Positions 1 to 64,000 of a stretch of 64,000 nt of DNA are shown here, in pieces. Both the position numbers and the translations under genes were made by a program. Under the pieces are notes generated by a model. That model did not search any database and had not been told where the DNA came from. It was given only the letters and a program-made list of their open reading frames with translations. Source of the stretch: Sedimentisphaerales bacterium. Its GTDB lineage: Bacteria; Planctomycetota; Phycisphaerae; Sedimentisphaerales; UBA12454. Each line of letters starts with the position of its first letter. The first letter of the stretch is position 1. The stretch spans positions 4,119-68,118 of the forward strand of contig JBEKEA010000007.1 of the NCBI GenBank assembly GCA_050014075.1, read 5' to 3'.

Positions 1-1352
1 GCTAAATCCGGGTTGATTCTTATTGCCTGCTGATAGGCATCTATCGCCTCGGTCCAGCGGCCAAGGCTGTCGTAAGCAGCGCCGAGATTATAGCACGCAA
101 GATAATTATTTTGCGTTACCTGGCGGGCATGTGAAAAAAGCGTGATACTGTTTTTCCAATAGCTTGTCTGCCGGCCTGCGCATATTCCAAGGGTCGTCAG
201 CACTATTACCATCGATACGCCGAGAATGATTTTTCGTTGAGGCGACACCGAAATCCATTTTGCAGACAATTCAGACAGACCCCAGGCGATGATAATAAAT
301 AAACCTGTAAGAGTAATATAAGTGTAGCGGTCTGCCATGGCGAAACTTCCCACCTGAATCAGACCGATAACAGGCACAAGCGTTCCAAGATACCAGAACC
401 AGCCTGTGACGAGGTATCGGTGGTTTTTGGCAAACCGAAGGACAAAAATTGTTACTATCAGCAAAAAAACGGCTGAGATTACCGCGTATAAAACCGATAC
501 GTTTGTAAATGGATGCGGATAAAAGGCGGCCAGATGACTGGGGCGAAACAATTTCTCTATGTATTCCACATAAGAAATAAGAGCATTATAGATGCGGAAC
601 TTCAAACTAAACTTTGTAAATGTCGTCAGCGATGTCGTCAGCGACCCAAGGCCTCTCTGTGTAAAAAATGCTATGACACTGAATACAGCCGCAAGAATAA
701 TGAAAGGAATTTTCTCCAGCAGCAGACGCCAGGATATTTTTCGCTCCAGCGGCCAATAATCCAGCAGAAGCAGGACAAACGGCAAAGTAACGAGCATAGG
801 TTTTGCCATAATACCCATCACAAAGAACAGTAATACCAGCAGATATCGCCAAATATTCGGCTGTTTGGCATACTGCAGATATGCCCACATCGTCAAAATC
901 CAGAAAAAAGTGCTCAGGATATCTTTGCGACAAGAAACCCAGGCAATAGCTTCAACGTGCAAAGGATGAAGAGCAAAGAGAGCGGCCACAAAAGCACTTT
1001 GCCAAATCGTGTTAGTCATTTGTTTAAGAACAAGGAAAAGGAGCAATGTATTTGCAATGTGAAAAAACAGATTGGTAAGATGGAAACCTGCCGGATTAGA
1101 ACCGAAAAGCTGCCAGTCCAGCATATACGAAAGCCATGTCAAGGGATTCCAGTTGCCGTAGTAACCTGTAGTGAACGCCCATTTGACGGACTGGAGCGTG
1201 ATGGTTTGGATGTTCAGATTTCCTGTAACGTAAGTAGGATCGTCATAATTGACGAAATCGAAATTCCTGACCTGCCAGAAGACAAGCAAAGTACTAACTG
1301 CTAAGGCGAAATAAATCGAAAGGACAATATTTTTTTTAATCTGTTGGGACAT
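1..1352 (-). CDS. TPR-repeat, GT-C-like (TMTC/PMT-type) polytopic membrane protein; N-terminal ~450 aa only, C-terminus runs off the window start
   Basis: My own translation of the minus strand from ATG at 1352 is open all the way to position 1 (MSQQIKKNIVLSIYFALAVSTLLVFWQVRNFDFVNYDD...AYDSLGRWTEAIDAYQQAIRINPDL). It is colinear with, and by eye mostly identical to, ORF 1432..3237. It is absent from the ORF track because no stop lies inside the window. Confidence 0.8.
   Translation of the reverse strand, partial: MSQQIKKNIVLSIYFALAVSTLLVFWQVRNFDFVNYDDPTYVTGNLNIQTITLQSVKWAFTTGYYGNWNPLTWLSYMLDWQLFGSNPAGFHLTNLFFHIANTLLLFLVLKQMTNTIWQSAFVAALFALHPLHVEAIAWVSCRKDILSTFFWILTMWAYLQYAKQPNIWRYLLVLLFFVMGIMAKPMLVTLPFVLLLLDYWPLERKISWRLLLEKIPFIILAAVFSVIAFFTQRGLGSLTTSLTTFTKFSLKFRIYNALISYVEYIEKLFRPSHLAAFYPHPFTNVSVLYAVISAVFLLIVTIFVLRFAKNHRYLVTGWFWYLGTLVPVIGLIQVGSFAMADRYTYITLTGLFIIIAWGLSELSAKWISVSPQRKIILGVSMVIVLTTLGICAGRQTSYWKNSITLFSHARQVTQNNYLACYNLGAAYDSLGRWTEAIDAYQQAIRINPDL
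621..644. repeat. Perfect 12-bp tandem duplication (tgtcgtcagcga x2), in frame within the partial TPR/GT-C paralog (encodes SLTT-SLTT)
   Basis: Read directly: 621..632 and 633..644 are identical. The paralog 1432..3237 has no such doubled tetrapeptide at the aligned position. Confidence 0.9.
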
Positions 1353-1431
1353 AGGGTTATATTTTCATTTGTTAATCTGATTTAAGAGTTTATTTGCAAG
1401 CTCGGGGTTTAAAGACTTAAGAATATTATAT

Positions 1432-3237
1432 TCAGCCAGAGCAGATTTTTTGTCGCCTATCGCCAGGTAAGCAACGCCTCGCCAGGTAAGCAACGCCGAG
1501 ATTCTTGTGTGCTATGGCTAAATCTGGCTTGATTTTTATGGCCTGTTTGTAGGCGTCTATCGCCTCAGCATAGCGGCTAAGACCGCTGTAGGCAAAGCCA
1601 AGATTATTGTACGCTTCGGCTAAACCCGGCTTGATGTTTATGGCCTGCTTATAGGCATCTATTGCCTCAGCATAGCGTCCAAGCCTGCGGTAAACAATGC
1701 CGAGATTAGTATACACTTCGGCGTCCGGCCTGATTCTTATGGCCTGGCTGAAATCCTCTATCGCCTCGGGATAACGGCCAATATCGTCATAGGCAGCGCC
1801 ACGATTATTGTATGCATCGGCGTAATGTGGTCTGATTTTTACGGCTTGCCCAAATTCCTCTATCGCCTCGGGATAACGGCCAATATCATTGTAAGCAATG
1901 CCAAGATTATTATACGCAATATAATTGTTTTGTGTTACCTGGTTGGCGTGTGAAAAAAGTGTAAAGCTGTTCTTCCAATAGCTTGTCTGCCGATGAGCGC
2001 ATACTCCTAATGCCGTCAACACTATTACCATAGATACACCAAAAGCAATTTTCCGCTGCGGCGACTCGACTGAGCTCGCCGAAGTCAATTTTTTCAGCAA
2101 TTCCGGCAGGCCCCAGGCGACGATAATAAATAAACCTGTAAGAGTAATATAAGTGTATCGGTCAGCCCTGGCGAAATTGCCAACCTGAATAATGCCGATA
2201 ACAGGGACAAGGGTCCCAAGATACCAGAACCAGCCTGTGACGAGGTATCGGTGATTTTTGGCGAATCGAATTACAAGAATTGTTACGGCCAGCAGGACAG
2301 CGGCTGAAATTACCACATATAAAACGGATATGTTTTCAATGGGGTGAGGATAAAACACGGCCAGGCGACTGGGCCAAAACATTTTTTCTATATATTTCAT
2401 ATAAGATATTAAAGCATTGGCAATGCGAAACTTTAAAGGGAGCACGGCAAAGGACGAAATCGAACTGCCGCTTCGCTGGGTAAGAAAGGCCATAACACTT
2501 GAAGCAATCGAAAGAACAATGAAAGGTATTTTCTCCAAAACCAAACGATAGACAATTTGCCTGTCAAAATGTTTTATACGATTTAACGGCCAGTAATCCA
2601 GTAGAAGAAATACAAACGGAAAAGTAACCAGCATCGGTTTTGCCATAAGACCCAAAGCGAAAATAAATAAGACAAGCAGGTAGCGCACGATGCCGGGCTT
2701 TTTGACATATTGCCAATACGCCAACATTGTCAGCAGCCAGAAAAAAGTGCTTAATACATCTTTTCGCTCGGCGACCCAGGCAACAGATTCGACGTGAAGC
2801 GGATGAAGGGCAAAAAGAGCTGCAACAAATGCGCTTTGCCAGAGCTTCTGCGTCATCTGCCTGAGCACAAGAAAGAGAATTAAAGTATTTGCGATATGAA
2901 GGATAAGATTTGTGATGTGAAATCCAGCGGGAGTGGCGCCTCCCGTAAGGGATAACTGCCGGTCCAGCATAAGCGAAAGCCAGGTTAAGGGATGCCAGAA
3001 GGATGCGAAACCTGTGGTAAATGCCCAAATGACATTGCCGGCGGTCAGGCCGTTTAAAACGTGGGGATTTGCATATACGTAAACATTATCGTCATAATTG
3101 ATAAAATCGAAATTCCTGACCTGCCAAAAGACAAGCAAAGTACTGACTGCTAAGGCGAAATAAATCGAAAGGACAAGAGATTTTTTTACCTGTTCGAGCA
3201 TAGACAACAATATATTTACACGAACATTTGTTGTCAA
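1432..3237 (-). CDS. TPR-repeat, GT-C-like (TMTC/PMT-type) polytopic membrane protein; the 3' end is frameshifted by a 19-bp duplication
   Basis: 601-aa ORF. The N-terminal ~430 aa form many TM helices, with an NYDD acidic motif in the first loop as in GT-C mannosyltransferase-like proteins. The C-terminus has 5-6 TPR units (YNNLGIAY..GRYPEAIEEF..). The last 14 aa (RRCLPGDRRQKICSG) break the TPR pattern. Confidence 0.8.
   Translation of the reverse strand: MTTNVRVNILLSMLEQVKKSLVLSIYFALAVSTLLVFWQVRNFDFINYDDNVYVYANPHVLNGLTAGNVIWAFTTGFASFWHPLTWLSLMLDRQLSLTGGATPAGFHITNLILHIANTLILFLVLRQMTQKLWQSAFVAALFALHPLHVESVAWVAERKDVLSTFFWLLTMLAYWQYVKKPGIVRYLLVLFIFALGLMAKPMLVTFPFVFLLLDYWPLNRIKHFDRQIVYRLVLEKIPFIVLSIASSVMAFLTQRSGSSISSFAVLPLKFRIANALISYMKYIEKMFWPSRLAVFYPHPIENISVLYVVISAAVLLAVTILVIRFAKNHRYLVTGWFWYLGTLVPVIGIIQVGNFARADRYTYITLTGLFIIVAWGLPELLKKLTSASSVESPQRKIAFGVSMVIVLTALGVCAHRQTSYWKNSFTLFSHANQVTQNNYIAYNNLGIAYNDIGRYPEAIEEFGQAVKIRPHYADAYNNRGAAYDDIGRYPEAIEDFSQAIRIRPDAEVYTNLGIVYRRLGRYAEAIDAYKQAINIKPGLAEAYNNLGFAYSGLSRYAEAIDAYKQAIKIKPDLAIAHKNLGVAYLARRCLPGDRRQKICSG
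1461..1498. repeat. 19-bp direct tandem duplication (cgccaggtaagcaacgcc + 1 nt, x2) causing a frameshift
   Basis: 1461..1478 equals 1480..1497, with period 19. Deleting one copy restores ...NLGVAYLAIGDKKSALAEYNILKSLNPELANKLLNQINK, ending at TGA 1365..1367. Confidence 0.9.
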
Positions 3238-3271
3238 GGAGCAAAACGATGCCGGATAAACTGATTTAAAA

Positions 3272-3300
3272 TAAAAAAGCCGGGCAGCAAGACCCGGCCT
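3272..3300 (-). terminator. Rho-independent terminator downstream of PEP-CTERM gene 3327..3953
   Basis: On the minus strand ggccggg-tcttgct-cccggc(t) is followed by ttttttatttt, 27 nt after the stop codon. Confidence 0.7.
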
Positions 3301-3326
3301 TTGTTTGAATTATTGAAGTTTTTTTA

Positions 3327-3953
3327 TTATCGGGATTTCCTCAAAAGCAAACCGCCCAAGCCGAGCAGTAAAAGCGTAGCGGGTTCCGGGACAGGGCTAT
3401 GAACATAGCCAACAGTGTATGTTCCTGTCGGGCCGGCAATCGGAACATAAATAGTGCCCATTTCATTTAGCCATGTAGTAGTAGATGCATGCCATTGAAA
3501 ATCCTGAGACTCGTTAGGATTATCAAATCCAAATGTAACAGAGTCACCGATATTGATGACAGCGTTTCCAGTCCAGAGTATCCCGCCTAAAGAATCGGAT
3601 ACATCCCGCGTCGGATAAACTCCGTGCGGTGTTTCGGTTCCGGTTGTGGTCAAGATACTGTAACTTCCTCCAAGTTCATCCCATGCCGCAACTACAGCGG
3701 TAGAGGTGAACCCTTCAGGCGCGACCCAGTTTGAATAATCGGAGATGGCGAGATCTCCTGTGCCGATATAAAACTCTGTGAGAGTTACGGAGCTGCCCCA
3801 GATATTGTGCAGCGTATATTGGTAGTCACGCTGTCCGCCACCACTACATAGAGTTCCTTCGCAGGATATCGTAAGAGGTGGTGCAACGGTTCCAAAGGCC
3901 AACTCAGCCGTGAGCAACATAGCGCAAACGGCCAAAAACATAATCTTCTTCAT
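3327..3953 (-). CDS. PEP-CTERM sorting-domain secreted protein (paralog A)
   Basis: N-terminal signal peptide and a C-terminal VPEPATLLLLGLGGLLLRKSR (PEP motif + TM + basic tail). It aligns without gaps to the 208-aa neighbour. Confidence 0.85.
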   Translation of the reverse strand: MKKIMFLAVCAMLLTAELAFGTVAPPLTISCEGTLCSGGGQRDYQYTLHNIWGSSVTLTEFYIGTGDLAISDYSNWVAPEGFTSTAVVAAWDELGGSYSILTTTGTETPHGVYPTRDVSDSLGGILWTGNAVINIGDSVTFGFDNPNESQDFQWHASTTTWLNEMGTIYVPIAGPTGTYTVGYVHSPVPEPATLLLLGLGGLLLRKSR

Positions 3954-3997
3954 CTTCTTCTCTTTCCAAAAAGTAAAATATAATTTCTGTGTTTCAC

Positions 3998-4016
3998 CTC
4001 GCCAGAGGCGGGTAAA
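3998..4016. repeat. Member of the CGCC-NNN-GGCG hairpin repeat family (ctcgcc-aga-ggcggg + taaa)
   Basis: Hairpin read in the spacer between the two PEP-CTERM genes. The ggcgggtaaa core recurs as the reverse complement at 27262..27277 and as gagggtaaac at 10101..10110. Confidence 0.6.
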
Positions 4017-4035
4017 TATTTGAATTAATTATTTT

Positions 4036-4662
4036 TCAGCGTTTTTTTCTCAAGAGCAAACCGCCGAGAGAAAGCAAAATTAAAGTAGCCGGTTCGGGAA
4101 CAGGGCTATGGACATAGCCGCCAGTGAATGTGCCTGTCGGGCCGGCAATCGCCACATAACTGGCACCCATTATATTTGCCCCTGTAGTAGTCAATGCATC
4201 CCATTGAACGTCCCAAGACTGGTTAGGATTATCAAATCCAAATGTGACAGTGGCACCAGCCTCGAGGGTAATATCTCCAGTCCAAACTATCCCGCCTGAA
4301 GAAGCAAATGTTGACTGCGACGGCTTAACTCCGTGCGGTGTTTCGGTTCCAGTTGTGGGCAAGACGCTGTAATTTCCTCCGAGCACATCCCATGCCGCAA
4401 CCTCAGCGGTAGAGGTGAAACCTTCAGGTGCAATCCAGTTTGAATAATCGGAGATGGCGAGATCCTGTGTGCCTATATAAAACTTTGTGATAGTTATGGA
4501 GTTCGTCCATGGATTGTGCAGCGTATATTGGTAGTCGCGCTGCCCGCCACCACTACATAGTGTTCCTTCACAGGATATGTTAATAAGTGGTACAGTAGCG
4601 CCTAAGGCGAACCCAGCCGTCAGCAACATAGCGCAAACGACCAAAAACACCATCTTCTTCAT
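4036..4662 (-). CDS. PEP-CTERM sorting-domain secreted protein (paralog B)
   Basis: Signal peptide and a C-terminal VPEPATLILLSLGGLLLRKKR. It shares CEGTLCSGGGQRDYQYTLHN and other blocks with paralog A. Confidence 0.85.
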   Translation of the reverse strand: MKKMVFLVVCAMLLTAGFALGATVPLINISCEGTLCSGGGQRDYQYTLHNPWTNSITITKFYIGTQDLAISDYSNWIAPEGFTSTAEVAAWDVLGGNYSVLPTTGTETPHGVKPSQSTFASSGGIVWTGDITLEAGATVTFGFDNPNQSWDVQWDALTTTGANIMGASYVAIAGPTGTFTGGYVHSPVPEPATLILLSLGGLLLRKKR

Positions 4663-4960
4663 ATTCTTCTCCTTCCCAAAAGTTAAATATGATTAAATAT
4701 AACCTTTATCCAGGTATTTGATATTTTTCTTCTTTTGCAGCCGTTCTTCAGTGTCTGGCGATATTATATCCTCTCTTATTCTAAATTCAACTAAATTCCG
4801 GTTATTTCTGTCCGAAATTTCACCATTTGCCGGTTTTTTTGGTCGAGGGTTTCGGCAGATTCTTAAGAACCTCTGTAGATTTCTTAAGCTCCGTCTTTCT
4901 CACTAAGCAGTATTTTTCTATCCACCAATTATCTTCTTGTGAAAATCTGAACTTTTTATT

Positions 4961-6373
4961 CTATATCTTCATTCCAAAATAATTTTTGGCATTATTGAAG
5001 CAAATATCCTCAACCATTTGGCCGAGGAGTTTTATATCTTTCGGTATAAGTCCGTTTTCGACATCATTGCCGAGAATATTGCATAAAATTCTGCGGAAAT
5101 ACTCGTGCCTCGGATACGAAAGGAAACTTCGCGAATCAGTGAGCATACCGACAAACCTGCTTAAAAGGCCGAGGTTCGACAGCGCGGTCATCTGCTTTTC
5201 CATACCGTCCCTCTGGTCGAGGAACCACCAGCCTGAGCCGAACTGCATTTTGCCCGGAGCCGAGCCGTCCTGGAAACTGCCGTTAATCGTGGCCAGAAGC
5301 TCGTTGTCGCGCGGGTTGAGATTGTAGAGAATTGTTTTTGGCAGTTTTTTCCGCGAATCGAGCCTGTCGAGGAATTTAACCAAAGCCCTGCCGATGTCAA
5401 AATCGCCGATGGAATCGAAGCCGGTATCGGGGCCGAGCGATTTGAATAGTCTGCTATTGTTATTCCGCAACGCGCCCATATGAAGCTGCTGGACCCAGCC
5501 TTTTTCGGCGTCCATCAGGCCAAACTCGAACATCATCGCGGATTTGAACTTGAGGATTTCGCCGGCGTCGAGGTCTTTGCCGCTTCGAATCTTATCAAAG
5601 ATTTTTTTAATTTCGCTATCGGTATAATCATCCGCATAGGCTGTTTCAATTCCGTGGTCGCTCAACCGGCAGCCGGCGGCGTGGAAATAATCGTGTCTTT
5701 TTCTTAAGGCTGCCAGATAATCGTCAAAATTCTTTATATCCATACCCGCGGCCTGGCTGAGTTTGTCTATCCATTCGCTGACGGCTTTTACATTTTCAAC
5801 GGCCATTCCCTTATCGGGGCGCCAGGCGGGATAAACCTTTACTTCAAAACCATCTGCGGCGATTTTTTTGTGATGGCGAAGGTCGTCTATCGGGTCGTCG
5901 GTTGTGCAGACGACTTTTACGTTCATCTGGCGCATAATGCCGCGAGTGCTGAACTGCGGCGTTTTCAAAAGCTCATTGCATTTATCGTAAATTTCTTTTG
6001 CCGTTTGCGGGCCGAGCAATTTATCGCCGATACCGAAAGGCCTTTTTAATTCCATATGCGTCCAGTGATACAACGGATTGCGAAGGCAGTGCGGGACGGT
6101 CTGCGCCCATTTTTCGAATTTTTCCCAATCGGAGGCGTCGCCGGTGCAGAACCGTTCATCAACGCCGTTGGTTCTCATCGCCCGCCATTTGTAATGGTCG
6201 CCGTAAAGCCAGATTTGCGTTAAATTTTTAAACTGAATGTCATCGGCAACCTGCTGGACAGGTAAATGACAATGATAATCGAAAATAGGCATCTTTGAGG
6301 CGTGCTCATGATAAAGATGTTTTGCTGTGTCAGTCTGTAAAAGAAAATCTTTGTGAATAAATTCAGACGGCAT
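4961..6373 (-). CDS. uxaC: Glucuronate (uronate) isomerase
   Basis: 470 aa. The N-terminus FIHKDFLLQTDTAKHLYHEHASKMPIFDYHCHL is the characteristic UxaC start, and the length is typical. Confidence 0.9.
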   Translation of the reverse strand: MPSEFIHKDFLLQTDTAKHLYHEHASKMPIFDYHCHLPVQQVADDIQFKNLTQIWLYGDHYKWRAMRTNGVDERFCTGDASDWEKFEKWAQTVPHCLRNPLYHWTHMELKRPFGIGDKLLGPQTAKEIYDKCNELLKTPQFSTRGIMRQMNVKVVCTTDDPIDDLRHHKKIAADGFEVKVYPAWRPDKGMAVENVKAVSEWIDKLSQAAGMDIKNFDDYLAALRKRHDYFHAAGCRLSDHGIETAYADDYTDSEIKKIFDKIRSGKDLDAGEILKFKSAMMFEFGLMDAEKGWVQQLHMGALRNNNSRLFKSLGPDTGFDSIGDFDIGRALVKFLDRLDSRKKLPKTILYNLNPRDNELLATINGSFQDGSAPGKMQFGSGWWFLDQRDGMEKQMTALSNLGLLSRFVGMLTDSRSFLSYPRHEYFRRILCNILGNDVENGLIPKDIKLLGQMVEDICFNNAKNYFGMKI

Positions 6374-6384
6374 ATTCTATTTCC

Positions 6385-7587
6385 TTAAAGACCTAAAGCC
6401 TTTCTCAATTTGGCGACCATATCAGTTTTTTCCCAGGTGAAATTGGGGCCTGTTCTGCCAAAATGGCCGTGATATGAAGTTGCCTCGTAAATCGGGCGTT
6501 TAAGTTTGAGATGGTCTATAATTCCCTTCGGCGTAAGCGGGAAAACTTTTCTTATGGCATCTTGCAGCTTTTTTTCGCTGACTTTTGCGGTACCCTGCGT
6601 ATCGACGTGAACCGAAATCGGCTGGGCAACGCCAATGGCGTAAGAGACCTGAATTTCACAGACATCGGCAAGACCTGCCGCGACGACATTCTTTGCGATA
6701 TATCTTCCCATATAGCTTGCGGAACGGTCAACCTTCGATGGGTCTTTTCCGCTAAATGCGCCGCCGCCATGATGTCCGCTGCCGCCGTAACTATCGACGA
6801 TAATTTTTCTGCCTGTCAGGCCGCAGTCGCCTTTCGGGCCGCCGATAACAAATCTGCCGGTAGGATTAATGTGGAAGATAATATTTTTATCAACCATTTT
6901 CTTCGGCAGCACGGGCAGAATAACTTTTTTAATTATCTCGCTGCGGAGTTTATTGTATGCAACGTCCGGCGAATGCTGCGTGGAAACGATAACAGTATGA
7001 ATCCTGTAAGGTTTTCCGTTTCGGTATTCGACGGTTACCTGGCTTTTGCCATCCGGACGCAGCCAGGGAAGTTTTTTGGTTTGACGCATCAGTGCGAGTC
7101 TGGCGCATAGCATATGAGCAAGCTGAATCGGCATCGGCATAAGCTGCGGAGTATCCTTGCAGGCATAGCCGAACATAATTCCCTGGTCGCCGGCGCCCTG
7201 CTCTTTGTGCAAGCCCTGACCTTCGGTGACGCCTTGCGAAATATCGGGACTTTGTTTGCCGAGTCCAACCAGGACGGCGCAGTTATCATAATCGAAACCC
7301 ATTTCGGGGTCTGTGTAGCCTATATCCTTAATGACCTGACGAACCACCGCGGGCACATCGACAATGGCGTTTGATGTGATTTCGCCTGCTACCATAACCA
7401 TACCGGTCTTTACGAGCGTTTCGCAGGCAACTCTGCTATTGCGGTCCTGCTTAATATGCGCATCGAGAATGGCATCCGATATTCGGTCGGCGACCTTGTC
7501 AGGATGTCCCATTGTTACAGATTCGCTTGTAAAGAGGAAATTATCATTGCTGAAATTTAAATCGTTACGAACTTTCTTTGCTGTCAT
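6385..7587 (-). CDS. metK: S-adenosylmethionine synthetase
   Basis: Motifs [29 protein letters not shown] and [18 protein letters not shown] moved the start to ATG 7587 (MTAKK...) because the track start at 7638 would overlap the upstream gene. Confidence 0.95.
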
Positions 7588-7609
7588 ATAGATCCTTTTT
7601 AAACTAAAA

Positions 7610-8632
7610 TTATTTTTCCTGTTCCTGCGGCTGTTCATTAAGCTGCCAGTTGTATTTCAGATACTCAATAGTATATTCTTTTCGTTTAAGAAATTCCGCG
7701 TTTGCCGGCGAGACATAATCCTTTACAAAATTCAGTATCGCCCTGTCGCCGGGTTCCCGCTCCCTGAAAAGCTTATTTGTTCCATATTGTTTCAAAAATG
7801 CTTCCTCGTGCCATTGATACATTTTGAATATCGGCGAAAGATAAACAGCACTATTGATTTCATCTATCTTCAAGCCGTCAGGACTGGCAAAACAATTTCT
7901 TATCTGCTCGTCAAGCTGCTTTTCGAGCACTTTTCCCACATAAGGTTCGGCTCTCAGCGAAGCGCCGCTCAAAGTGCCGTAACATACAGCGAAACAAACC
8001 CTCGGCTCTTCAAACCTTCCGAGAAGGACGTCCCTTTCAATCTCGTCGAGCGTATATTGTATTCCCATTATCATAAAAAACGTCGTGGTTTTCAGGCCAC
8101 GGATGTGCATAACACTATTTGCAGGATAAAAGAACAGCATAAATCTCGAAGGCTTTATCGGATAATTATCAACTATGCCTTTCAATGTGCAGATATTATA
8201 TGCGTTTATCCAGAAAGCTATTTTTTCGTTTCTCGACCATGTAATGTAAACTTCCGGTTTTAGGTCGGCAAGATTTGCAGCCGCTCGATTCAATTCAAGC
8301 CGATATCTTCTCAGTTTGGCGTAATTTACAAGCCCCTGCTTATTAACATATCCATTAAATATTCCGGTAAAACCAAGATTAAACGCGTCTCCGCTGATAT
8401 ATCCGCCGAGAGAATTCGGCCCCTCAACCTCGGCGGCATTGATAAGCTCACGGCTATTTTTGGCGTCGTTACTGTCGTTAGGTTCCAAACCTTTCTTTAC
8501 GGACTTGTTATGGGCCGATGCCTTTGCCTCATTTTTTTGATGAGTATTGGCATCAGCAGCCCCAGCCGTTTGAAGAAGATTCCAGCCGGCAACCAATATA
8601 AACAACGATATAATTAACCTAAAATTTTTCAT
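7610..8632 (-). CDS. DUF547 domain-containing secreted protein
   Basis: Signal peptide ([25 protein letters not shown]) and an [20 protein letters not shown] block typical of DUF547. Confidence 0.6.
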
Positions 8633-8831
8633 ATCTTTCCGGATATTTAACCCTTAACCTTACATCCTGCTATATTTTGCGAATTCCAGATTTTAATGAT
8701 TTCAGCCGCAATTGCCAGTCAAAAGTTTATCGATGGAACAAAAAACCAATAATTTGGAAATACCCTTGACAAAAGCAGCCATTTTGATTACTTTTTGAGC
8801 ATTGATTTTACCTATATTGTGTTTTTAACGG

Positions 8832-9968
8832 ATGTTACGAATCATGCGTATTAATCATATTCTTTCCTGTAGTCTGGTATTATTAATAGTTCTATGCCCT
8901 GTATTAGCCGTCAGTACAAGCAAAATAGATACCGTCAGAGGCAAAGAAACCGTTACCGATTCCGATACGGCCGTTATACAGCAGTTTTTGTCCGATGCTT
9001 TCTCGGAATTTTACGAAAAAACCGACTTTTCAGATGTCGCAGCCCTGCGAAACACAATTGTAAGCAAAAGCACCTCTTCCCTCGAGAGCGGGCAAATTCA
9101 ATATGGACCACGCTTCTTCACAATCGCTCAAAAAGAATTTTCCGATACCCTGAAACAAGTAAACGGACTTCCAGACGGCCAACGCAAGACCCTGCTGACA
9201 ATAAATTTACTGATATTGGCCAATGACCTTGGAAATCTCGAAATATCAAAATCCGCTCTTGATTATCTACAAAATTCCAATATCATTATGCGATATTGGG
9301 CAACAAACTGCCTGAGCAATGCAGCTATTCTTAGCCAACTAAACTATGATTCCGCAGAAAACCGCCAACTGGCTGATGATATAGTCAAACGGTTTTCCGC
9401 AAACATAAAGACAGAACAGTCCGGCGATATCCTTGCCATAATAGCTCAGTTCGCATCTGGATTGAAACGGCCGGCGGCAAATGACCTCTTAACGGAAATA
9501 GCACAAAAAAGGATAGACCTCTATATGGGCTGGAAGGTCAATGATGAAATGACCGACACCTTAATATTAAAGGCCCTTATCGATAGAACAACGACCGATG
9601 CCGACAGCAGTAAAGTAATGACAAAAAATTTCTCAATTCTCTATTCAGTCATAATACAAAGGTATGCCATGGGCGACCAGCTTAGCGAAACAAATAAAAG
9701 CAGCCTTGTTTCTGTAATTACCCAGTCTGAAAAACTCCTAACCAAGTTTATCCCCGATTGGCAGGGTTCACTAAAAAGAGCAATAGAAAAAGGCGGCGGC
9801 ACCGGCCTACTCGCGGAACATGATTCACTATTCGGCTCAGCAAGCGCAGCGGGAAAACTGCCGGCTGCGGCAGGATTCGATTATGGTAAAAATCCCGATG
9901 GCTCAGCCAGGACCGCCCCGCCGACACTTCCTAAACCATCGACTGAAAAAAAGGCTGAAAAAAAATAG
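8832..9968 (+). CDS. Hypothetical secreted helical-repeat protein with a Pro/Lys-rich tail
   Basis: 378-aa ORF with an N-terminal hydrophobic signal. I recognise no motif. Confidence 0.5.
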   Translation: MLRIMRINHILSCSLVLLIVLCPVLAVSTSKIDTVRGKETVTDSDTAVIQQFLSDAFSEFYEKTDFSDVAALRNTIVSKSTSSLESGQIQYGPRFFTIAQKEFSDTLKQVNGLPDGQRKTLLTINLLILANDLGNLEISKSALDYLQNSNIIMRYWATNCLSNAAILSQLNYDSAENRQLADDIVKRFSANIKTEQSGDILAIIAQFASGLKRPAANDLLTEIAQKRIDLYMGWKVNDEMTDTLILKALIDRTTTDADSSKVMTKNFSILYSVIIQRYAMGDQLSETNKSSLVSVITQSEKLLTKFIPDWQGSLKRAIEKGGGTGLLAEHDSLFGSASAAGKLPAAAGFDYGKNPDGSARTAPPTLPKPSTEKKAEKK

Positions 9969-10090
9969 CCATCCGGCTTCACCCTTTGTTTAGCAACAGA
10001 GCCGCAACCGTTAGTGAGCGGTAATTAAAATCCGAGCCGCACGTCCAACATTGAACACTGAACATTCAACATCGAATGAGAAACCACCCC

Positions 10091-10120
10091 CCGCATTCGC
10101 GAGGGTAAACTCCGGCGGGA
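10091..10120. repeat. Degenerate copy of the hairpin repeat family (ccgc...gagggtaaactccggcggg), preceded by tgaaca-type simple sequence
   Basis: It shares gggtaaac + ccggcggg with the reverse complement of 27262..27287. 10043..10075 is acattgaacactgaacattcaacatcgaa low complexity. Confidence 0.5.
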
Positions 10121-10284
10121 ATTTTTCAACAGTCCCAATGTCCTCTATTTATTCCATTTATTTATTATTTTAATTTTTTAACATATTGAGCAATTTCATT
10201 TAATAAAAATTTTGAAATCTCATCATAGCACTGAGACACGAGTAACCTTGCTAATGCTGCTGATTGTGATATAATAACCCGTAT

Positions 10285-11973
10285 ATGACTGTCAGGGATG
10301 AAAGACTGTTTGAAAAATTATTGATACCGCCAAAGAAAGTAACCTTTCGAGACGGTTTTCTCCAATTCAACGATTCGTTTAATGCCTATCACGATAAAAC
10401 AATCAAAAACATTGAAGGATATAAATTAAAAATCCTGCCGGGCGGAGTTGAAATATATTCTGCAGCAAATGCCGGAACTTATTACGCGATACAAACCTTA
10501 AAAGACCTTGCCGCGATTTATAAAAATAAACTGCCCTGCTGTATGATAGAGGATTGGCCGGACTTTAAAAGACGAGGCGTTTATCTGGACTGCTCCCGCG
10601 GGAAAGTGCCGAAATTAAGCACATTAAAAGATTTGGCTGTGCGTCTGGGACATTGGAAAATCAACGAACTTCAGCTTTATATCGAAAACGTCTTTACTTT
10701 TAAAAAACATCCTGAAATCGGTAAAGGATATAGCCCATTTACGCCTGATGAGATTCTTGAATTGCAGAGCCATTGCAAAAAACATCATATAAGATTGGTC
10801 GGCTCGCTGGCAAGCTTCGGGCATTTTGAAAAAATCCTCGCCCTGCCGAAATATCAGCATCTGGGCGAGATGCCGGGCTTTCGCGGATTTCCCGGCGGCA
10901 CAACTCTCTGCCCTGCCGACCCGAGTTCAATAAAACTTGTCGGCGAACTTTACAGCGAGTTTTTGCCGCTGTTTGAGGCAGAAGATTTCAATGTCTGCTG
11001 CGATGAAACATGGGAGCTTGGTAAAGGCAGAAGCAAAAAACTTGCCGACCGTATCGGGACAGGTAAAGTTTATCTTGATTTCATTTTGAAAATTCATCGG
11101 CTGTGTCAAAAATATGGAAAACGGATGAATCTCTGGGCAGACATCGTTTTAAAATATCCTGAATTATTGAACAAATTGCCGAAGGATATTGTTCTGCTCA
11201 ATTGGGAGTATGAACAGAACGGAAAAAACATTTATCGAACCGAAAAACTCGCAAAAGCAAATTTGCCATTTATGGTTTGTCCCGGCACAAGCGGCTGGCT
11301 GACTCACGGCTCGCGGCTGCCCAATTCAATGGGCAATGTAACTAACCTTGCCGAGCAAGGCCGAAAATTCGGAGCCCAGGGCCTGCTTAATACCGACTGG
11401 GGCGATAACGGACATCGCAATTTTCTAGGAGTGAGCCTTCACAGCTTCGCACACGGTGCGGCACATAGCTGGAACGGAAAAGCTGTCAATAATAGAAAAT
11501 TTACCGAGAATTTTTGCAATAATTTTTTCCGTCAGCCAGAACTTGCCGGAATAATTAAGACATTGGGAAATAATTATCGTATCTGCGGAACTAATGTGCC
11601 AAACAAGAGCTGGCTGTATTTTGCACTTGTTGAGCCTGCCAAGAATATTGGGCCTGATAGTTATATAAACTTAATGAATGAAAAGGGATTAAAGAAAATA
11701 ATCAGATTTCCATTAGGCAGACACATAAGTTTGCCCAAACATTGCGAAAACTTTGAAAAAACGGCTTATGAGGAACTGAAACTGGCAGGACAAATGGATT
11801 GTCTTGCAGCCGGTCGGGCATTAGCATTAAAAAATAAGAAATATTCAGAATTGCGAAAGATAAACAAACAAATCCAAAAGATGGCAGGCAATTTTAAAAG
11901 ATTGTGGCTATTGCGAAATAAAGTATCAAGATTAAATGATAATTTACAGTTATTCAGGAAAATATGCGAATAA
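10285..11973 (+). CDS. Glycoside hydrolase family 20-like beta-N-acetylhexosaminidase, no signal peptide (cytoplasmic)
   Basis: DWPDFKRRGVYLDCSRGKVP...INELQLYIEN TIM-barrel start and a CCDETWELG catalytic-region variant resembling the GH20 GGDE motif. Confidence 0.6.
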   Translation: MTVRDERLFEKLLIPPKKVTFRDGFLQFNDSFNAYHDKTIKNIEGYKLKILPGGVEIYSAANAGTYYAIQTLKDLAAIYKNKLPCCMIEDWPDFKRRGVYLDCSRGKVPKLSTLKDLAVRLGHWKINELQLYIENVFTFKKHPEIGKGYSPFTPDEILELQSHCKKHHIRLVGSLASFGHFEKILALPKYQHLGEMPGFRGFPGGTTLCPADPSSIKLVGELYSEFLPLFEAEDFNVCCDETWELGKGRSKKLADRIGTGKVYLDFILKIHRLCQKYGKRMNLWADIVLKYPELLNKLPKDIVLLNWEYEQNGKNIYRTEKLAKANLPFMVCPGTSGWLTHGSRLPNSMGNVTNLAEQGRKFGAQGLLNTDWGDNGHRNFLGVSLHSFAHGAAHSWNGKAVNNRKFTENFCNNFFRQPELAGIIKTLGNNYRICGTNVPNKSWLYFALVEPAKNIGPDSYINLMNEKGLKKIIRFPLGRHISLPKHCENFEKTAYEELKLAGQMDCLAAGRALALKNKKYSELRKINKQIQKMAGNFKRLWLLRNKVSRLNDNLQLFRKICE

Positions 11974-13061
11974 TCGGTCTTATGTCTGGAACAAGCGCAG
12001 ATGGAGTCGATGCGGCAGTTGTCGATATTAAAAAAGACAAAGTTAAACTGCTGGCATTCGATACATTTAACTATTCGCCGGCTCTGCGCAAAAATATTCT
12101 CGATCTTGGCGAGCAGAAAAACTGCCGACCGGGTGATATATCAAGTCTGAACTTTCAACTCGGAAAGATTTTCGCCGATGCTGTTATAAAACTGTGCAGA
12201 AAAAATAAAATAAATTTAAAAACCATTGATTTAATCGGCTCGCACGGACAAACTATTTTTCACAAGCCCGCTTGTAATACTCTTCAAATTGGAGAGCCTT
12301 CTATAATCGCTTATAAAACAGGTATAACTACAATTGCAGATTTCAGGCCAAAAGATATCGCTGCAGGCGGACAAGGGGCACCATTAGTGCCTTTTGCCGA
12401 TTATTGGTTATTTAAAGATAAAAAACTTAATCGCGCTATTCAAAATATCGGCGGCATCGCAAACGTTACATACCTTGCGGCAAACTGCAAACCGAAGGAC
12501 ATTATCGCCTTCGACACAGGGCCGGGGAATATGATAATAGACAGGCTGGTTTTTCTTGCGACCAAAGGTAAACAGAATTTCGACAGGGATGGAAAAATAG
12601 CCGCCAAAGGAAAAGTTAATATAAAAATGCTGAATGAGATGATGGCACATTCATATTTTCGTTGTAAACCGCCAAAAACTACCGGCCGGGAAATGTTCGG
12701 CAGAGAATATACCGACGCGTTTTATAAAAAATCATCAAATGAAGATATTATTGCAACGGCAACCGCTTTTACCGCGATTAGCATCGCACAGGCGTATAAG
12801 AAATTTTTGCCGCGACTGCCGGATGAAATAATACTTTGCGGAGGCGGCGCGAGAAATAAAACGCTTGTTAAAATGTTAAAACAGAATATAAAAAGCAAAA
12901 TACTCTTTACGGACGACTTCGGCATAAACAGCGATGCGAAAGAGGCTGTATCGTTCGCAATTCTGGCCTGGGCGACATTTAACGGCATCGCAAATAATGT
13001 ACCATCCGCGACAGGGGCAAAAAAAGCTGTAATTTTAGGAAAAGTGATACAAGCAAAATGA
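11964..13061 (+). CDS. anmK: Anhydro-N-acetylmuramic acid kinase
   Basis: MRIIGLMSGTSADGVDAAVVDI N-terminus and ~365 aa. It overlaps the GH20 stop by 10 nt. Confidence 0.9.
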   Translation: MRIIGLMSGTSADGVDAAVVDIKKDKVKLLAFDTFNYSPALRKNILDLGEQKNCRPGDISSLNFQLGKIFADAVIKLCRKNKINLKTIDLIGSHGQTIFHKPACNTLQIGEPSIIAYKTGITTIADFRPKDIAAGGQGAPLVPFADYWLFKDKKLNRAIQNIGGIANVTYLAANCKPKDIIAFDTGPGNMIIDRLVFLATKGKQNFDRDGKIAAKGKVNIKMLNEMMAHSYFRCKPPKTTGREMFGREYTDAFYKKSSNEDIIATATAFTAISIAQAYKKFLPRLPDEIILCGGGARNKTLVKMLKQNIKSKILFTDDFGINSDAKEAVSFAILAWATFNGIANNVPSATGAKKAVILGKVIQAK

Positions 13062-13957
13062 AAAAACATAAAATACTTCCGACGACAGAAAAACGTAACC
13101 GCAAAAGCGAAAATATCGACCGGCTGTCCACTTTACAGGCAGTCAGACTTATAAATTCCGAGGATTTGCTCGTGGCGCCGGCGGTCGGCAAAGAAAACAA
13201 AAAAATCGCTGATGCGGTCGATATGATAGTTGAGCGATTCAAAAGAAATGGGCGATTATTTTATGTTGGCGCGGGGACAAGCGGGCGGCTCGGGGTTCTG
13301 GATGCCTCGGAATGCCCGCCGACATTTGGAGTAAGCCCCCTGCTGGTGCAGGGAATTATCGCAGGCGGAAAACGAGCGTTAGTAAAAGCCGTTGAAGGTG
13401 CCGAAGATAAAGCCAGCGACGGCGTTGCGGCCATAAATAAAAATAAAATATCGGCAAAAGATGTTGTTGTCGGCATCGCGGCCTGCGGCCTGACGCCTTT
13501 TGTTCGGGCGGCCTTGAAACAAGCGATGAAAATAGGAGCGGGCACGATTTTTATCACCTGTGCGCCGGAGGCTGTTAAAGGTAATCCGGCAAAAATAATC
13601 ATAAATCCTGTCGTCGGGCCGGAGGTTATCACAGGTTCAACCCGAATGAAGGCCGGCACCGCGACAAAACTTGTGCTTAATCTGCTGACGACGACGGCTA
13701 TGATAAAGATGGGCAAGGTGTACGGCAATTTAATGGTTGACCTCAAGGCGACAAATAATAAATTGCGCGACAGGTCAATTAGAATTGTTTCGGAAATGAC
13801 AGGTCTTTCAAAAACAAATGCCGCGAAATTACTCAAAAAAGCAGGCGGTAAAGTCAAGACCGCGATTGTGATGCACTTTCGTAATGCCGATTTAAACGGC
13901 GCCGAAAAAATCCTTAATCAATGTCAGCAATCTTTGAGGAAAGCAATAAATGACTGA
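13058..13957 (+). CDS. murQ: N-acetylmuramic acid 6-phosphate etherase
   Basis: SIS-domain motif GAGTSGRLGVLDASECPPTFG and 299 aa. There is a 4-nt ATGA overlap with anmK. Confidence 0.9.
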   Translation: MKKHKILPTTEKRNRKSENIDRLSTLQAVRLINSEDLLVAPAVGKENKKIADAVDMIVERFKRNGRLFYVGAGTSGRLGVLDASECPPTFGVSPLLVQGIIAGGKRALVKAVEGAEDKASDGVAAINKNKISAKDVVVGIAACGLTPFVRAALKQAMKIGAGTIFITCAPEAVKGNPAKIIINPVVGPEVITGSTRMKAGTATKLVLNLLTTTAMIKMGKVYGNLMVDLKATNNKLRDRSIRIVSEMTGLSKTNAAKLLKKAGGKVKTAIVMHFRNADLNGAEKILNQCQQSLRKAIND

Positions 13958-15422
13958 ATTCGTTGACGTTCAACATCTTGGCAGTTATTTAAGTCTGATT
14001 GACTTTATTATAGTTGGCATTGCTATTGGGCTTCTTTTCGTTATCTCGTATATTTTCGGGCGTAAAGAAACAAACACGAACGATTTTTTTCTGGGCGGCA
14101 GAAAAGTACCCACGTTTGTGGCCTGTTTGTCTTTTGTCGCGACTGAAGTTAGTGCGCTAACGATTATCGGAGTGCCGGCTACGGCTTACAGCGAAAACTG
14201 GGAATATTTGCAGTTTTTTGTCGGTTCGGCGGCAGCACGTATTTTAGTGGCGTTTTTATTCATCCCCGTTTTTTATAAATATAACTGCACAAGCATCTAT
14301 GAGTTTCTCAGGCACCGTTTCGGACCGGAGACTCAATACGCAGGCTCGATTTTTTTCTTTATTACAAGGATTATCGCATCGGGCGTAAGGTTATACGCGG
14401 CCTGTCTGGGAATCGGGATTATTTTGGGCTGGAACCTGGCGCAAACGCTGCTTGTCTTTACAACGGTTAGTATTATTTTTATCGCATTCGGCGGAGTAAA
14501 GGCGGTAGTCTGGGCCGGCGCATATCAGACGATTGTTTTCTTTTCGGCAGGCGTCGTATTACTATTATATCTATTTTTCCATATCCAGGGCGGTTTGGCC
14601 GCCGCCTGGCAGACTGCGAGCCAGGCAGGACGATTGAGCGTTTTTAAATTTGATTTTAATTTTAATGACCCTACGACATTTTGGGCGGGAACGGCTAACG
14701 CGTTCTTTATCGGCTTGGCAGTTTTCGGCACCGACCAGGAATTGATGCAGCGGCTGCTGACGGTTCAAACCAGAAGAAAAAGCCAGAACGCAATCTTTTT
14801 AACGATAGCGGCGGCACTTCCAATTCTGTGCATATATCTTGCAATCGGTACTTTGCTTTACGTGTTCTATCAGCAAAATCCCGGCGTTTTACAGCCGGAT
14901 AAGGCTAAAGAAGTTTTCTCGCATTTTACGGCGCATTTTCTACCGGCCGGTTTAAAAGGATTGATACTTTCTGCAATTATATTAGCCAGTATCGATTCGC
15001 CGCTGAGTTCGCTAAGCTCATCGTTCGTGACAGATATTTACCGCCCCCTTATCAAAAAGAACGCAACGGAAAAACACTATTTATTAATCTCGCGAACTGG
15101 CGTAATCATTTTTGGGTTAATTCTGGCGTTTATCGCTTTGGCTTGTCAGCCTGTGGAAAATATACTCTGGTTTGCATTTCAAATAGTATCTGTAACGGGC
15201 GGCGCGACGCTGGGCGTTTTTCTGCTGGGAGTGCTGACAAAAAGAAAGGGCAACATCGGCAACGTCGCCGCAATGATTATCAGCGCCCTGTCAATGACAG
15301 TACTGCTAATTTTATCTTACAATGGAGTAATAGCCCTGGCGTGGAGCTGGCTGATAGTCCTTGGAACAGCGACAACTTTCGGCCTGAGCTTTATTTTCAG
15401 TATTATAGGAAAAAAGCTTTGA
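13950..15422 (+). CDS. Sodium:solute symporter (SSF) family transporter
   Basis: 490 aa with ~13 TM helices and an SSF-like N-terminus (FFLGGRKVPTFVACLSFVATEVSALTIIGVPA). It overlaps the murQ stop by 8 nt. Confidence 0.75.
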   Translation: MTEFVDVQHLGSYLSLIDFIIVGIAIGLLFVISYIFGRKETNTNDFFLGGRKVPTFVACLSFVATEVSALTIIGVPATAYSENWEYLQFFVGSAAARILVAFLFIPVFYKYNCTSIYEFLRHRFGPETQYAGSIFFFITRIIASGVRLYAACLGIGIILGWNLAQTLLVFTTVSIIFIAFGGVKAVVWAGAYQTIVFFSAGVVLLLYLFFHIQGGLAAAWQTASQAGRLSVFKFDFNFNDPTTFWAGTANAFFIGLAVFGTDQELMQRLLTVQTRRKSQNAIFLTIAAALPILCIYLAIGTLLYVFYQQNPGVLQPDKAKEVFSHFTAHFLPAGLKGLILSAIILASIDSPLSSLSSSFVTDIYRPLIKKNATEKHYLLISRTGVIIFGLILAFIALACQPVENILWFAFQIVSVTGGATLGVFLLGVLTKRKGNIGNVAAMIISALSMTVLLILSYNGVIALAWSWLIVLGTATTFGLSFIFSIIGKKL

Positions 15423-15493
15423 CAGCAGGGAGCGAATTTTATATAAGTTATTGAAAATAATATGGATGTAACGAAAGATAAGCAGGGACAATT

Positions 15494-16771
15494 ATGAAAT
15501 TCAAAATCAAAGGTCTTCGCTGGTATATCGCAACTTTGCTGTTGCTGGTAACAACTGTTAACTATATCGACCGCACAAGCATATCTGTAGCTGCACCGTC
15601 TTTCAAACAACAGCTCAATATAAATGATCAGCAATATTCTTATATAATTATCGTTTTTCAGCTTTGTTATTTGATAATGCAGCCGATTAGCGGCCGTTTG
15701 CTTGACTTTTTAAATTTGCGCCGAGGCTTTTCGCTTGCTGCAGCATGGTGGTCTGTTGCCAATATTCTTCACGCATTCGCGCACAGTCCGCTGACGTTTG
15801 GAATATTTCGCGGCCTGCTCGGCGTAGGTGAAGCAGCCAATTTTCCCGGCATTGCAAAAACTGCATCCGAATGGTTTCCGCCCAGAGAACGCACAATAGC
15901 AACCGGCATTGCCAATATCGGTTCAGGCACAGGAGCTCTTATCGCAACGCCGCTGGCTGCATGGATTATATTAAAATGGGGCTGGCAGCAAGCATTTGTC
16001 GTTACCGGCGCTATAGGATTTTTTTGGGTTGCGCTGTGGGCACTATTTTATCGCTCGCCTGAAGACCATCCAATGATAACGCCGGAAGAACTTGCGCATA
16101 TTCAGCAGGGCCAGAATGAACTCAATGCTGAAGAGATATCGCACGAAAAAGGCGTCTGGAAAGTCGTTCTTTCGCAGCGAAATTTTTGGGGTATCGCAAT
16201 CGCAAGATTTCTTTCCGAGCCTGCATGGCAGTTTTTTTCATACTGGATTCCTATATATCTTGTTTCCCAGAGAGGAATGAATATTAAACAAATAGGTTAT
16301 TATGCATGGATACCATTTCTGGCCGCTGGTTTGGGAAGTTTTATTGGCGGGATTCTTTCGCCATTGTATCAGAAATTAGGCATGAGCGTTCTTACCGCTC
16401 GCAATGCTTCAATGACAACATCAGCATTACTAATGCCTTTTGCATTATTTATCGCCAGTGCACCGAGCGGCGAATGGGCAGTATTCTGGTTATGTTTCGG
16501 CGCATTCGGGCATAACTGCATCTCGGCGACGCTGCTAACGCTGCCGGCAGATTTGTTTCCGAAACGCACTGTGGCAACGGCCAATGGAATATCCGGCGGC
16601 ATAGGATATTTGGGCGGAATGCTGTTTACCTGGACAGTCGGATGGCTGGCAATGAATGTGGGTTATACGCCGATTTTCACCGCAATCGCGTTTCTCGACA
16701 TTATCGGAGCAGCGGTATTATGGGCGTTTTTGCGAGTGCCGAAAGCACAATCAAATACACAAGCTATATAA
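15494..16771 (+). CDS. MFS transporter, ExuT/ACS-like (hexuronate-type)
   Basis: 425 aa with 12 TM helices. The start LRWYIATLLLLVTTVNYIDRTSISVAAP is typical of the ACS/ExuT subfamily. Confidence 0.65.
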   Translation: MKFKIKGLRWYIATLLLLVTTVNYIDRTSISVAAPSFKQQLNINDQQYSYIIIVFQLCYLIMQPISGRLLDFLNLRRGFSLAAAWWSVANILHAFAHSPLTFGIFRGLLGVGEAANFPGIAKTASEWFPPRERTIATGIANIGSGTGALIATPLAAWIILKWGWQQAFVVTGAIGFFWVALWALFYRSPEDHPMITPEELAHIQQGQNELNAEEISHEKGVWKVVLSQRNFWGIAIARFLSEPAWQFFSYWIPIYLVSQRGMNIKQIGYYAWIPFLAAGLGSFIGGILSPLYQKLGMSVLTARNASMTTSALLMPFALFIASAPSGEWAVFWLCFGAFGHNCISATLLTLPADLFPKRTVATANGISGGIGYLGGMLFTWTVGWLAMNVGYTPIFTAIAFLDIIGAAVLWAFLRVPKAQSNTQAI

Positions 16772-16805
16772 TTCGGCGGCAAAATCGATTTTTACCCGGC
16801 GAATT
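16770..16805. terminator. Possible bidirectional terminator hairpin between the convergent MFS and atpC genes
   Basis: aattcg(g)cgg ... ccg(g)cgaatt is an imperfect 9-bp stem around an A/T-rich loop. It is not canonical. Confidence 0.3.
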
Positions 16806-16818
16806 CTCAAAGCCCAGT

Positions 16819-17271
16819 CTATTTGTTATTAACAGTTGCGGACATCTCGGCAAGTTTCATCAGAAATGCAAGTTTTTCCGTTTCGTGTTTGCGCTGCTGC
16901 GGAGTGTGTACGCCATGGGCCAATTTATTTCGGACAATCTCTATTATCTTCTCAATTTTCTGGGGTTCCATATCCTTAAAACAAATCGCATCCTGCGCTA
17001 TAATTGTTACCAGGTTATTGCTAATCTGTGCGAACCCGCCGTCAATCAGCAAAAAAGTATGTTTAGGCGATAATTCGGCATCAGTCGGAACATCTTCGAC
17101 CGACATAATACCCAGTCCCAGCTTGCATAACATCGGCATATGATTATGCCACACGCCTACCTTGCCATCGTGTGCCGGGAAAACAACCGAGGCAGTTTCG
17201 CAGTCAAGAAGCTTTCCTCTTGGTGCGATTACAACACATTTAAATGTTTCAGTAGGAGTGGACACAATCAA
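16819..17271 (-). CDS. atpC: F1 ATP synthase epsilon subunit
   Basis: Last gene of the atp operon. It has the beta-sandwich motif VVFPAHDGKVGVWHNHMPML. Confidence 0.85.
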   Translation of the reverse strand: MIVSTPTETFKCVVIAPRGKLLDCETASVVFPAHDGKVGVWHNHMPMLCKLGLGIMSVEDVPTDAELSPKHTFLLIDGGFAQISNNLVTIIAQDAICFKDMEPQKIEKIIEIVRNKLAHGVHTPQQRKHETEKLAFLMKLAEMSATVNNK

Positions 17272-17280
17272 TATTTCCTA

Positions 17281-19598
<2,318 letters not shown>

Positions 19599-19600
19599 TG

Positions 19601-21124
19601 CTAAATATCACCTTTTCCAGTTCGTGTTTTCTTATAGTCATTCATGGCCGCAGTAATCGACGCAACCAGTTCATTACTTAATTTCTTGGACTCGTTAATT
19701 TCGCTGATATAGTTGCCATGTTCATCCGAAAGCCACTTTAGAAACGAATCCATAAACTGGGTTACGGCATTAACAGGTACATCATCCACCAGGCCGGTGG
19801 TTCCCGTAAGAATTGTAATCACCTGTCTGCCGACATCCATCGGGGCAAATTGCGGCTGTTTGAGCAGTTCAATCATTCGGCTGCCCCTGTCAAGCCGAGC
19901 CTGAGTTGCAGCGTCAAGTTCCGTGCCTAATCTTGAAAAACTCTGCAGTTCCCAGAACGACGCCAGGTCCAGCCTTAGTTTTGAGGCGACTTTTTTCATT
20001 GCATCTATCTGGGCGTGGCCGCCTACACGGCTAACGCTCGTGCCGACATCAACAGCTGGTCTGATACCCGAATGGAACAGACTGCCCTGCAGATAAATCT
20101 GCCCGTCTGTAATCGAAATAACATTTGTCGGGATATATCCTGAGATTTGTCCCTCAAGGGTTTCAACAATCGGCAATGCGGTCAGCGAACCGCCGCCGAG
20201 TTTATCGGATAATTTTGCGCTGCGTTCGAGCAGTCTGCTGTGCAGATAAAAAACATCGCCCGGATACGCTTCTCGTCCCGGCGGCCGGCGAAGCAGAAGA
20301 CTTAACTGGCGATACGCAATAGCATGTTTGCTTAAATCGTCATACACACATAAAGTATCCTTGTGCTTTTCATACATATAATATTCGGCCACTGTGCAGC
20401 CCGAGTAAGGCGCAATATATTGCATCGGGGCGCTGTCGCCTGCCGCGGCTGCGATTACAATCGTATATCCCATAGCGCCATTTTTCTTGAGGGTATCGAC
20501 TATCTGGGCAATAGACGATTGTTTTTGCCCAATAGCCACATACACACAAATTACGTCTTTGCCTTTCTGATTTATTATAGCGTCAAGGGCAATGGCTGTT
20601 TTGCCGGTTTTACGGTCGCCGATAATAAGTTCTCGCTGTCCGCGGCCAATAGGAATCATCGAATCGATACACTTAAGTCCTGTCTGCAGCGGCTGATTGA
20701 CCGGCTGACGATGTACTATGCCGGGCGCTTCCGATTCGAGAAGTCTGGTGGTTTTGGCTGTGATTTCAGGTCCGCCATCAACGGGCCTGCAAAGTGGATT
20801 GATTACCCTCCCAAGGAGTTCATCGCCTACCGGAATCGACATTAGCTTGCCGGTCGGACGTACATCCGAACCTTCTTTTATCTTTGTATAATCGCCGTAA
20901 ACTATAGCGCCGATGGAGTCTTCCTCAAGATTAAACACCTCGCCGAAAACACCATTCTCAAACTCGAGAATTTCACCGGCCATTGCATCGTCAAGTCCAT
21001 AGATGCGGGCGATTCCGTCGCCTACTTCCACAACCTGTCCGACTTTGGAGACATCCAGCTTGTTCTTATAGTTGCTTATTTGATTTTTAAGAATACCGCT
21101 TATTTCACTTACATCAAACTCCAT
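19601..21124 (-). CDS. atpA: F1 ATP synthase alpha subunit
   Basis: Walker [10 protein letters not shown], 507 aa. Confidence 0.97.
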
Positions 21125-21683
21125 GTATTCCCCTTTGCTTTGTTATTTCTTTGACTGTTAGCTGTAATCTGTTCCTGATGGAATTGTCTATTACTTTACT
21201 GCCGTGACGAATTATAATACCGCCTAAGATAGCCGGATTAACAACGACCTCAAGTCTGACCTGCCCATTTATCGCGGCAGCTATGCTGTCTTTAAGCCTT
21301 TCAACTTCTGCGGTTTCTATCGCCTTGGAAACTACAACTTTTACTCGATGCAGACCATGATGAGCTTCCCACAATTCAATATATTCTGCGATAATATTTG
21401 GAAGAAATCTCATTCGGTTATGTTCGATAGCTACCATCAGAAAATTCATCGTCAGCTCGTTTAATTTTCCTGAAAACACATCGCTTATCAGATGCTTCTT
21501 TTGTTCTTCGTGAAAAGACGGCGAAGCCATTAACGTTCCCAAATCTTTCGACTCAGCGGCAAGGCTTGCCAATATATCAAAATCGTTCTTTAAAACATCA
21601 ATCAATTGAGCCTGCTCGGCAAGCTCATAAATCGCCTGTGCGTATATTTGTCCAAGCCGGACGGCTTTTTCATCAATATTCAT
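21114..21683 (-). CDS. atpH: F1 ATP synthase delta (OSCP) subunit
   Basis: 189 aa, operon position between b and alpha, C-terminal [20 protein letters not shown] motif. Confidence 0.85.
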
Positions 21684-21700
21684 GGGCTTTCCCGGATTTT

Positions 21701-22252
21701 TTACTTATTGAGTTCTGTTATCGCATCGCTGACAAGCCGTTTGTTGTCCTCATCAGAGATCGCCCGGCCGAGCACCTTTGTTCCTAATACAAGCATAATA
21801 TCACCTGCTTGTTCCCATAGCCGGTCTTCTGCGGCAGCGCGGGCTTTTTCGATGTCCTGCGATGCCTGATGCCTCATTTCGGACACTTTCCGATGCGCAG
21901 CTTCAGTCAGTTCCTGTTCGTGTTTAAACGCCCTGTCAGTCGCTTCCTGAAGAATATGCGAACGCCGCTGCTCGATATCCTCGCGAATTTCCTGAGCCTC
22001 TTTGCGAGAATGTTCCGCGCTTTCTATCTGCGATCTTATGTGTTCTTCCCTGTCTTTGAGGGCTTTTAGCATCGGTTTCCATGCGAATTTACCCAGAACT
22101 ATAAGCAATAACAAAAAAGCCACAACCGTCCATAGCGATTCGGCGAACGAACCGCTGAAAATACTCCCGCCTGACTCGGCAGATTGACCTCCAGCAGCCA
22201 ACGCATCGGCACAAACACATAACGTTATTAATAATGGTTTAAACGTTTTCAT
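21701..22252 (-). CDS. atpF: Fo ATP synthase b subunit
   Basis: N-terminal hydrophobic segment(s) followed by a long charged helix; operon position. Confidence 0.8.
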   Translation of the reverse strand: MKTFKPLLITLCVCADALAAGGQSAESGGSIFSGSFAESLWTVVAFLLLLIVLGKFAWKPMLKALKDREEHIRSQIESAEHSRKEAQEIREDIEQRRSHILQEATDRAFKHEQELTEAAHRKVSEMRHQASQDIEKARAAAEDRLWEQAGDIMLVLGTKVLGRAISDEDNKRLVSDAITELNK

Positions 22253-22272
22253 TGTTGGTTAGGATTTTCTGT

Positions 22273-22548
22273 TTATCCGCGCAGCCAGAAAAGTACCAAA
22301 AAGCAAATCGCCAGCGCAAAAAATGTAACGCCTTCGATAAGTGCTGCCGCGATAAGCATTGTCGTAAATATTCGACCTTCCGCTTCAGGCTGACGGGCAA
22401 TGGCATCGACCGCCTTGCTGCCTATCCAGCCGATACCGAATCCTGCGCCGATAATTATCAGACCGCAGCCTATTGCCGCCGCGGCTATCGCCCAGTTCGT
22501 TACAACTGCGCCGGCCTCGGCCAGCATAACTCCTGTCATACCAATCAT
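22273..22548 (-). CDS. atpE: Fo ATP synthase c subunit
   Basis: Two-helix hairpin with an ARQPEA loop and a helix-2 carboxylate (LIEGV). Confidence 0.9.
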   Translation of the reverse strand: MIGMTGVMLAEAGAVVTNWAIAAAAIGCGLIIIGAGFGIGWIGSKAVDAIARQPEAEGRIFTTMLIAAALIEGVTFFALAICFLVLFWLRG

Positions 22549-22577
22549 TTTATTTCAAGCCTCCAAAAAAATTGTTT

Positions 22578-23390
22578 TTAATGTTCCGATGATACTGCAA
22601 AACTTATATAAAGAGTCGACAAAAACGCAAATATGTACGCCTGTATAAACGCCACAAGCAATTCCAGAAGTGACAGCGCTACTATGCTGAATATCGATAT
22701 GCCTGCTACGAAATAGCTTTTAAAAACCATTATCAAGCCGATTAAAATAGCCAGCAGAATATGTCCCGCTATTATATTCGCAAAAAGACGTATTGCCAGC
22801 GTAAAAGGCCTTACGAACATGGTTACCACTTCAAGAAAATATATCATCGGCATAATCCACCATGGAACCTTCGGCGCAAGGTTTACCAAATAATGCCAAA
22901 GTCCCTGCCTTCTGACACCGGATATATGAGTCATAAAAAACGCCACTACCGCCATCGCACCGGTAATATAGATGTCCGCAGTAGCAGGTCCGCCGAATCG
23001 ATTCACTTTTCCAGTTAGCAAATATATAATTTTTTCGCTCGGTACCATGCCAAGCAGATTAAGGGTCAGTACGAAAAAAAACATAGACCAGATAAACCCT
23101 ATATATTTGTCAGTTTGGTCTCTCAGAAGCGGCCTGGCCATCTCTTCACGCAGAAACATGCACACTGACTCCACCAGGTTGCCTATTCCTCTGGGAATCA
23201 TGCTTTTGGATTTTACAGCAATGGGTATGACTATCATTAAAAATAACATGGCGACGGAAACCATAAACATGTGATTGCTTATAATTACCTGCCATGACCC
23301 GACGGAAAATGTATACACAGGCGCCGGCCCTACCGGCTCGAGCGGATTGAACTCTGCCAAAATCGCAGCGTATAATTGCCCTGATAACAA
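22578..23390 (-). CDS. atpB: Fo ATP synthase a subunit
   Basis: 270 aa, polytopic, with the conserved Arg motif LAIRLFANIIAGH. Confidence 0.9.
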   Translation of the reverse strand: MLSGQLYAAILAEFNPLEPVGPAPVYTFSVGSWQVIISNHMFMVSVAMLFLMIVIPIAVKSKSMIPRGIGNLVESVCMFLREEMARPLLRDQTDKYIGFIWSMFFFVLTLNLLGMVPSEKIIYLLTGKVNRFGGPATADIYITGAMAVVAFFMTHISGVRRQGLWHYLVNLAPKVPWWIMPMIYFLEVVTMFVRPFTLAIRLFANIIAGHILLAILIGLIMVFKSYFVAGISIFSIVALSLLELLVAFIQAYIFAFLSTLYISFAVSSEH

Positions 23391-23531
23391 AACTTTTTAA
23401 CCTCCTGTTTCAGCTTTAGTTATCGTTATTTTCCGGCGTTTCTTAAAACAATTATTTTAACAATTCCTATAAAATAAGCAATGCCGTATTAAAAGAAGAT
23501 TATAGCATACTTTTGCCCTGTTTCCGATGCA

Positions 23532-24251
23532 TTAGGAGTGGTTTTTATCTTTTTTCTCCTGTGCCGTATTGTAGTTCTGCTCTATATATTTGAAACTTTC
23601 CGGCGATACTACACCGCCGGAGATTATCATTTTGAATCCTTCCTCGATGCTTATATCGGTATGGGCCGCCTCTTCAACAGGAACAAGCTCAAAAAATCCT
23701 GTTGTCGGGTTCGGCGATGTAGGTATAAATATTTTACAGTACTTTTTCCCTTCAGAATCGGTAATAAATCCGGTCAAAAACCCGATTGCCTTCAATCCCG
23801 GTCTTGGGAACTCCACTAAGACAACCGATTTAAACATCGTTCGGTCCGGCATCGCCATCGATTTGATAACCTGTTTGCTCGAACTGTATATCGTTCGAAC
23901 AATTGGTATATTCAAAAACACTTTTTCGCCCAGCGTTATTAGCCGTTTGCCCACAACAAACCGCCCGATTACGCCTACAACATACAGCAGTAAAACAAGC
24001 AATATTACTGAAAGCGTCGTTACGGAAATGCGTAAATAAACATCAGGAATCGGAGTGGTAATTAGTAATTCCGCCAGCCGCGGCAGAACTCTGCCGACAA
24101 TCGGCTGCAAGACACCGGCCATAAGATTAAAAAGCCATTGAATAATCAGCAGGCTTATTATAAACGGCACCGCAATAAAAACTCCTGAAATGAGGTTCTT
24201 GCGGATGTTGGTTAATATTTTCCCTCGCGGCTTTTTTATGTTTTCTGTCAT
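23532..24251 (-). CDS. DUF502 (COG2928) membrane protein
   Basis: TM helices plus NIPIVRTIYSSSKQV, which matches the conserved DUF502 P-x-V-R-x-I-Y-x-x-x-K-Q block. Confidence 0.6.
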   Translation of the reverse strand: MTENIKKPRGKILTNIRKNLISGVFIAVPFIISLLIIQWLFNLMAGVLQPIVGRVLPRLAELLITTPIPDVYLRISVTTLSVILLVLLLYVVGVIGRFVVGKRLITLGEKVFLNIPIVRTIYSSSKQVIKSMAMPDRTMFKSVVLVEFPRPGLKAIGFLTGFITDSEGKKYCKIFIPTSPNPTTGFFELVPVEEAAHTDISIEEGFKMIISGGVVSPESFKYIEQNYNTAQEKKDKNHS

Positions 24252-24364
24252 ATTTTAGATGAGTTTTACGCAATTTCCCGGCAGTTGTCAAACTTAAAAC
24301 CGCCGGGATTAAGCGCATATTCCCCATCCCCCCATTTTTCAAAAGTCTCAATTGCCGCGATACT

Positions 24365-26887
24365 TTACTTAGTTTCGGCTTCGGATAACGTCTCGCGTTT
24401 CGACTGCCAGATCGCCCAGATAAGTCCCGCAAGGCCGATTAATACCACTGCGAAGAACATAAGGTCATGGCCTTTCGGATTTACCACTACGCCATGCTGT
24501 GCCAATATCGCAATAACTTTTTTATCGTATGGCAGAATCAATCCGATAATCAACAAGCTCACCATATTCATCACTTTGAGCATCGGATTTATCGCAGGAC
24601 CTGCAGTATCTTTCAGCGGGTCGCCAACCGTATCGCCGGTAACGCTGGCTTTATGCCGTTCACTGCCTTTGCCGGTATTGTTTTCTTTATGGCTTGGCTC
24701 ATCTTCAACAATCTTCTTGGCGTTGTCCCATGCACCACCGGCGTTTGCCATAAACACAGCAAGCAACTGCCCCGAAACAATCATACCGCCAAGGAATCCG
24801 GCCAATGCGATAACGCCCATTCCGAATCCGACCAGCATCGGCACTAAAATCGCCAATAGTCCCGGCCCGACCAGTTCCTTCTGTGCTGCCAGAGTGCAGA
24901 TATCAACCACGCGGCCGTAATCAGGTTTCTTTGTGCCCGCCCATATTTCTTTATCATGGAACTGAATTCTGCATTCCTTAACAATCAAAAATGCTGCGCG
25001 TCCTACTGCACGGATAGTCATCGAACTGAACAGGAACGGCACCGCTCCGCCAAGCAGCATTCCGATAAATAGAGTCGGGTCGGAAATGGTCAGCATTGAA
25101 GCGACAGTAGCGTATATTTCGCTGGAAATGCCCGCCGTCTCGCCTTGGCCGCCCGAGCCGACCGAAACGATATAACTATTGAACAAGGACACCGCTGCGA
25201 TAACCGCAGAACCGATTGCGATGCCCTTTGTGATTGCTTTGGTCGTATTGCCGACAGCGTCCAAATCGGCCAGAATCTGGCGGGCTTCTTTATATTTTGC
25301 CTCGCCCATTTCTTTCTTATCATATCCCATTTCACCGATACCGTTAGCATTGTCGGCAACCGGTCCGAACACATCCATTGAAATAGTATTGCCCGTCAGA
25401 GTCAGCATACCGATACCGCACATCGCAACGCCGTATGCGATAAACGTCGGGTTTGTGTTCTGGTAAATAATTACGCTGCCCATAATCGCACTGCCGATAA
25501 TCAGCACTGCAAATACCGTGCTTTCATATCCGACTGCAAGTCCCTGAATAATATTCGTAGCGTGGCCTGTCTGGCACGCCTTGACCAGACTTTTCACCGG
25601 ACCATATTCTGTGCCGGTAAAATATTCCGTGCACTTATTCAACGCGACCGCCAGAATAATTCCTATCAGGCACGTCCACGCCGGCCTCATATCCAAACCT
25701 TCTTGCCCCAGGTTTGCCCAGTATGGCAGATTTGTAATATAAGGTTTAATTCCTGCGTAGTTCGGATAACTTGGCGTGAACCTGAAATACATAAATCCAA
25801 GAACCAAAAAGCCTGCTATACTGATAATCGAACCGATAATAAAGCCTCTGTTAACGCTTTTCATCGCACCAGCCACACTGCCCTTATCACCCGCCCGAAC
25901 GCTGTATGTGCTGATGATACTTGCGATAACGCCGATGGCACGAACAAGCAGCGGGAAGATAACGCCTTTATGCCCGAAGCTTGCGATACCCAAAATCATT
26001 GCCGCCACGATTGTTACTTCGTAGCTTTCAAAAATATCCGCCGCCATACCTGCACAGTCGCCGACATTATCGCCGACGTTATCTGCGATTGTCGCCGGGT
26101 TGCGCGGGTCGTCTTCCGGAATGCCCGCCTCGACTTTACCTACAAGGTCGGCACCTACGTCAGCCGCTTTGGTATAGATACCGCCGCCGACTCGCATAAA
26201 CAACGCCAGCAGCGTACCGCCGAATCCGAAGCCCAGCAACGCCTCATAAGCATGCTCGCCATATATAAGGAATATGATTGAACCGCCCAGCAGTCCCAGT
26301 CCGTCAGTCAGCATACCGGTTATTGTTCCGGTTCGATAACCTAACTGAAGTGCCCTGCCGAAACTTGTCTTTGCCGCCGTCGCGACTCGAAGATTACCTA
26401 TCGTCGCCAATCTCATTCCGACAAATCCTACCGTCGCCGAGAATATCGAGCCGACAAGAAATGCTATCGCCCTGCCCCACGATATCTTTGCCGGCGAACC
26501 GGAGGCATTGGCCGCGAAATATAATACTACCGTAATAATTGCTATTAATATGCCTACAACTCTGAACTGTCTGTAAAGATACGCGTTAGCTCCTTCACGA
26601 ATAGCCGCCGCTATCTCCTGCATCTTCCTGGTGCCCTGGTCGGCCTCTTTGACCTGCTTGACCAGCAGCAAAGCGTAAAACAATCCCGCAAGTCCAATGA
26701 ATACGTTGGAGATTAGCGCAACCCTTTCATACAGCGTATACTGGCTGGCGAATAGCGGCTCAAAAAGGTTTATTGTCGGCCTTTCGCCCACAGCAGATGT
26801 CTCCGCCGCTTTACAATTAGCCACAAACAGCCATAACATTGACACTGATACAATCAGTAGTAACGCGATTAATACATTCCGTTTCAT
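24365..26887 (-). CDS. hppA: Membrane-integral pyrophosphatase (H+-PPase), K+-independent signature
   Basis: Motifs GGAWDNAKK, GDTVGDPLKDTAGPAINP and GNTTKAITKG (Lys at the K+-dependence determinant). 840 aa. Confidence 0.93.
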   Translation of the reverse strand: MKRNVLIALLLIVSVSMLWLFVANCKAAETSAVGERPTINLFEPLFASQYTLYERVALISNVFIGLAGLFYALLLVKQVKEADQGTRKMQEIAAAIREGANAYLYRQFRVVGILIAIITVVLYFAANASGSPAKISWGRAIAFLVGSIFSATVGFVGMRLATIGNLRVATAAKTSFGRALQLGYRTGTITGMLTDGLGLLGGSIIFLIYGEHAYEALLGFGFGGTLLALFMRVGGGIYTKAADVGADLVGKVEAGIPEDDPRNPATIADNVGDNVGDCAGMAADIFESYEVTIVAAMILGIASFGHKGVIFPLLVRAIGVIASIISTYSVRAGDKGSVAGAMKSVNRGFIIGSIISIAGFLVLGFMYFRFTPSYPNYAGIKPYITNLPYWANLGQEGLDMRPAWTCLIGIILAVALNKCTEYFTGTEYGPVKSLVKACQTGHATNIIQGLAVGYESTVFAVLIIGSAIMGSVIIYQNTNPTFIAYGVAMCGIGMLTLTGNTISMDVFGPVADNANGIGEMGYDKKEMGEAKYKEARQILADLDAVGNTTKAITKGIAIGSAVIAAVSLFNSYIVSVGSGGQGETAGISSEIYATVASMLTISDPTLFIGMLLGGAVPFLFSSMTIRAVGRAAFLIVKECRIQFHDKEIWAGTKKPDYGRVVDICTLAAQKELVGPGLLAILVPMLVGFGMGVIALAGFLGGMIVSGQLLAVFMANAGGAWDNAKKIVEDEPSHKENNTGKGSERHKASVTGDTVGDPLKDTAGPAINPMLKVMNMVSLLIIGLILPYDKKVIAILAQHGVVVNPKGHDLMFFAVVLIGLAGLIWAIWQSKRETLSEAETK

Positions 26888-27149
26888 GATTTAATTTTCT
26901 CCAAAATAATTATTATAATTTCCTATAACTTGTTTATCGGCATATACTTTTACGCCGGAGTAGTTTTTCTTCCTTAACACCGGATTGCTGCGGAACTTTC
27001 CCCAAAGATTGGCCTTTACGCAAGGATTTCCAACAGAGTGAAAAGTGAAATTGCATGATTTTATAGACCCCACAAGCCTTTTTCAAGTCTTTATTTTAAA
27101 AAAATCGCTATTTTTACACCTCTTTCCCCGTCCTTTGGCGTTGTTTAGC

Positions 27150-27371
27150 CGTCGCCGGCACGGCGACGTTATTTTTCTGATATCTCAAATTTTAAATCCG
27201 TTTTCTCCCCGTACAGACGCATGGCAATGCGTCTCTCTTCCCGCCTGCCCTGCCTGTCGCGTCGAAGTTTACCCGCCTCCGGCGGGTCTTGGCGAAGACG
27301 GATACCGGCGGGTTTTTCTTCAACTTTTGAACCCCCGCGCTTAGTTTTGCACGTCGCAAAACTGTGGGGGT
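27150..27371. repeat. Cluster of perfect GC-rich palindromic hairpins (REP-like) upstream of the MTase module
   Basis: 27150..27168 is cgtcgccg-gca-cggcgacg. 27215..27234 is agacgcat-ggca-atgcgtct. 27271..27287 is acccgcc-tcc-ggcgggt. 27331..27371 is nested: accccc...ttttgc-acgtc-gcaaaa...gggggt. Confidence 0.8.
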
Positions 27372-27392
27372 AATTTCTTTGAAAAAAGGTTA

Positions 27393-27420
27393 TTGATTCT
27401 GGGTTTGGAATGGCTATAAT
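27393..27420 (+). promoter_or_regulatory. Candidate sigma70-type promoter for the MTase module
   Basis: TTGATT (27393..27398), 16 nt, then TATAAT (27415..27420). A GAGGAG Shine-Dalgarno at 27507..27512 lies 8 nt before ATG 27521. Confidence 0.4.
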
Positions 27421-27520
27421 TAGAGGTTTAATTGGCAGGAGGATGGATAATCCTCGAAAGTGCGGAAGGGACATAAAATGAAGCGATTTGCAAATCTTAT
27501 TACCGTGAGGAGTTTGTGTG

Positions 27521-28180
27521 ATGGATACTGATACTGGTAATAATAAATCTTATTCGGGGCTTTTTTCATCTAAAGAATATGTTAACTTTTATAGTGGTAA
27601 GTCGCCAGAATTGCACCTAGATAAAATTGATGCAAATTTTCATACAGTTTTAGACATAGGATGTGGTCTGGGTAGAACGATTAGGCCGTTTCTTAAACGT
27701 AATTGTGAAATTGTGGGCATCGAAAATGATGACTATGCGATTAATTTTTTAAAGTCAGATCAGGCATTTAAAAATGTCAAACTAATTCAGGGTCGTTTTG
27801 ATTCGTCATTAGTTAGTGAAAGAAAGTTTGATATTATTGTTGCGTATAATTCCATCTACCATTGTAAATGCAACGAAATGTTTGAGACAATTGACCAATT
27901 AAAAAACCTCCTAAATGAAGGTGGACATTTATTGTTAACGGTAAAGAGCACCGAAGGAAATAATCCGGCCATAGGTGGAGGCGAAGAAATAGAAACCAAT
28001 ACTTGGGTTAAAGTTAATATGCCGGATGGTAATATACCTCATCACTTTTGTGATGAAACAGATAGAGAAAAAATAATAAAATCTTTTGCTAAATTAATTT
28101 ATTCAGAGGAGATTAAACTAACATGGGACAATTTCATCATTGTTCAAGCGAAAGGCTACTATTATATACTGGAAAAATAA
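27521..28180 (+). CDS. Class I SAM-dependent methyltransferase (small-molecule/protein type; no DNA-MTase motif)
   Basis: Motif I VLDIGCGLGRT, acidic loop IVGIEND, post-I/II blocks. There is no (D/N/S)PP(Y/F) motif. ATG 27521 is preferred over the track GTG at 27518. Confidence 0.75.
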   Translation: MDTDTGNNKSYSGLFSSKEYVNFYSGKSPELHLDKIDANFHTVLDIGCGLGRTIRPFLKRNCEIVGIENDDYAINFLKSDQAFKNVKLIQGRFDSSLVSERKFDIIVAYNSIYHCKCNEMFETIDQLKNLLNEGGHLLLTVKSTEGNNPAIGGGEEIETNTWVKVNMPDGNIPHHFCDETDREKIIKSFAKLIYSEEIKLTWDNFIIVQAKGYYYILEK

Positions 28181-28196
28181 GACATATTGAGATCAA

Positions 28197-29957
28197 ATGC
28201 CAGAAAATACTATAAAAAATGAAACACAAATACCTACGGGTGGTAAGCCGCGACGCCCAAGCATTTATATATGGCTCATATTTATTCTTATCAGCCTATT
28301 AGGTTTTGGGCCTCTTGTATGGCTTTGGATACATACATTTCTTACCAAAACATCTTATAGCTATATTTCGTTTGCTTTACTATCCGTATTTTTATTAATA
28401 ATTTTTGTAGCTTTTTTCGTAACTTATTACAAATCTTATCACCTTGTACCGGAACATTCCCAAACGCATGATTACGTCCAAATACTAATTCTTGCGATCG
28501 CAATTTTCTCTTTCTACGCTTTTGGTTGGCCAAAAGAGATAGAGATTGGAGAGTTGAGAAACGCATTCTCTGAATTGTGTGTCATACTAACTCTTTTTTT
28601 GCTATCTGAATTGGCCGCTTTTTTGACTGTCACGAGCGGGCAAATACAAAGGGGCATAGCAAGTACTGGAGAAACTATTACAGGCCAAATAAAAGCTGGA
28701 TCGGATTTGGTTAATAATACTTTTAACCATATGACCAGTCAAATTCACACTGATATCGAAAGTATGGTTAACAAGATCAAACCTGAAAAAGTAATAGAAG
28801 CAGTAAATCGATTTCAGACGTACTCTAATATTGAGGAATCTCTTCATGGCTTAAATGAATCGACTAGAGAAATTGTTATTGCGGATATGGTTATTTACAC
28901 TCAAAGATGGAAAGAATTTTTAAAACAACAAAGCGAGAATTCAGAAGCTTTTAAGGCCTCGTTAGCGATATTTCGGAACTATATAAGAACGGAAAGTTCT
29001 AATTTAGCAAAATCAACTAGTGCTGGTGGGAAGGCAAAATATATTTCGCTATCTACCAGTCAAGACTTTTACCTTTCTTTACTTACCGAGGTATTATATA
29101 CATTAGGTTCAAATCAAGCAGATAAATTTGTATGGGCAATTTCTGATAGCTTACCAACTCGTTGGTATAGTTGGGGGGAGAAATATGGTCGGCCAGGAGC
29201 ACTTGGAGTAATGGAGGGTTTTACTAAAAAAGTTGCTAGCTTGGTGAATGATGGCATTGAATATCATAGAACTTTCTTAGTAAAAGATCCTGCTAGCAGT
29301 ACTCAAGACATAAAGGGTTTGAACTTAGAGGATGGCAAGTCAGCACTTCAGGCATCAACTTCAGTTCTTATGTTGGTGGGAGAAACAACTGATAATGAGA
29401 CTGTTGACAAAAGTCTTCCGGTTAGTCACTGGAGAAAGATTTTTGCAAATCAAAACTACATGAAAGAACTAGGGCCGAATGAAAAGGCTTATGGAATTAT
29501 TGAATCAGAGGAATACAATCAGTTGCATGACAAAGGAAAATTAAGCGAACTAAATAACAGAAAAAATGTGCCTGTTGGATATAAATATTTATGTGTTAGA
29601 CCTGTAAAATTGCTTGAATATTTTGAGAAGAAATATCAATCAGCTAATGGCATGACATTTCTTCCTATATCCAATAGTTTAGAACTTGAGTTGCCACTTT
29701 GTAATACTGATTGGCTTATTCTTGGAACAAAGCTTAATAACGATTACACGCCGATAGTGGCAGTCTCAGCATTAACAACACTGAGTTCTGAAACATTAAG
29801 AGTGGAGATTTTTACAGCACCTGAGCACCTCGAAAGTATAAAAAAGTTTTGGGAACAGACCGCCTCTAAAAGAATGGACCGGGAAACTTTTTTGTCTATG
29901 GTACGACAAAGTACCGATAAAGAAAAACAAAACATAAAGGATAACCAAAGTGAATAA
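28197..29957 (+). CDS. Hypothetical 586-aa protein: 4 N-terminal TM helices, a helical linker and a ~330-aa C-terminal domain of unknown function
   Basis: Long ORF in an AT-rich segment, 17 nt after the MTase stop. Hydrophobic helices lie at about aa 22-45, 53-77, 90-108 and 118-145. I recognise no catalytic or NTPase motif. Confidence 0.7.
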   Translation: MPENTIKNETQIPTGGKPRRPSIYIWLIFILISLLGFGPLVWLWIHTFLTKTSYSYISFALLSVFLLIIFVAFFVTYYKSYHLVPEHSQTHDYVQILILAIAIFSFYAFGWPKEIEIGELRNAFSELCVILTLFLLSELAAFLTVTSGQIQRGIASTGETITGQIKAGSDLVNNTFNHMTSQIHTDIESMVNKIKPEKVIEAVNRFQTYSNIEESLHGLNESTREIVIADMVIYTQRWKEFLKQQSENSEAFKASLAIFRNYIRTESSNLAKSTSAGGKAKYISLSTSQDFYLSLLTEVLYTLGSNQADKFVWAISDSLPTRWYSWGEKYGRPGALGVMEGFTKKVASLVNDGIEYHRTFLVKDPASSTQDIKGLNLEDGKSALQASTSVLMLVGETTDNETVDKSLPVSHWRKIFANQNYMKELGPNEKAYGIIESEEYNQLHDKGKLSELNNRKNVPVGYKYLCVRPVKLLEYFEKKYQSANGMTFLPISNSLELELPLCNTDWLILGTKLNNDYTPIVAVSALTTLSSETLRVEIFTAPEHLESIKKFWEQTASKRMDRETFLSMVRQSTDKEKQNIKDNQSE

Positions 29958-31095
29958 GAAAATAATGAGTATAAGTATTATTATCTTAGTTATCGTCATT
30001 GTTCTATTATATTTTATCAGTTCATCGGAGCGAAAAAAATCTGGAACGATTAACATTGGTTTGATGTTACCTTTGACAGGCAGTGTAGCACAATGGGGAA
30101 CACCTTCTCAAGATGCAGCACGTCTAGCCGTGGAACAGATAAATATGGAAATGGGAGGAGTAAAAGGGAGAACAGTGAAATTGAAATTAGTCATTGAAGA
30201 CGACCAATGTGATCCGGCCATCGGTGTAAGTGCCATACATAAATTTCTGAGTACTGATAAGCCAATAGCCATTATTGGTTCTATTTGTTCCTCAGTTGTT
30301 TTGGCTGTTGCCCCGATTTTAGAAAAAAATGAGGTCGTTCTTATTAGTCCTGGCGCAACCAATCCCGCCATTTCGGATGCAGGCGATTATATATTTCGGG
30401 TGATTCCGCCTGACGATCTAAGAGGGCGAATCTTTGCGGAGTATGTGTATTCAATTGGTCACAGAATTGTTTCCGCATTATACATCAATAATGATTCTGG
30501 CGTTGGAAACAAGAATGCTTTCGCAAAGAGATTTGAAGAACTTGGTGGGAAAATTGTTTCAGAAGAGACTTACTCGCAAGACAGCACGGATATGCGATCC
30601 CAGATAACCAAAATCAAAGCGGCAAAACCAGATGGAGTGTTAGTTGTGTCCTATCCTACAGATACACCTTTGATTATGCGGCAATGTGAAGAATTAGAAC
30701 TTAATCTGCCTCTCTTTTTCCAAACAGAAGCGTTAGATGATCCAGCGGTGATTAAACCAGCCGGTGAAGCGGCGGAGGGAGCCACATATATTTTATCTGC
30801 TACGCCTACTGGTTCAACTGCTGATGCTTTTCGTAAAGCATTTGAAGAAAAATATGGGAGAGCACCAGAGACATACGCCGCAGAGACATTTGATGCGGTA
30901 AAAATTATAGCCAAAATTATTGAGGAATCAGACACGGTATCCTCGCGGGCATTAAAAGATGGTTTGTATAAGATTGTTAATTACAATGGAGCTTCTGGTA
31001 TAATTTCTTTTAATGCTAAAGGGGATGTAAGCAAACCGATGGCAATAAAACAGATTAAGAATGGAAGATCTGTTGTCATAAAAACGTCTGATTAG
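29950..31095 (+). CDS. ABC transporter substrate-binding protein, LivK/branched-chain amino acid type, N-terminal membrane anchor
   Basis: The IGLMLPLTGSVAQWG start of a type I periplasmic binding fold, followed by livHMGF. The start is uncertain (GTG 29950 overlapping the upstream stop, or ATG 29965). Confidence 0.8.
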   Translation: MNKKIMSISIIILVIVIVLLYFISSSERKKSGTINIGLMLPLTGSVAQWGTPSQDAARLAVEQINMEMGGVKGRTVKLKLVIEDDQCDPAIGVSAIHKFLSTDKPIAIIGSICSSVVLAVAPILEKNEVVLISPGATNPAISDAGDYIFRVIPPDDLRGRIFAEYVYSIGHRIVSALYINNDSGVGNKNAFAKRFEELGGKIVSEETYSQDSTDMRSQITKIKAAKPDGVLVVSYPTDTPLIMRQCEELELNLPLFFQTEALDDPAVIKPAGEAAEGATYILSATPTGSTADAFRKAFEEKYGRAPETYAAETFDAVKIIAKIIEESDTVSSRALKDGLYKIVNYNGASGIISFNAKGDVSKPMAIKQIKNGRSVVIKTSD

Positions 31096-31127
31096 TATTG
31101 TTTTAGTTTTTCTACCTAGGCTCCGCT

Positions 31128-32003
31128 ATGGTTGTTCAACTTCTAATTAATGGAATAATTGCCGGTGGCATTTATATTCTAATTGCTCTCGGTTTCACCA
31201 TTATTTATCGAACGGTTAAATTTTTTCATTTTGCACATGGGATGGTTTATGCTATTGGTGCTTATGTAGCGTACACATTCGCCATTTCACTTGGAATTAA
31301 TATCGCCATTTCTTTTTTCTTAGCAATAATTGTATCCGCGATAGCGGGGGTTTTGATTGACCGGCTTGTTTATAAGCCGCTGCGTAAGCATAAAGCACCG
31401 AATTTAGTCTTTCTTATCGCATCTTTTGGGGTGTTTATATTTATTCAAAATCTTTTGCAGTTAATATATAGCGCTCAAATTCTTACTATACGAACCGGAC
31501 CGGTAAAAGAAGGCCGTCATTTCTTAGGGGCGGTAATCACAGATATACAAATAATGATTTTGATTGTCTCTGTGTGCCTCTGTGTGGCTCTGTGGCTATT
31601 CATTCAAAAGACTAAATTAGGCAAAGCAATGCGTGCTGTCGCTGATGACCCAATGGCTGCCAGTATCGTCGGTATTAATCCGGAGAATATTATTCTTGCG
31701 GCATTTGCTATCGGCTCGGCTCTGGCCGGGGCTGCAGGAATCCTTATTTCGCTTGAAACAAATATCGAGCCGACAATGGGAATGAACGCAATACTTAAAG
31801 GAATCATCGCATCCATCATCGGCGGAATCGGCAGTATCCCTGGTGCAATGTTAGGTGGACTCTTCCTCGGCCTTGCAGAAAATCTTGGAATATGGAAAAT
31901 ATCCGCCGGCTGGAAGGATTGTATCGCCTTTGTGATTTTGATTGTATTTTTATTGCTTCGTCCCGGCGGAATTATGAACGTGAAAACTAACAACAAACTT
32001 TAG
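31128..32003 (+). CDS. livH: Branched-chain amino acid ABC transporter permease
   Basis: 291 aa, polytopic, LivH-like (MRAVADDPMAASIVGIN block). Confidence 0.85.
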   Translation: MVVQLLINGIIAGGIYILIALGFTIIYRTVKFFHFAHGMVYAIGAYVAYTFAISLGINIAISFFLAIIVSAIAGVLIDRLVYKPLRKHKAPNLVFLIASFGVFIFIQNLLQLIYSAQILTIRTGPVKEGRHFLGAVITDIQIMILIVSVCLCVALWLFIQKTKLGKAMRAVADDPMAASIVGINPENIILAAFAIGSALAGAAGILISLETNIEPTMGMNAILKGIIASIIGGIGSIPGAMLGGLFLGLAENLGIWKISAGWKDCIAFVILIVFLLLRPGGIMNVKTNNKL

Positions 32004-32013
32004 ACTATAAAAA

Positions 32014-32883
32014 ATGGAATATATACTGCATATTTTGGTTATAACAGGCATTTACATTATTCTGACGCTCAGTTTAAATCTGCTTGTCGGCTATACGGGC
32101 TTGGCGGCATTGGGACATGCAGCGTTTTCCTGTGTTGGAGCGTATGCTTCTGCGCTGCTGGCTTTAAATTATGGGGTATCGCCTTGGCTAGGCTTGCTTA
32201 TTGGTGCTATTGTCGCAGCCGTTTTAGGTGCGTTTATTGGTGTTCCATCTCTGCGTCTGAAAGGCGACTATCTTGCTATTGCGACTTTCGGTTTTGGCGT
32301 GATTGTATATTCCGTTGCTAAAAACTGGGTATCGGTTACTCGCGGCCCGATGGGCCTGCCGGGGATACCGGCCTTTTCAATCTTCGGCATTCAGTTATCC
32401 CAGGTTTGGCAGTATCTGGTTCTTGTCGCTGTTTTTGTCTTTATAACATATTTTGTGATAAACAGAATAGTCAGCTCGCCTTTTGGCAGAGTGCTAAGAG
32501 GCATTCGTGAAGATGAAATTGCTGCTCTTGCTATGGGCAAGAACATAAACAAATACAAGATTATAGTTTTCATCGTTGGTGCTTTTTTCGCAGGCATCGC
32601 AGGAAGTCTTTACGCCCATTATATCACTTTCATAGACCCATCGAGTTTTACCGTAATGGAGTCGATAACGATTCTCCTGATGGTTGTCTTTGGCGGAATG
32701 GGAAGTTTAGGCGGCTCTTTTGTAGGGGCTGCCGTTCTTGTTATATTTCCGGAGATGCTGCGGTTTCTGGGTATGCCCAGTTCGGTAGCAGCACCGCTGC
32801 GGCAAATGATTTATGGTTTATTATTGATTATCCTGATGCTGAAAAGGCCGCAGGGTATTCTTGGAACATATCGGTGGAAATAA
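32014..32883 (+). CDS. livM: Branched-chain amino acid ABC transporter permease
   Basis: 289 aa, polytopic, LivM-like (GYTGLAALGHAAF, LRGIREDEIAALAMG). Confidence 0.85.
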   Translation: MEYILHILVITGIYIILTLSLNLLVGYTGLAALGHAAFSCVGAYASALLALNYGVSPWLGLLIGAIVAAVLGAFIGVPSLRLKGDYLAIATFGFGVIVYSVAKNWVSVTRGPMGLPGIPAFSIFGIQLSQVWQYLVLVAVFVFITYFVINRIVSSPFGRVLRGIREDEIAALAMGKNINKYKIIVFIVGAFFAGIAGSLYAHYITFIDPSSFTVMESITILLMVVFGGMGSLGGSFVGAAVLVIFPEMLRFLGMPSSVAAPLRQMIYGLLLIILMLKRPQGILGTYRWK

Positions 32884-32886
32884 GAA

Positions 32887-33672
32887 ATGCCTGACAACAC
32901 AAACATATTTTCCGCTGCGGGACTGAGCAAAGAATTTGACGGCGTTAAAGCTCTTGACAATGTTTCTTTTGAATTAAAAAAAGGCAGTATTACCGCTTTG
33001 ATAGGTCCCAACGGCGCAGGTAAAACGACTTTGTTTAACGTTGTTACAGGTTTTCTCCGCCCTAGTGACGGCAAATTCTCTTTTGATGAAAAGGACATTA
33101 CTTCTCTTAGTCCCTGGAAAATCGCACAAATTGGAATCGGCAGAACTTTTCAGAACATCAGGCTCTTTCCTCAAATGACAGTTCTGGAAAATGTTATGCT
33201 TGCGTTGAAATACGATAAGGGTGAAAGTTTAGCAGGTGCCCTGCTGCAAAGTAAAGCATTGAAAAAAGAAGATAAAGAAAATACCGAGCACGCCCTTGAA
33301 CATTTACGAGAAGTCGACCTGCTCGAAAAAAAAGATGAATTGGCTGAAAACCTTTCACACGGCCAAAGACGGCTGCTTGAAATTGCCAGAGCTTTGGCTT
33401 TGGAGCCGCAGCTTTTGCTTTTTGATGAGCCGACAGCCGGTCTTTTTCCGGGAATGGTTCCTAAAATGAAACAAATCATTTGTCAGCTTGGCCGGTCAGG
33501 CAAAACTATTCTTTTTATCGAACATAATATGAAAACCGTTATGGACCTTGCTGAAAGAATTATTGTTCTCAATTACGGCAAAAAAATAGCTGAAGGTACA
33601 CCCGAACAGATTCAACAGAATGAAGTAGTCATCGAAGCCTATCTGGGCAGGAGAAGAAAAATTGCTACTTGA
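32887..33672 (+). CDS. livG: Branched-chain amino acid ABC transporter ATP-binding protein
   Basis: Walker [10 protein letters not shown], signature [15 protein letters not shown], Walker B LLLFDEP. Confidence 0.9.
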
Positions 33673-34384
33673 GGTAAAAAACCTGACGGTTCGATACGGC
33701 ACTGTAGTGGCCTTGAAGGAAGTCTCCTTTACGGTGAATGAAGGAGAAATTGTTGCTATGATTGGCCCTAATGGAGCAGGTAAATCTACATCTCTTAAGG
33801 CTGTTGCTGGTCTATTGGAGTCTACAGGTGGCACTATTGGAAGTGGAGAAATACTATTTAATGGTAGAAACATCAAGGGTCTAAGAACCGATCAACTCGT
33901 TGCGGAAGGTATATCCTTAGTTCCGGAAGGCAGGCGTGTATTTCCAACAATGACGGTGCTAGAAAATATTCAAATGGGAGCTTTTCAGCGCAGAGACAAG
34001 GCATCGATTAATAAAGATATTGATTTAGTTTTCTCACTTTTTCCTAAGCTTAAGGAAAGAATTAAGCAAAAGGCTGGTACTCTTTCCACCGGCGAGCAGC
34101 AAATGTTGGCTATAGGCAGGTCATTAATGTTAAAGCCAAAGTTATTATTGGCTGATGAGCCTTCTTTGGGTCTGTCTCCCAATTTTGCGGAATTAATTTT
34201 TGATAAGCTTGTGGAAATCAATAAAAATGGCACGAGTATATTGTTAGTGGAACAAAACGCTGTTGAAGCCCTGACGATTGCCCACCGAGCTTATGTTTTC
34301 AATATAGGCGAAATCAAACTGAACGACACAGGCCAAAATCTGTTGAATAATATAGAGGTCAAGAAAGCTTTCTTGGGTGGTTAA
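33662..34384 (+). CDS. livF: Branched-chain amino acid ABC transporter ATP-binding protein
   Basis: Walker [10 protein letters not shown], signature [15 protein letters not shown], Walker B LLLADEP. Confidence 0.9.
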
Positions 34385-34686
34385 TTTTTCGTGTCTTGGT
34401 GCCTTAATGGCTATGAAAAAAACATCAAAATCATGTAAAAACAGGGCAAATTTATGCAAAACTTGTCCGCCTCAGGCGTGATTCGTTCAAATTTATTCAA
34501 ATCTTTCAAAATTTTTCAAAATCTTTACTAAAACTTGTCCCCACAACGACTTGCAATCGAAATTTTTAAAAAACCTCACGCAAATAAAGGACTTATGGCA
34601 AGCTCATTTTTACATTTTTTCAACGCAAAATAAGGACTTGCGTCAATTTCTCACTCTGAAAACAAACGACTTACGGCGTTTTAGCA

Positions 34687-34755
34687 ATAAAAATAATCCG
34701 CCGCAGGCGTCCCTCAAATCTTCAATCTTCATTCTACAATCTTCAATCTTAAATT
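34687..34755. repeat. Dispersed intergenic repeat: ataaaaataat + cgcc-gca-ggcg hairpin + caaatcttcaatctt simple-sequence tail (copy 1)
   Basis: It aligns by eye with 60366..60432 (ataaaaataatYYgccgcaggc...caaatcttcaatctt). Confidence 0.75.
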
Positions 34756-34842
34756 ATTCCCCCATTTTTTGGCTCCAATGACTCTCAACTATCAACCAGC
34801 AACTATCGACTAATATTCCATAACTAATTGTAATAGATGGAC

Positions 34843-36849
34843 TTACAATACGTTTACTAATTCTACTCTAACCGGCATAATAATGAATGGAATTCCCTGC
34901 TGGTAGAATTTTCTTTGCACAGCAAAGGTTGTGTAGTTATGCAGTAGTCTGCTGAAAAAAGTATCTTTTGGAAATACCATTTGTCCGCCGAAGAACACCG
35001 CATTGGGATATTTTTCCAGTACTTTTTTCGCCGTTTCGCAAATCTCCTCTACCGCATCAGTTCCAATCGCTGAAATTCCTTCTGCGTAAAATCCCTGGCT
35101 TTGCATTAATTTTACATATTTATCTAACTCATGGCTGACATACTGCTTAAGTTTTTCTATTTCCTCAGTCCCCTTAAAATTAGCTGCATCTATTGTGCCG
35201 ACCTGGACAAAAACATAATTTTTAAAACTGCCGCCAAATATATGAGGAATATTAAAAAGAGTATGAAGTCCCAGTCCGTTGTATCCGCCGACAAGAAGAA
35301 CCGCTGTTTTTGCGTCCGGGTCCATCTTCGGTAAAACAGTTCTATCAGGAACGGTTCTGGAATGTATCCTCTCGGCAGCATCCACAAGTTCATTAAGTCG
35401 TTTGAGCGGCAAAAGTGATTGAGTATAAGCACGTTTAATATATATCGCCAAAATTATCAGTGAGCCGGTAATAATGATGGTTATCCAGCCGCCTTCGAAA
35501 AATTTAATTACGACAACCGAAACAAGAATAAAAGCCGTAAGCGTCAGACCGACGCCGTTAACGAAGGCTTTTTTGAGCCAGTGTTTGTATTCCTTTCTTA
35601 CAAGCCACCAGTGACAGACCATTCCGAGTTGCGACAGTAAAAATGTGATGAACACGTTAATACTGTAGAGCACCACCATAAATTTTACCGAGCCGTGAGT
35701 AAATACCATTAATATCGAAGCCGCTCCACCCATAAGCAATACGCCGTTTTGAGTTACAAAACGGTCGCTCAAAATCGCAAACCTCGACGGAAACCACCTG
35801 TCGATAGCCATATTAGACAATACACGCGGCCCATCAATAAAACCTGTCTGTGCGGCGACAAAAAGGAGAACAGCTTCAGAAATTAACGTAACCAGCACAA
35901 AAATATAACCGGTGTGCCTGTTCCAGTTGGCGGTAATACTTTCCAAAAGAACAGCGTTTAATGTCTTTCCCGGCTGATGCTGAACCCTGAAAAACAAATA
36001 TCCGAGCATTAATCCCACGACCATAAACGCAAGAGAACCGGCCATATAATGCATCGTTCGTTTGGCGGTCTGGACTTTGGGCTCTCTTAGCACCGGAATA
36101 CCATTGCTTACCGCCTCAATACCGGTATATGTTCCGGCACCCATACTGTAGGCACGCATAATAAGAACCAACGTTCCGAATATACCAATTTCGCTGCTGG
36201 ATTGCTGGACATCTGATATTGTAGCACTTGCAACAGCTCCAAAATCATGGAAGTGAACCACGAAAGTGTAAATAATAGCGAAAACATGGGTAGCCAGAAA
36301 AATAAGGAAAATAGGAATAAGCGGAAGAACAGATTCTTTAACACCCCGCATATTCAATACAATAAGTATTAATAGGACGGCCACAGCACAAGGAAGTTTG
36401 ATTGTCCCCCAGCCCGGCGGCAAAAAGCTGAAAAGAGCGTCAGCACCGCTGGCAACAGACAGCGTGATAGTAAGTACATAATCGACCAGCAGCGCACAGC
36501 CGGAAACCATACCCACAGAGGGCGAGAGCAGTTTGCTTGCAACTAAATATCCGCCGCCGCCGGCAGGAAACAACTCAATAATTTGCGAATAGCTTGAACT
36601 GATGACAAAAATAGTGATAGCCGTTGCAAGAGCGACAAAAATACCCAAAAATATATGACCCTTAAGAGCAAGGAAAGCCTCTTCAGGGCCATAACAGGAT
36701 GAAGTAAGTCCATCGGCTCCCAGCCCGACCCATGCGAAAAAAACGACAAGCGAAAGTTTGTGGAACAGCTGCGGGTCTTCGTGGCTTCGGGCATGGCCGA
36801 TGACCAGATTCTTGGTCTTCTGATAAAATGTTTCAGGTTCGCCGTTCAT
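34843..36849 (-). CDS. APC-superfamily permease with a ~200-aa cytoplasmic C-terminal domain
   Basis: 668 aa with ~12-14 TM helices and an amino-acid/polyamine/organocation-like N-terminus. Substrate unknown. Confidence 0.6.
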   Translation of the reverse strand: MNGEPETFYQKTKNLVIGHARSHEDPQLFHKLSLVVFFAWVGLGADGLTSSCYGPEEAFLALKGHIFLGIFVALATAITIFVISSSYSQIIELFPAGGGGYLVASKLLSPSVGMVSGCALLVDYVLTITLSVASGADALFSFLPPGWGTIKLPCAVAVLLILIVLNMRGVKESVLPLIPIFLIFLATHVFAIIYTFVVHFHDFGAVASATISDVQQSSSEIGIFGTLVLIMRAYSMGAGTYTGIEAVSNGIPVLREPKVQTAKRTMHYMAGSLAFMVVGLMLGYLFFRVQHQPGKTLNAVLLESITANWNRHTGYIFVLVTLISEAVLLFVAAQTGFIDGPRVLSNMAIDRWFPSRFAILSDRFVTQNGVLLMGGAASILMVFTHGSVKFMVVLYSINVFITFLLSQLGMVCHWWLVRKEYKHWLKKAFVNGVGLTLTAFILVSVVVIKFFEGGWITIIITGSLIILAIYIKRAYTQSLLPLKRLNELVDAAERIHSRTVPDRTVLPKMDPDAKTAVLLVGGYNGLGLHTLFNIPHIFGGSFKNYVFVQVGTIDAANFKGTEEIEKLKQYVSHELDKYVKLMQSQGFYAEGISAIGTDAVEEICETAKKVLEKYPNAVFFGGQMVFPKDTFFSRLLHNYTTFAVQRKFYQQGIPFIIMPVRVELVNVL

Positions 36850-37020
36850 TTCCGCAGGCCTTTTATATGTCCTTGGTCAGTCGTTTTTACTCTTAAAGAT
36901 TAAACGTAAGATGTTAGTAAATATTAAGATAAAGTGCAAATAAATTCTCTTCTAACCTGACGTGCTGACGACTAACAATAACCTCTACATTTGCCTGGGA
37001 TTTTTGTGAAAATGTTTAGC

Positions 37021-40000
37021 TTACTCCGCTGAGCCTTGTTTCATTTCGTAACGCCATTTCCAGATAGCGTAAAGCGGCGGATAAACAAGCAATTCGAGAA
37101 TAAAGCTGGTAATCAGGCCGCCTATCATAGGAGCGGCAATGCGTTTCATCACATCGGCGCCTGTGCCCATCGACCACATAATCGGAATCAGACCCATAAA
37201 CATAGCCATAACCGTCATCATTTTTGGTCGAATACGTTTGACGGCGCCGTGAATGATAGCTTCTTTGAGGTCGGCAAAAGTTTTCATTTTGCCTCGTGCG
37301 ACCATATCATTATATGACAGGTCGAGAAAGAGCAGCATAAAAACGCCGGTCTCGGCATCGAGTCCCATCAGTGCAATCATCCCGACCCATACCGCGATAG
37401 AAATATTGTAATTGAGAAAATAAAGCAGCCAAATCGCGCCAATCAGAGAAAACGGCACCGCAAGCAGTATGATGCAGGTTTTGACGGCGCTTTTGGTATT
37501 CATATAAAGCAGAATAAAAATAATCAGCAATGTCAGCGGAATAATGACTTTCAGTCGTTGTTTTACGCGAATCATATTTTCAAATTGGCCGCTCCATTGC
37601 AGAGAATAGCCGGCCGGCAATTGCAATTTCTGCTGTATCGCGTTTTTCGCGCGGGCGACGAACCCGCCGATATCCGAATCGGCAGTATCGACATAAACAT
37701 AACCGGCCAGCATTCCATTCTCGTCGCGAATCATCGATGGGCCAAGCGTTACATTTATATCAGCCAGTTGCGCCAGTGGAATCTGCGCTCCGGACATTGT
37801 CGGAACAAGAACCCGCTGAAGTTTTTCAATATCGTCCCGAAAATCCCTGGCGTATCGCACATTTACACTATATCGCTCAGTTCCCTCAATAGTGGTCGTA
37901 ACAGTTTCGCCGCCGATAGCGGACATTATTATTTCCTGGGCATTCTGAATAGACAGGCCGTAGCGGGCAAGTTCCAGTCGCTTAAGAGTAAAGTCCACAA
38001 AATATCCGCCGGAAACACGTTCGGCATAAGCGCTTCGCGTGCCGCGCAGAGGTTTGACAATTTGCTCAATCTGAATACCGATTTTTTCTATTTTGTTAAG
38101 GTCAGGGCCGTAAACCTTTATGCCTACAGGAGTTCTAACACCTGTCGAGAGCATATCGATTCTGGCCTTGATTGGCATTGTCCATGCGTTTGTCGTGCCG
38201 GGGATTTGCATTTTCTGATTCATCTCATCGATGAGCTTTTCCCACGTTAAGCCTGCTCGCCAGTATTTTTTATCCTTTAGAACAACTGTTGTCTCCATCA
38301 TTGAAAATGGAGCAGGGTCTGTCGATGTTCCGGCGCGGCCGGCCTTGCCGAAAACACGTTCGACTTCGGGAAAAGACATTAATATTTTGTCTTGAGTTTG
38401 CAAAAGTTTCGCTGCCTCGGTTACAGATATGCCCGGCAGTGTCGTCGGCATATACAAAATCGTGCCTTCGTTGAGCGGCGGCATAAATTCAGAACCCAGT
38501 TTAAAATAAACCGGAACGGTTAGAACCAAAAGAATAAGAGCTGATATGATTGTTGCTTTTCGGTGTTCGAGAACGAAATTGCAGGCCGGCTCATAAATCG
38601 CGAACAGAATTTTGCTTACCGGGTGCTTTTCTTCCGGATAATATTTCCCGACCGTTATGGAATTATATAAATCTGACAGCCATTTCGGTTTGAAATGACG
38701 GTAATCCATTCGGGTAAACAGCATTCGTATAGCAGGGTCGAGCGTAATAGCGAGAATCGCGGCGATGGCCATCGCAAGGTTTTTGCTGTAGGCCAGAGGT
38801 TTGAACAACCTGCCTTCCTGGTCAACAAGAGTAAATACCGGCAGAAACGCCACCGCGATAACTAATAGCGAAAAGAAAACAGATGGCCCGACTTCCTTTA
38901 AGGCGTTAAGCCGAATCTGATGAAAATCTCCTATCCGGCCGCCGGTGTCCCAAAGCTGCAATTTTTTATAGGCGTTTTCAACCTCGACGATTGCACCATC
39001 AACAAGAACGCCGATTGAAATCGCGATGCCTGAAAGCGACATAATATTCGAGGTAAGTTTTATGCCGTACATAGGAATAAAAGACAGAACGACGGCGATT
39101 GGAATTGTTACTATGGGAATAATTGCGGAGGGGAAATGCCACAAAAACAGCAGAATAACCAAACTGACGATAATCATTTCTTCGATAAGCTGATGTTTGA
39201 GAGTATCGATAGCGCGATTAATAAGTTCTGAGCGGTCGTATGTAGTAACGACTTCAACACCTTTAGGCAATGATGGTTTTATTTCTTCGATTTTGGCTTT
39301 CACCCGTTCAATCAGGTTAAGAGCGTTTTCTCCCTGCCGCATAATAATGATGCCGCCGACAGCATCGCCCTGGCCGTCCAAATCAGCGACTCCTCTCCTT
39401 ATATCCGGCCCAAGAATCACGCTGGCGACATTTTTAATAAGGATAGGAATGCCGGATTCATTTACTCCTATGACGGTATTTTCAAGGTCCTGCGGAGATT
39501 TGATGTAACCTTTTGCGCAAATCATATATTCGGTGCCGGACATTTCGAGCAGACGGGCGCCGACTTCATTGTTGCTTTGCCTTACGGCATCAACAACTTT
39601 TGTAAGAGGTATTTTATAAGCCAGCAGCGCATTTGGATTGATGTTTACCTGATATTGTTTCTGGAATCCGCCGACAGTCGCGACTTCGGCAACGCCCGGA
39701 ACACTTTGAAGCCAATATCGAAGATACCAGTCCTGAAAACTGCGAAGGTCGGCAAGACTATTATTGCCGGTTTTATCGACAAGTGCATATTGATAAACCC
39801 AGCCGACACTTGTAGCATCCGGCCCCATTTCAGTTTCAACGCCCTGCGGCAGCTTAGAAAGAATTTTGCTCAGATATTCGAGCGTTCTGCTTCTTGCCCA
39901 GTAAATATCGGTGCCGTCCTGAAAGATAACGTAAACATAAGAGAATCCGAAATCTGAAAAGCCGCGAATTGCTTTGACTTTAGGGGCGCCCAGCATCGCA

Positions 40001-40215
40001 GTAACGATTGGATATGTAACCTGCGACTCTATAATGTCCGGACTGCGGTCCCATTTTGAATAGATAATGACCTGCGTATCGGACAAATCGGGAATCGCGT
40101 CCAGTGGCATATTTTTTATACAGTAAACAGCGCCGACTATTGCCGCTATCGCGAAAAATATGACGATAAATTTGTTCCGTGCAGAGAATTCTATTATTTT
40201 GCCTATCATCAGCAA
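37021..40215 (-). CDS. cusA: Heavy-metal efflux RND pump, CusA family (Cu/Ag)
   Basis: 1064 aa. The N-terminus AIPDLSDTQVIIYSKW is CusA-like. It is clustered with an adaptor carrying a metal-binding domain and an outer membrane factor. Confidence 0.88.
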   Translation of the reverse strand: MLMIGKIIEFSARNKFIVIFFAIAAIVGAVYCIKNMPLDAIPDLSDTQVIIYSKWDRSPDIIESQVTYPIVTAMLGAPKVKAIRGFSDFGFSYVYVIFQDGTDIYWARSRTLEYLSKILSKLPQGVETEMGPDATSVGWVYQYALVDKTGNNSLADLRSFQDWYLRYWLQSVPGVAEVATVGGFQKQYQVNINPNALLAYKIPLTKVVDAVRQSNNEVGARLLEMSGTEYMICAKGYIKSPQDLENTVIGVNESGIPILIKNVASVILGPDIRRGVADLDGQGDAVGGIIIMRQGENALNLIERVKAKIEEIKPSLPKGVEVVTTYDRSELINRAIDTLKHQLIEEMIIVSLVILLFLWHFPSAIIPIVTIPIAVVLSFIPMYGIKLTSNIMSLSGIAISIGVLVDGAIVEVENAYKKLQLWDTGGRIGDFHQIRLNALKEVGPSVFFSLLVIAVAFLPVFTLVDQEGRLFKPLAYSKNLAMAIAAILAITLDPAIRMLFTRMDYRHFKPKWLSDLYNSITVGKYYPEEKHPVSKILFAIYEPACNFVLEHRKATIISALILLVLTVPVYFKLGSEFMPPLNEGTILYMPTTLPGISVTEAAKLLQTQDKILMSFPEVERVFGKAGRAGTSTDPAPFSMMETTVVLKDKKYWRAGLTWEKLIDEMNQKMQIPGTTNAWTMPIKARIDMLSTGVRTPVGIKVYGPDLNKIEKIGIQIEQIVKPLRGTRSAYAERVSGGYFVDFTLKRLELARYGLSIQNAQEIIMSAIGGETVTTTIEGTERYSVNVRYARDFRDDIEKLQRVLVPTMSGAQIPLAQLADINVTLGPSMIRDENGMLAGYVYVDTADSDIGGFVARAKNAIQQKLQLPAGYSLQWSGQFENMIRVKQRLKVIIPLTLLIIFILLYMNTKSAVKTCIILLAVPFSLIGAIWLLYFLNYNISIAVWVGMIALMGLDAETGVFMLLFLDLSYNDMVARGKMKTFADLKEAIIHGAVKRIRPKMMTVMAMFMGLIPIMWSMGTGADVMKRIAAPMIGGLITSFILELLVYPPLYAIWKWRYEMKQGSAE

Positions 40216-40222
40216 TTCCTTT

Positions 40223-41266
40223 TTACTGATTTTGCGTCAGCACCGCGTTAAGCTTCGATTCGGAATCGACCAGAAAGTTGCCTGAAGTAACAACGGTCTG
40301 ATTTTCAGTCAGGCCCTGCAGAACTTCATAATATCCCTGCACCTTTGGCCCTAATTTAACTTCTCGTGACTCGAAATAGCCGTTCGGCTCAGCGATAAAT
40401 ACAATTTTTTTGGTGCCGCTGTCCATAACTGCCTCATTCGGCACAGCGAGTTTTTCGCCGAGGTCGTATATTATTTTCGCATCGACATACATCTCAGGTT
40501 TAAGTTTATTTTCAGGGTCCTTTACAAGAACTCTGACTTTAAGAGTTCGTGCGGTTCTGTCGAAAATCGGGGCGACAGAAACAACAATACCCTCAAAAAC
40601 CTCGCCGGGATAGGCGGCAGTTTCAATTTGAACGGCCTGAGTCTCTTTAACAAGAGCCATTTCATATTCATAGATAGTTATGTAAACCCAGACCTTCCCA
40701 TTTTCAGGAAGGTACAGGTATTGCTGCGGCTGGCCTTTCTTTTCGAGTTCCGCGATTTCCGTATTGCTCATTCCGAGAAGGAGAAGTTTGCGTTTCGTAG
40801 CGTTAACAAGCGGGTTCAATTGTTCGTCGGTATATTTAAGACTGCTCGACTGCATAGTTTGCCGCGTCTGGATGGATTGGAGATATTCCTGCTGAGCGAC
40901 AAACAAATCCGGGTCGTAAGCGACGATACCGACAGTCAAAACCTGGCCGGTCAAACGACGCTTTTCGATTTTTTCCGTTTTAACGCCGATTAACTGCTGT
41001 TTTTCAGAGTTAATATAAACACCCGCGGTTGTTTGAGTTTTTATGTCGGCAGCAGGCTGATTGGCGGAAGTTTGCCTTTTAACAAGACTCATACCGCAAA
41101 TTGGGCACTCGCCCGGCTTATCGGAAGTATAATTCGGATGCATCGGGCAATAGTAATCTTTAGTTCCGCTTGTGGAGGAGGATTGCCCGGCCGGCCGCAT
41201 AATAATAAATCCCAGTATGATTACTATTATGACCGCAGCAGCTATGAAAACTTTTTTGTTCTTCAT
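40223..41266 (-). CDS. cusB: Efflux RND periplasmic adaptor (CusB-like) with an N-terminal heavy-metal-binding domain
   Basis: YYCPMHPNYTSDKPGECPICGMSLV Cys-rich domain followed by a membrane-fusion-protein barrel-sandwich/beta-barrel region. Confidence 0.85.
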   Translation of the reverse strand: MKNKKVFIAAAVIIVIILGFIIMRPAGQSSSTSGTKDYYCPMHPNYTSDKPGECPICGMSLVKRQTSANQPAADIKTQTTAGVYINSEKQQLIGVKTEKIEKRRLTGQVLTVGIVAYDPDLFVAQQEYLQSIQTRQTMQSSSLKYTDEQLNPLVNATKRKLLLLGMSNTEIAELEKKGQPQQYLYLPENGKVWVYITIYEYEMALVKETQAVQIETAAYPGEVFEGIVVSVAPIFDRTARTLKVRVLVKDPENKLKPEMYVDAKIIYDLGEKLAVPNEAVMDSGTKKIVFIAEPNGYFESREVKLGPKVQGYYEVLQGLTENQTVVTSGNFLVDSESKLNAVLTQNQ

Positions 41267-41288
41267 AATTATACTCTTTCAGCTTTTG

Positions 41289-41588
41289 CTATTTTGCGAA
41301 TTGAGGCAGTTTACTTAGGTATTTTTCCGGATTTTTCTCGAATTCAGCTTTGCATTGTGTGCAGCAGAAGTAAACTTTTTTCCCCTTGTATTCGACGAAT
41401 ACATTTTTGTCTATCGGATTACCCGTCATAACCGGACAAATCGTCTGTTCCGCAGAAGCTGCAGGTTGAGTCTGAGTAACAGAGTTAGCGGCCGGCGAAG
41501 ACGTCGGTGGCGGCGAAGATTGCTTTTTGCAGCCATTCACAAAAAATAATACGGTAATCATAAAAACTGCTGATAAAATTGTTCTCAT
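41289..41588 (-). CDS. YHS-domain lipoprotein (putative periplasmic metal-binding protein)
   Basis: Lipobox FVNGC. YHS/TRASH pattern CPVMTGNPIDKNVFVEYKGKKVYFCCTQCKAEFEKNPEKY. Confidence 0.8.
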   Translation of the reverse strand: MRTILSAVFMITVLFFVNGCKKQSSPPPTSSPAANSVTQTQPAASAEQTICPVMTGNPIDKNVFVEYKGKKVYFCCTQCKAEFEKNPEKYLSKLPQFAK

Positions 41589-42877
41589 TTTGTATTCCTT
41601 TCAGGATTTTGAGATATTTTATTTTCAGGAAATTCTTTTGATAGTTCTACGCCCGTAAGCATTTCAAGCTCTGCAAGTTTTTGCGAGTTGTCGGCCAATG
41701 ACCTTTCATAAAGAAGCTGATAATCGAGCAGCCCCTGCAACGCATCGAGCAGAGCCAGAAAATCAATAGTTCCAGACTGATAAGCGTTTTCAGATGCAAC
41801 CAGGTGTTCCTTTGACTTAGGAATTAAAACGTCCCCGTACAGATGAATTTTCCTCGTGCTGTCCTCGAATTCAAAAAGAACCTGCTGAGTCGTCACGGCA
41901 AGAGTATTCTGCATCTGTTCTTTTTCTTTCGCCGCCTGGTTAACCATCGCCTCTGCCTGTCTTTCGCCGGCTTTATAACTATCCCGCCAAAGAGGAATAT
42001 TGATGGCAACAACTGGCATAATCCTGGAACGGCCGTCCCTGCCCATACCGTCGTCAATTGCAACGCCCAGCCCGATATTGGGATAAAACTTTTTTTCCGC
42101 CAGTTTCTCGCCGCTCCTGGCCGCGTCAATATTGTATCCGAGCGCTTTTATGTCCGGGTTGTTCTGCATTACAAGAGAATATAACATTTCGAAATCCAGC
42201 GTTACCGATTTGCGTTCGGGCTTTGTCGGCCAGCCGAGTTCTGCGACAACAGGCCGATTTAAAATACTGTTTAATCTGATTGCCAGCGGCCGTCGATACG
42301 CGTTAAGACTTTTAATATTGTCTTCAACCGTAGCCAAAGTTATCTGTGCTTTAATTATATCCGGATGCATAGAAGTCATAGCGGCATATCTGCTGCGCGC
42401 GACTTGTTCGAAATGCCTCAAAAGGTCGATATTCTCGTTGGTAATCTCGATAGACCTGTGCAAAAAGCAATACTCATAAAACCATCGTTTTAATTCATTT
42501 AGGATTTCAAGCCGCTTAGCATCATACTTTTTGGAAGCGGCATTTGATAAGGCCGATGCAATATCAGTTCTTGCCGGAATTGTCCCAAACCATGGAAATT
42601 CCTGCATAACTTCAAATGTGCTCCGAGTAGGTGTTTTTTCAGTTGCATAGCCGTATTTTAGCTGCGGGTCAGGAAGCGTCTTTGCCTGTTTTACCTGTTC
42701 GGATGCACCGAGGTATTCCTGATAAGCCGCCTCAAGACCGGCATTGTTCGCTAAAGCAATTGTAATATATTGCTCAAGCGTAACAGGAGAATTGTTATCA
42801 GCAGGTAATGTGGCTGTTTTGGCAGGACATACGGAAATCCATGCCAAAAAAAATAGACAAAAAGTCAAATTTTTCAT
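41585..42877 (-). CDS. TolC-family outer membrane efflux protein (CusC-like)
   Basis: 430 aa from ATG 42877 (MKNLTFCLFF signal peptide). Two-repeat OEP architecture and a 4-nt overlap with the YHS gene. Confidence 0.8.
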   Translation of the reverse strand: MKNLTFCLFFLAWISVCPAKTATLPADNNSPVTLEQYITIALANNAGLEAAYQEYLGASEQVKQAKTLPDPQLKYGYATEKTPTRSTFEVMQEFPWFGTIPARTDIASALSNAASKKYDAKRLEILNELKRWFYEYCFLHRSIEITNENIDLLRHFEQVARSRYAAMTSMHPDIIKAQITLATVEDNIKSLNAYRRPLAIRLNSILNRPVVAELGWPTKPERKSVTLDFEMLYSLVMQNNPDIKALGYNIDAARSGEKLAEKKFYPNIGLGVAIDDGMGRDGRSRIMPVVAINIPLWRDSYKAGERQAEAMVNQAAKEKEQMQNTLAVTTQQVLFEFEDSTRKIHLYGDVLIPKSKEHLVASENAYQSGTIDFLALLDALQGLLDYQLLYERSLADNSQKLAELEMLTGVELSKEFPENKISQNPERNTK

Positions 42878-43001
42878 ATTGAGGCCCCGATTAAATTTGC
42901 ATTGATTATAACAGCACCTCTCACGAATACTCAACTAATTATTTCAATTTAATCCGACAACCCCTAGTCAATTTCAGAGGTATAATTTAAACTTTCGCTC
43001 A

Positions 43002-43736
43002 TTATTTATGCTTGACCGAGGATATACCGGCTTTTCGTTTTTCCAACTCGGCAAAAACCTCTTTTAATAACGGAATGTGCACGTAAGTTAATGTCAGCCT
43101 GCTGTTTTTTTCGGAGCCGGCGTAAGAATTTAATTCGATTCCAATATTGACGCCATCAATGACGGCTTCAAAGGTACTTTTGCCAAGAAGCTGCTCATAT
43201 TTACTTTGATAAGCGGTTTGATAATCTTTCATTAACTGTGCTTTAATCGCGTCGCAATTGGCGGAGCTTGCATCGGTAAACTCAATATCAATCTCATAAA
43301 TCCGCTCATTAAAGGTGCAAACTAAAATTCGTTTTACGTTCGGGTCGTTGTTTTTTACAAACCACACACGGCCGGAACAATTCCTGTCGGTAAAAACATA
43401 ATTACTTTTCGAAATTTTTATACGACTGCGCAAAGCCTTGAGCGGTTCGCCCAGATATACGCCAAAAAACGGCTCAGTAACAGCATTTGTTTTTTGGGAA
43501 GTTTCCTTCCGCTGCTCTTTTGGGGTTATATCAATTCCGGAATTGGCACATAATCTTCTTAAGCGGGCGATTTCATCTTTCTGCAATTCTATTATTTTCT
43601 GCAGATTAGTCACCTGCTGGCTTAACTTCGTGATAGAGTTTTGCAATTCGTCGATTATATTAGGCTCTTCTGTTCTTGCGCAGACAGAGCAAAATAAAAG
43701 AATAACAAAAACGAAAATTCCTTTTTTCATAACCAA
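43002..43736 (-). CDS. Hypothetical secreted protein with an N-terminal coiled coil, downstream of the secretin
   Basis: 244-aa ORF, a signal peptide and a heptad-like segment LQNSITKLSQQVTNLQKIIELQKDEIARL. No known motif. Confidence 0.5.
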   Translation of the reverse strand: MVMKKGIFVFVILLFCSVCARTEEPNIIDELQNSITKLSQQVTNLQKIIELQKDEIARLRRLCANSGIDITPKEQRKETSQKTNAVTEPFFGVYLGEPLKALRSRIKISKSNYVFTDRNCSGRVWFVKNNDPNVKRILVCTFNERIYEIDIEFTDASSANCDAIKAQLMKDYQTAYQSKYEQLLGKSTFEAVIDGVNIGIELNSYAGSEKNSRLTLTYVHIPLLKEVFAELEKRKAGISSVKHK

Positions 43737-43929
43737 CTTGTCTAAAAAGTGTTAAGTATAGGAATTTTATACCAGAGGAGGGACAAAATCAAGTCAAAAC
43801 ACAATATGTTTCCAAGAGCTATTTAGAAAAATAATGATATTGATTTGCTAAATATTATGACTAAATCGCTGAGCTAAAAACACCTGGTAAGCAGTTTAAA
43901 AGTGTCGTAAACCATCGCAAGAGTTAATG

Positions 43930-45393
43930 CTATTTTTTCTTAGCTACTTTCTTAGCTATTGGTTCTTCGGCATTTGTATAGACAGGCGGAGGGCCATTAA
44001 AATCAGTTACCTTTAATTGCTGTAGTTCTGTTGGGGTAAGAACAGGATTATCGATTATTCTTGGAGTTATGAATACAACAAGTTCGCTGATAGTTGAATC
44101 ATCGCCCTGGAACCGGAATGCAGCGCCAACCACAGGCATATCGCCGAGGAAAGGTATTTTATTAATTTGTTTTGTAGTTTCCTTTTTGCGAAGACCTCCA
44201 AGAACAATCGTGCGGCCATTTTCAACCAGCAGCGTTGTATCGGCTTCGCGTTTATCAACAACCGGCTGAGAAAACGTGTTGGTAGCGGTACCAATTATTA
44301 CAGAGCCTGTTTGAACACTGAATTTCGGCTTTAATTGCAATCGTACCATAGCCTCGCGGGTAACATGAGGAGTAACTTCGAGCTCCACACCGACTTCTCT
44401 AAACGCTGTCGAGCCGATACTTCCACCAGAAGAGGTGTCAGTGATTTGCTGATATGGAATTTCAGAAACAATTTTTATATCTGCTTTCTGATTATCAAGA
44501 ACCAGAATTCGTGGATTGGCAAGCAGCTTGGCATCGATATTTTCTTTCTGAGCTCTTAATAAAGCATCTATATCAAGTGTGGGAGTGAGCCAACCGAAAC
44601 GCAACGCTCCTGTAGTACTTTGAGTTTTGCCGGTAGAGCCACTGAAAGCACCTGTCTCAAACGGATTCGTGGAGCCTGTAGGATTTTCGCCTGTTGAAAG
44701 AATTCCTGCTGTGCCGTATGCCGCTTTACCGCCAGAGGTATATGTAGTATTACGGCCTACCTGCCATTCAATACCGAGGTCCATCCTGTCCTTGCTGGTT
44801 ATGTCATAGATTCTCGCTTCAACTTCTATCTGAGGCGTTATTCGGTCAATCTCTTCCATATAGGCATCTATGGCCTTTATTTTGCTTTCACTATCAATAA
44901 CCATTATATTACTAGTGCCGGGATTAGAAGATAACGAGCCTCGCGATGAAATAAATTTCTTTAATGACGCTTCAACCTCTGCGACATTGGCATAAGCAAT
45001 CCGATAAATCTTGCTTACAAGCCTTTCAGATGCTTCATTCATCTCATCAAGAGGTAATACTCTTAACATATTATTACTCGCAACATAGCCGTAACCCTGC
45101 GTGATAAGAATATTATTTAGAGCTTCCTCCAAAGGAATGTTTGTAAGGGTAGCGGTTACATTGCCTATGACCTTGGGGCTTTTGACTATATCAACACCCG
45201 ACTGATCAGCTATTATCCTTAACACATCGTCGATGGGAGTGTTCCTGAAATCAACGCTTATTCTTTTCTGCATTCGCTGCTCAAACGTTAATTTATTTCC
45301 AGTGTTGCTGTCATTAACATCGGCAGCGGCAGCAGCATAGCTTGCGACAAAAACCGTCAATGTTACAAACAATACTAATTTATTAAGCTTCAT
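43930..45393 (-). CDS. Secretin (PilQ/GspD family)
   Basis: C-terminal secretin block IPFLGDMPVVGAAFRFQGDDSTISELVVFITPRII and N-terminal N0/STN-like repeats. The start is moved to ATG 45393 (MKLNKLVLF signal peptide). Confidence 0.88.
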   Translation of the reverse strand: MKLNKLVLFVTLTVFVASYAAAAADVNDSNTGNKLTFEQRMQKRISVDFRNTPIDDVLRIIADQSGVDIVKSPKVIGNVTATLTNIPLEEALNNILITQGYGYVASNNMLRVLPLDEMNEASERLVSKIYRIAYANVAEVEASLKKFISSRGSLSSNPGTSNIMVIDSESKIKAIDAYMEEIDRITPQIEVEARIYDITSKDRMDLGIEWQVGRNTTYTSGGKAAYGTAGILSTGENPTGSTNPFETGAFSGSTGKTQSTTGALRFGWLTPTLDIDALLRAQKENIDAKLLANPRILVLDNQKADIKIVSEIPYQQITDTSSGGSIGSTAFREVGVELEVTPHVTREAMVRLQLKPKFSVQTGSVIIGTATNTFSQPVVDKREADTTLLVENGRTIVLGGLRKKETTKQINKIPFLGDMPVVGAAFRFQGDDSTISELVVFITPRIIDNPVLTPTELQQLKVTDFNGPPPVYTNAEEPIAKKVAKKK

Positions 45394-45446
45394 ATAGTTG
45401 TGCCTTTCATAATATTTTGACACAAAAAAATATCCTTTATCTATCG

Positions 45447-46175
45447 TTATCGCCGGACTTCCTGCGTCCACTTTTTACCGTCAATTTCAAATTCGATATT
45501 GTTTTTATTTATTTTTACTACAGTTGCCCCTGATACCTTGTCGCCCTGGTGCACTATCTTGTCATCAATTACGGCAGACGGGCGTTCACTATAAACAATA
45601 CCTTTGACAACAATGGCTACATTTTCGCCCTGACCGCTGGTAGACACCCCGGCCTGCATAGGGTCGCGAAGTGTTTCCGGATATTTTTCTGGTGTCTGCC
45701 AATTAATTCCCCCTTCGGAACCGCCTGCAGCGCCGCCGGCATTTGTCACTGCTGGATTTTGAGCATTTACTGCCGGTATAACCTGGGCATTTGCCGAAGC
45801 AGGTGTGGACGATTTTAATACATGAGTAACCACAAAAATTAAAATGATAAAGAGAGCTAATATTAAAACAGCCATTTTTTTCTGCTTGGCGACATCAACG
45901 CCGGGTTTAGGCGCAAAAAGTTTATTTTCAATTTGTTTCAAATATTTACGCCAGGGAATCGGAGCAGAATTTTTTACAGCGGCAGTTGATTTTAGAGAAG
46001 CTGTTTGCGGCGACGGCTGGATAGTTTGCCCAGGCCGAACTGATGACGAAAGTAGTTCATCGACTATCAACGGCTGCTCTGAAGCACCGCCTGATTGCTG
46101 CGAATTATCGTTTTTCGGAATCGGCACGCCTTCGAAAATCGCTGAAATTTTCTTGTTTAATCCGTTCTTTGCCAT
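45447..46175 (-). CDS. Bitopic GspC/PilP-like protein (cytoplasmic N-terminus, one TM, Ala/Gly/Pro linker, C-terminal beta domain)
   Basis: TM segment MAVLILALFIILIFVVTHVL. The C-terminal VVKGIVYSERPSAVIDDKIVHQGDKVSGATVVKINKNNIEFEIDGKKW resembles secretin-interacting HR/PilP domains. It lies immediately upstream of the secretin. Confidence 0.5.
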   Translation of the reverse strand: MAKNGLNKKISAIFEGVPIPKNDNSQQSGGASEQPLIVDELLSSSVRPGQTIQPSPQTASLKSTAAVKNSAPIPWRKYLKQIENKLFAPKPGVDVAKQKKMAVLILALFIILIFVVTHVLKSSTPASANAQVIPAVNAQNPAVTNAGGAAGGSEGGINWQTPEKYPETLRDPMQAGVSTSGQGENVAIVVKGIVYSERPSAVIDDKIVHQGDKVSGATVVKINKNNIEFEIDGKKWTQEVRR

Positions 46176-46927
46176 TATACGACCTCTTTAGCCAAAATTT
46201 CGTATTCAATCGCACCCCGACTTCGAGGAGCATAGGACTGAATAGGTTCGCCCGCGCTCGGCGCCTCTGCCAGTTTTATTGTCCTGTGAATAACGGTATC
46301 TAATAGCAGGGTGGTAAAAAATTCTCTCATCTGATCCTGTATCTGCCTGCTGAGGAGAGTCCTGTCTTCCACAAAAGTAAGCAGTATGCCGCATATTTTC
46401 AGGCTGCTGTTGAAACGCACCTTAACAATATTTATGGTCTCAAGCAGCTGTTTTAATCCTTCAAGGGCGTAATAATGAGCTTGGACAGGAATTATTACCT
46501 CGCTGCTGGCTACCAGCGCGTTCAGCGTCAGCAATCCCAGCGACGGCGAGCAGTCGATAACACATATATCAAAATTGCTGTTTACACTTTCGAGCCTTTG
46601 ACTGAGAACATATTCTCTGCCCGTAAGGGATGCCATTTCGACCTCCGCTCCGGACAACAAAATATTGCTCGGAACAAGTCTAAGTCCCCTGATGTTGGTT
46701 TCGAGAATAACCTTAGACATAAGGACTTCGGGGTTGGATATAACATCGTATATTGTTTTTTCTGCCGTTTCAGGATCGTAGCCTAAACCAAGGGTGGCAT
46801 GTCCCTGCGGGTCAAGGTCAATCAGCAATACGCTAAGCCCCTGCCCTGCAAGAGATGCTGAAAGATTCACGGCCGTTGTGGTCTTGCCGCATCCGCCTTT
46901 TTGATTTGCTATCGCTATTGTTCTCAT
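46175..46927 (-). CDS. ParA/MinD/Soj-family P-loop ATPase embedded in the pilus/secretion operon
   Basis: Deviant Walker A AIANQKGGCGKTTTAVNL, then LLIDLDPQG, then Walker B-like VIDCSP. 250 aa with no HTH extension and no adjacent parB. Confidence 0.85.
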   Translation of the reverse strand: MRTIAIANQKGGCGKTTTAVNLSASLAGQGLSVLLIDLDPQGHATLGLGYDPETAEKTIYDVISNPEVLMSKVILETNIRGLRLVPSNILLSGAEVEMASLTGREYVLSQRLESVNSNFDICVIDCSPSLGLLTLNALVASSEVIIPVQAHYYALEGLKQLLETINIVKVRFNSSLKICGILLTFVEDRTLLSRQIQDQMREFFTTLLLDTVIHRTIKLAEAPSAGEPIQSYAPRSRGAIEYEILAKEVV

Positions 46928-46928
46928 T

Positions 46929-47498
46929 TTAACTACCCTGCGGTTTTTTTACGAAAACTGACAAATCCATATTCACCAAACAGGTCAAATCATCCGGGTT
47001 GTCATGAGAAATTGTAAATTTGTCCACGAAAATAACAGGCCGATGTCTTTCCACTGCATTGAGGAAAGCGGCGAATTTATTAAAATCAGCCTTGAAACGG
47101 ATACTTATCTGATTGGCACCGATGTACTGGCAACCAGGTATCTCTTTACTGTCACGATTGTCCTGAACTTTAACACTGAATAAATCAACTTTTATCTCGT
47201 TGGCTATCTGGCCCAGGTCAAATGTCAAACCAACCATATCCTCATGGTTGGCGACAAAACCTTTTAATTTGCTTCTCCATTGCCCCATCTGCTCATTCAA
47301 CTGAACCTGAACATCTTTTTGACTTATCTTTAGCACGGCGTCTAACGTCTGTTTTTTTTCGGTAAGCTGCCGATTAATCTGCTCTCTGCTCGTTCTCTGG
47401 GGCGCCACCAAAATCAAATAAATGAGAAAAAACAGAAGGAAACAGCTCACCCACGCCAAAGCCGCTGATTTAACATATTTTTTATTAACATTAATCAT
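46929..47498 (-). CDS. pilO: PilO-like inner-membrane alignment protein
   Basis: 189 aa: short N-terminus, one TM, a coiled coil and a C-terminal alpha/beta domain. It follows the PilN-like gene. Confidence 0.55.
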   Translation of the reverse strand: MINVNKKYVKSAALAWVSCFLLFFLIYLILVAPQRTSREQINRQLTEKKQTLDAVLKISQKDVQVQLNEQMGQWRSKLKGFVANHEDMVGLTFDLGQIANEIKVDLFSVKVQDNRDSKEIPGCQYIGANQISIRFKADFNKFAAFLNAVERHRPVIFVDKFTISHDNPDDLTCLVNMDLSVFVKKPQGS

Positions 47499-47510
47499 AT
47501 AATAAACCTG

Positions 47511-48164
47511 TCATATCCCCGGTTTAAATGAACAATCTATCTGATACGAAACGACATCCTGCCCTTTTAATTTTTCAACCCCCTGTGAAACACTTATATT
47601 ATCGAGTTGTGGGCCAAATACGGCTGACGAACGAAGGCTGTCCTGAAAATCCCTGATTGACTGTCCATGAACGGATCCTGAAGTTTCAAATACATTTATC
47701 TGCAGTGTTCTTACTGGAACAGAAACATCTGTCGTTTTACCGGTTTCTTTCGAAAAAACTTTTTTCGTAATGTTATCTTCCTTAACATTAATCCCTGTGA
47801 GCAGAATTGAATTCGGCATATTTTTAACTATTTCAACAAGAACCGGTGTCCACTGAATATGGTTCTTTATGTTCGTCGCAACCTCCGACAAGCAGCCATT
47901 CGCAATTTTTTTTTCACTTTCAAATGTCTTTTGCAATGCCGCCGCCTCAGACATTTTACTAATCTGTGTATCGCAGCCTATTATTTCCTGCTTTTGCACC
48001 GATAAGACAATACTGCTTCGCATATAATAACCAAACATTATTAACGCGATAATTACCGGAACCGCCACTGTCACCGCTGCCACAGCTATGTTCTCGGGTC
48101 TGTTCCTGACGGGAATGCCCCGACCTTTCAATAAATCAATTGTGAACATTCTCATATTGCTCAT
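47511..48164 (-). CDS. pilN: PilN-like inner-membrane alignment protein
   Basis: 217 aa: conserved short N-terminus before a single TM (IAVAAVTVAVPVIIALIMFGYY). There is a 4-nt overlap with pilM. Confidence 0.55.
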   Translation of the reverse strand: MSNMRMFTIDLLKGRGIPVRNRPENIAVAAVTVAVPVIIALIMFGYYMRSSIVLSVQKQEIIGCDTQISKMSEAAALQKTFESEKKIANGCLSEVATNIKNHIQWTPVLVEIVKNMPNSILLTGINVKEDNITKKVFSKETGKTTDVSVPVRTLQINVFETSGSVHGQSIRDFQDSLRSSAVFGPQLDNISVSQGVEKLKGQDVVSYQIDCSFKPGI

Positions 48165-49261
48165 ATCGCCCTCATAGCAAGACCTGCTGCAACTGCCATT
48201 CCTGGACCTTTTTTGCGAAGAATCTCCGCATAGGGTGCAGACGCATCATAGCTTATTTTTTCAAATGGATTCCATAACACAACGGCAGGAAACTGAGTTT
48301 TCAGCAAATCTATAAATCCATCAACAAGAGCAAAACCGCCGCAGACGTATATTTTTTCAATCGTCTCAGACTTATTCCGTATGGCGTAATAACGCAATGT
48401 CTCAGTTACATCAGTAATTAATTTATTGCAGGCAGCTTCCATACCTTCACGAAGGCTGGGGTTGATTTTGTCCGGATTTTCATGACCGGCAAGAATACTT
48501 TCGACTGTTCCCGCTGGAACGTTACCATTTGATGCGATATATTCAATAATTGCTTTGCCTGCGAAAGTGAGGTCTCGAATAAAAGGTAAATCATCGTTGC
48601 TTACAATTGCCAGGGTTGCATAAGAGCTTCCAATATTCAATATTGCAGTTGTCTCTGCTGTATATTCCTGGCACCCTCGGAAGCAATTCAAAAGCGCCAA
48701 TCCATCCACATCCACAAGAATACTGTGAAGAGCGGAACTTTCTATAAATCTGGTTTTCTCTTTGAGAAGTTTATTTGTAGTCGCCACTAAAATGCCGTTG
48801 ACGCTATTCGTATCGTTCGATATCAACTGATAATCAACAACGCCATCGTCAGTGTTAAATGGAGAAACCTGTTTCGCTTCAAGCATAACGGCTCCATTTA
48901 TTTCTTCAGGCAATAACTGGGGAAATGCGAAATGACGTACCATCACTTCAGGACCGCAAACCCCGCAGACCGCGAACTCCGTCTGAATTCCGGCTGAACG
49001 AAGACACTTACGGATTGCATTTAAAACGTTACTGCCGCTGTTTTCATCATTACCTTCGATTTCAATTTTCTCTTCAATAGCCGCAATACCGGCCGCGGTA
49101 ACCCTGTAACCGCTGTCGTTCTTGTCAAGTTGAACTATCTTGATTGCGGACGTTCCTATATCCAGACCAAAAACCTCAAGCCGGCCGACATTTAGCTTTC
49201 GTTTCCAGTTTTTATCCGCAAATTTTTTCAGCTTTACTTGTTGTTCTGCAATCCATTTCAT
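48161..49261 (-). CDS. pilM: PilM-like actin-fold pilus assembly ATPase-like protein
   Basis: 366 aa. FGLDIGTSAIKIVQL phosphate-1 motif and GGFALVDGF near the C-terminus, typical of PilM/FtsA-like proteins. Confidence 0.8.
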   Translation of the reverse strand: MKWIAEQQVKLKKFADKNWKRKLNVGRLEVFGLDIGTSAIKIVQLDKNDSGYRVTAAGIAAIEEKIEIEGNDENSGSNVLNAIRKCLRSAGIQTEFAVCGVCGPEVMVRHFAFPQLLPEEINGAVMLEAKQVSPFNTDDGVVDYQLISNDTNSVNGILVATTNKLLKEKTRFIESSALHSILVDVDGLALLNCFRGCQEYTAETTAILNIGSSYATLAIVSNDDLPFIRDLTFAGKAIIEYIASNGNVPAGTVESILAGHENPDKINPSLREGMEAACNKLITDVTETLRYYAIRNKSETIEKIYVCGGFALVDGFIDLLKTQFPAVVLWNPFEKISYDASAPYAEILRKKGPGMAVAAGLAMRAI

Positions 49262-49308
49262 AGGAATTCCGCTATTTTTTTATTCATAAACATTACAGTC
49301 CTGGCTTC

Positions 49309-49375
49309 ATCCCGTTAGAGACAGGCCGTCTCGAACATCCATCAGACATCTTTAATGACTTGTCTCTAACGGGAT
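49309..49375. repeat. Perfect 15-bp inverted repeat (atcccgttagagaca / tgtctctaacgggat) with a 37-nt spacer containing a nested gagac-aggcc-gtctc hairpin
   Basis: Read directly in the 370-bp ORF-free gap between the 627-aa pseudopilin-like gene and pilM. Confidence 0.85.
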
Positions 49376-49631
49376 TCGTATCTTTTATCGACCGAAAAAA
49401 AACATTGTTTTACCTGGAAATAAGATGTTTAAGCCCTATCATCCAATATGATAACTTTAGACATTAAGTCCAATAACTATTATGGATTTGGTATGTTATT
49501 GAGGGTTGTAAGGTCTATAAGGTCTTGTCTCTGTCAAAACCTGTGGAATTTATTTATTCAAAAAAATTTTCCACCGAGTTATCGGACGCAGGTTATGCAA
49601 ATCCTATAAATTGTATGACCGATTAACTCGG

Positions 49632-51515
49632 CTAATTTCGATAATCGTTCCAGCCCGAAGGTGTGGCAATATATTTGCTTTGCAGCCCCATATTGCCGGG
49701 CAAAATACCATCGAGCAATCTACTATCGAGATAATAATGCTTTTTATAACCTGTATCGGCTCCGCCTCCGACCATACCTCGGCAGGCCTCGGTAAGAGTC
49801 CCACGTATAATAAGGTTATCATATGTTCCGGGGACAGATTCCCTGTATCCTCCGTACGTAGTGCTCCCGCTTGTTCGAGCAAGATCCTCAGCACCCCATC
49901 CGCCGCCGCCAACAGTTATCGCGGCCTCTACAACCATATTATGGTCCCTCACCGAGACTGGCGTAAACATACGTCTACAGTTTGAAGTCTGTGACTTGCC
50001 GGCATCAGGCTGACCGATAGGTACATACTGAAACGTATTTGTCCCTACTGTTATAATAGGGTTATTGGACGCCGGGCCAGGGTAGCCCCCACTTGATGGA
50101 CGTTGACTCAAACACGGGTCAACAACTTTGACGACACCCTGCGCAATCAGTCCAAGTATATTAGGATTATCCTGAGTTGGTACGCCGTTTGCATCTGTCG
50201 TATGTGCACCATCCACTGTTATGGGATTAGTAATCCATATATTTCCTCCTGTTCCATCATCTTCTCTGGCCGCCACAACAGTAATTTTACCCTTCACCAC
50301 GTTCCGCGTACCGACCAAATTCGCGTCGCTGCTTCCTATGATAACATTACCCTTGACATAAATCTGTCCGCCGGGCTGAGCTGACACCCCTCCAAACGAT
50401 TGAGTAACATAAGTATCGCTAACCGGCTTAATAATCCTCTCGCCAGTGGTGTCGGCATTCTGGTTCCTATAATGATAACCATAAATATAGTATCTCTGAA
50501 ATGTTGCCCCGCTGCTGCCAGGCGTTATCCTGAAATCATTTGTTTTGCTGTCGCTGTTTTGTTCAAAGCCCCAAACCGTACAATTATTGGTGATGCGCAC
50601 CTTACCGACGTTGTTGGAATCCACAAAAAACTCAAGCTGAACCGCAGGCACACGATTGGCGACTGGAGGAGTTGTCCCCCCCGTCATAGCGGCCGGTGTA
50701 AACTGATAAGCGGTTAGTGTGCTGCTTTGGAAACGGTTAATCTTGCTTTGCACGGTAGCTTCATCCGTCACTCTGGAGTCGGGCTGGTTGAAATAAATCC
50801 CCCCCTTAAAAAGGCTCATTATACTACTATATTTATCTGAGCCGCCTGAAGTATATCTGTTTTCACCCATGGCCACAGGCCGCGTAAACGTTGGACTGCC
50901 CGATATATAAATATCCATTATATCAGGACTATCATTAAGCTTATTAATATGCAGCGGCATATCAATAGTTTCCCCGTCAACATAGTATACAGCAGCTGTC
51001 GTCGAAGAACTACTTGGAATCCTGCATTTTCCCATATCCCAGCCGCTTATTGCCTGTATTACCTTCGCATCAATCGTCCTGTCAAACGCACCGCTATGGC
51101 CGTTCGACACAACCCTGTAAACAGGCTGGGCATTAACAAACGTATAAAACTGTACGCTGTAATCACAATTGCTGCCCAGAAATGTCAAGTTGCCCGTTGA
51201 GCCGGCTGTTCCAAGCGAGTCGAGCAAACTCCCCTGCTGGCCCATCCAAAAAAGCACCTGTTCATAGCCGGCCTCGGCAGCCAGCATCGACGCCATTTCA
51301 TTTTTCTGCTGAATCGCCTGACGTCTTACTCCATAGGAAATCGTTAACACGCCTATTCCAAGGATAGACAAAATCATCAGGACCATAACGGCCAGGACAA
51401 GCACCGACCCGCTGCGACACGATTCTGCAGCGATACCTGCCCTGATTGTAATTCGTCGCACCACGGCGAATCCGTATCTTTTTTCGTCATATTGTTTTCG
51501 TCTGTTTTTCATCAT
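49632..51515 (-). CDS. Large GspK/PilX-like minor pseudopilin-type protein (627 aa)
   Basis: The N-terminal SGSVLVLAVMVLMILSILGIGVL hydrophobic helix followed by MLAAEAGYEQ resembles GspK/PilX N-terminal domains. The rest is rich in Gly/Thr/Asn/Val, as in a beta structure. Confidence 0.55.
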   Translation of the reverse strand: MMKNRRKQYDEKRYGFAVVRRITIRAGIAAESCRSGSVLVLAVMVLMILSILGIGVLTISYGVRRQAIQQKNEMASMLAAEAGYEQVLFWMGQQGSLLDSLGTAGSTGNLTFLGSNCDYSVQFYTFVNAQPVYRVVSNGHSGAFDRTIDAKVIQAISGWDMGKCRIPSSSSTTAAVYYVDGETIDMPLHINKLNDSPDIMDIYISGSPTFTRPVAMGENRYTSGGSDKYSSIMSLFKGGIYFNQPDSRVTDEATVQSKINRFQSSTLTAYQFTPAAMTGGTTPPVANRVPAVQLEFFVDSNNVGKVRITNNCTVWGFEQNSDSKTNDFRITPGSSGATFQRYYIYGYHYRNQNADTTGERIIKPVSDTYVTQSFGGVSAQPGGQIYVKGNVIIGSSDANLVGTRNVVKGKITVVAAREDDGTGGNIWITNPITVDGAHTTDANGVPTQDNPNILGLIAQGVVKVVDPCLSQRPSSGGYPGPASNNPIITVGTNTFQYVPIGQPDAGKSQTSNCRRMFTPVSVRDHNMVVEAAITVGGGGWGAEDLARTSGSTTYGGYRESVPGTYDNLIIRGTLTEACRGMVGGGADTGYKKHYYLDSRLLDGILPGNMGLQSKYIATPSGWNDYRN

Positions 51516-51549
51516 TTTACACCTGCCTTCGGCAATAATTTAGTATTGC

Positions 51550-52242
51550 CTATCGAGGCCACATATTTCGCATCAGCACAGATGTCATCACTTTAAGCTT
51601 ATCGCCGCTACTGGGGTCTGTCAGAATGGCATTCATCCTGACACATCCATAGCCCTGACCGCTTACGGTTGTATGACTGAAAATTTTTATGTTTGGGTCG
51701 GCTGTTACATTGTTTGCGAGAACTAACGTATTTATACCCGCGGTATTTCTGGTACCCCCGCCGGTTGGTATCGCTCCAACATTGGTTACCCAATTATAAG
51801 GTCCGTAATCAACTTTTATCTGACCGCTGCTAAGATAAAACAAGGCGTATGCCGTTGCTGTCTTCGTAACATCCATCAACTGATGCGAATCTGTTGAATC
51901 GAGTGGAACATCCCAGTATCTAAATTCCACTGCATCGCCTGAAACTACAGTATCCACATTTGGCGTAGCCGACACTACAGGGGTAAAGGTAGTTCCTGCT
52001 ATTCCATAAATTACATAATTATTGCGGTTAGCCATCCTTCCCATTTTTCCGAATGCCGTCGCTAACATCAAAGAATCTTCCTGAATTTGGCTGTGAGCTT
52101 TGTTATAAGTCTGCTGCCAGGCTTGGGTCTGGCTGACGATAAGTGCACCTACCACCAATACGAGCATTAATGAAATAGACATTGCAACCACCAGCTCAAG
52201 CAGAGTAAGCCCAGAATAAAATTTCCTGTTATTATGCTTCAT
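51550..52242 (-). CDS. Prepilin-type N-terminal cleavage/methylation domain protein (minor pseudopilin)
   Basis: N-terminus KFYSG-LTLLELVVAMSISLMLVLVVGALIV. Confidence 0.75.
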   Translation of the reverse strand: MKHNNRKFYSGLTLLELVVAMSISLMLVLVVGALIVSQTQAWQQTYNKAHSQIQEDSLMLATAFGKMGRMANRNNYVIYGIAGTTFTPVVSATPNVDTVVSGDAVEFRYWDVPLDSTDSHQLMDVTKTATAYALFYLSSGQIKVDYGPYNWVTNVGAIPTGGGTRNTAGINTLVLANNVTADPNIKIFSHTTVSGQGYGCVRMNAILTDPSSGDKLKVMTSVLMRNMWPR

Positions 52243-52271
52243 TATTAATCGCCTTTTGATTCTTCGCCATC

Positions 52272-52751
52272 TCAGGTATCAACCCTGATATAAGTAGTCA
52301 AAATAACCGGTGAAGTACACAATGTACCCCCCACAGGCCATCTGACCATTACTGTTAACTGCCTGAGTTTTGCTCCGGTTACAGGGTCGGGAGTAAAATC
52401 GCTCCAGCCTAAAATTATCTGCATCGGCACATTGTTTACAGTGTTAAGATAAATCAAATTATTCAGGGTTGTACCTATGGCCGTGCCCATTGTAAAACCA
52501 GTAGGAACTGTTGCGGAAGTAAAACCAAGGTGTAACGCGGTAGGGTCGTATGTGGTCAAACCTCCGGTGCTCATCCAGTCATCCATAAGCAACTGTGCGG
52601 CGTGTGTGGCAGTGGTTTGGGTGTTAGCTATTTGGCTGTGTTGGACTGCATAATATTGATAGTTCAAAGCGCCTATGGCAACTATAACAATAACAGTCAT
52701 AGCCACCATTACCTCAATCAGGGTAAACGCTTTTGAGATTCTTGAGCACAT
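52272..52751 (-). CDS. Prepilin-type N-terminal domain protein (minor pseudopilin)
   Basis: N-terminus SKA-FTLIEVMVAMTVIVIVAIGAL, with Ala instead of Gly at position -1. Confidence 0.7.
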   Translation of the reverse strand: MCSRISKAFTLIEVMVAMTVIVIVAIGALNYQYYAVQHSQIANTQTTATHAAQLLMDDWMSTGGLTTYDPTALHLGFTSATVPTGFTMGTAIGTTLNNLIYLNTVNNVPMQIILGWSDFTPDPVTGAKLRQLTVMVRWPVGGTLCTSPVILTTYIRVDT

Positions 52752-52769
52752 ACCATTTCAAGCTCCCCA

Positions 52770-52800
52770 TTCAAAAATTAGGGGGGGCATAGCCCCCCCA
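52770..52800 (-). terminator. Strong rho-independent terminator/attenuator after the major pilin gene
   Basis: On the minus strand gggggggc-tat-gccccccc (8-bp G/C stem, plus-strand 52781..52799) is followed by taattttt. Confidence 0.75.
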
Positions 52801-52891
52801 CCTTGCAATTATCGTTATTAACTAATTGCCAAAGACTGCTGCAGCACCTATAGGCCAATCAAGTTATTAACCTTTTCAAACTATACAGATA

Positions 52892-53317
52892 CTACCATGC
52901 CCAGACCGATGCAGCGCCCGCAGCCTGCGTAAGGGTATTTGTGGTGGCGGGAGTAGTCGGATAGCCTGTTCTACCTTTGGAAGCATCAACAGAAATGGTG
53001 AATGCTACCTGACCTGCCGCATTGACCGCAACGCCGCTAACTGTGTAGCAAGCTTGAAGGAAGTACGTACCATCAAGGTCGTTGGCACCAAAACCTAAAT
53101 CGGTTGTCAAAACCGGTGCGGCTACAGCAGCAGTACCTTTTTCGGCTGCATACGCACGGATAGCTGATGCTATTGTGCCGGCTGCTGATTTGCCTTCTGA
53201 CCACTTGGCTGAGTCGATTCTGCCTCTCATTAGAGGAATCGCTACGGCTGCCAAAATGCTGACGATGAGTACAACCACCATCAATTCTACCAATGTGAAA
53301 CCTTTTCTGTTCTTCAT
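52892..53317 (-). CDS. Major (pseudo)pilin, GspG/type IV pilin-like
   Basis: MKNRKG-FTLVELMVVVLIVSILAAVAIP prepilin signal, 141 aa. It is the first pilin after gspF and has its own terminator. Confidence 0.85.
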   Translation of the reverse strand: MKNRKGFTLVELMVVVLIVSILAAVAIPLMRGRIDSAKWSEGKSAAGTIASAIRAYAAEKGTAAVAAPVLTTDLGFGANDLDGTYFLQACYTVSGVAVNAAGQVAFTISVDASKGRTGYPTTPATTNTLTQAAGAASVWAW

Positions 53318-53462
53318 TTTATTTTCTCCTAAAAAAAAAATTTAATATTCTTTTTGATACTCACTTTCAGTATCGGCCACACAATCTTCCAACTAAAGTA
53401 TAAAATACATTTTTAATATAGCCAAAATTCGGTTTAATATTGTTTACGCTGATTATGAGACG

Positions 53463-54674
53463 TTATGACTTTCCCATCGAGAAAATCGGCAGATACAGCG
53501 CAATCACTACTACCAGCACAATCGCTCCAACCGTTACAATCATTACCGGCTCAAGCAAACTCAACAGAGTGGTCACCAGGGATTCCACTTTTCGCTCATA
53601 ATAGTCCGCGGTCCTCTCCAGCATTTGGGGCAGTGAACCGCTTTCCTCGCCAATCTGTACCATCTTGACCAGCATATTCGGGAAGAAACCGGTTGAGACC
53701 ATGCTCAAGGAAATATTTGAACCTTCGACGATGCGCTCCCTCGTCTTTACGATTGCGTTTTTAATAATCTCATTGTTGCTCATTGTGGTAAGAATATTGA
53801 ACACTTCAAGCACCGAAACGCCGGAAGCAAGTAATGTTGACATTGTTCTGCAGAACGTAACGACAAATGTATTGCTGATTACTTTACCTATTAAAGGAAG
53901 CGAAAGAAACGTTTTGCTGAACCAATAATGTCCTTTTTGGGTTCTGGTATAAATAAGAATTATCGAGGTTACTATGGCGACTAATGCGCCTACAATATAA
54001 ACGACATTGTGGCGGATGGCGTTATAAAACCCCATAAACGCCCGTGTAAAAGCAGGAAGCTGTCCGCCGAGCTGGTCAAATATAACTTGGAATCGAGGAA
54101 TAATAAAAGTCATTATAACTACAACCATTAAAATAATAAACACCAACATAAAGACTGGATATGCCAGCGCTCCTTTGACTTTCTTGCCAAGTTTGTCCTT
54201 GCTGCCGAAATACTCCGCCAGTCTCTTTAATGCCTGCGGCAAAGTACCGCCGGTTTCGCCAGCCATTATCATAGCGACCGATAGTTTATTGAAAACTTTC
54301 GGATGTTCTGCAAGGCCGGATGAAAAAGACTCGCCTCCTTCTACTTTTGTTAGAACTTCCTTCATAATCTGCGCAAGTCGCGGATTTTCGATATCTTCGG
54401 CAATAGTGCTCAAAGCCGCGGTAATTGGAACTCCGCTTTCCAGCATTGTCGTCATCTGCCAGCAAATCGACGACAAGTCGCCTGATTTAACTCGTTTTCG
54501 GTATGAAGAGCTCTTGGCCTTTCCTCCTGTTCCTACCGTTATCTCATCTACTGATATAGGAATAGTCCCCTGCTCCCGAAGCCAGTTAAGTAAATCGTAC
54601 GAGGAGGCAGACTGTTTGAGACCTTCCTTACGTTCTCCCGCAGTTGTTCGAACAACATATTTGAAATTTTTCAT
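53463..54674 (-). CDS. GspF/PilC-family platform protein
   Basis: 403 aa, two repeated T2SSF domains and 3 TM helices. It lies downstream of the ATPase. Confidence 0.88.
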   Translation of the reverse strand: MKNFKYVVRTTAGERKEGLKQSASSYDLLNWLREQGTIPISVDEITVGTGGKAKSSSYRKRVKSGDLSSICWQMTTMLESGVPITAALSTIAEDIENPRLAQIMKEVLTKVEGGESFSSGLAEHPKVFNKLSVAMIMAGETGGTLPQALKRLAEYFGSKDKLGKKVKGALAYPVFMLVFIILMVVVIMTFIIPRFQVIFDQLGGQLPAFTRAFMGFYNAIRHNVVYIVGALVAIVTSIILIYTRTQKGHYWFSKTFLSLPLIGKVISNTFVVTFCRTMSTLLASGVSVLEVFNILTTMSNNEIIKNAIVKTRERIVEGSNISLSMVSTGFFPNMLVKMVQIGEESGSLPQMLERTADYYERKVESLVTTLLSLLEPVMIVTVGAIVLVVVIALYLPIFSMGKS

Positions 54675-54896
54675 CTATCGAGCCTGACCGCTTAAGCACA
54701 AATCATTATTTGCCTGCACTTTTGCTTGATGTATCATAATCAACGACAATATCGGCATCCGATAATCTCAGGTTTAGTAGAATCCCATTTTGATGCACGC
54801 GATAAATCCTTTGTTGCCGCGTTTTAAGGCTTCCAGTGATATTTATATCGGAACTTGATATGAAAAGCAGACCGCCGTTTCAGTGCGAATTGGCTC

Positions 54897-56663
54897 TTAT
54901 GTCCTTATATCTTCCGTAAATGTTACGCTCAAAACTTCCTCTGCCGTAGTTAACCCCTGCAGCATTTTACTAACGCCGCTCTCAAGCAATCCGCCATAAC
55001 CCTTTTGCCTGGCTATCGCTCTTATTTGCATTTCAGTGGCACCGGCTATAAGTTTTTCGCGTATTTCATTATTCATAACAAGAAACTCAAACACCGGCAA
55101 CCTGCCTTTATAACCTGTTTCGCCGCAGGCCTTGCAGCCTTTACCGTGATAAAACACTGCATCTTTAGCCTGTTGAGTGTCCAGTTGCAAACGCTTCATA
55201 ACTTCTTTGCTCAGGACAACCGGTTCTTTGCAATGCTCACAAATTTTTCTTACAAGCCGCTGTGCGACTATTAAATTCAGCGACGATGCCAGCAGATAAG
55301 GTTCTATTCCCATATATACCAGCCTGCTTATCGCGCTCGGCGCGTCATTGGTATGGAATGTGGTCAAAACCAAATGTCCCGTCAGGGATGCTTTTATCGC
55401 AATCTCCAGCGTTTCTTTATCTCTGATTTCGCCTATTAAAATTACATCCGGGTCTTGCCTTAAAATCGCTCGCAGGCACGACGCGAAATCAAGTCCGATT
55501 TCCGGCTTCACCTGGACCTGGTTAATGCCTTTAAGACGATATTCGACAGGGTCTTCTACCGTCGTAATATTTTCTGTCGGGTCTATCAGATGATGCAAGG
55601 CCGCGTACAGCGTCGTGCTTTTACCGCTGCCGGTAGGCCCCGTGATAATTATAATGCCGTGCGGCTGTTCGAGTATCATCTTGAATTCCTCAAGCAGTTT
55701 CGGCTCAAAACCGAGCTTTGCAATATCGTGGCTCGTCGATCCAGAATCCAGAATTCGCATTACTATTTTTTCGCCGTATATTGTCGGAATCGACGAAACA
55801 CGAACATCTATATTTCGCCCTACTGTCTTAATCTTGAATCTGCCGTCCTGCGGCAGACGCCGTTCCGCGATATCCATTTCTGACAATATCTTGATTCTTG
55901 TAACAACTGCCGCCTGCATCTTCCTCGCCGGCGGAACCATATCGCGAAGCGCTCCGTCAATTCGCATACGAATTGCCATTGAATATTCCTGTGGTTCGAT
56001 ATGAATATCGCTTGCTCGGCTTTTCACAGCCTGGCTCAGAAGCAAATCCACAAATTGAATAACAGGCGCCTGAGTTGCCGCTTCTTCACTTGGCGCATCC
56101 GCGTCAGAACTGCCCTCTTCCAGAATCGATTCCACTTTCTGGTCGTCTTCGTCGATTTCCGTCTCTACAAGGTCGCGAAGCTGTTGTTCTTCAACATCGC
56201 TGCCGTGATATATCGCCTCTATAGCATGAATTATTTCATCGTGTGTGCTGATTACAGGCTTGATTTTCCGTTTCAGTTTTGGCGCAATTGTATCTAATGC
56301 GATAACATCCAGCGGGTCTGCCATTGCTACAATAATATTGTTGTTTTCTTCGCCGATTGCTACAAGACAGAAACGTTTGGCGACCGATTCCGGCAGCATC
56401 CGAGCGATACTCATATCTATTTTGCTGACTTCATTTAATGGTACGTATTGCAGCGAAAGATATTCCGCTAATAGACGGGTAATCGTGGCGGGATCCGACA
56501 CTTTTGTTCTCTGAAGAACTTCGCCTAATCTGCCTCCGTTTATGCGCTGTTCGTTTAACGCTGAAGACAATGTGTCATGATCGATGAAGCCCTTTGAAAT
56601 CAGCCATTCACCAAAGGGAACTTTGGTTCCCGTTACAGAAATCTTTTCTTTAACAGATGTCAT
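54897..56663 (-). CDS. GspE/PilB-family secretion/pilus extension ATPase with an MshEN/T2SSE_N-type N-terminal domain
   Basis: Walker A GPTGSGKST, Asp/His boxes, tetracysteine CEHC...CKAC. 588 aa. Confidence 0.92.
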   Translation of the reverse strand: MTSVKEKISVTGTKVPFGEWLISKGFIDHDTLSSALNEQRINGGRLGEVLQRTKVSDPATITRLLAEYLSLQYVPLNEVSKIDMSIARMLPESVAKRFCLVAIGEENNNIIVAMADPLDVIALDTIAPKLKRKIKPVISTHDEIIHAIEAIYHGSDVEEQQLRDLVETEIDEDDQKVESILEEGSSDADAPSEEAATQAPVIQFVDLLLSQAVKSRASDIHIEPQEYSMAIRMRIDGALRDMVPPARKMQAAVVTRIKILSEMDIAERRLPQDGRFKIKTVGRNIDVRVSSIPTIYGEKIVMRILDSGSTSHDIAKLGFEPKLLEEFKMILEQPHGIIIITGPTGSGKSTTLYAALHHLIDPTENITTVEDPVEYRLKGINQVQVKPEIGLDFASCLRAILRQDPDVILIGEIRDKETLEIAIKASLTGHLVLTTFHTNDAPSAISRLVYMGIEPYLLASSLNLIVAQRLVRKICEHCKEPVVLSKEVMKRLQLDTQQAKDAVFYHGKGCKACGETGYKGRLPVFEFLVMNNEIREKLIAGATEMQIRAIARQKGYGGLLESGVSKMLQGLTTAEEVLSVTFTEDIRT

Positions 56664-56984
56664 TAAACTAACTTCCTTTTCTTACACTACCGCTTATTAT
56701 GCGACTCTTTTTAAAACCTTAAGCTATAATTACTCTATCGTCCTATTAAAAACATAAGATAAGATACTATCAAAAGCAAAAACTCTGCCGTTGATTTAAA
56801 TTATCCCCCATCGCGGATACGGCTTCCTATAATACCGTGTTATATTCCAGCTCTCGATGTGATTTTATAAGACGTGGCGGCTGTCATTATTAGCAACAAG
56901 AACGCAGTCAATATATAAAGGGGATAATACAGACTTTGAATTGTTCTAACAATTGAAACCATAAAAAGGATTCAAACCTGAAAA

Positions 56985-57057
<73 letters not shown>

Positions 57058-57099
57058 GTTTGATTTAATAATATCAAAACCTCCCCGCTTTTGCAAGTC

Positions 57100-58323
57100 C
57101 TATTCGTTATGCTTTTTCAGCCAGTCTTTGACCCAGTTTTCCGCCTCCTGCCGCACGGTTACTTCTTCGCTAAGTTGCCTGATATAAAGCTCTTTTGATA
57201 CAATCCCCACCTGCGGCCCCGGTTTAACCCCAAGACTGATAAGTTCATGTCCGTTTAGCAGCGGTTTAGGCCTCAATTCCTTGCCGGCAAGCTCTTTTGC
57301 TCTTTTGCGAACCGCCAAAACCGCCCTAACGCTTTCGCCTTTGACCTTTTGAATCGCCTTTTGCAGCAAACACAAATCCTCAAAATACGGCTCTGCCGCA
57401 ATCATCTTTAATTGCGCAAGAGTCAATTCACCGAGTAAATAGTCTCTTTTCACAAGCAAAAATTTTATGTGTTTTAGCTGATTTCTGCTCAGCTTGAGTA
57501 TTTCCAGATTTTCCATCGCCTCGTCCGTCGGACAATCCGCAAAAAGTGCGCTCGCTGCAAGTTCGAAAGTTATTTCCTTCGGCAGAAATCCAAAAATCTT
57601 TTCCGCGAATTTCGCTGCCGATTTATTTTTAAACGCTGCAAAAATCCTCTCCGCAAGGCCCGTTGATAAAAGCAGTTTTACTCCCCTCGCCCGTTTTGCC
57701 GCCGCACTCAGCGATTCCAGCTCCATCGCTATTCTTTCGCCGCTGATTTTCGTAATATTGCCGGAATATTTTTTCACCGCGTTTAAGGTGTTCTTCTCTA
57801 TTTCAAAATCAAGCTGTGCCGCAAAACGCACCGCCCTGAGCATCCGAAGGTAATCCTCGCTGAATCTCTCCTGCGGCCTGCCTATCGTCCTGATGATTTT
57901 CTTTTTTAAATCTTCTCTGCCTCCGACATAATCAATTATCTTTTTCTTCAGCGGGTCGTAAAACATCCCGTTAATTGTAAAATCTCTTCGCTGTGCGTCT
58001 TCTTTCGCGGATGTAAAACTCACCTTATCCGGCCGTCTGCCGTCGCTGTATCCCGCCTCGGCCCTGAAAGTCGCTACTTCGACCTGTTCGCTCTCTATAA
58101 GCACAATTATTACGCCGAACTTTGCGCCGACCTTGATTGTCCGCCTGAAAATTTTGCATATCTCCAGCGGCGTCGCGCTGGTAACAACATCGTAGTCCTT
58201 CGGCTTATTGCCCAGGAGCATATCGCGAACGCATCCGCCCGCCAATAAAGCCTCGAATCCCGCCTTATGCAGATTGCCGATTATCTGTATTGCCGCCTGT
58301 TTGTTTGAAAGCATGTTAGACAT
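57100..58323 (-). CDS. cca: CCA-adding tRNA nucleotidyltransferase (poly(A) polymerase head-domain family)
   Basis: GGCVRDMLLGNKPKDYDV and RRDFTINGMFYD motifs. 407 aa. Confidence 0.85.
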   Translation of the reverse strand: MSNMLSNKQAAIQIIGNLHKAGFEALLAGGCVRDMLLGNKPKDYDVVTSATPLEICKIFRRTIKVGAKFGVIIVLIESEQVEVATFRAEAGYSDGRRPDKVSFTSAKEDAQRRDFTINGMFYDPLKKKIIDYVGGREDLKKKIIRTIGRPQERFSEDYLRMLRAVRFAAQLDFEIEKNTLNAVKKYSGNITKISGERIAMELESLSAAAKRARGVKLLLSTGLAERIFAAFKNKSAAKFAEKIFGFLPKEITFELAASALFADCPTDEAMENLEILKLSRNQLKHIKFLLVKRDYLLGELTLAQLKMIAAEPYFEDLCLLQKAIQKVKGESVRAVLAVRKRAKELAGKELRPKPLLNGHELISLGVKPGPQVGIVSKELYIRQLSEEVTVRQEAENWVKDWLKKHNE

Positions 58324-58465
58324 CTTAACTTCTTATATGCACAATATTTAAACTAAATAATAATATAACTTACGACAAATTGAAAAGAAAAAATTTATTT
58401 AAAATTATAGCATAAATAAGTTATTTTCGTTATAATATAAAATTAGTAACGTTCTATGTAAAAGG

Positions 58466-59689
58466 ATGTTTGGAATGAAGAGAGACACATTAAAAATTGC
58501 TTTAACTGTAATTCTATCCAGCTTTTTAATAAACATATCTTTCGCAGATAATTTATCTAAATATACAGTTACTATTTTAGAACCAAATAGAACAGCGTAT
58601 CCTTATTGCATCAACGACAGCAGCCAAATTGTCGGCACTTATGGAGATGATTCTTTCCTATGGGATAATGGAAATCTGACTATTATAAATAAACCTGTAG
58701 GAACCAGCGGGATGGAATATATAACCGCACGGGCAATTAATAACAATGGACAGATAACCGGCGAATTCAGCAAAAACTATAGTCTTAAAGGTTTTGTTTT
58801 AGAAAATAGCACCTTAATAACTTTACCCTCAATCGAAGATGATTTGCTAAGTTCAGCTCACTCAATTAACAACAAAGGATATGCCGTAGGAAGAGCGCAA
58901 AGATGGGCTGGGGCAATGAGTACAAATCGGGCATGCCTTTGGTCGCATCCGGAATATAATGCCTTCGATATTTCGACAGTTCCTAATACTACTTTTGGTC
59001 TCGCATATTCAATAAATGACAATAACGAGATAGTCGGCTATTTCTCTACTTCAGATTTTTCGGACCACGCTTTTATTTATGACTATGTAAATGGGATGAA
59101 AGACATTGGCGTTCTGCCCGGTTACAGCACCAGTCGTGCATTAAGTATTAATAATAATTCTCAGGCTGTTGGCTACTCCAGTAATACATCTGCCGGACGT
59201 CATGCATTTTTTTATGATAATAATACTGATACTATGACGGATATTGGAGTGCTCCAGGGGGCAGTGAAATCGACAGCTTATCAAATAAATGACAATGAGA
59301 TAATTGTTGGTATTTCAACATGGTCGGATAACTCCACAAGAGGATGTATATGGATTGATGGACAAATTTACGATTTTAACGGCCTCTTATTTAATCCGAA
59401 CTGGACAATTACAATAGCACGCTCGATAAACAAAAACGGCCGGATTGTGGGTAAAGGTCTTTTAGGCGGCCTGGAATATGCTGTGCTTTTAACACCGCTC
59501 GGCAGACTTGATAACGACAGTGATGTTGACAATTTCGATTATGTAATTTTCAGTTCGAACTGGAAAAGGACGGATTGTAATAGCCTGAACAACTGGTGTA
59601 ATAATGCCGATTTCGACCGTAACGGCAACGTAAATAACGCGGATCTAAGTATTTTATGCGCTAATTGGCTTGAAGGAATTAAATTTTAA
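58466..59689 (+). CDS. Secreted HAF-repeat protein with a C-terminal dockerin-like domain
   Basis: Signal peptide. About 6 repeats of the (A/S)INNxGQ(I/V)VG ... HAF(I/F)YD type. The C-terminal pair DNDSDVDNFDY / DFDRNGNVNNADL looks like dockerin Ca-binding loops. Confidence 0.7.
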   Translation: MFGMKRDTLKIALTVILSSFLINISFADNLSKYTVTILEPNRTAYPYCINDSSQIVGTYGDDSFLWDNGNLTIINKPVGTSGMEYITARAINNNGQITGEFSKNYSLKGFVLENSTLITLPSIEDDLLSSAHSINNKGYAVGRAQRWAGAMSTNRACLWSHPEYNAFDISTVPNTTFGLAYSINDNNEIVGYFSTSDFSDHAFIYDYVNGMKDIGVLPGYSTSRALSINNNSQAVGYSSNTSAGRHAFFYDNNTDTMTDIGVLQGAVKSTAYQINDNEIIVGISTWSDNSTRGCIWIDGQIYDFNGLLFNPNWTITIARSINKNGRIVGKGLLGGLEYAVLLTPLGRLDNDSDVDNFDYVIFSSNWKRTDCNSLNNWCNNADFDRNGNVNNADLSILCANWLEGIKF

Positions 59690-60314
59690 ATTCCGACTTG
59701 CAGGACTGCGAATTATCTGTATTGCCGCTTGTTTGTTCGTCATCTTTCATCGCCAGAAAAGCTACCGTCATTGAGCTCCATACTCTTTTATCAATTATCT
59801 TCAATTGTCCATAACTGTCGAGAAGATTTACTTTTTCTTCTGTCCTTACAACTACCAGCCCGTCTTTGGTTATCTGCTCGGGCAATAATTTTAAAAGTTC
59901 CACCAAACGCCACTTGCCGCCCATTTCTCTGCTCATTTTGTATGGCGGGTCTATAAAAACCAGAGAACATTTCTCTCCGCCCACCGCCGGCGGCGCCCCT
60001 ATCTTAAACGCGTTCGCGCAAACCACCCGTGATTGCTCGCCAAATCCCGCCTTTGCGATATTCATTCTGAGAATCTCAATCGCCCTTCTGTCTGAATCGA
60101 CAAAGATTGCTTCTTTCGCTCCCCTGCTTATCGCCTCAAGTCCGAACGACCCTGTCCCGCAAAAAAGGTCTGCAACAATTCTATTCTCTATAAGATTGTA
60201 TTTATACAGCACATCGAATATGGATTCTTTGACGCGGTCAGTTATCGGCCGGGTATCGCTGCCCTTCGGCGGCAAAAGATTCATTCCTTTTTTTGTGCCG
60301 GAAATTATGCGCAT
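59679..60314 (-). CDS. rsmD: 16S rRNA (guanine966-N2)-methyltransferase
   Basis: MRIISGTKKG...RPITDRVKESIFDVL N-terminus and a FIDPPY motif. Confidence 0.85.
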   Translation of the reverse strand: MRIISGTKKGMNLLPPKGSDTRPITDRVKESIFDVLYKYNLIENRIVADLFCGTGSFGLEAISRGAKEAIFVDSDRRAIEILRMNIAKAGFGEQSRVVCANAFKIGAPPAVGGEKCSLVFIDPPYKMSREMGGKWRLVELLKLLPEQITKDGLVVVRTEEKVNLLDSYGQLKIIDKRVWSSMTVAFLAMKDDEQTSGNTDNSQSCKSEFKI

Positions 60315-60365
60315 AGTTTAGTCACAGAGAAATATACTTTATTGATGATTGAATATTGTAATTTT

Positions 60366-60432
60366 ATAAAAATAATTCTGCCGCAGGCAGTTCCACAAAT
60401 CTTCAATCTTAAATCTTCAATTTTCAATTTCA
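60366..60432. repeat. Dispersed intergenic repeat (copy 2): ataaaaataat + ctgcc-gca-ggcag hairpin + caaatcttcaatcttaaatcttcaattttcaat tail
   Basis: It aligns by eye with 34687..34755. Confidence 0.75.
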
Positions 60433-60446
60433 TTGTTTATACTTGT

Positions 60447-61433
60447 TCATTCGTGATTAATTTCTGGCTCCAGTCCTAAATCCTTTATCATCCGCAAATC
60501 CTCTTCGACTGCTCTGCCTGCCGTCGTCAGGTAATCGCCGCTGATTATCGACGTCGCACCAGCGTAAAATATCCAGCTCTGCAAATCGCCAAGATTAGCC
60601 TTCCGCCCGCCCGCCGCCTTTATCTGAACCTTTGGCAGTATAAATCGGTATAAAGCGATAAGCCGCAGAATCTCTCGCGGCCGCATCGTCGGCGTATCAG
60701 CCAGCGGCGTTCCCGCTATCGGCGACAAGAAATTCATCGGCACCATATCGACACCAAGCTCTCTTATTAGCAGTGCCATATCTATCCTGTCTGCATCTGC
60801 CTCGCCGATTCCAAAAATTCCGCCCGTGCATAATCCCAGTCCCGCCTTTTTAGCCGCTTTTACAGTTTCTATTCGCGATTCATAATCGTGTGTCGTTACA
60901 ATATTTTTAAAATGCTTTCTCGAAGTTTCAAGATTATGATTATATCTTGCAAGTCCCGCTTTTTTTAATCGCGCCGCCTGCTCATAATTAATTATTCCAA
61001 ATCCTCCGCAAATTCCAATCCCGACTTCAGTTTTGATTTTAGGAATAAGTTTTTCAAGTCTCGCCAGTTCCTTTTCAGAAATTGTCTTTCCGCTGTAAAC
61101 TATACCGAAATTCGGCACACCATTCTGTTTTGCCTTTTTCGCTGCACTTATAATTTCTTCATCTGTTAAGGTTTTGACTTCTGAATAAGCCGTTTTGTGT
61201 TCTGCCGATTGTGCGCAGAATTTACAATCCTGTGTGCATCCGCCCAGCCTGCCCGGCACTATCGAGCATACTTTTATTTTCCTGCCGAAAAATTTTTGAC
61301 GTATCTGATTGGCCCAATAAAGCAAATCTTCAAAATTTTCATCTCCGAGCGAAAACAAAAATTCAATTTCGCTTCTGTCGATGATTTTCCCGTTCAAAAT
61401 TTCTTCTGCAATTTGAGATATTTTTAAGTTCAT
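60447..61433 (-). CDS. bioB: Biotin synthase (radical SAM)
   Basis: CTQDCKFCAQS cluster motif, YNHNLETS, 328 aa. Confidence 0.9.
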   Translation of the reverse strand: MNLKISQIAEEILNGKIIDRSEIEFLFSLGDENFEDLLYWANQIRQKFFGRKIKVCSIVPGRLGGCTQDCKFCAQSAEHKTAYSEVKTLTDEEIISAAKKAKQNGVPNFGIVYSGKTISEKELARLEKLIPKIKTEVGIGICGGFGIINYEQAARLKKAGLARYNHNLETSRKHFKNIVTTHDYESRIETVKAAKKAGLGLCTGGIFGIGEADADRIDMALLIRELGVDMVPMNFLSPIAGTPLADTPTMRPREILRLIALYRFILPKVQIKAAGGRKANLGDLQSWIFYAGATSIISGDYLTTAGRAVEEDLRMIKDLGLEPEINHE

Positions 61434-61957
61434 AATTGAATCTTTTTACTTATTAATTCTTCCGGCCTCATTACTATGCTTTTATAATATTCCGCGCCCA
61501 GGTGCACCGTTTCCCATTTTTCGCTGCGGAGACCTGCACCTTTTTTATAATCTTCCAGTGTAACCGCCGCAAAAACATATCTTTTATCCCGGCACTCATA
61601 AATTTCTCTGCCGTCGCTGTCAATATCGATATTCTCAGGATTATACACAAAAATAAACAGTCCCCTGTAATTTTCCCCGAAAATTTTTACCCAGTTCTCA
61701 AGTCCTTTAACATCGTCAATTGTAACCCAGTTCGCCAGGCTCCCGAACGCCGTAAAAGTCTTGCCCGAAAATTTCCGCCCCTTAACTTCCGCGATATACG
61801 CCTTGGAATCAGGCGTGTAAAAAAGAAAATCGAAGCTCTTGATTTTGCTTTTAGAAAACGCCGTCCGTTTTTGCTGGTCCACAAGCAGGTATTGAATCCC
61901 GTTATCTTTCAACCAACTCTCAAACGCTCTTTCGTAGTGATTACCGACTTCGTTCAT
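61430..61957 (-). CDS. HYExAFE-motif protein (restriction-endonuclease-like fold suspected)
   Basis: The N-terminal NHYERAFESWL matches the HYExAFE family-name motif as I recall it. FDFLFY...IAEVKGRK resembles a PD-(D/E)xK core. There are 4-nt overlaps with both hisS and bioB. Confidence 0.5.
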   Translation of the reverse strand: MNEVGNHYERAFESWLKDNGIQYLLVDQQKRTAFSKSKIKSFDFLFYTPDSKAYIAEVKGRKFSGKTFTAFGSLANWVTIDDVKGLENWVKIFGENYRGLFIFVYNPENIDIDSDGREIYECRDKRYVFAAVTLEDYKKGAGLRSEKWETVHLGAEYYKSIVMRPEELISKKIQL

Positions 61958-63267
61958 CGAATGTTATTGAAAAATTCTGTCTCGCCGATTGCCTGCTGCT
62001 CTCCGCTGCTCATGTTTTTAACGACAATTTGTTTTTTCTGCGTAAATTCTTCTCCGACAATTATGCACATCGCCGCATTGACCGCCGATGCCTGCTTTAA
62101 TTGTTTGCCCAGCGCCCCGCCCTTATAGCTAAAGTCCGTTTTTTTCCCCGCTCTTCGCAAACTCGCGACCATTTTAAGCGCCTCACTCTTCAAGGCCTCG
62201 TCAGCGTATGTCACAAAATATTCTATTTTATTTTTCTCTGAAATATTTTTGAAAAGCCCTCTTTCTTCAAGCACTATGCCGAGCACGCAATCGCCCATTC
62301 CCATTCCCGTTGCCGAAATTTTCGGCCCACCGAAATCCGCAAGCAGATTATCGTATCTGCCCCCTCCGCAAATCGCCCGCAGTGAGCTTGTCGAATCTGC
62401 CCGCAATTGCTCCGATTTATCGTAAATCTCGAAAACCACGCCCGTATAATACGCAAGTCCCCTCACAATACTTATATCGAACCTGCAAAATTCAGTTATG
62501 CCCATTATATTCAGATAATTAAATAATCTCGTCAGCTCATCAATTGCATCTTTTGCGTTTTTATCATCACCGGCAAAACTTTCAAGCTCTACCAATGTCT
62601 TTACAGACATAAGTTCGAGCACTTTTCGCCGTTTTTCGCCGTCGCCGATTGCCTCTGCGAGCATTTTCTCAAATGCCTCCGCCGGCACCTTGCTCTTTTT
62701 GTCCAGAATCGCGTAAACTTTTTCAAGTCCTTCTTTTTCTATTCCGAAACATTCCAGAAGCGCTGCGATAAGTCTTCTGCTCGATATTTTTACTACAATA
62801 TCATTGCTCGTCAGACCTGCCTGCATAAGATAATCGACCGCGCAGAAAATCACTTCCGCGTCCGCAAGACAATCGTCAACGCCGATGATATCGATATTCC
62901 ACTGGAAAAATTCCCGCAGCCTGCCCTTTTGCGGCCTCTCCGCCCTGCACAATCGCGGCACGGAAAACCACTTTATCGGCCGGGGCAAAGTATTAATTCG
63001 CTGGTTAACCATTCTCGCAAGCGTCGGCGTAATCTCCGGCCGTATCGCAAGCATTCTTCCGCCGCGGTCTTCGAATGCGAAAAGTTGAGTCGCAATTTCA
63101 TCTCCGCTTTTCAGTTGATACATTGCAAGGTATTCGAAAATCGGCCCGTCGAACTCAGCAAATCCATTGCGCAGCGACACCTCTTTCCAGAGGTCGGCTA
63201 TGAAATTGCGCTTCGCCATATCCTCAGGATAAAAATCTCGCGTCCCTTTTACCGATTGTATTTCCAT
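61954..63267 (-). CDS. hisS: Histidine--tRNA ligase
   Basis: MEIQSVKGTRDFYPEDM start and class II motifs (FRAERPQKGRLREFFQ, GGGRYDNL). ATG 63267 is preferred over the track TTG at 63282. Confidence 0.93.
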   Translation of the reverse strand: MEIQSVKGTRDFYPEDMAKRNFIADLWKEVSLRNGFAEFDGPIFEYLAMYQLKSGDEIATQLFAFEDRGGRMLAIRPEITPTLARMVNQRINTLPRPIKWFSVPRLCRAERPQKGRLREFFQWNIDIIGVDDCLADAEVIFCAVDYLMQAGLTSNDIVVKISSRRLIAALLECFGIEKEGLEKVYAILDKKSKVPAEAFEKMLAEAIGDGEKRRKVLELMSVKTLVELESFAGDDKNAKDAIDELTRLFNYLNIMGITEFCRFDISIVRGLAYYTGVVFEIYDKSEQLRADSTSSLRAICGGGRYDNLLADFGGPKISATGMGMGDCVLGIVLEERGLFKNISEKNKIEYFVTYADEALKSEALKMVASLRRAGKKTDFSYKGGALGKQLKQASAVNAAMCIIVGEEFTQKKQIVVKNMSSGEQQAIGETEFFNNIR

Positions 63268-63339
63268 ATATTTTACCTGCAAAGACTTATGATTATAGAA
63301 TACTCCCCCGTTTCCGTCAACAACTTTAGATTTGCTCCC

Positions 63340-63909
63340 TTACGCGGCACAATGAAACATATTCAAACTATGGTTTCTCAGCTTTTTAGCGATTTTCTTT
63401 GATTGGCCTACATATTTATCCAGTTCGCTCCAGAATTTCCTGCTATGGTTTTTAATCCTGGTATGGACCAGTTCGTGCAGTATTACATAATCCTGAAATT
63501 CCTGCGGCAGTCTGACAAGATTTATATTTAGATTAATATTATTTTTACTGCTGCAGCTTCCCCATCTGGTTTTTTGATTCCTGATAAAAACTCTGTTATA
63601 GGAGAACTTATGCTTATCAGCCAATAATTTCAGTTGAGTAGTAAGAGTAATTCTCGCGTTATTTTTATTTATTTTAGGCAAGGCCGGCTGAATGGCTGTT
63701 TGCGGTTCAATTTCTTTCATTTGATTAACTGTTTTTTTGACCCATTCGAGTTTGGATTCCAAAAATTCCTGTGCTCTTCTCAGCGACACTCTGACAGGAA
63801 AAGTAACTCTAACCGGCTTAAACGGCCCGATAGTTATAGACAGTCTCCTCGCCCTGACAGATTTTACATAAGTGATATTAATATTTTCACTATTCGATAA
63901 CATATCCAT
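63340..63909 (-). CDS. YgjP-like (DUF45/M48-related) metal-dependent hydrolase
   Basis: HELVHTRIKNHSRKFW (HExxH + downstream H) near the C-terminus and RWGSCS upstream. 189 aa. Confidence 0.75.
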   Translation of the reverse strand: MDMLSNSENINITYVKSVRARRLSITIGPFKPVRVTFPVRVSLRRAQEFLESKLEWVKKTVNQMKEIEPQTAIQPALPKINKNNARITLTTQLKLLADKHKFSYNRVFIRNQKTRWGSCSSKNNINLNINLVRLPQEFQDYVILHELVHTRIKNHSRKFWSELDKYVGQSKKIAKKLRNHSLNMFHCAA

Positions 63910-63940
63910 CTAAAATATTTTACCCCCTAATCCAAATTTT

Positions 63941-63958
63941 ATCCGACCTCTGGCGGAT
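63941..63958. repeat. Hairpin repeat family member (atccgacc-tct-ggcggat); another copy begins at 63993 (atccgcct) at the window edge
   Basis: Read directly. The architecture matches 34695..34712 (atccgcc-gca-ggcg). Confidence 0.55.
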
Positions 63959-64000
63959 CGGCAATCTAAAAAATGTCATTCCCGCAAAATTTATCCGCCT

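Follow-up and report, generated by a model that had tools for sequence, protein, structure and literature searches.

Why is a ParA-type ATPase encoded between the alignment-complex genes and the secretin gene of a type IV pilus cluster? The question is raised by a 64-kb stretch of contig JBEKEA010000007.1 (GCA_050014075.1), hereafter the window, from a Sedimentisphaerales MAG of the Phycisphaerae, in which all genes discussed below lie on the reverse strand. The original prediction, made from the sequence, held that the ATPase is an integral cistron of this operon and positions the envelope-spanning machine or licenses its assembly, possibly by way of the cytoplasmic N-terminal part of X, as the product of the next gene is called here. 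Public databases label the ATPase 'chromosome partitioning protein'. In a partial literature search, we found no published description of a ParA within pilMNOPQ or in the pili of Planctomycetota.

A Soj-type ParA within a type IVa pilus cluster

The window contains a type IVa pilus set in one cluster, with PilB, PilC, prepilins, PilM, PilN, PilO and the secretin all present. The upstream part of this cluster (49632..56663) encodes PilB (54897-56663), PilC (53463-54674), the major pilin (52892-53317, with a hairpin terminator after it at 52781-52799), two minor pilins and a 627-aa PilX_N-like protein. Downstream of it lie the genes for the actin-like PilM (48161..49261; PF11104, 146 bits), for a PilN-like protein (47511..48164) with a weak profile match and a position conserved in relatives, and for a PilO/GspM-like protein (46929..47498) recognized in Pfam and NCBIfam profile scans. 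These are followed by ParA (46175..46927), X (45447..46175) and a secretin (43930..45471) with N0/STN, Secretin_N and Secretin domains (PF00263, 155 bits); translation of the secretin more likely begins at the ATG at 45393, where a signal peptide opens. Some components score just under their NCBIfam cutoffs (PilQ TIGR02515, 275 bits vs 284; PilM, 123 vs 133). No PilT retraction ATPase was found within the 64-kb window. PilT-sized T2SSE genes flank the secretin in four relatives, and a small HR-like ORF that is present upstream of pilM in one relative has no counterpart in the window.

ParA is closely joined to both of its neighbours. The PilO-like gene ends with a TAA at 46929-46931, followed by the single base 46928 ('...agt TAA a ATG aga', 46928..46931), and the ATG of ParA (46927-46925) is read 1 nt past this stop. 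At the other end, the TAA of ParA overlaps the ATG of the 242-aa X ORF ('gta TAATG gca', 46173..46177), an overlap that, as read from the sequence, is translational coupling of ParA and X. Two-sided coupling was part of the original prediction, and it holds at both junctions.

The 250-aa protein is a Soj-type deviant-Walker-A ATPase. It has the Walker A motif NQKGGCGKTT with the signature residues Lys10 and Lys15 (residues 8-17, nt 46877-46906), the A' motif LIDLDPQG (residues 35-42, nt 46802-46825) and the Walker B motif VIDCSP (residues 123-128, nt 46544-46561). K10, K15, D37, D39 and D125 are invariant among 34 pil-linked ParAs; judged by these motifs, ParA is catalytically intact. Pfam assigns it to AAA_31 (PF13614, 210 bits, E 2.8e-62; cutoff 27) and CbiA (PF01656, 91 bits; cutoff 25.4), and residues 2-249 align end to end with solved Soj/ParA structures (8RAY, 4e-61; Thermus thermophilus Soj 1WCV, 1e-54). 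According to this alignment, the core spans residues 2 to 250, with neither an N-terminal HTH nor a C-terminal extension, in agreement with the proposed identity as a genuine ParA of Soj size lacking an HTH. The C-terminal amphipathic membrane-targeting helix of MinD and FlhG is absent, as ParA ends with the Soj core, and so is the N-terminal activator motif of FlhG. Profiles of more specialized families all score below their cutoffs: NF041546 ParA_partition (110.7 bits vs 180), TadZ TIGR03815 (23 vs 154), MinD TIGR01968 (39.9 vs 212.9) and BcsQ (TIGR03371, 71 bits vs 157.85; PF06564, 47 bits, also below cutoff). Among the window ORFs scanned, none was identified as a bcs gene. Two changes are specific to the clade of this ParA: Walker A contains Cys13, and the Pro of 'IPRN' is replaced by His214.

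ParA-like ATPases bind DNA through a C-terminal basic surface (PMC11407121), and the residues for non-specific DNA binding have equivalences between TtSoj (R182/R194/R208/R211) and BsSoj (R189/K201/R215/R218) (PMC6393308). Mapped from these by alignment, the basic patch of ParA consists of R189, R201, R215 and K218. Among the 34 pil-linked ParAs, R189 is retained in 27, position 201 is Arg in 33 and Lys in one, position 215 is Arg in 27 and Lys in five, and position 218 is Arg in 28 and Lys in six. An internal contrast is provided by four ParA paralogues in which the patch has decayed; these proteins carry a fused transmembrane segment of their own.

About 30 independent loci found via ParA have the same order, pilM-pilN-pilO-parA-X-secretin, with ParA identities of 56-83%, and pilMNO-parA-X-secretin was also present in 3/3 loci sampled via X. 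Therefore, the neighbourhood of ParA is not due to chance, and the synteny of pilO-parA-X-secretin in relatives favours the earlier reading of ParA as an integral gene of the operon. In most loci, the downstream gene bearing the N-terminal peptide described below starts from 62 nt inside to 11 nt past the ParA stop. Tandem duplications inside the operon were found in four loci, and genomes of the group carry several ParA paralogues of this kind, which, for the group, speaks against the possibility that this is the sole ParA of its genome. An alternative arrangement, with ParA immediately upstream of PilB, occurs in L035 and L037. Long stop-to-stop ORFs near some ParAs were considered as masked runs of N; no N occurs in them, and they are genuine ParA-TM-repeat fusions.

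In a neighbour-joining tree, the window ParA falls in a Phycisphaerae-type clade that excludes the Soj references (70/100 bootstrap, with few references, some of them approximate), so the branching inside chromosomal Soj that would speak against a dedicated role was not seen. The wider clade joining the Phycisphaerae-type ParAs with those linked to a PilM-borne peptide obtained a bootstrap of only 25/100, and we therefore do not claim a single origin of all pilus-linked ParAs. As had been proposed, no parB is adjacent, the next gene being X; neither a ParB-like ORF nor a second ParA was detected within the 64-kb window. Across 85 related loci, no parB was found beside ParA at E<1e-5 with an approximate Bacillus subtilis Spo0J query, which also missed the short ParB-like ORFs of Methanobacteria.

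X and its N-terminal peptide

X is predicted to be a bitopic inner-membrane protein equivalent to the PilP/GspC adaptor. It would have a cytoplasmic region of ~100 residues followed by one TM helix (residues 101-120), with the N-terminus inside, because basic residues sit N-terminal of this helix. The TM helix is preceded by a conserved juxtamembrane motif, IxxKLFxPKxGVxxxKQK (residues 78-120 with the helix, 45816..45944), and AF2 places helices at residues 75-86 and 95-121. The periplasmic part (45456..45707) comprises the motif WQxPxxYPxxLRDPM (residues 157-173) and an HR-type beta domain (residues 186-240), which AF2 models with a pLDDT of about 90. Foldseek matched the C-terminal domain to the HR domain of GspC in the GspC-GspD complex (3OSS_C; TM 0.77, rmsd 2.5), to GspB (4WFW; rmsd 1.5), to PulC (6HCG_e) and to PilP (2Y4Y). 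PF16537 (T2SSB) gave a weak match to X (19.9 bits vs a cutoff of 28.4) and is annotated on a few homologues. In the model, then, the C-terminus of X has the HR fold of GspC, PilP and GspB, the kind that binds secretin N0, and the GspC/PilP-like character originally ascribed to this gene is supported. Given this fold and the position of its gene just before that of the secretin, X probably takes the place of PilP/GspC between PilNO and the secretin. Neither a ParB/Srx N-domain nor an HTH was matched in X by Pfam or NCBIfam profiles. The family of X is abundant, with 451 clusters at E<=1e-30, nearly all of them full-length matches, and amounts to hundreds of clusters at 50% identity.

The cytoplasmic N-terminus of X, proposed at the outset as the link to ParA, gains support from its conservation and from the places in which its first residues are found elsewhere. 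Residues 1-20 (MAKNGLNKKISAIFEGVPIP, 46116..46175) form a basic peptide at the end of a disordered S/Q/P-rich linker of ~55 residues and are a candidate ParA-docking or ParA-activating motif. They are the best conserved cytoplasmic element among 36 homologues of X that are otherwise 42-76% identical, with the consensus MAKxKAGLHKKVSxIFxGVPIP. L6, K8 and I13 are invariant among these homologues, and G5, F14, G16 and V17 nearly so; a replacement of K8 by Ser occurs in some relatives (GLQSE in L008, L010 and L013).

A motif regex retrieved 43 matches, where 3.9 would be expected (maximum 8). Apart from a few (in L024, L059 and L081), these are located at the N-terminus of the ORF just 3' of ParA or on the tail of ParA itself; among them are N-termini of the canonical ParB type (GLGKGLDSLIP), encoded downstream of ParA in Methanobacteria. 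A profile built on the X peptide was also run against all ORFs of the 85 loci. It detected a PilO fusion (L019, 1e-9), small ORFs in L015-17, L027 and L028 (1e-6 to 1e-9), a PilM fusion (L053, 4e-4) and a peptide in cis on the tail of ParA (L050, 2e-3). Related motifs, KGIVSSIF and ENIVESIF, are present on the N-termini of PilM proteins encoded after ParA in Omnitrophota and Planctomycetia loci. Genes for cis-fused ParA-peptide proteins also occur without pilus genes nearby, which indicates that the peptide travels with ParA rather than with the pilus. Being portable and nearly always encoded beside or within ParA, it appears tied to ParA as the N-terminus of ParB is to Soj.

Partners of ParA act via N-terminal basic peptides; in Helicobacter pylori, the segment 1-MAKNKVLGRG-10 of HpParB acts on ParA, its K5 and R9 being equivalent to K3 and K7 of BsSpo0J (PMC11229316). 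The likeness of the X peptide to such segments is one of motif and position, and homology to the ParB N-terminus is not claimed: searched against all PDB sequences, the X-peptide profile retrieved no ParB and only a thioredoxin at E 0.05, and among the ORFs of the 85 loci it did not match the ParB-type N-termini of the Methanobacteria. An argument from the aromatic residue that contacts Arg9 of ParB by a cation-pi interaction (F52 of HpParA) was discarded, as this position is Tyr in the window ParA but Y/H/C/L/I in relatives. For a natural ParA-peptide cis-fusion (P0241), AF2 with a 63-sequence alignment gave a good ParA core and modelled the motif as a medium-confidence helix (residues 268-277, pLDDT about 65).

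Possible roles of ParA in the pilus machine

Taken together, we consider it probable that ParA serves a chromosomally encoded type IVa-pilus-like machine as a dedicated accessory subunit, docked via X and controlling the placement or assembly of the machine. X, the product of the next, coupled gene with its single pass through the inner membrane, would be the partner of ParA, and its periplasmic HR domain would tie it to the secretin, whose N0 ring is held in this way by GspC, PulC and PilP. The 20-residue basic peptide would dock on the ATP-bound ParA dimer and stimulate its ATPase, as do the N-terminal peptides of ParB and of other ParA/MinD partners. Because none of the four basic residues of the Soj DNA patch has been lost from ParA, the ATP dimer is probably nucleoid-bound; the nucleoid may possibly be the matrix on which ParA and X act. 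The machine, or an X/secretin precursor of it, could then be tethered to nucleoid-bound ParA or ratcheted along it, which would determine at which sites, or in what number, machines are assembled.

Part of the evidence could also be accommodated by a static role of ParA in assembly or as a landmark, like that of TadZ/CpaE or BcsQ, a reading that we regard as unlikely. ParA would bind the cytoplasmic face of the machine via X and recruit or stabilize PilM, PilB or PilC, with no nucleoid matrix and no dynamic cycling, and its conserved basic residues would belong to another surface or reflect mere descent from Soj. The below-cutoff BcsQ matches fit this reading, as does the second arrangement, with ParA directly upstream of PilB. 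The membrane-anchored paralogues that have lost the basic patch show that the clade can work without DNA, and both TadZ/CpaE and the related BcsQ are polar assembly factors (PMC11407121). However, the pil-linked group has retained the catalytic residues together with the four DNA-patch positions, ParA lacks the extra N-terminal domain of TadZ, and a terminal basic peptide on a long disordered linker is the usual design of the partners of dynamic ParAs.

It is considerably more doubtful that ParA and X form a pair like GspA/GspB (ExeA/ExeB) or the MshM system, serving the transport or multimerization of the secretin through the wall, that is, biogenesis rather than positioning. The gene order, with an ATPase gene directly before a GspB-like gene and then a secretin gene, favours this reading, and the C-terminal domain of X resembles GspB in both the 4WFW and the weak PF16537 matches. 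Moreover, the Pfam scan detected neither a pilotin nor, in the window secretin, an AMIN domain. Yet ParA is a soluble Soj homologue without membrane anchor or peptidoglycan-binding domain, and the HR fold is common to GspC and PilP, regular subunits of the alignment complex. A secretin-specific role would also leave unexplained the occurrence of the peptide on cytoplasmic PilM and on orphan ParAs with no secretin nearby.

That ParA is simply the chromosomal Soj of the organism, embedded in a pilus operon with ParB/parS elsewhere and an unrelated X peptide, is very improbable: its best solved homologues are chromosomal Soj/ParA proteins, its database label says as much and its DNA patch is conserved, but no parB was found in the window or, with the approximate Spo0J query, beside the 85 related ParAs, the ParA_partition score is well under its cutoff, the two-sided coupling within pilMNO-X-secretin is kept over 56-83% ParA identity, the genomes carry in-operon duplications and several paralogues, the peptide co-travels with ParA, and the clade stands apart from the Soj references.

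The reading of ParA as a dedicated subunit docked via X can be extended, more tentatively and with somewhat less than even confidence, to a plug-in positioning module of Planctomycetota and Omnitrophota. The two parts of such a module would be a clade of ParAs derived from Soj (Walker A GGCGK, His214) and a portable peptide of ~20 residues that acts as activator and was grafted on X, PilM, PilO, small proteins beside giant TM-anchored ParA fusions, or ParA itself. By means of the nucleoid, the module would space or count machines of the type IV pilus kind. If so, it may underlie regular or polar patterns of pili and crateriform structures in bacteria that, to our knowledge, are FtsZ-less and whose secretins lack AMIN domains.

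The placement of type IVa pili is known in only a few Proteobacteria, where AMIN domains of the secretin bind septal peptidoglycan (PMC5285504, PMC10653833), and TadZ/CpaE of the Tad branch is the sole ParA/MinD protein so far linked to pili (PMC11407121). The locus described here suggests that there is a second solution, independent of these, an undescribed way to place or license pilus machines, in which a Soj-type ParA would be wired into the PilMNO-secretin alignment complex via a short peptide on a structural subunit. The system is directly testable, since the motif of the partner, the catalytic residues and the putative DNA patch have each been delimited. It also gives insight into the recruitment of partition ATPases to new cargos, and the peptide would be a naturally occurring tag that recruits ParA and can be transferred, of interest for synthetic cargo positioning.

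Comparison with known systems

With GspC, PilP and GspB of T2SSs and type IVa pili, X shares the HR fold and a gene position just before the secretin. It differs from PilP in having no lipobox cysteine, from GspC in having no PDZ or coiled-coil domain, and from all three in its cytoplasmic region, which ends in a conserved peptide. Accessory ATPases encoded next to the secretin and alignment genes of type IV filament machines are represented by ExeA/ExeB (GspA/GspB) and by MshM of MSHA pili, where the ATPase pairs with a bitopic GspB-like protein. ExeA/GspA and MshM are AAA_22-type ATPases, and ExeA also has a membrane anchor and a peptidoglycan-binding domain; in contrast, the Pfam scan found neither AAA_22 nor peptidoglycan-binding domains in ParA.

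TadZ/CpaE of the Tad (type IVc) systems is likewise a ParA/MinD-family protein encoded within a type IV filament gene cluster, and it is needed for placing or assembling the Tad machine (PMC11407121). However, TadZ belongs to another branch and has an N-terminal receiver-like domain, whereas the core of ParA starts at residue 2, and the machine encoded here is of the PilB/PilC/PilMNO/secretin type.

The closest likeness in the ATPase itself is to the type Ib pair Soj/ParA-Spo0J/ParB: family and size are the same, the alignment is near full-length, and both have identical catalytic motifs and the four basic residues of the non-specific DNA patch. In both cases the partner is encoded immediately 3' and has at its N-terminus a basic peptide with the pattern G-L-x-K/R-x-hydrophobic-x-x-hydrophobic-hydrophobic. 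Unlike ParB, X has no CTPase or HTH domains and is a membrane protein with an HR domain of the secretin-binding type; the proposed cargo is a protein machine and not parS DNA.

In this respect, ParA and X most likely constitute a new variant of ParA/MinD cargo positioning. McdA/McdB of carboxysomes, ParC/ParP and PpfA/TlpT of chemoreceptor arrays, and VirC1 of T4SSs likewise involve a ParA-like ATPase and a cargo-marking adaptor that contacts it via its N-terminal region; the matrix is likely to be the nucleoid. The cargo here differs in being an envelope-spanning type IV pilus-like machine. The adaptor, too, is of a different kind: it would be a structural subunit, X in this lineage and PilM or PilO in others, and its motif is portable, even to the point of being fused to ParA.

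Pilus gene cluster and its conservation

On its minus strand, the window has a single long type IV filament cluster, which includes PilB (54897-56663; T2SSE plus MshEN), PilC (53463-54674) and the major pilin (52892-53317). Directly 3' of the major pilin gene, a strong G7/C7 hairpin terminator with a T-run (52781-52799, minus strand) looks like an attenuator-type terminator of the pilin. Two minor pilins follow it, before a 627-aa protein (49632-51515) with weak, exclusively N-terminal PilX_N likeness. Its likely role is that of a giant minor pilin or a tip protein in the pilus cluster, and relatives encode proteins of 570-620 aa at the equivalent position. Then come PilM (48161-49261), a PilN-like protein (47511-48164), a PilO/GspM-like protein (46929-47498), the ATPase ParA (46175-46927), the 242-aa bitopic protein X (45447-46175) and the secretin (43930-45471). 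As listed, the secretin ORF opens at GTG 45471 and overlaps the end of X. ATG 45393 appears the likelier start, leaving a 53-nt gap after X, because a typical signal peptide, MKLNKLVLFVTLTVFVASYAAAA, begins there. On the coding strand from pilM to the secretin we detected no terminator-like site and none comparable to the 52781-52799 hairpin. The rest of the window is ordinary chromosome, encoding ATP synthase, SAM synthetase, HisRS, biotin synthase and a Cus-type efflux system. The RND operon of the latter (OEP, HMBD-HlyD, AcrB-like; 37021-42934, minus strand) follows the pilus cluster closely and contains a 99-aa Cys-containing ORF (41289-41588, minus strand) between its outer-membrane factor and membrane-fusion genes.

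The original prediction held that ParA is coupled to both neighbours as an integral part of the operon. Both junctions are as it gave them (TAA-a-ATG after pilO and TAATG from ParA into X), and the order pilM-pilN-pilO-parA-X-secretin recurs in relatives, on contigs whose ParA is 83%, 70% and 67% identical. Scanning species-representative genomes for ParA yielded 80 loci; searches of six-frame ORFs with the window proteins found the complete gene order at about 30 loci, at ParA identities of 56-83%. Loci sampled by way of X rather than ParA showed this arrangement too, in three of three cases. In most loci, the gene after ParA opens at a point ranging from 62 nt upstream of the ParA stop to 11 nt downstream of it. 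Tandem duplications of ParA within the pilMNO-X operon were found in L004/5, L007, L011 and L012, with both copies catalytically intact (proteins P0023, P0035, P0071 and P0104). Long acidic low-complexity tails that end in NNG(E/Q)A are found on many pil-linked ParAs but not on the window ParA. Some relatives (L002/L003) have a 94-aa ORF (8962-9246) between ParA and X, and an ORF of about 108 aa (4773-5117) upstream of pilM with X-like C-terminal similarity; the window has neither.

Identity and relationships of ParA

ParA contains the predicted motifs NQKGGCGKTT, LIDLDPQG and VIDCSP, and matches Pfam AAA_31 at 210 bits. Its residues 2-249 align with solved Soj/ParA structures (8RAY at 4e-61, T. 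thermophilus Soj at 1e-54), and it therefore lacks an HTH, in agreement with the original prediction, and has no extra C-terminal helix. The stated absence of an adjacent parB was also confirmed, as no ParB-like ORF was detected in the 64-kb window; nor was a second ParA. Database records include an identical protein from a Sedimentisphaerales MAG (Phycisphaerae, Planctomycetota). Sequence comparison places ParA in the ParA/MinD family, closest to Soj. Assignment to ParABS Soj was rejected, with no adjacent parB and a score below the equivalog cutoff, and the separate tests for TadZ/CpaE, MinD/FlhG and BcsQ were each negative.

The DNA-binding residues R182/R194/R208/R211 of TtSoj are equivalent to R189/K201/R215/R218 of BsSoj, according to the HpSoj-DNA paper (PMC6393308). 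Through these equivalences and the TtSoj alignment, the window ParA counterparts are R189, R201, R215 and K218. Among 34 pil-linked ParAs, these positions are nearly always Arg or Lys and the catalytic residues are all invariant. Selection on the patch in the soluble, pil-linked ParA is suggested because these proteins keep it whereas four paralogues fused to a TM segment do not (Ser at position 218 in 4/4; 189 and 215 mostly non-basic). Clade-specific marks of ParA are Cys13 in the Walker A and His214, which replaces the Pro of the Soj 'IPRN' loop.

In a neighbour-joining tree of 94 sequences, BsSoj, TtSoj, 8RAY and the Methanobacteria ParAs stand apart from the Planctomycetota and Omnitrophota sequences. 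A Phycisphaerae-type clade of 60 sequences (bootstrap 70/100) unites pil-linked, TM-fused, PilB-adjacent and orphan ParAs; a wider clade adding the ParAs paired with PilM-borne peptides reaches only 25/100. Several genomes encode more than one member of the clade: CAYHAJ01 (L032, L035), CAYFUB01 (L030, L042) and CP070782.1 (L051, L086). The tree supports, but does not prove, a specialised paralogue family, since the references are few and two of them are provisional sequences.

X and the peptide that accompanies ParA

X has 173 word-index homologues, nearly all full-length matches, and at E<=1e-30 its family amounts to 451 clusters in a set of 1.84 billion representatives. Aligning 36 homologues resolves five modules. 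The N-terminal peptide (MAKxKAGLHKKVSxIFxGVPIP) has L6, K8 and I13 invariant and G5, F14, G16 and V17 nearly so in that alignment; K8 is replaced by Ser in some relatives. It is followed by a variable S/Q/P-rich linker, disordered in the AlphaFold model, a juxtamembrane motif, a single TM helix (residues 101-120) flanked N-terminally by the basic residues, and a periplasmic WQxPxxYPxxLRDPM motif leading into a C-terminal beta domain (pLDDT ~90). Foldseek matched this domain to the GspC HR domain, the periplasmic fold that contacts the secretin, bound to GspD (3OSS_C, TM 0.77, rmsd 2.5), as well as to GspB (4WFW), PulC HR in the PulD complex (6HCG_e) and, more distantly, PilP (2Y4Y). Because its modelled domain matches these folds, X is predicted to be the PilP/GspC-equivalent link to the secretin. 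Its anchor is a TM helix in place of a lipid, and its cytoplasmic arm is unusual.

The pattern G-[LIV]-x-[KR]-x-[LIVM]-x-x-[LIVM]-[FLIM], within 14 residues of Met, was scanned over 8260 six-frame ORFs from 85 loci and matched 43 times, against 3.9 expected (shuffle maximum 8). Nearly all matches lie at the N-terminus of the ORF directly downstream of ParA or in the ParA tail (exceptions: L024, L059 and L081). Two classes are prominent, the X proteins and short proteins after ParA in Methanobacteria loci, which begin M(A/P)RKGLGKGLDSLIP, a canonical ParB-type N-terminus. In these loci (L062-L064, L069, L071, L072, L075, L078, L079 and L084) ParA also has GGCGK in its Walker A, and the following proteins of 175-245 aa with the ParB-type N-terminus (GLGKGLDSLIP) were missed by a full-length Spo0J query. 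A profile built from X N-termini alone recovered the peptide variants (E 1e-9 to 2e-3, search space one million residues) and found no true ParB N-termini among PDB sequences and the ORFs of the 85 loci.

The peptide occurs on varied hosts. In L019, one ParA precedes a PilO with the peptide added N-terminally, and a second precedes X. In L053, a PilM-like protein of 647 aa encoded directly behind ParA begins with it. Loci L057, L058, L066, L070 and L080, from Planctomycetia and Omnitrophota, have ParA followed by PilM-like proteins whose N-termini are related (KKGIVSSIF, ENIVESIF, KDIIKKIF), and in these loci the HR domain is fused to PilO. A small ORF starts with the peptide in L015, L016, L017, L027 and L028. 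ParA is fused to a TM segment in L016, L017, L025 and L027, and these fusions lack the Soj basic DNA-binding patch. The L016 fusion (7001-10492) continues into about 800 residues of Ig/cadherin-like repeats near secretin-like genes; two such genes precede it and a 90-aa ORF starting with a GLHKDVxxIFDGVWIP peptide follows. An Omnitrophota ParA (L076, 6989-9042) is extended at its C-terminus by a domain of about 110 aa, and the degenerate MinD-like protein after it has an N-terminus, MNKLKKLGKGLEDISYLF, that also fits the partner-peptide pattern.

In L030, L035, L037, L040, L041, L049, L050 and L051, it is ParA's own C-terminal tail that carries the peptide. Those of L035 and L037 are directly upstream of PilB; the other cis-fused ParAs are orphans. 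The former represent a second pilus-linked arrangement, in which a tail-peptide ParA (L035 6319-7539; L037 6725-8092) immediately precedes PilB-PilC-...-PilMNO. An orphan family of about 297 aa (L040, L041, L049, L050, L086 and L087; P0241-P0360) has more than 2000 database matches at E<=1e-60. Its members combine an activator-like peptide in cis (RRGIQKxLxxIFxGVWIP) with an invariant C-terminal ...IEST, and they are encoded by solitary genes whose surroundings vary. An AlphaFold model of a natural cis-fusion shows the motif as a medium-confidence helix (pLDDT about 65) and carries no information on contacts. Since no pilus genes lie near the cis-fused orphans, it is ParA rather than the pilus that constantly accompanies the peptide.

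Proposed mechanism and known systems

ParA/MinD ATPases dimerise on ATP and bind a matrix, either DNA through a C-terminal basic surface or the membrane through an amphipathic helix; the N-terminal region of a cargo-bound partner contacts and stimulates them (PMC11407121). The H. pylori ParB peptide 1-MAKNKVLGRG-10 binds the ParA dimer on DNA, and K5 and R9 of this peptide are equivalent to the stimulatory residues K3 and K7 in B. subtilis Spo0J and to R10 in T. thermophilus Spo0J (PMC11229316). The N-terminus of X (MAKNGLNKKISAIF in the window; consensus MAKxKAGLHKKVSSIF) has the same layout, and we therefore propose a three-step model. ParA-ATP dimers, probably on the nucleoid, would capture the X peptide; X, its HR domain holding the secretin, would extend from the inner membrane on a flexible arm about 55 residues long; and hydrolysis stimulated by the peptide would free ParA. 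The outcome would be control over where, or how many, machines get built. We infer the ParA-X contact, ATPase stimulation, DNA binding and this cellular outcome alike. The AMIN domain is a septal-targeting element in Pseudomonas and Myxococcus (PMC5285504, PMC10653833). Pfam matched no AMIN domain in the window secretin, and in a lineage with such a secretin ParA-based placement may be important.

Alternatively, ParA may be a static scaffold, as in TadZ or BcsQ, or ParA and X together may play an ExeAB-like role in secretin biogenesis; both are possible. A plain chromosomal Soj that hitch-hikes in the operon is unlikely, because the two-sided coupling is conserved, ParA is duplicated within the operon, genomes hold multiple ParA paralogues and the peptide co-travels with ParA.

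The literature searched, including the 2024 family review (PMC11407121), yielded no account of a ParA encoded within a PilMNO-secretin operon, and such a ParA is of clear interest to the ParA/MinD and type IV pilus fields. For a ParA that docks on the pilus machine through the X peptide, the likely way of working resembles that of the protein-cargo systems McdAB, ParC/ParP, PpfA/TlpT and VirC1. Here, however, the cargo is new, and the adaptor would itself be a structural subunit.
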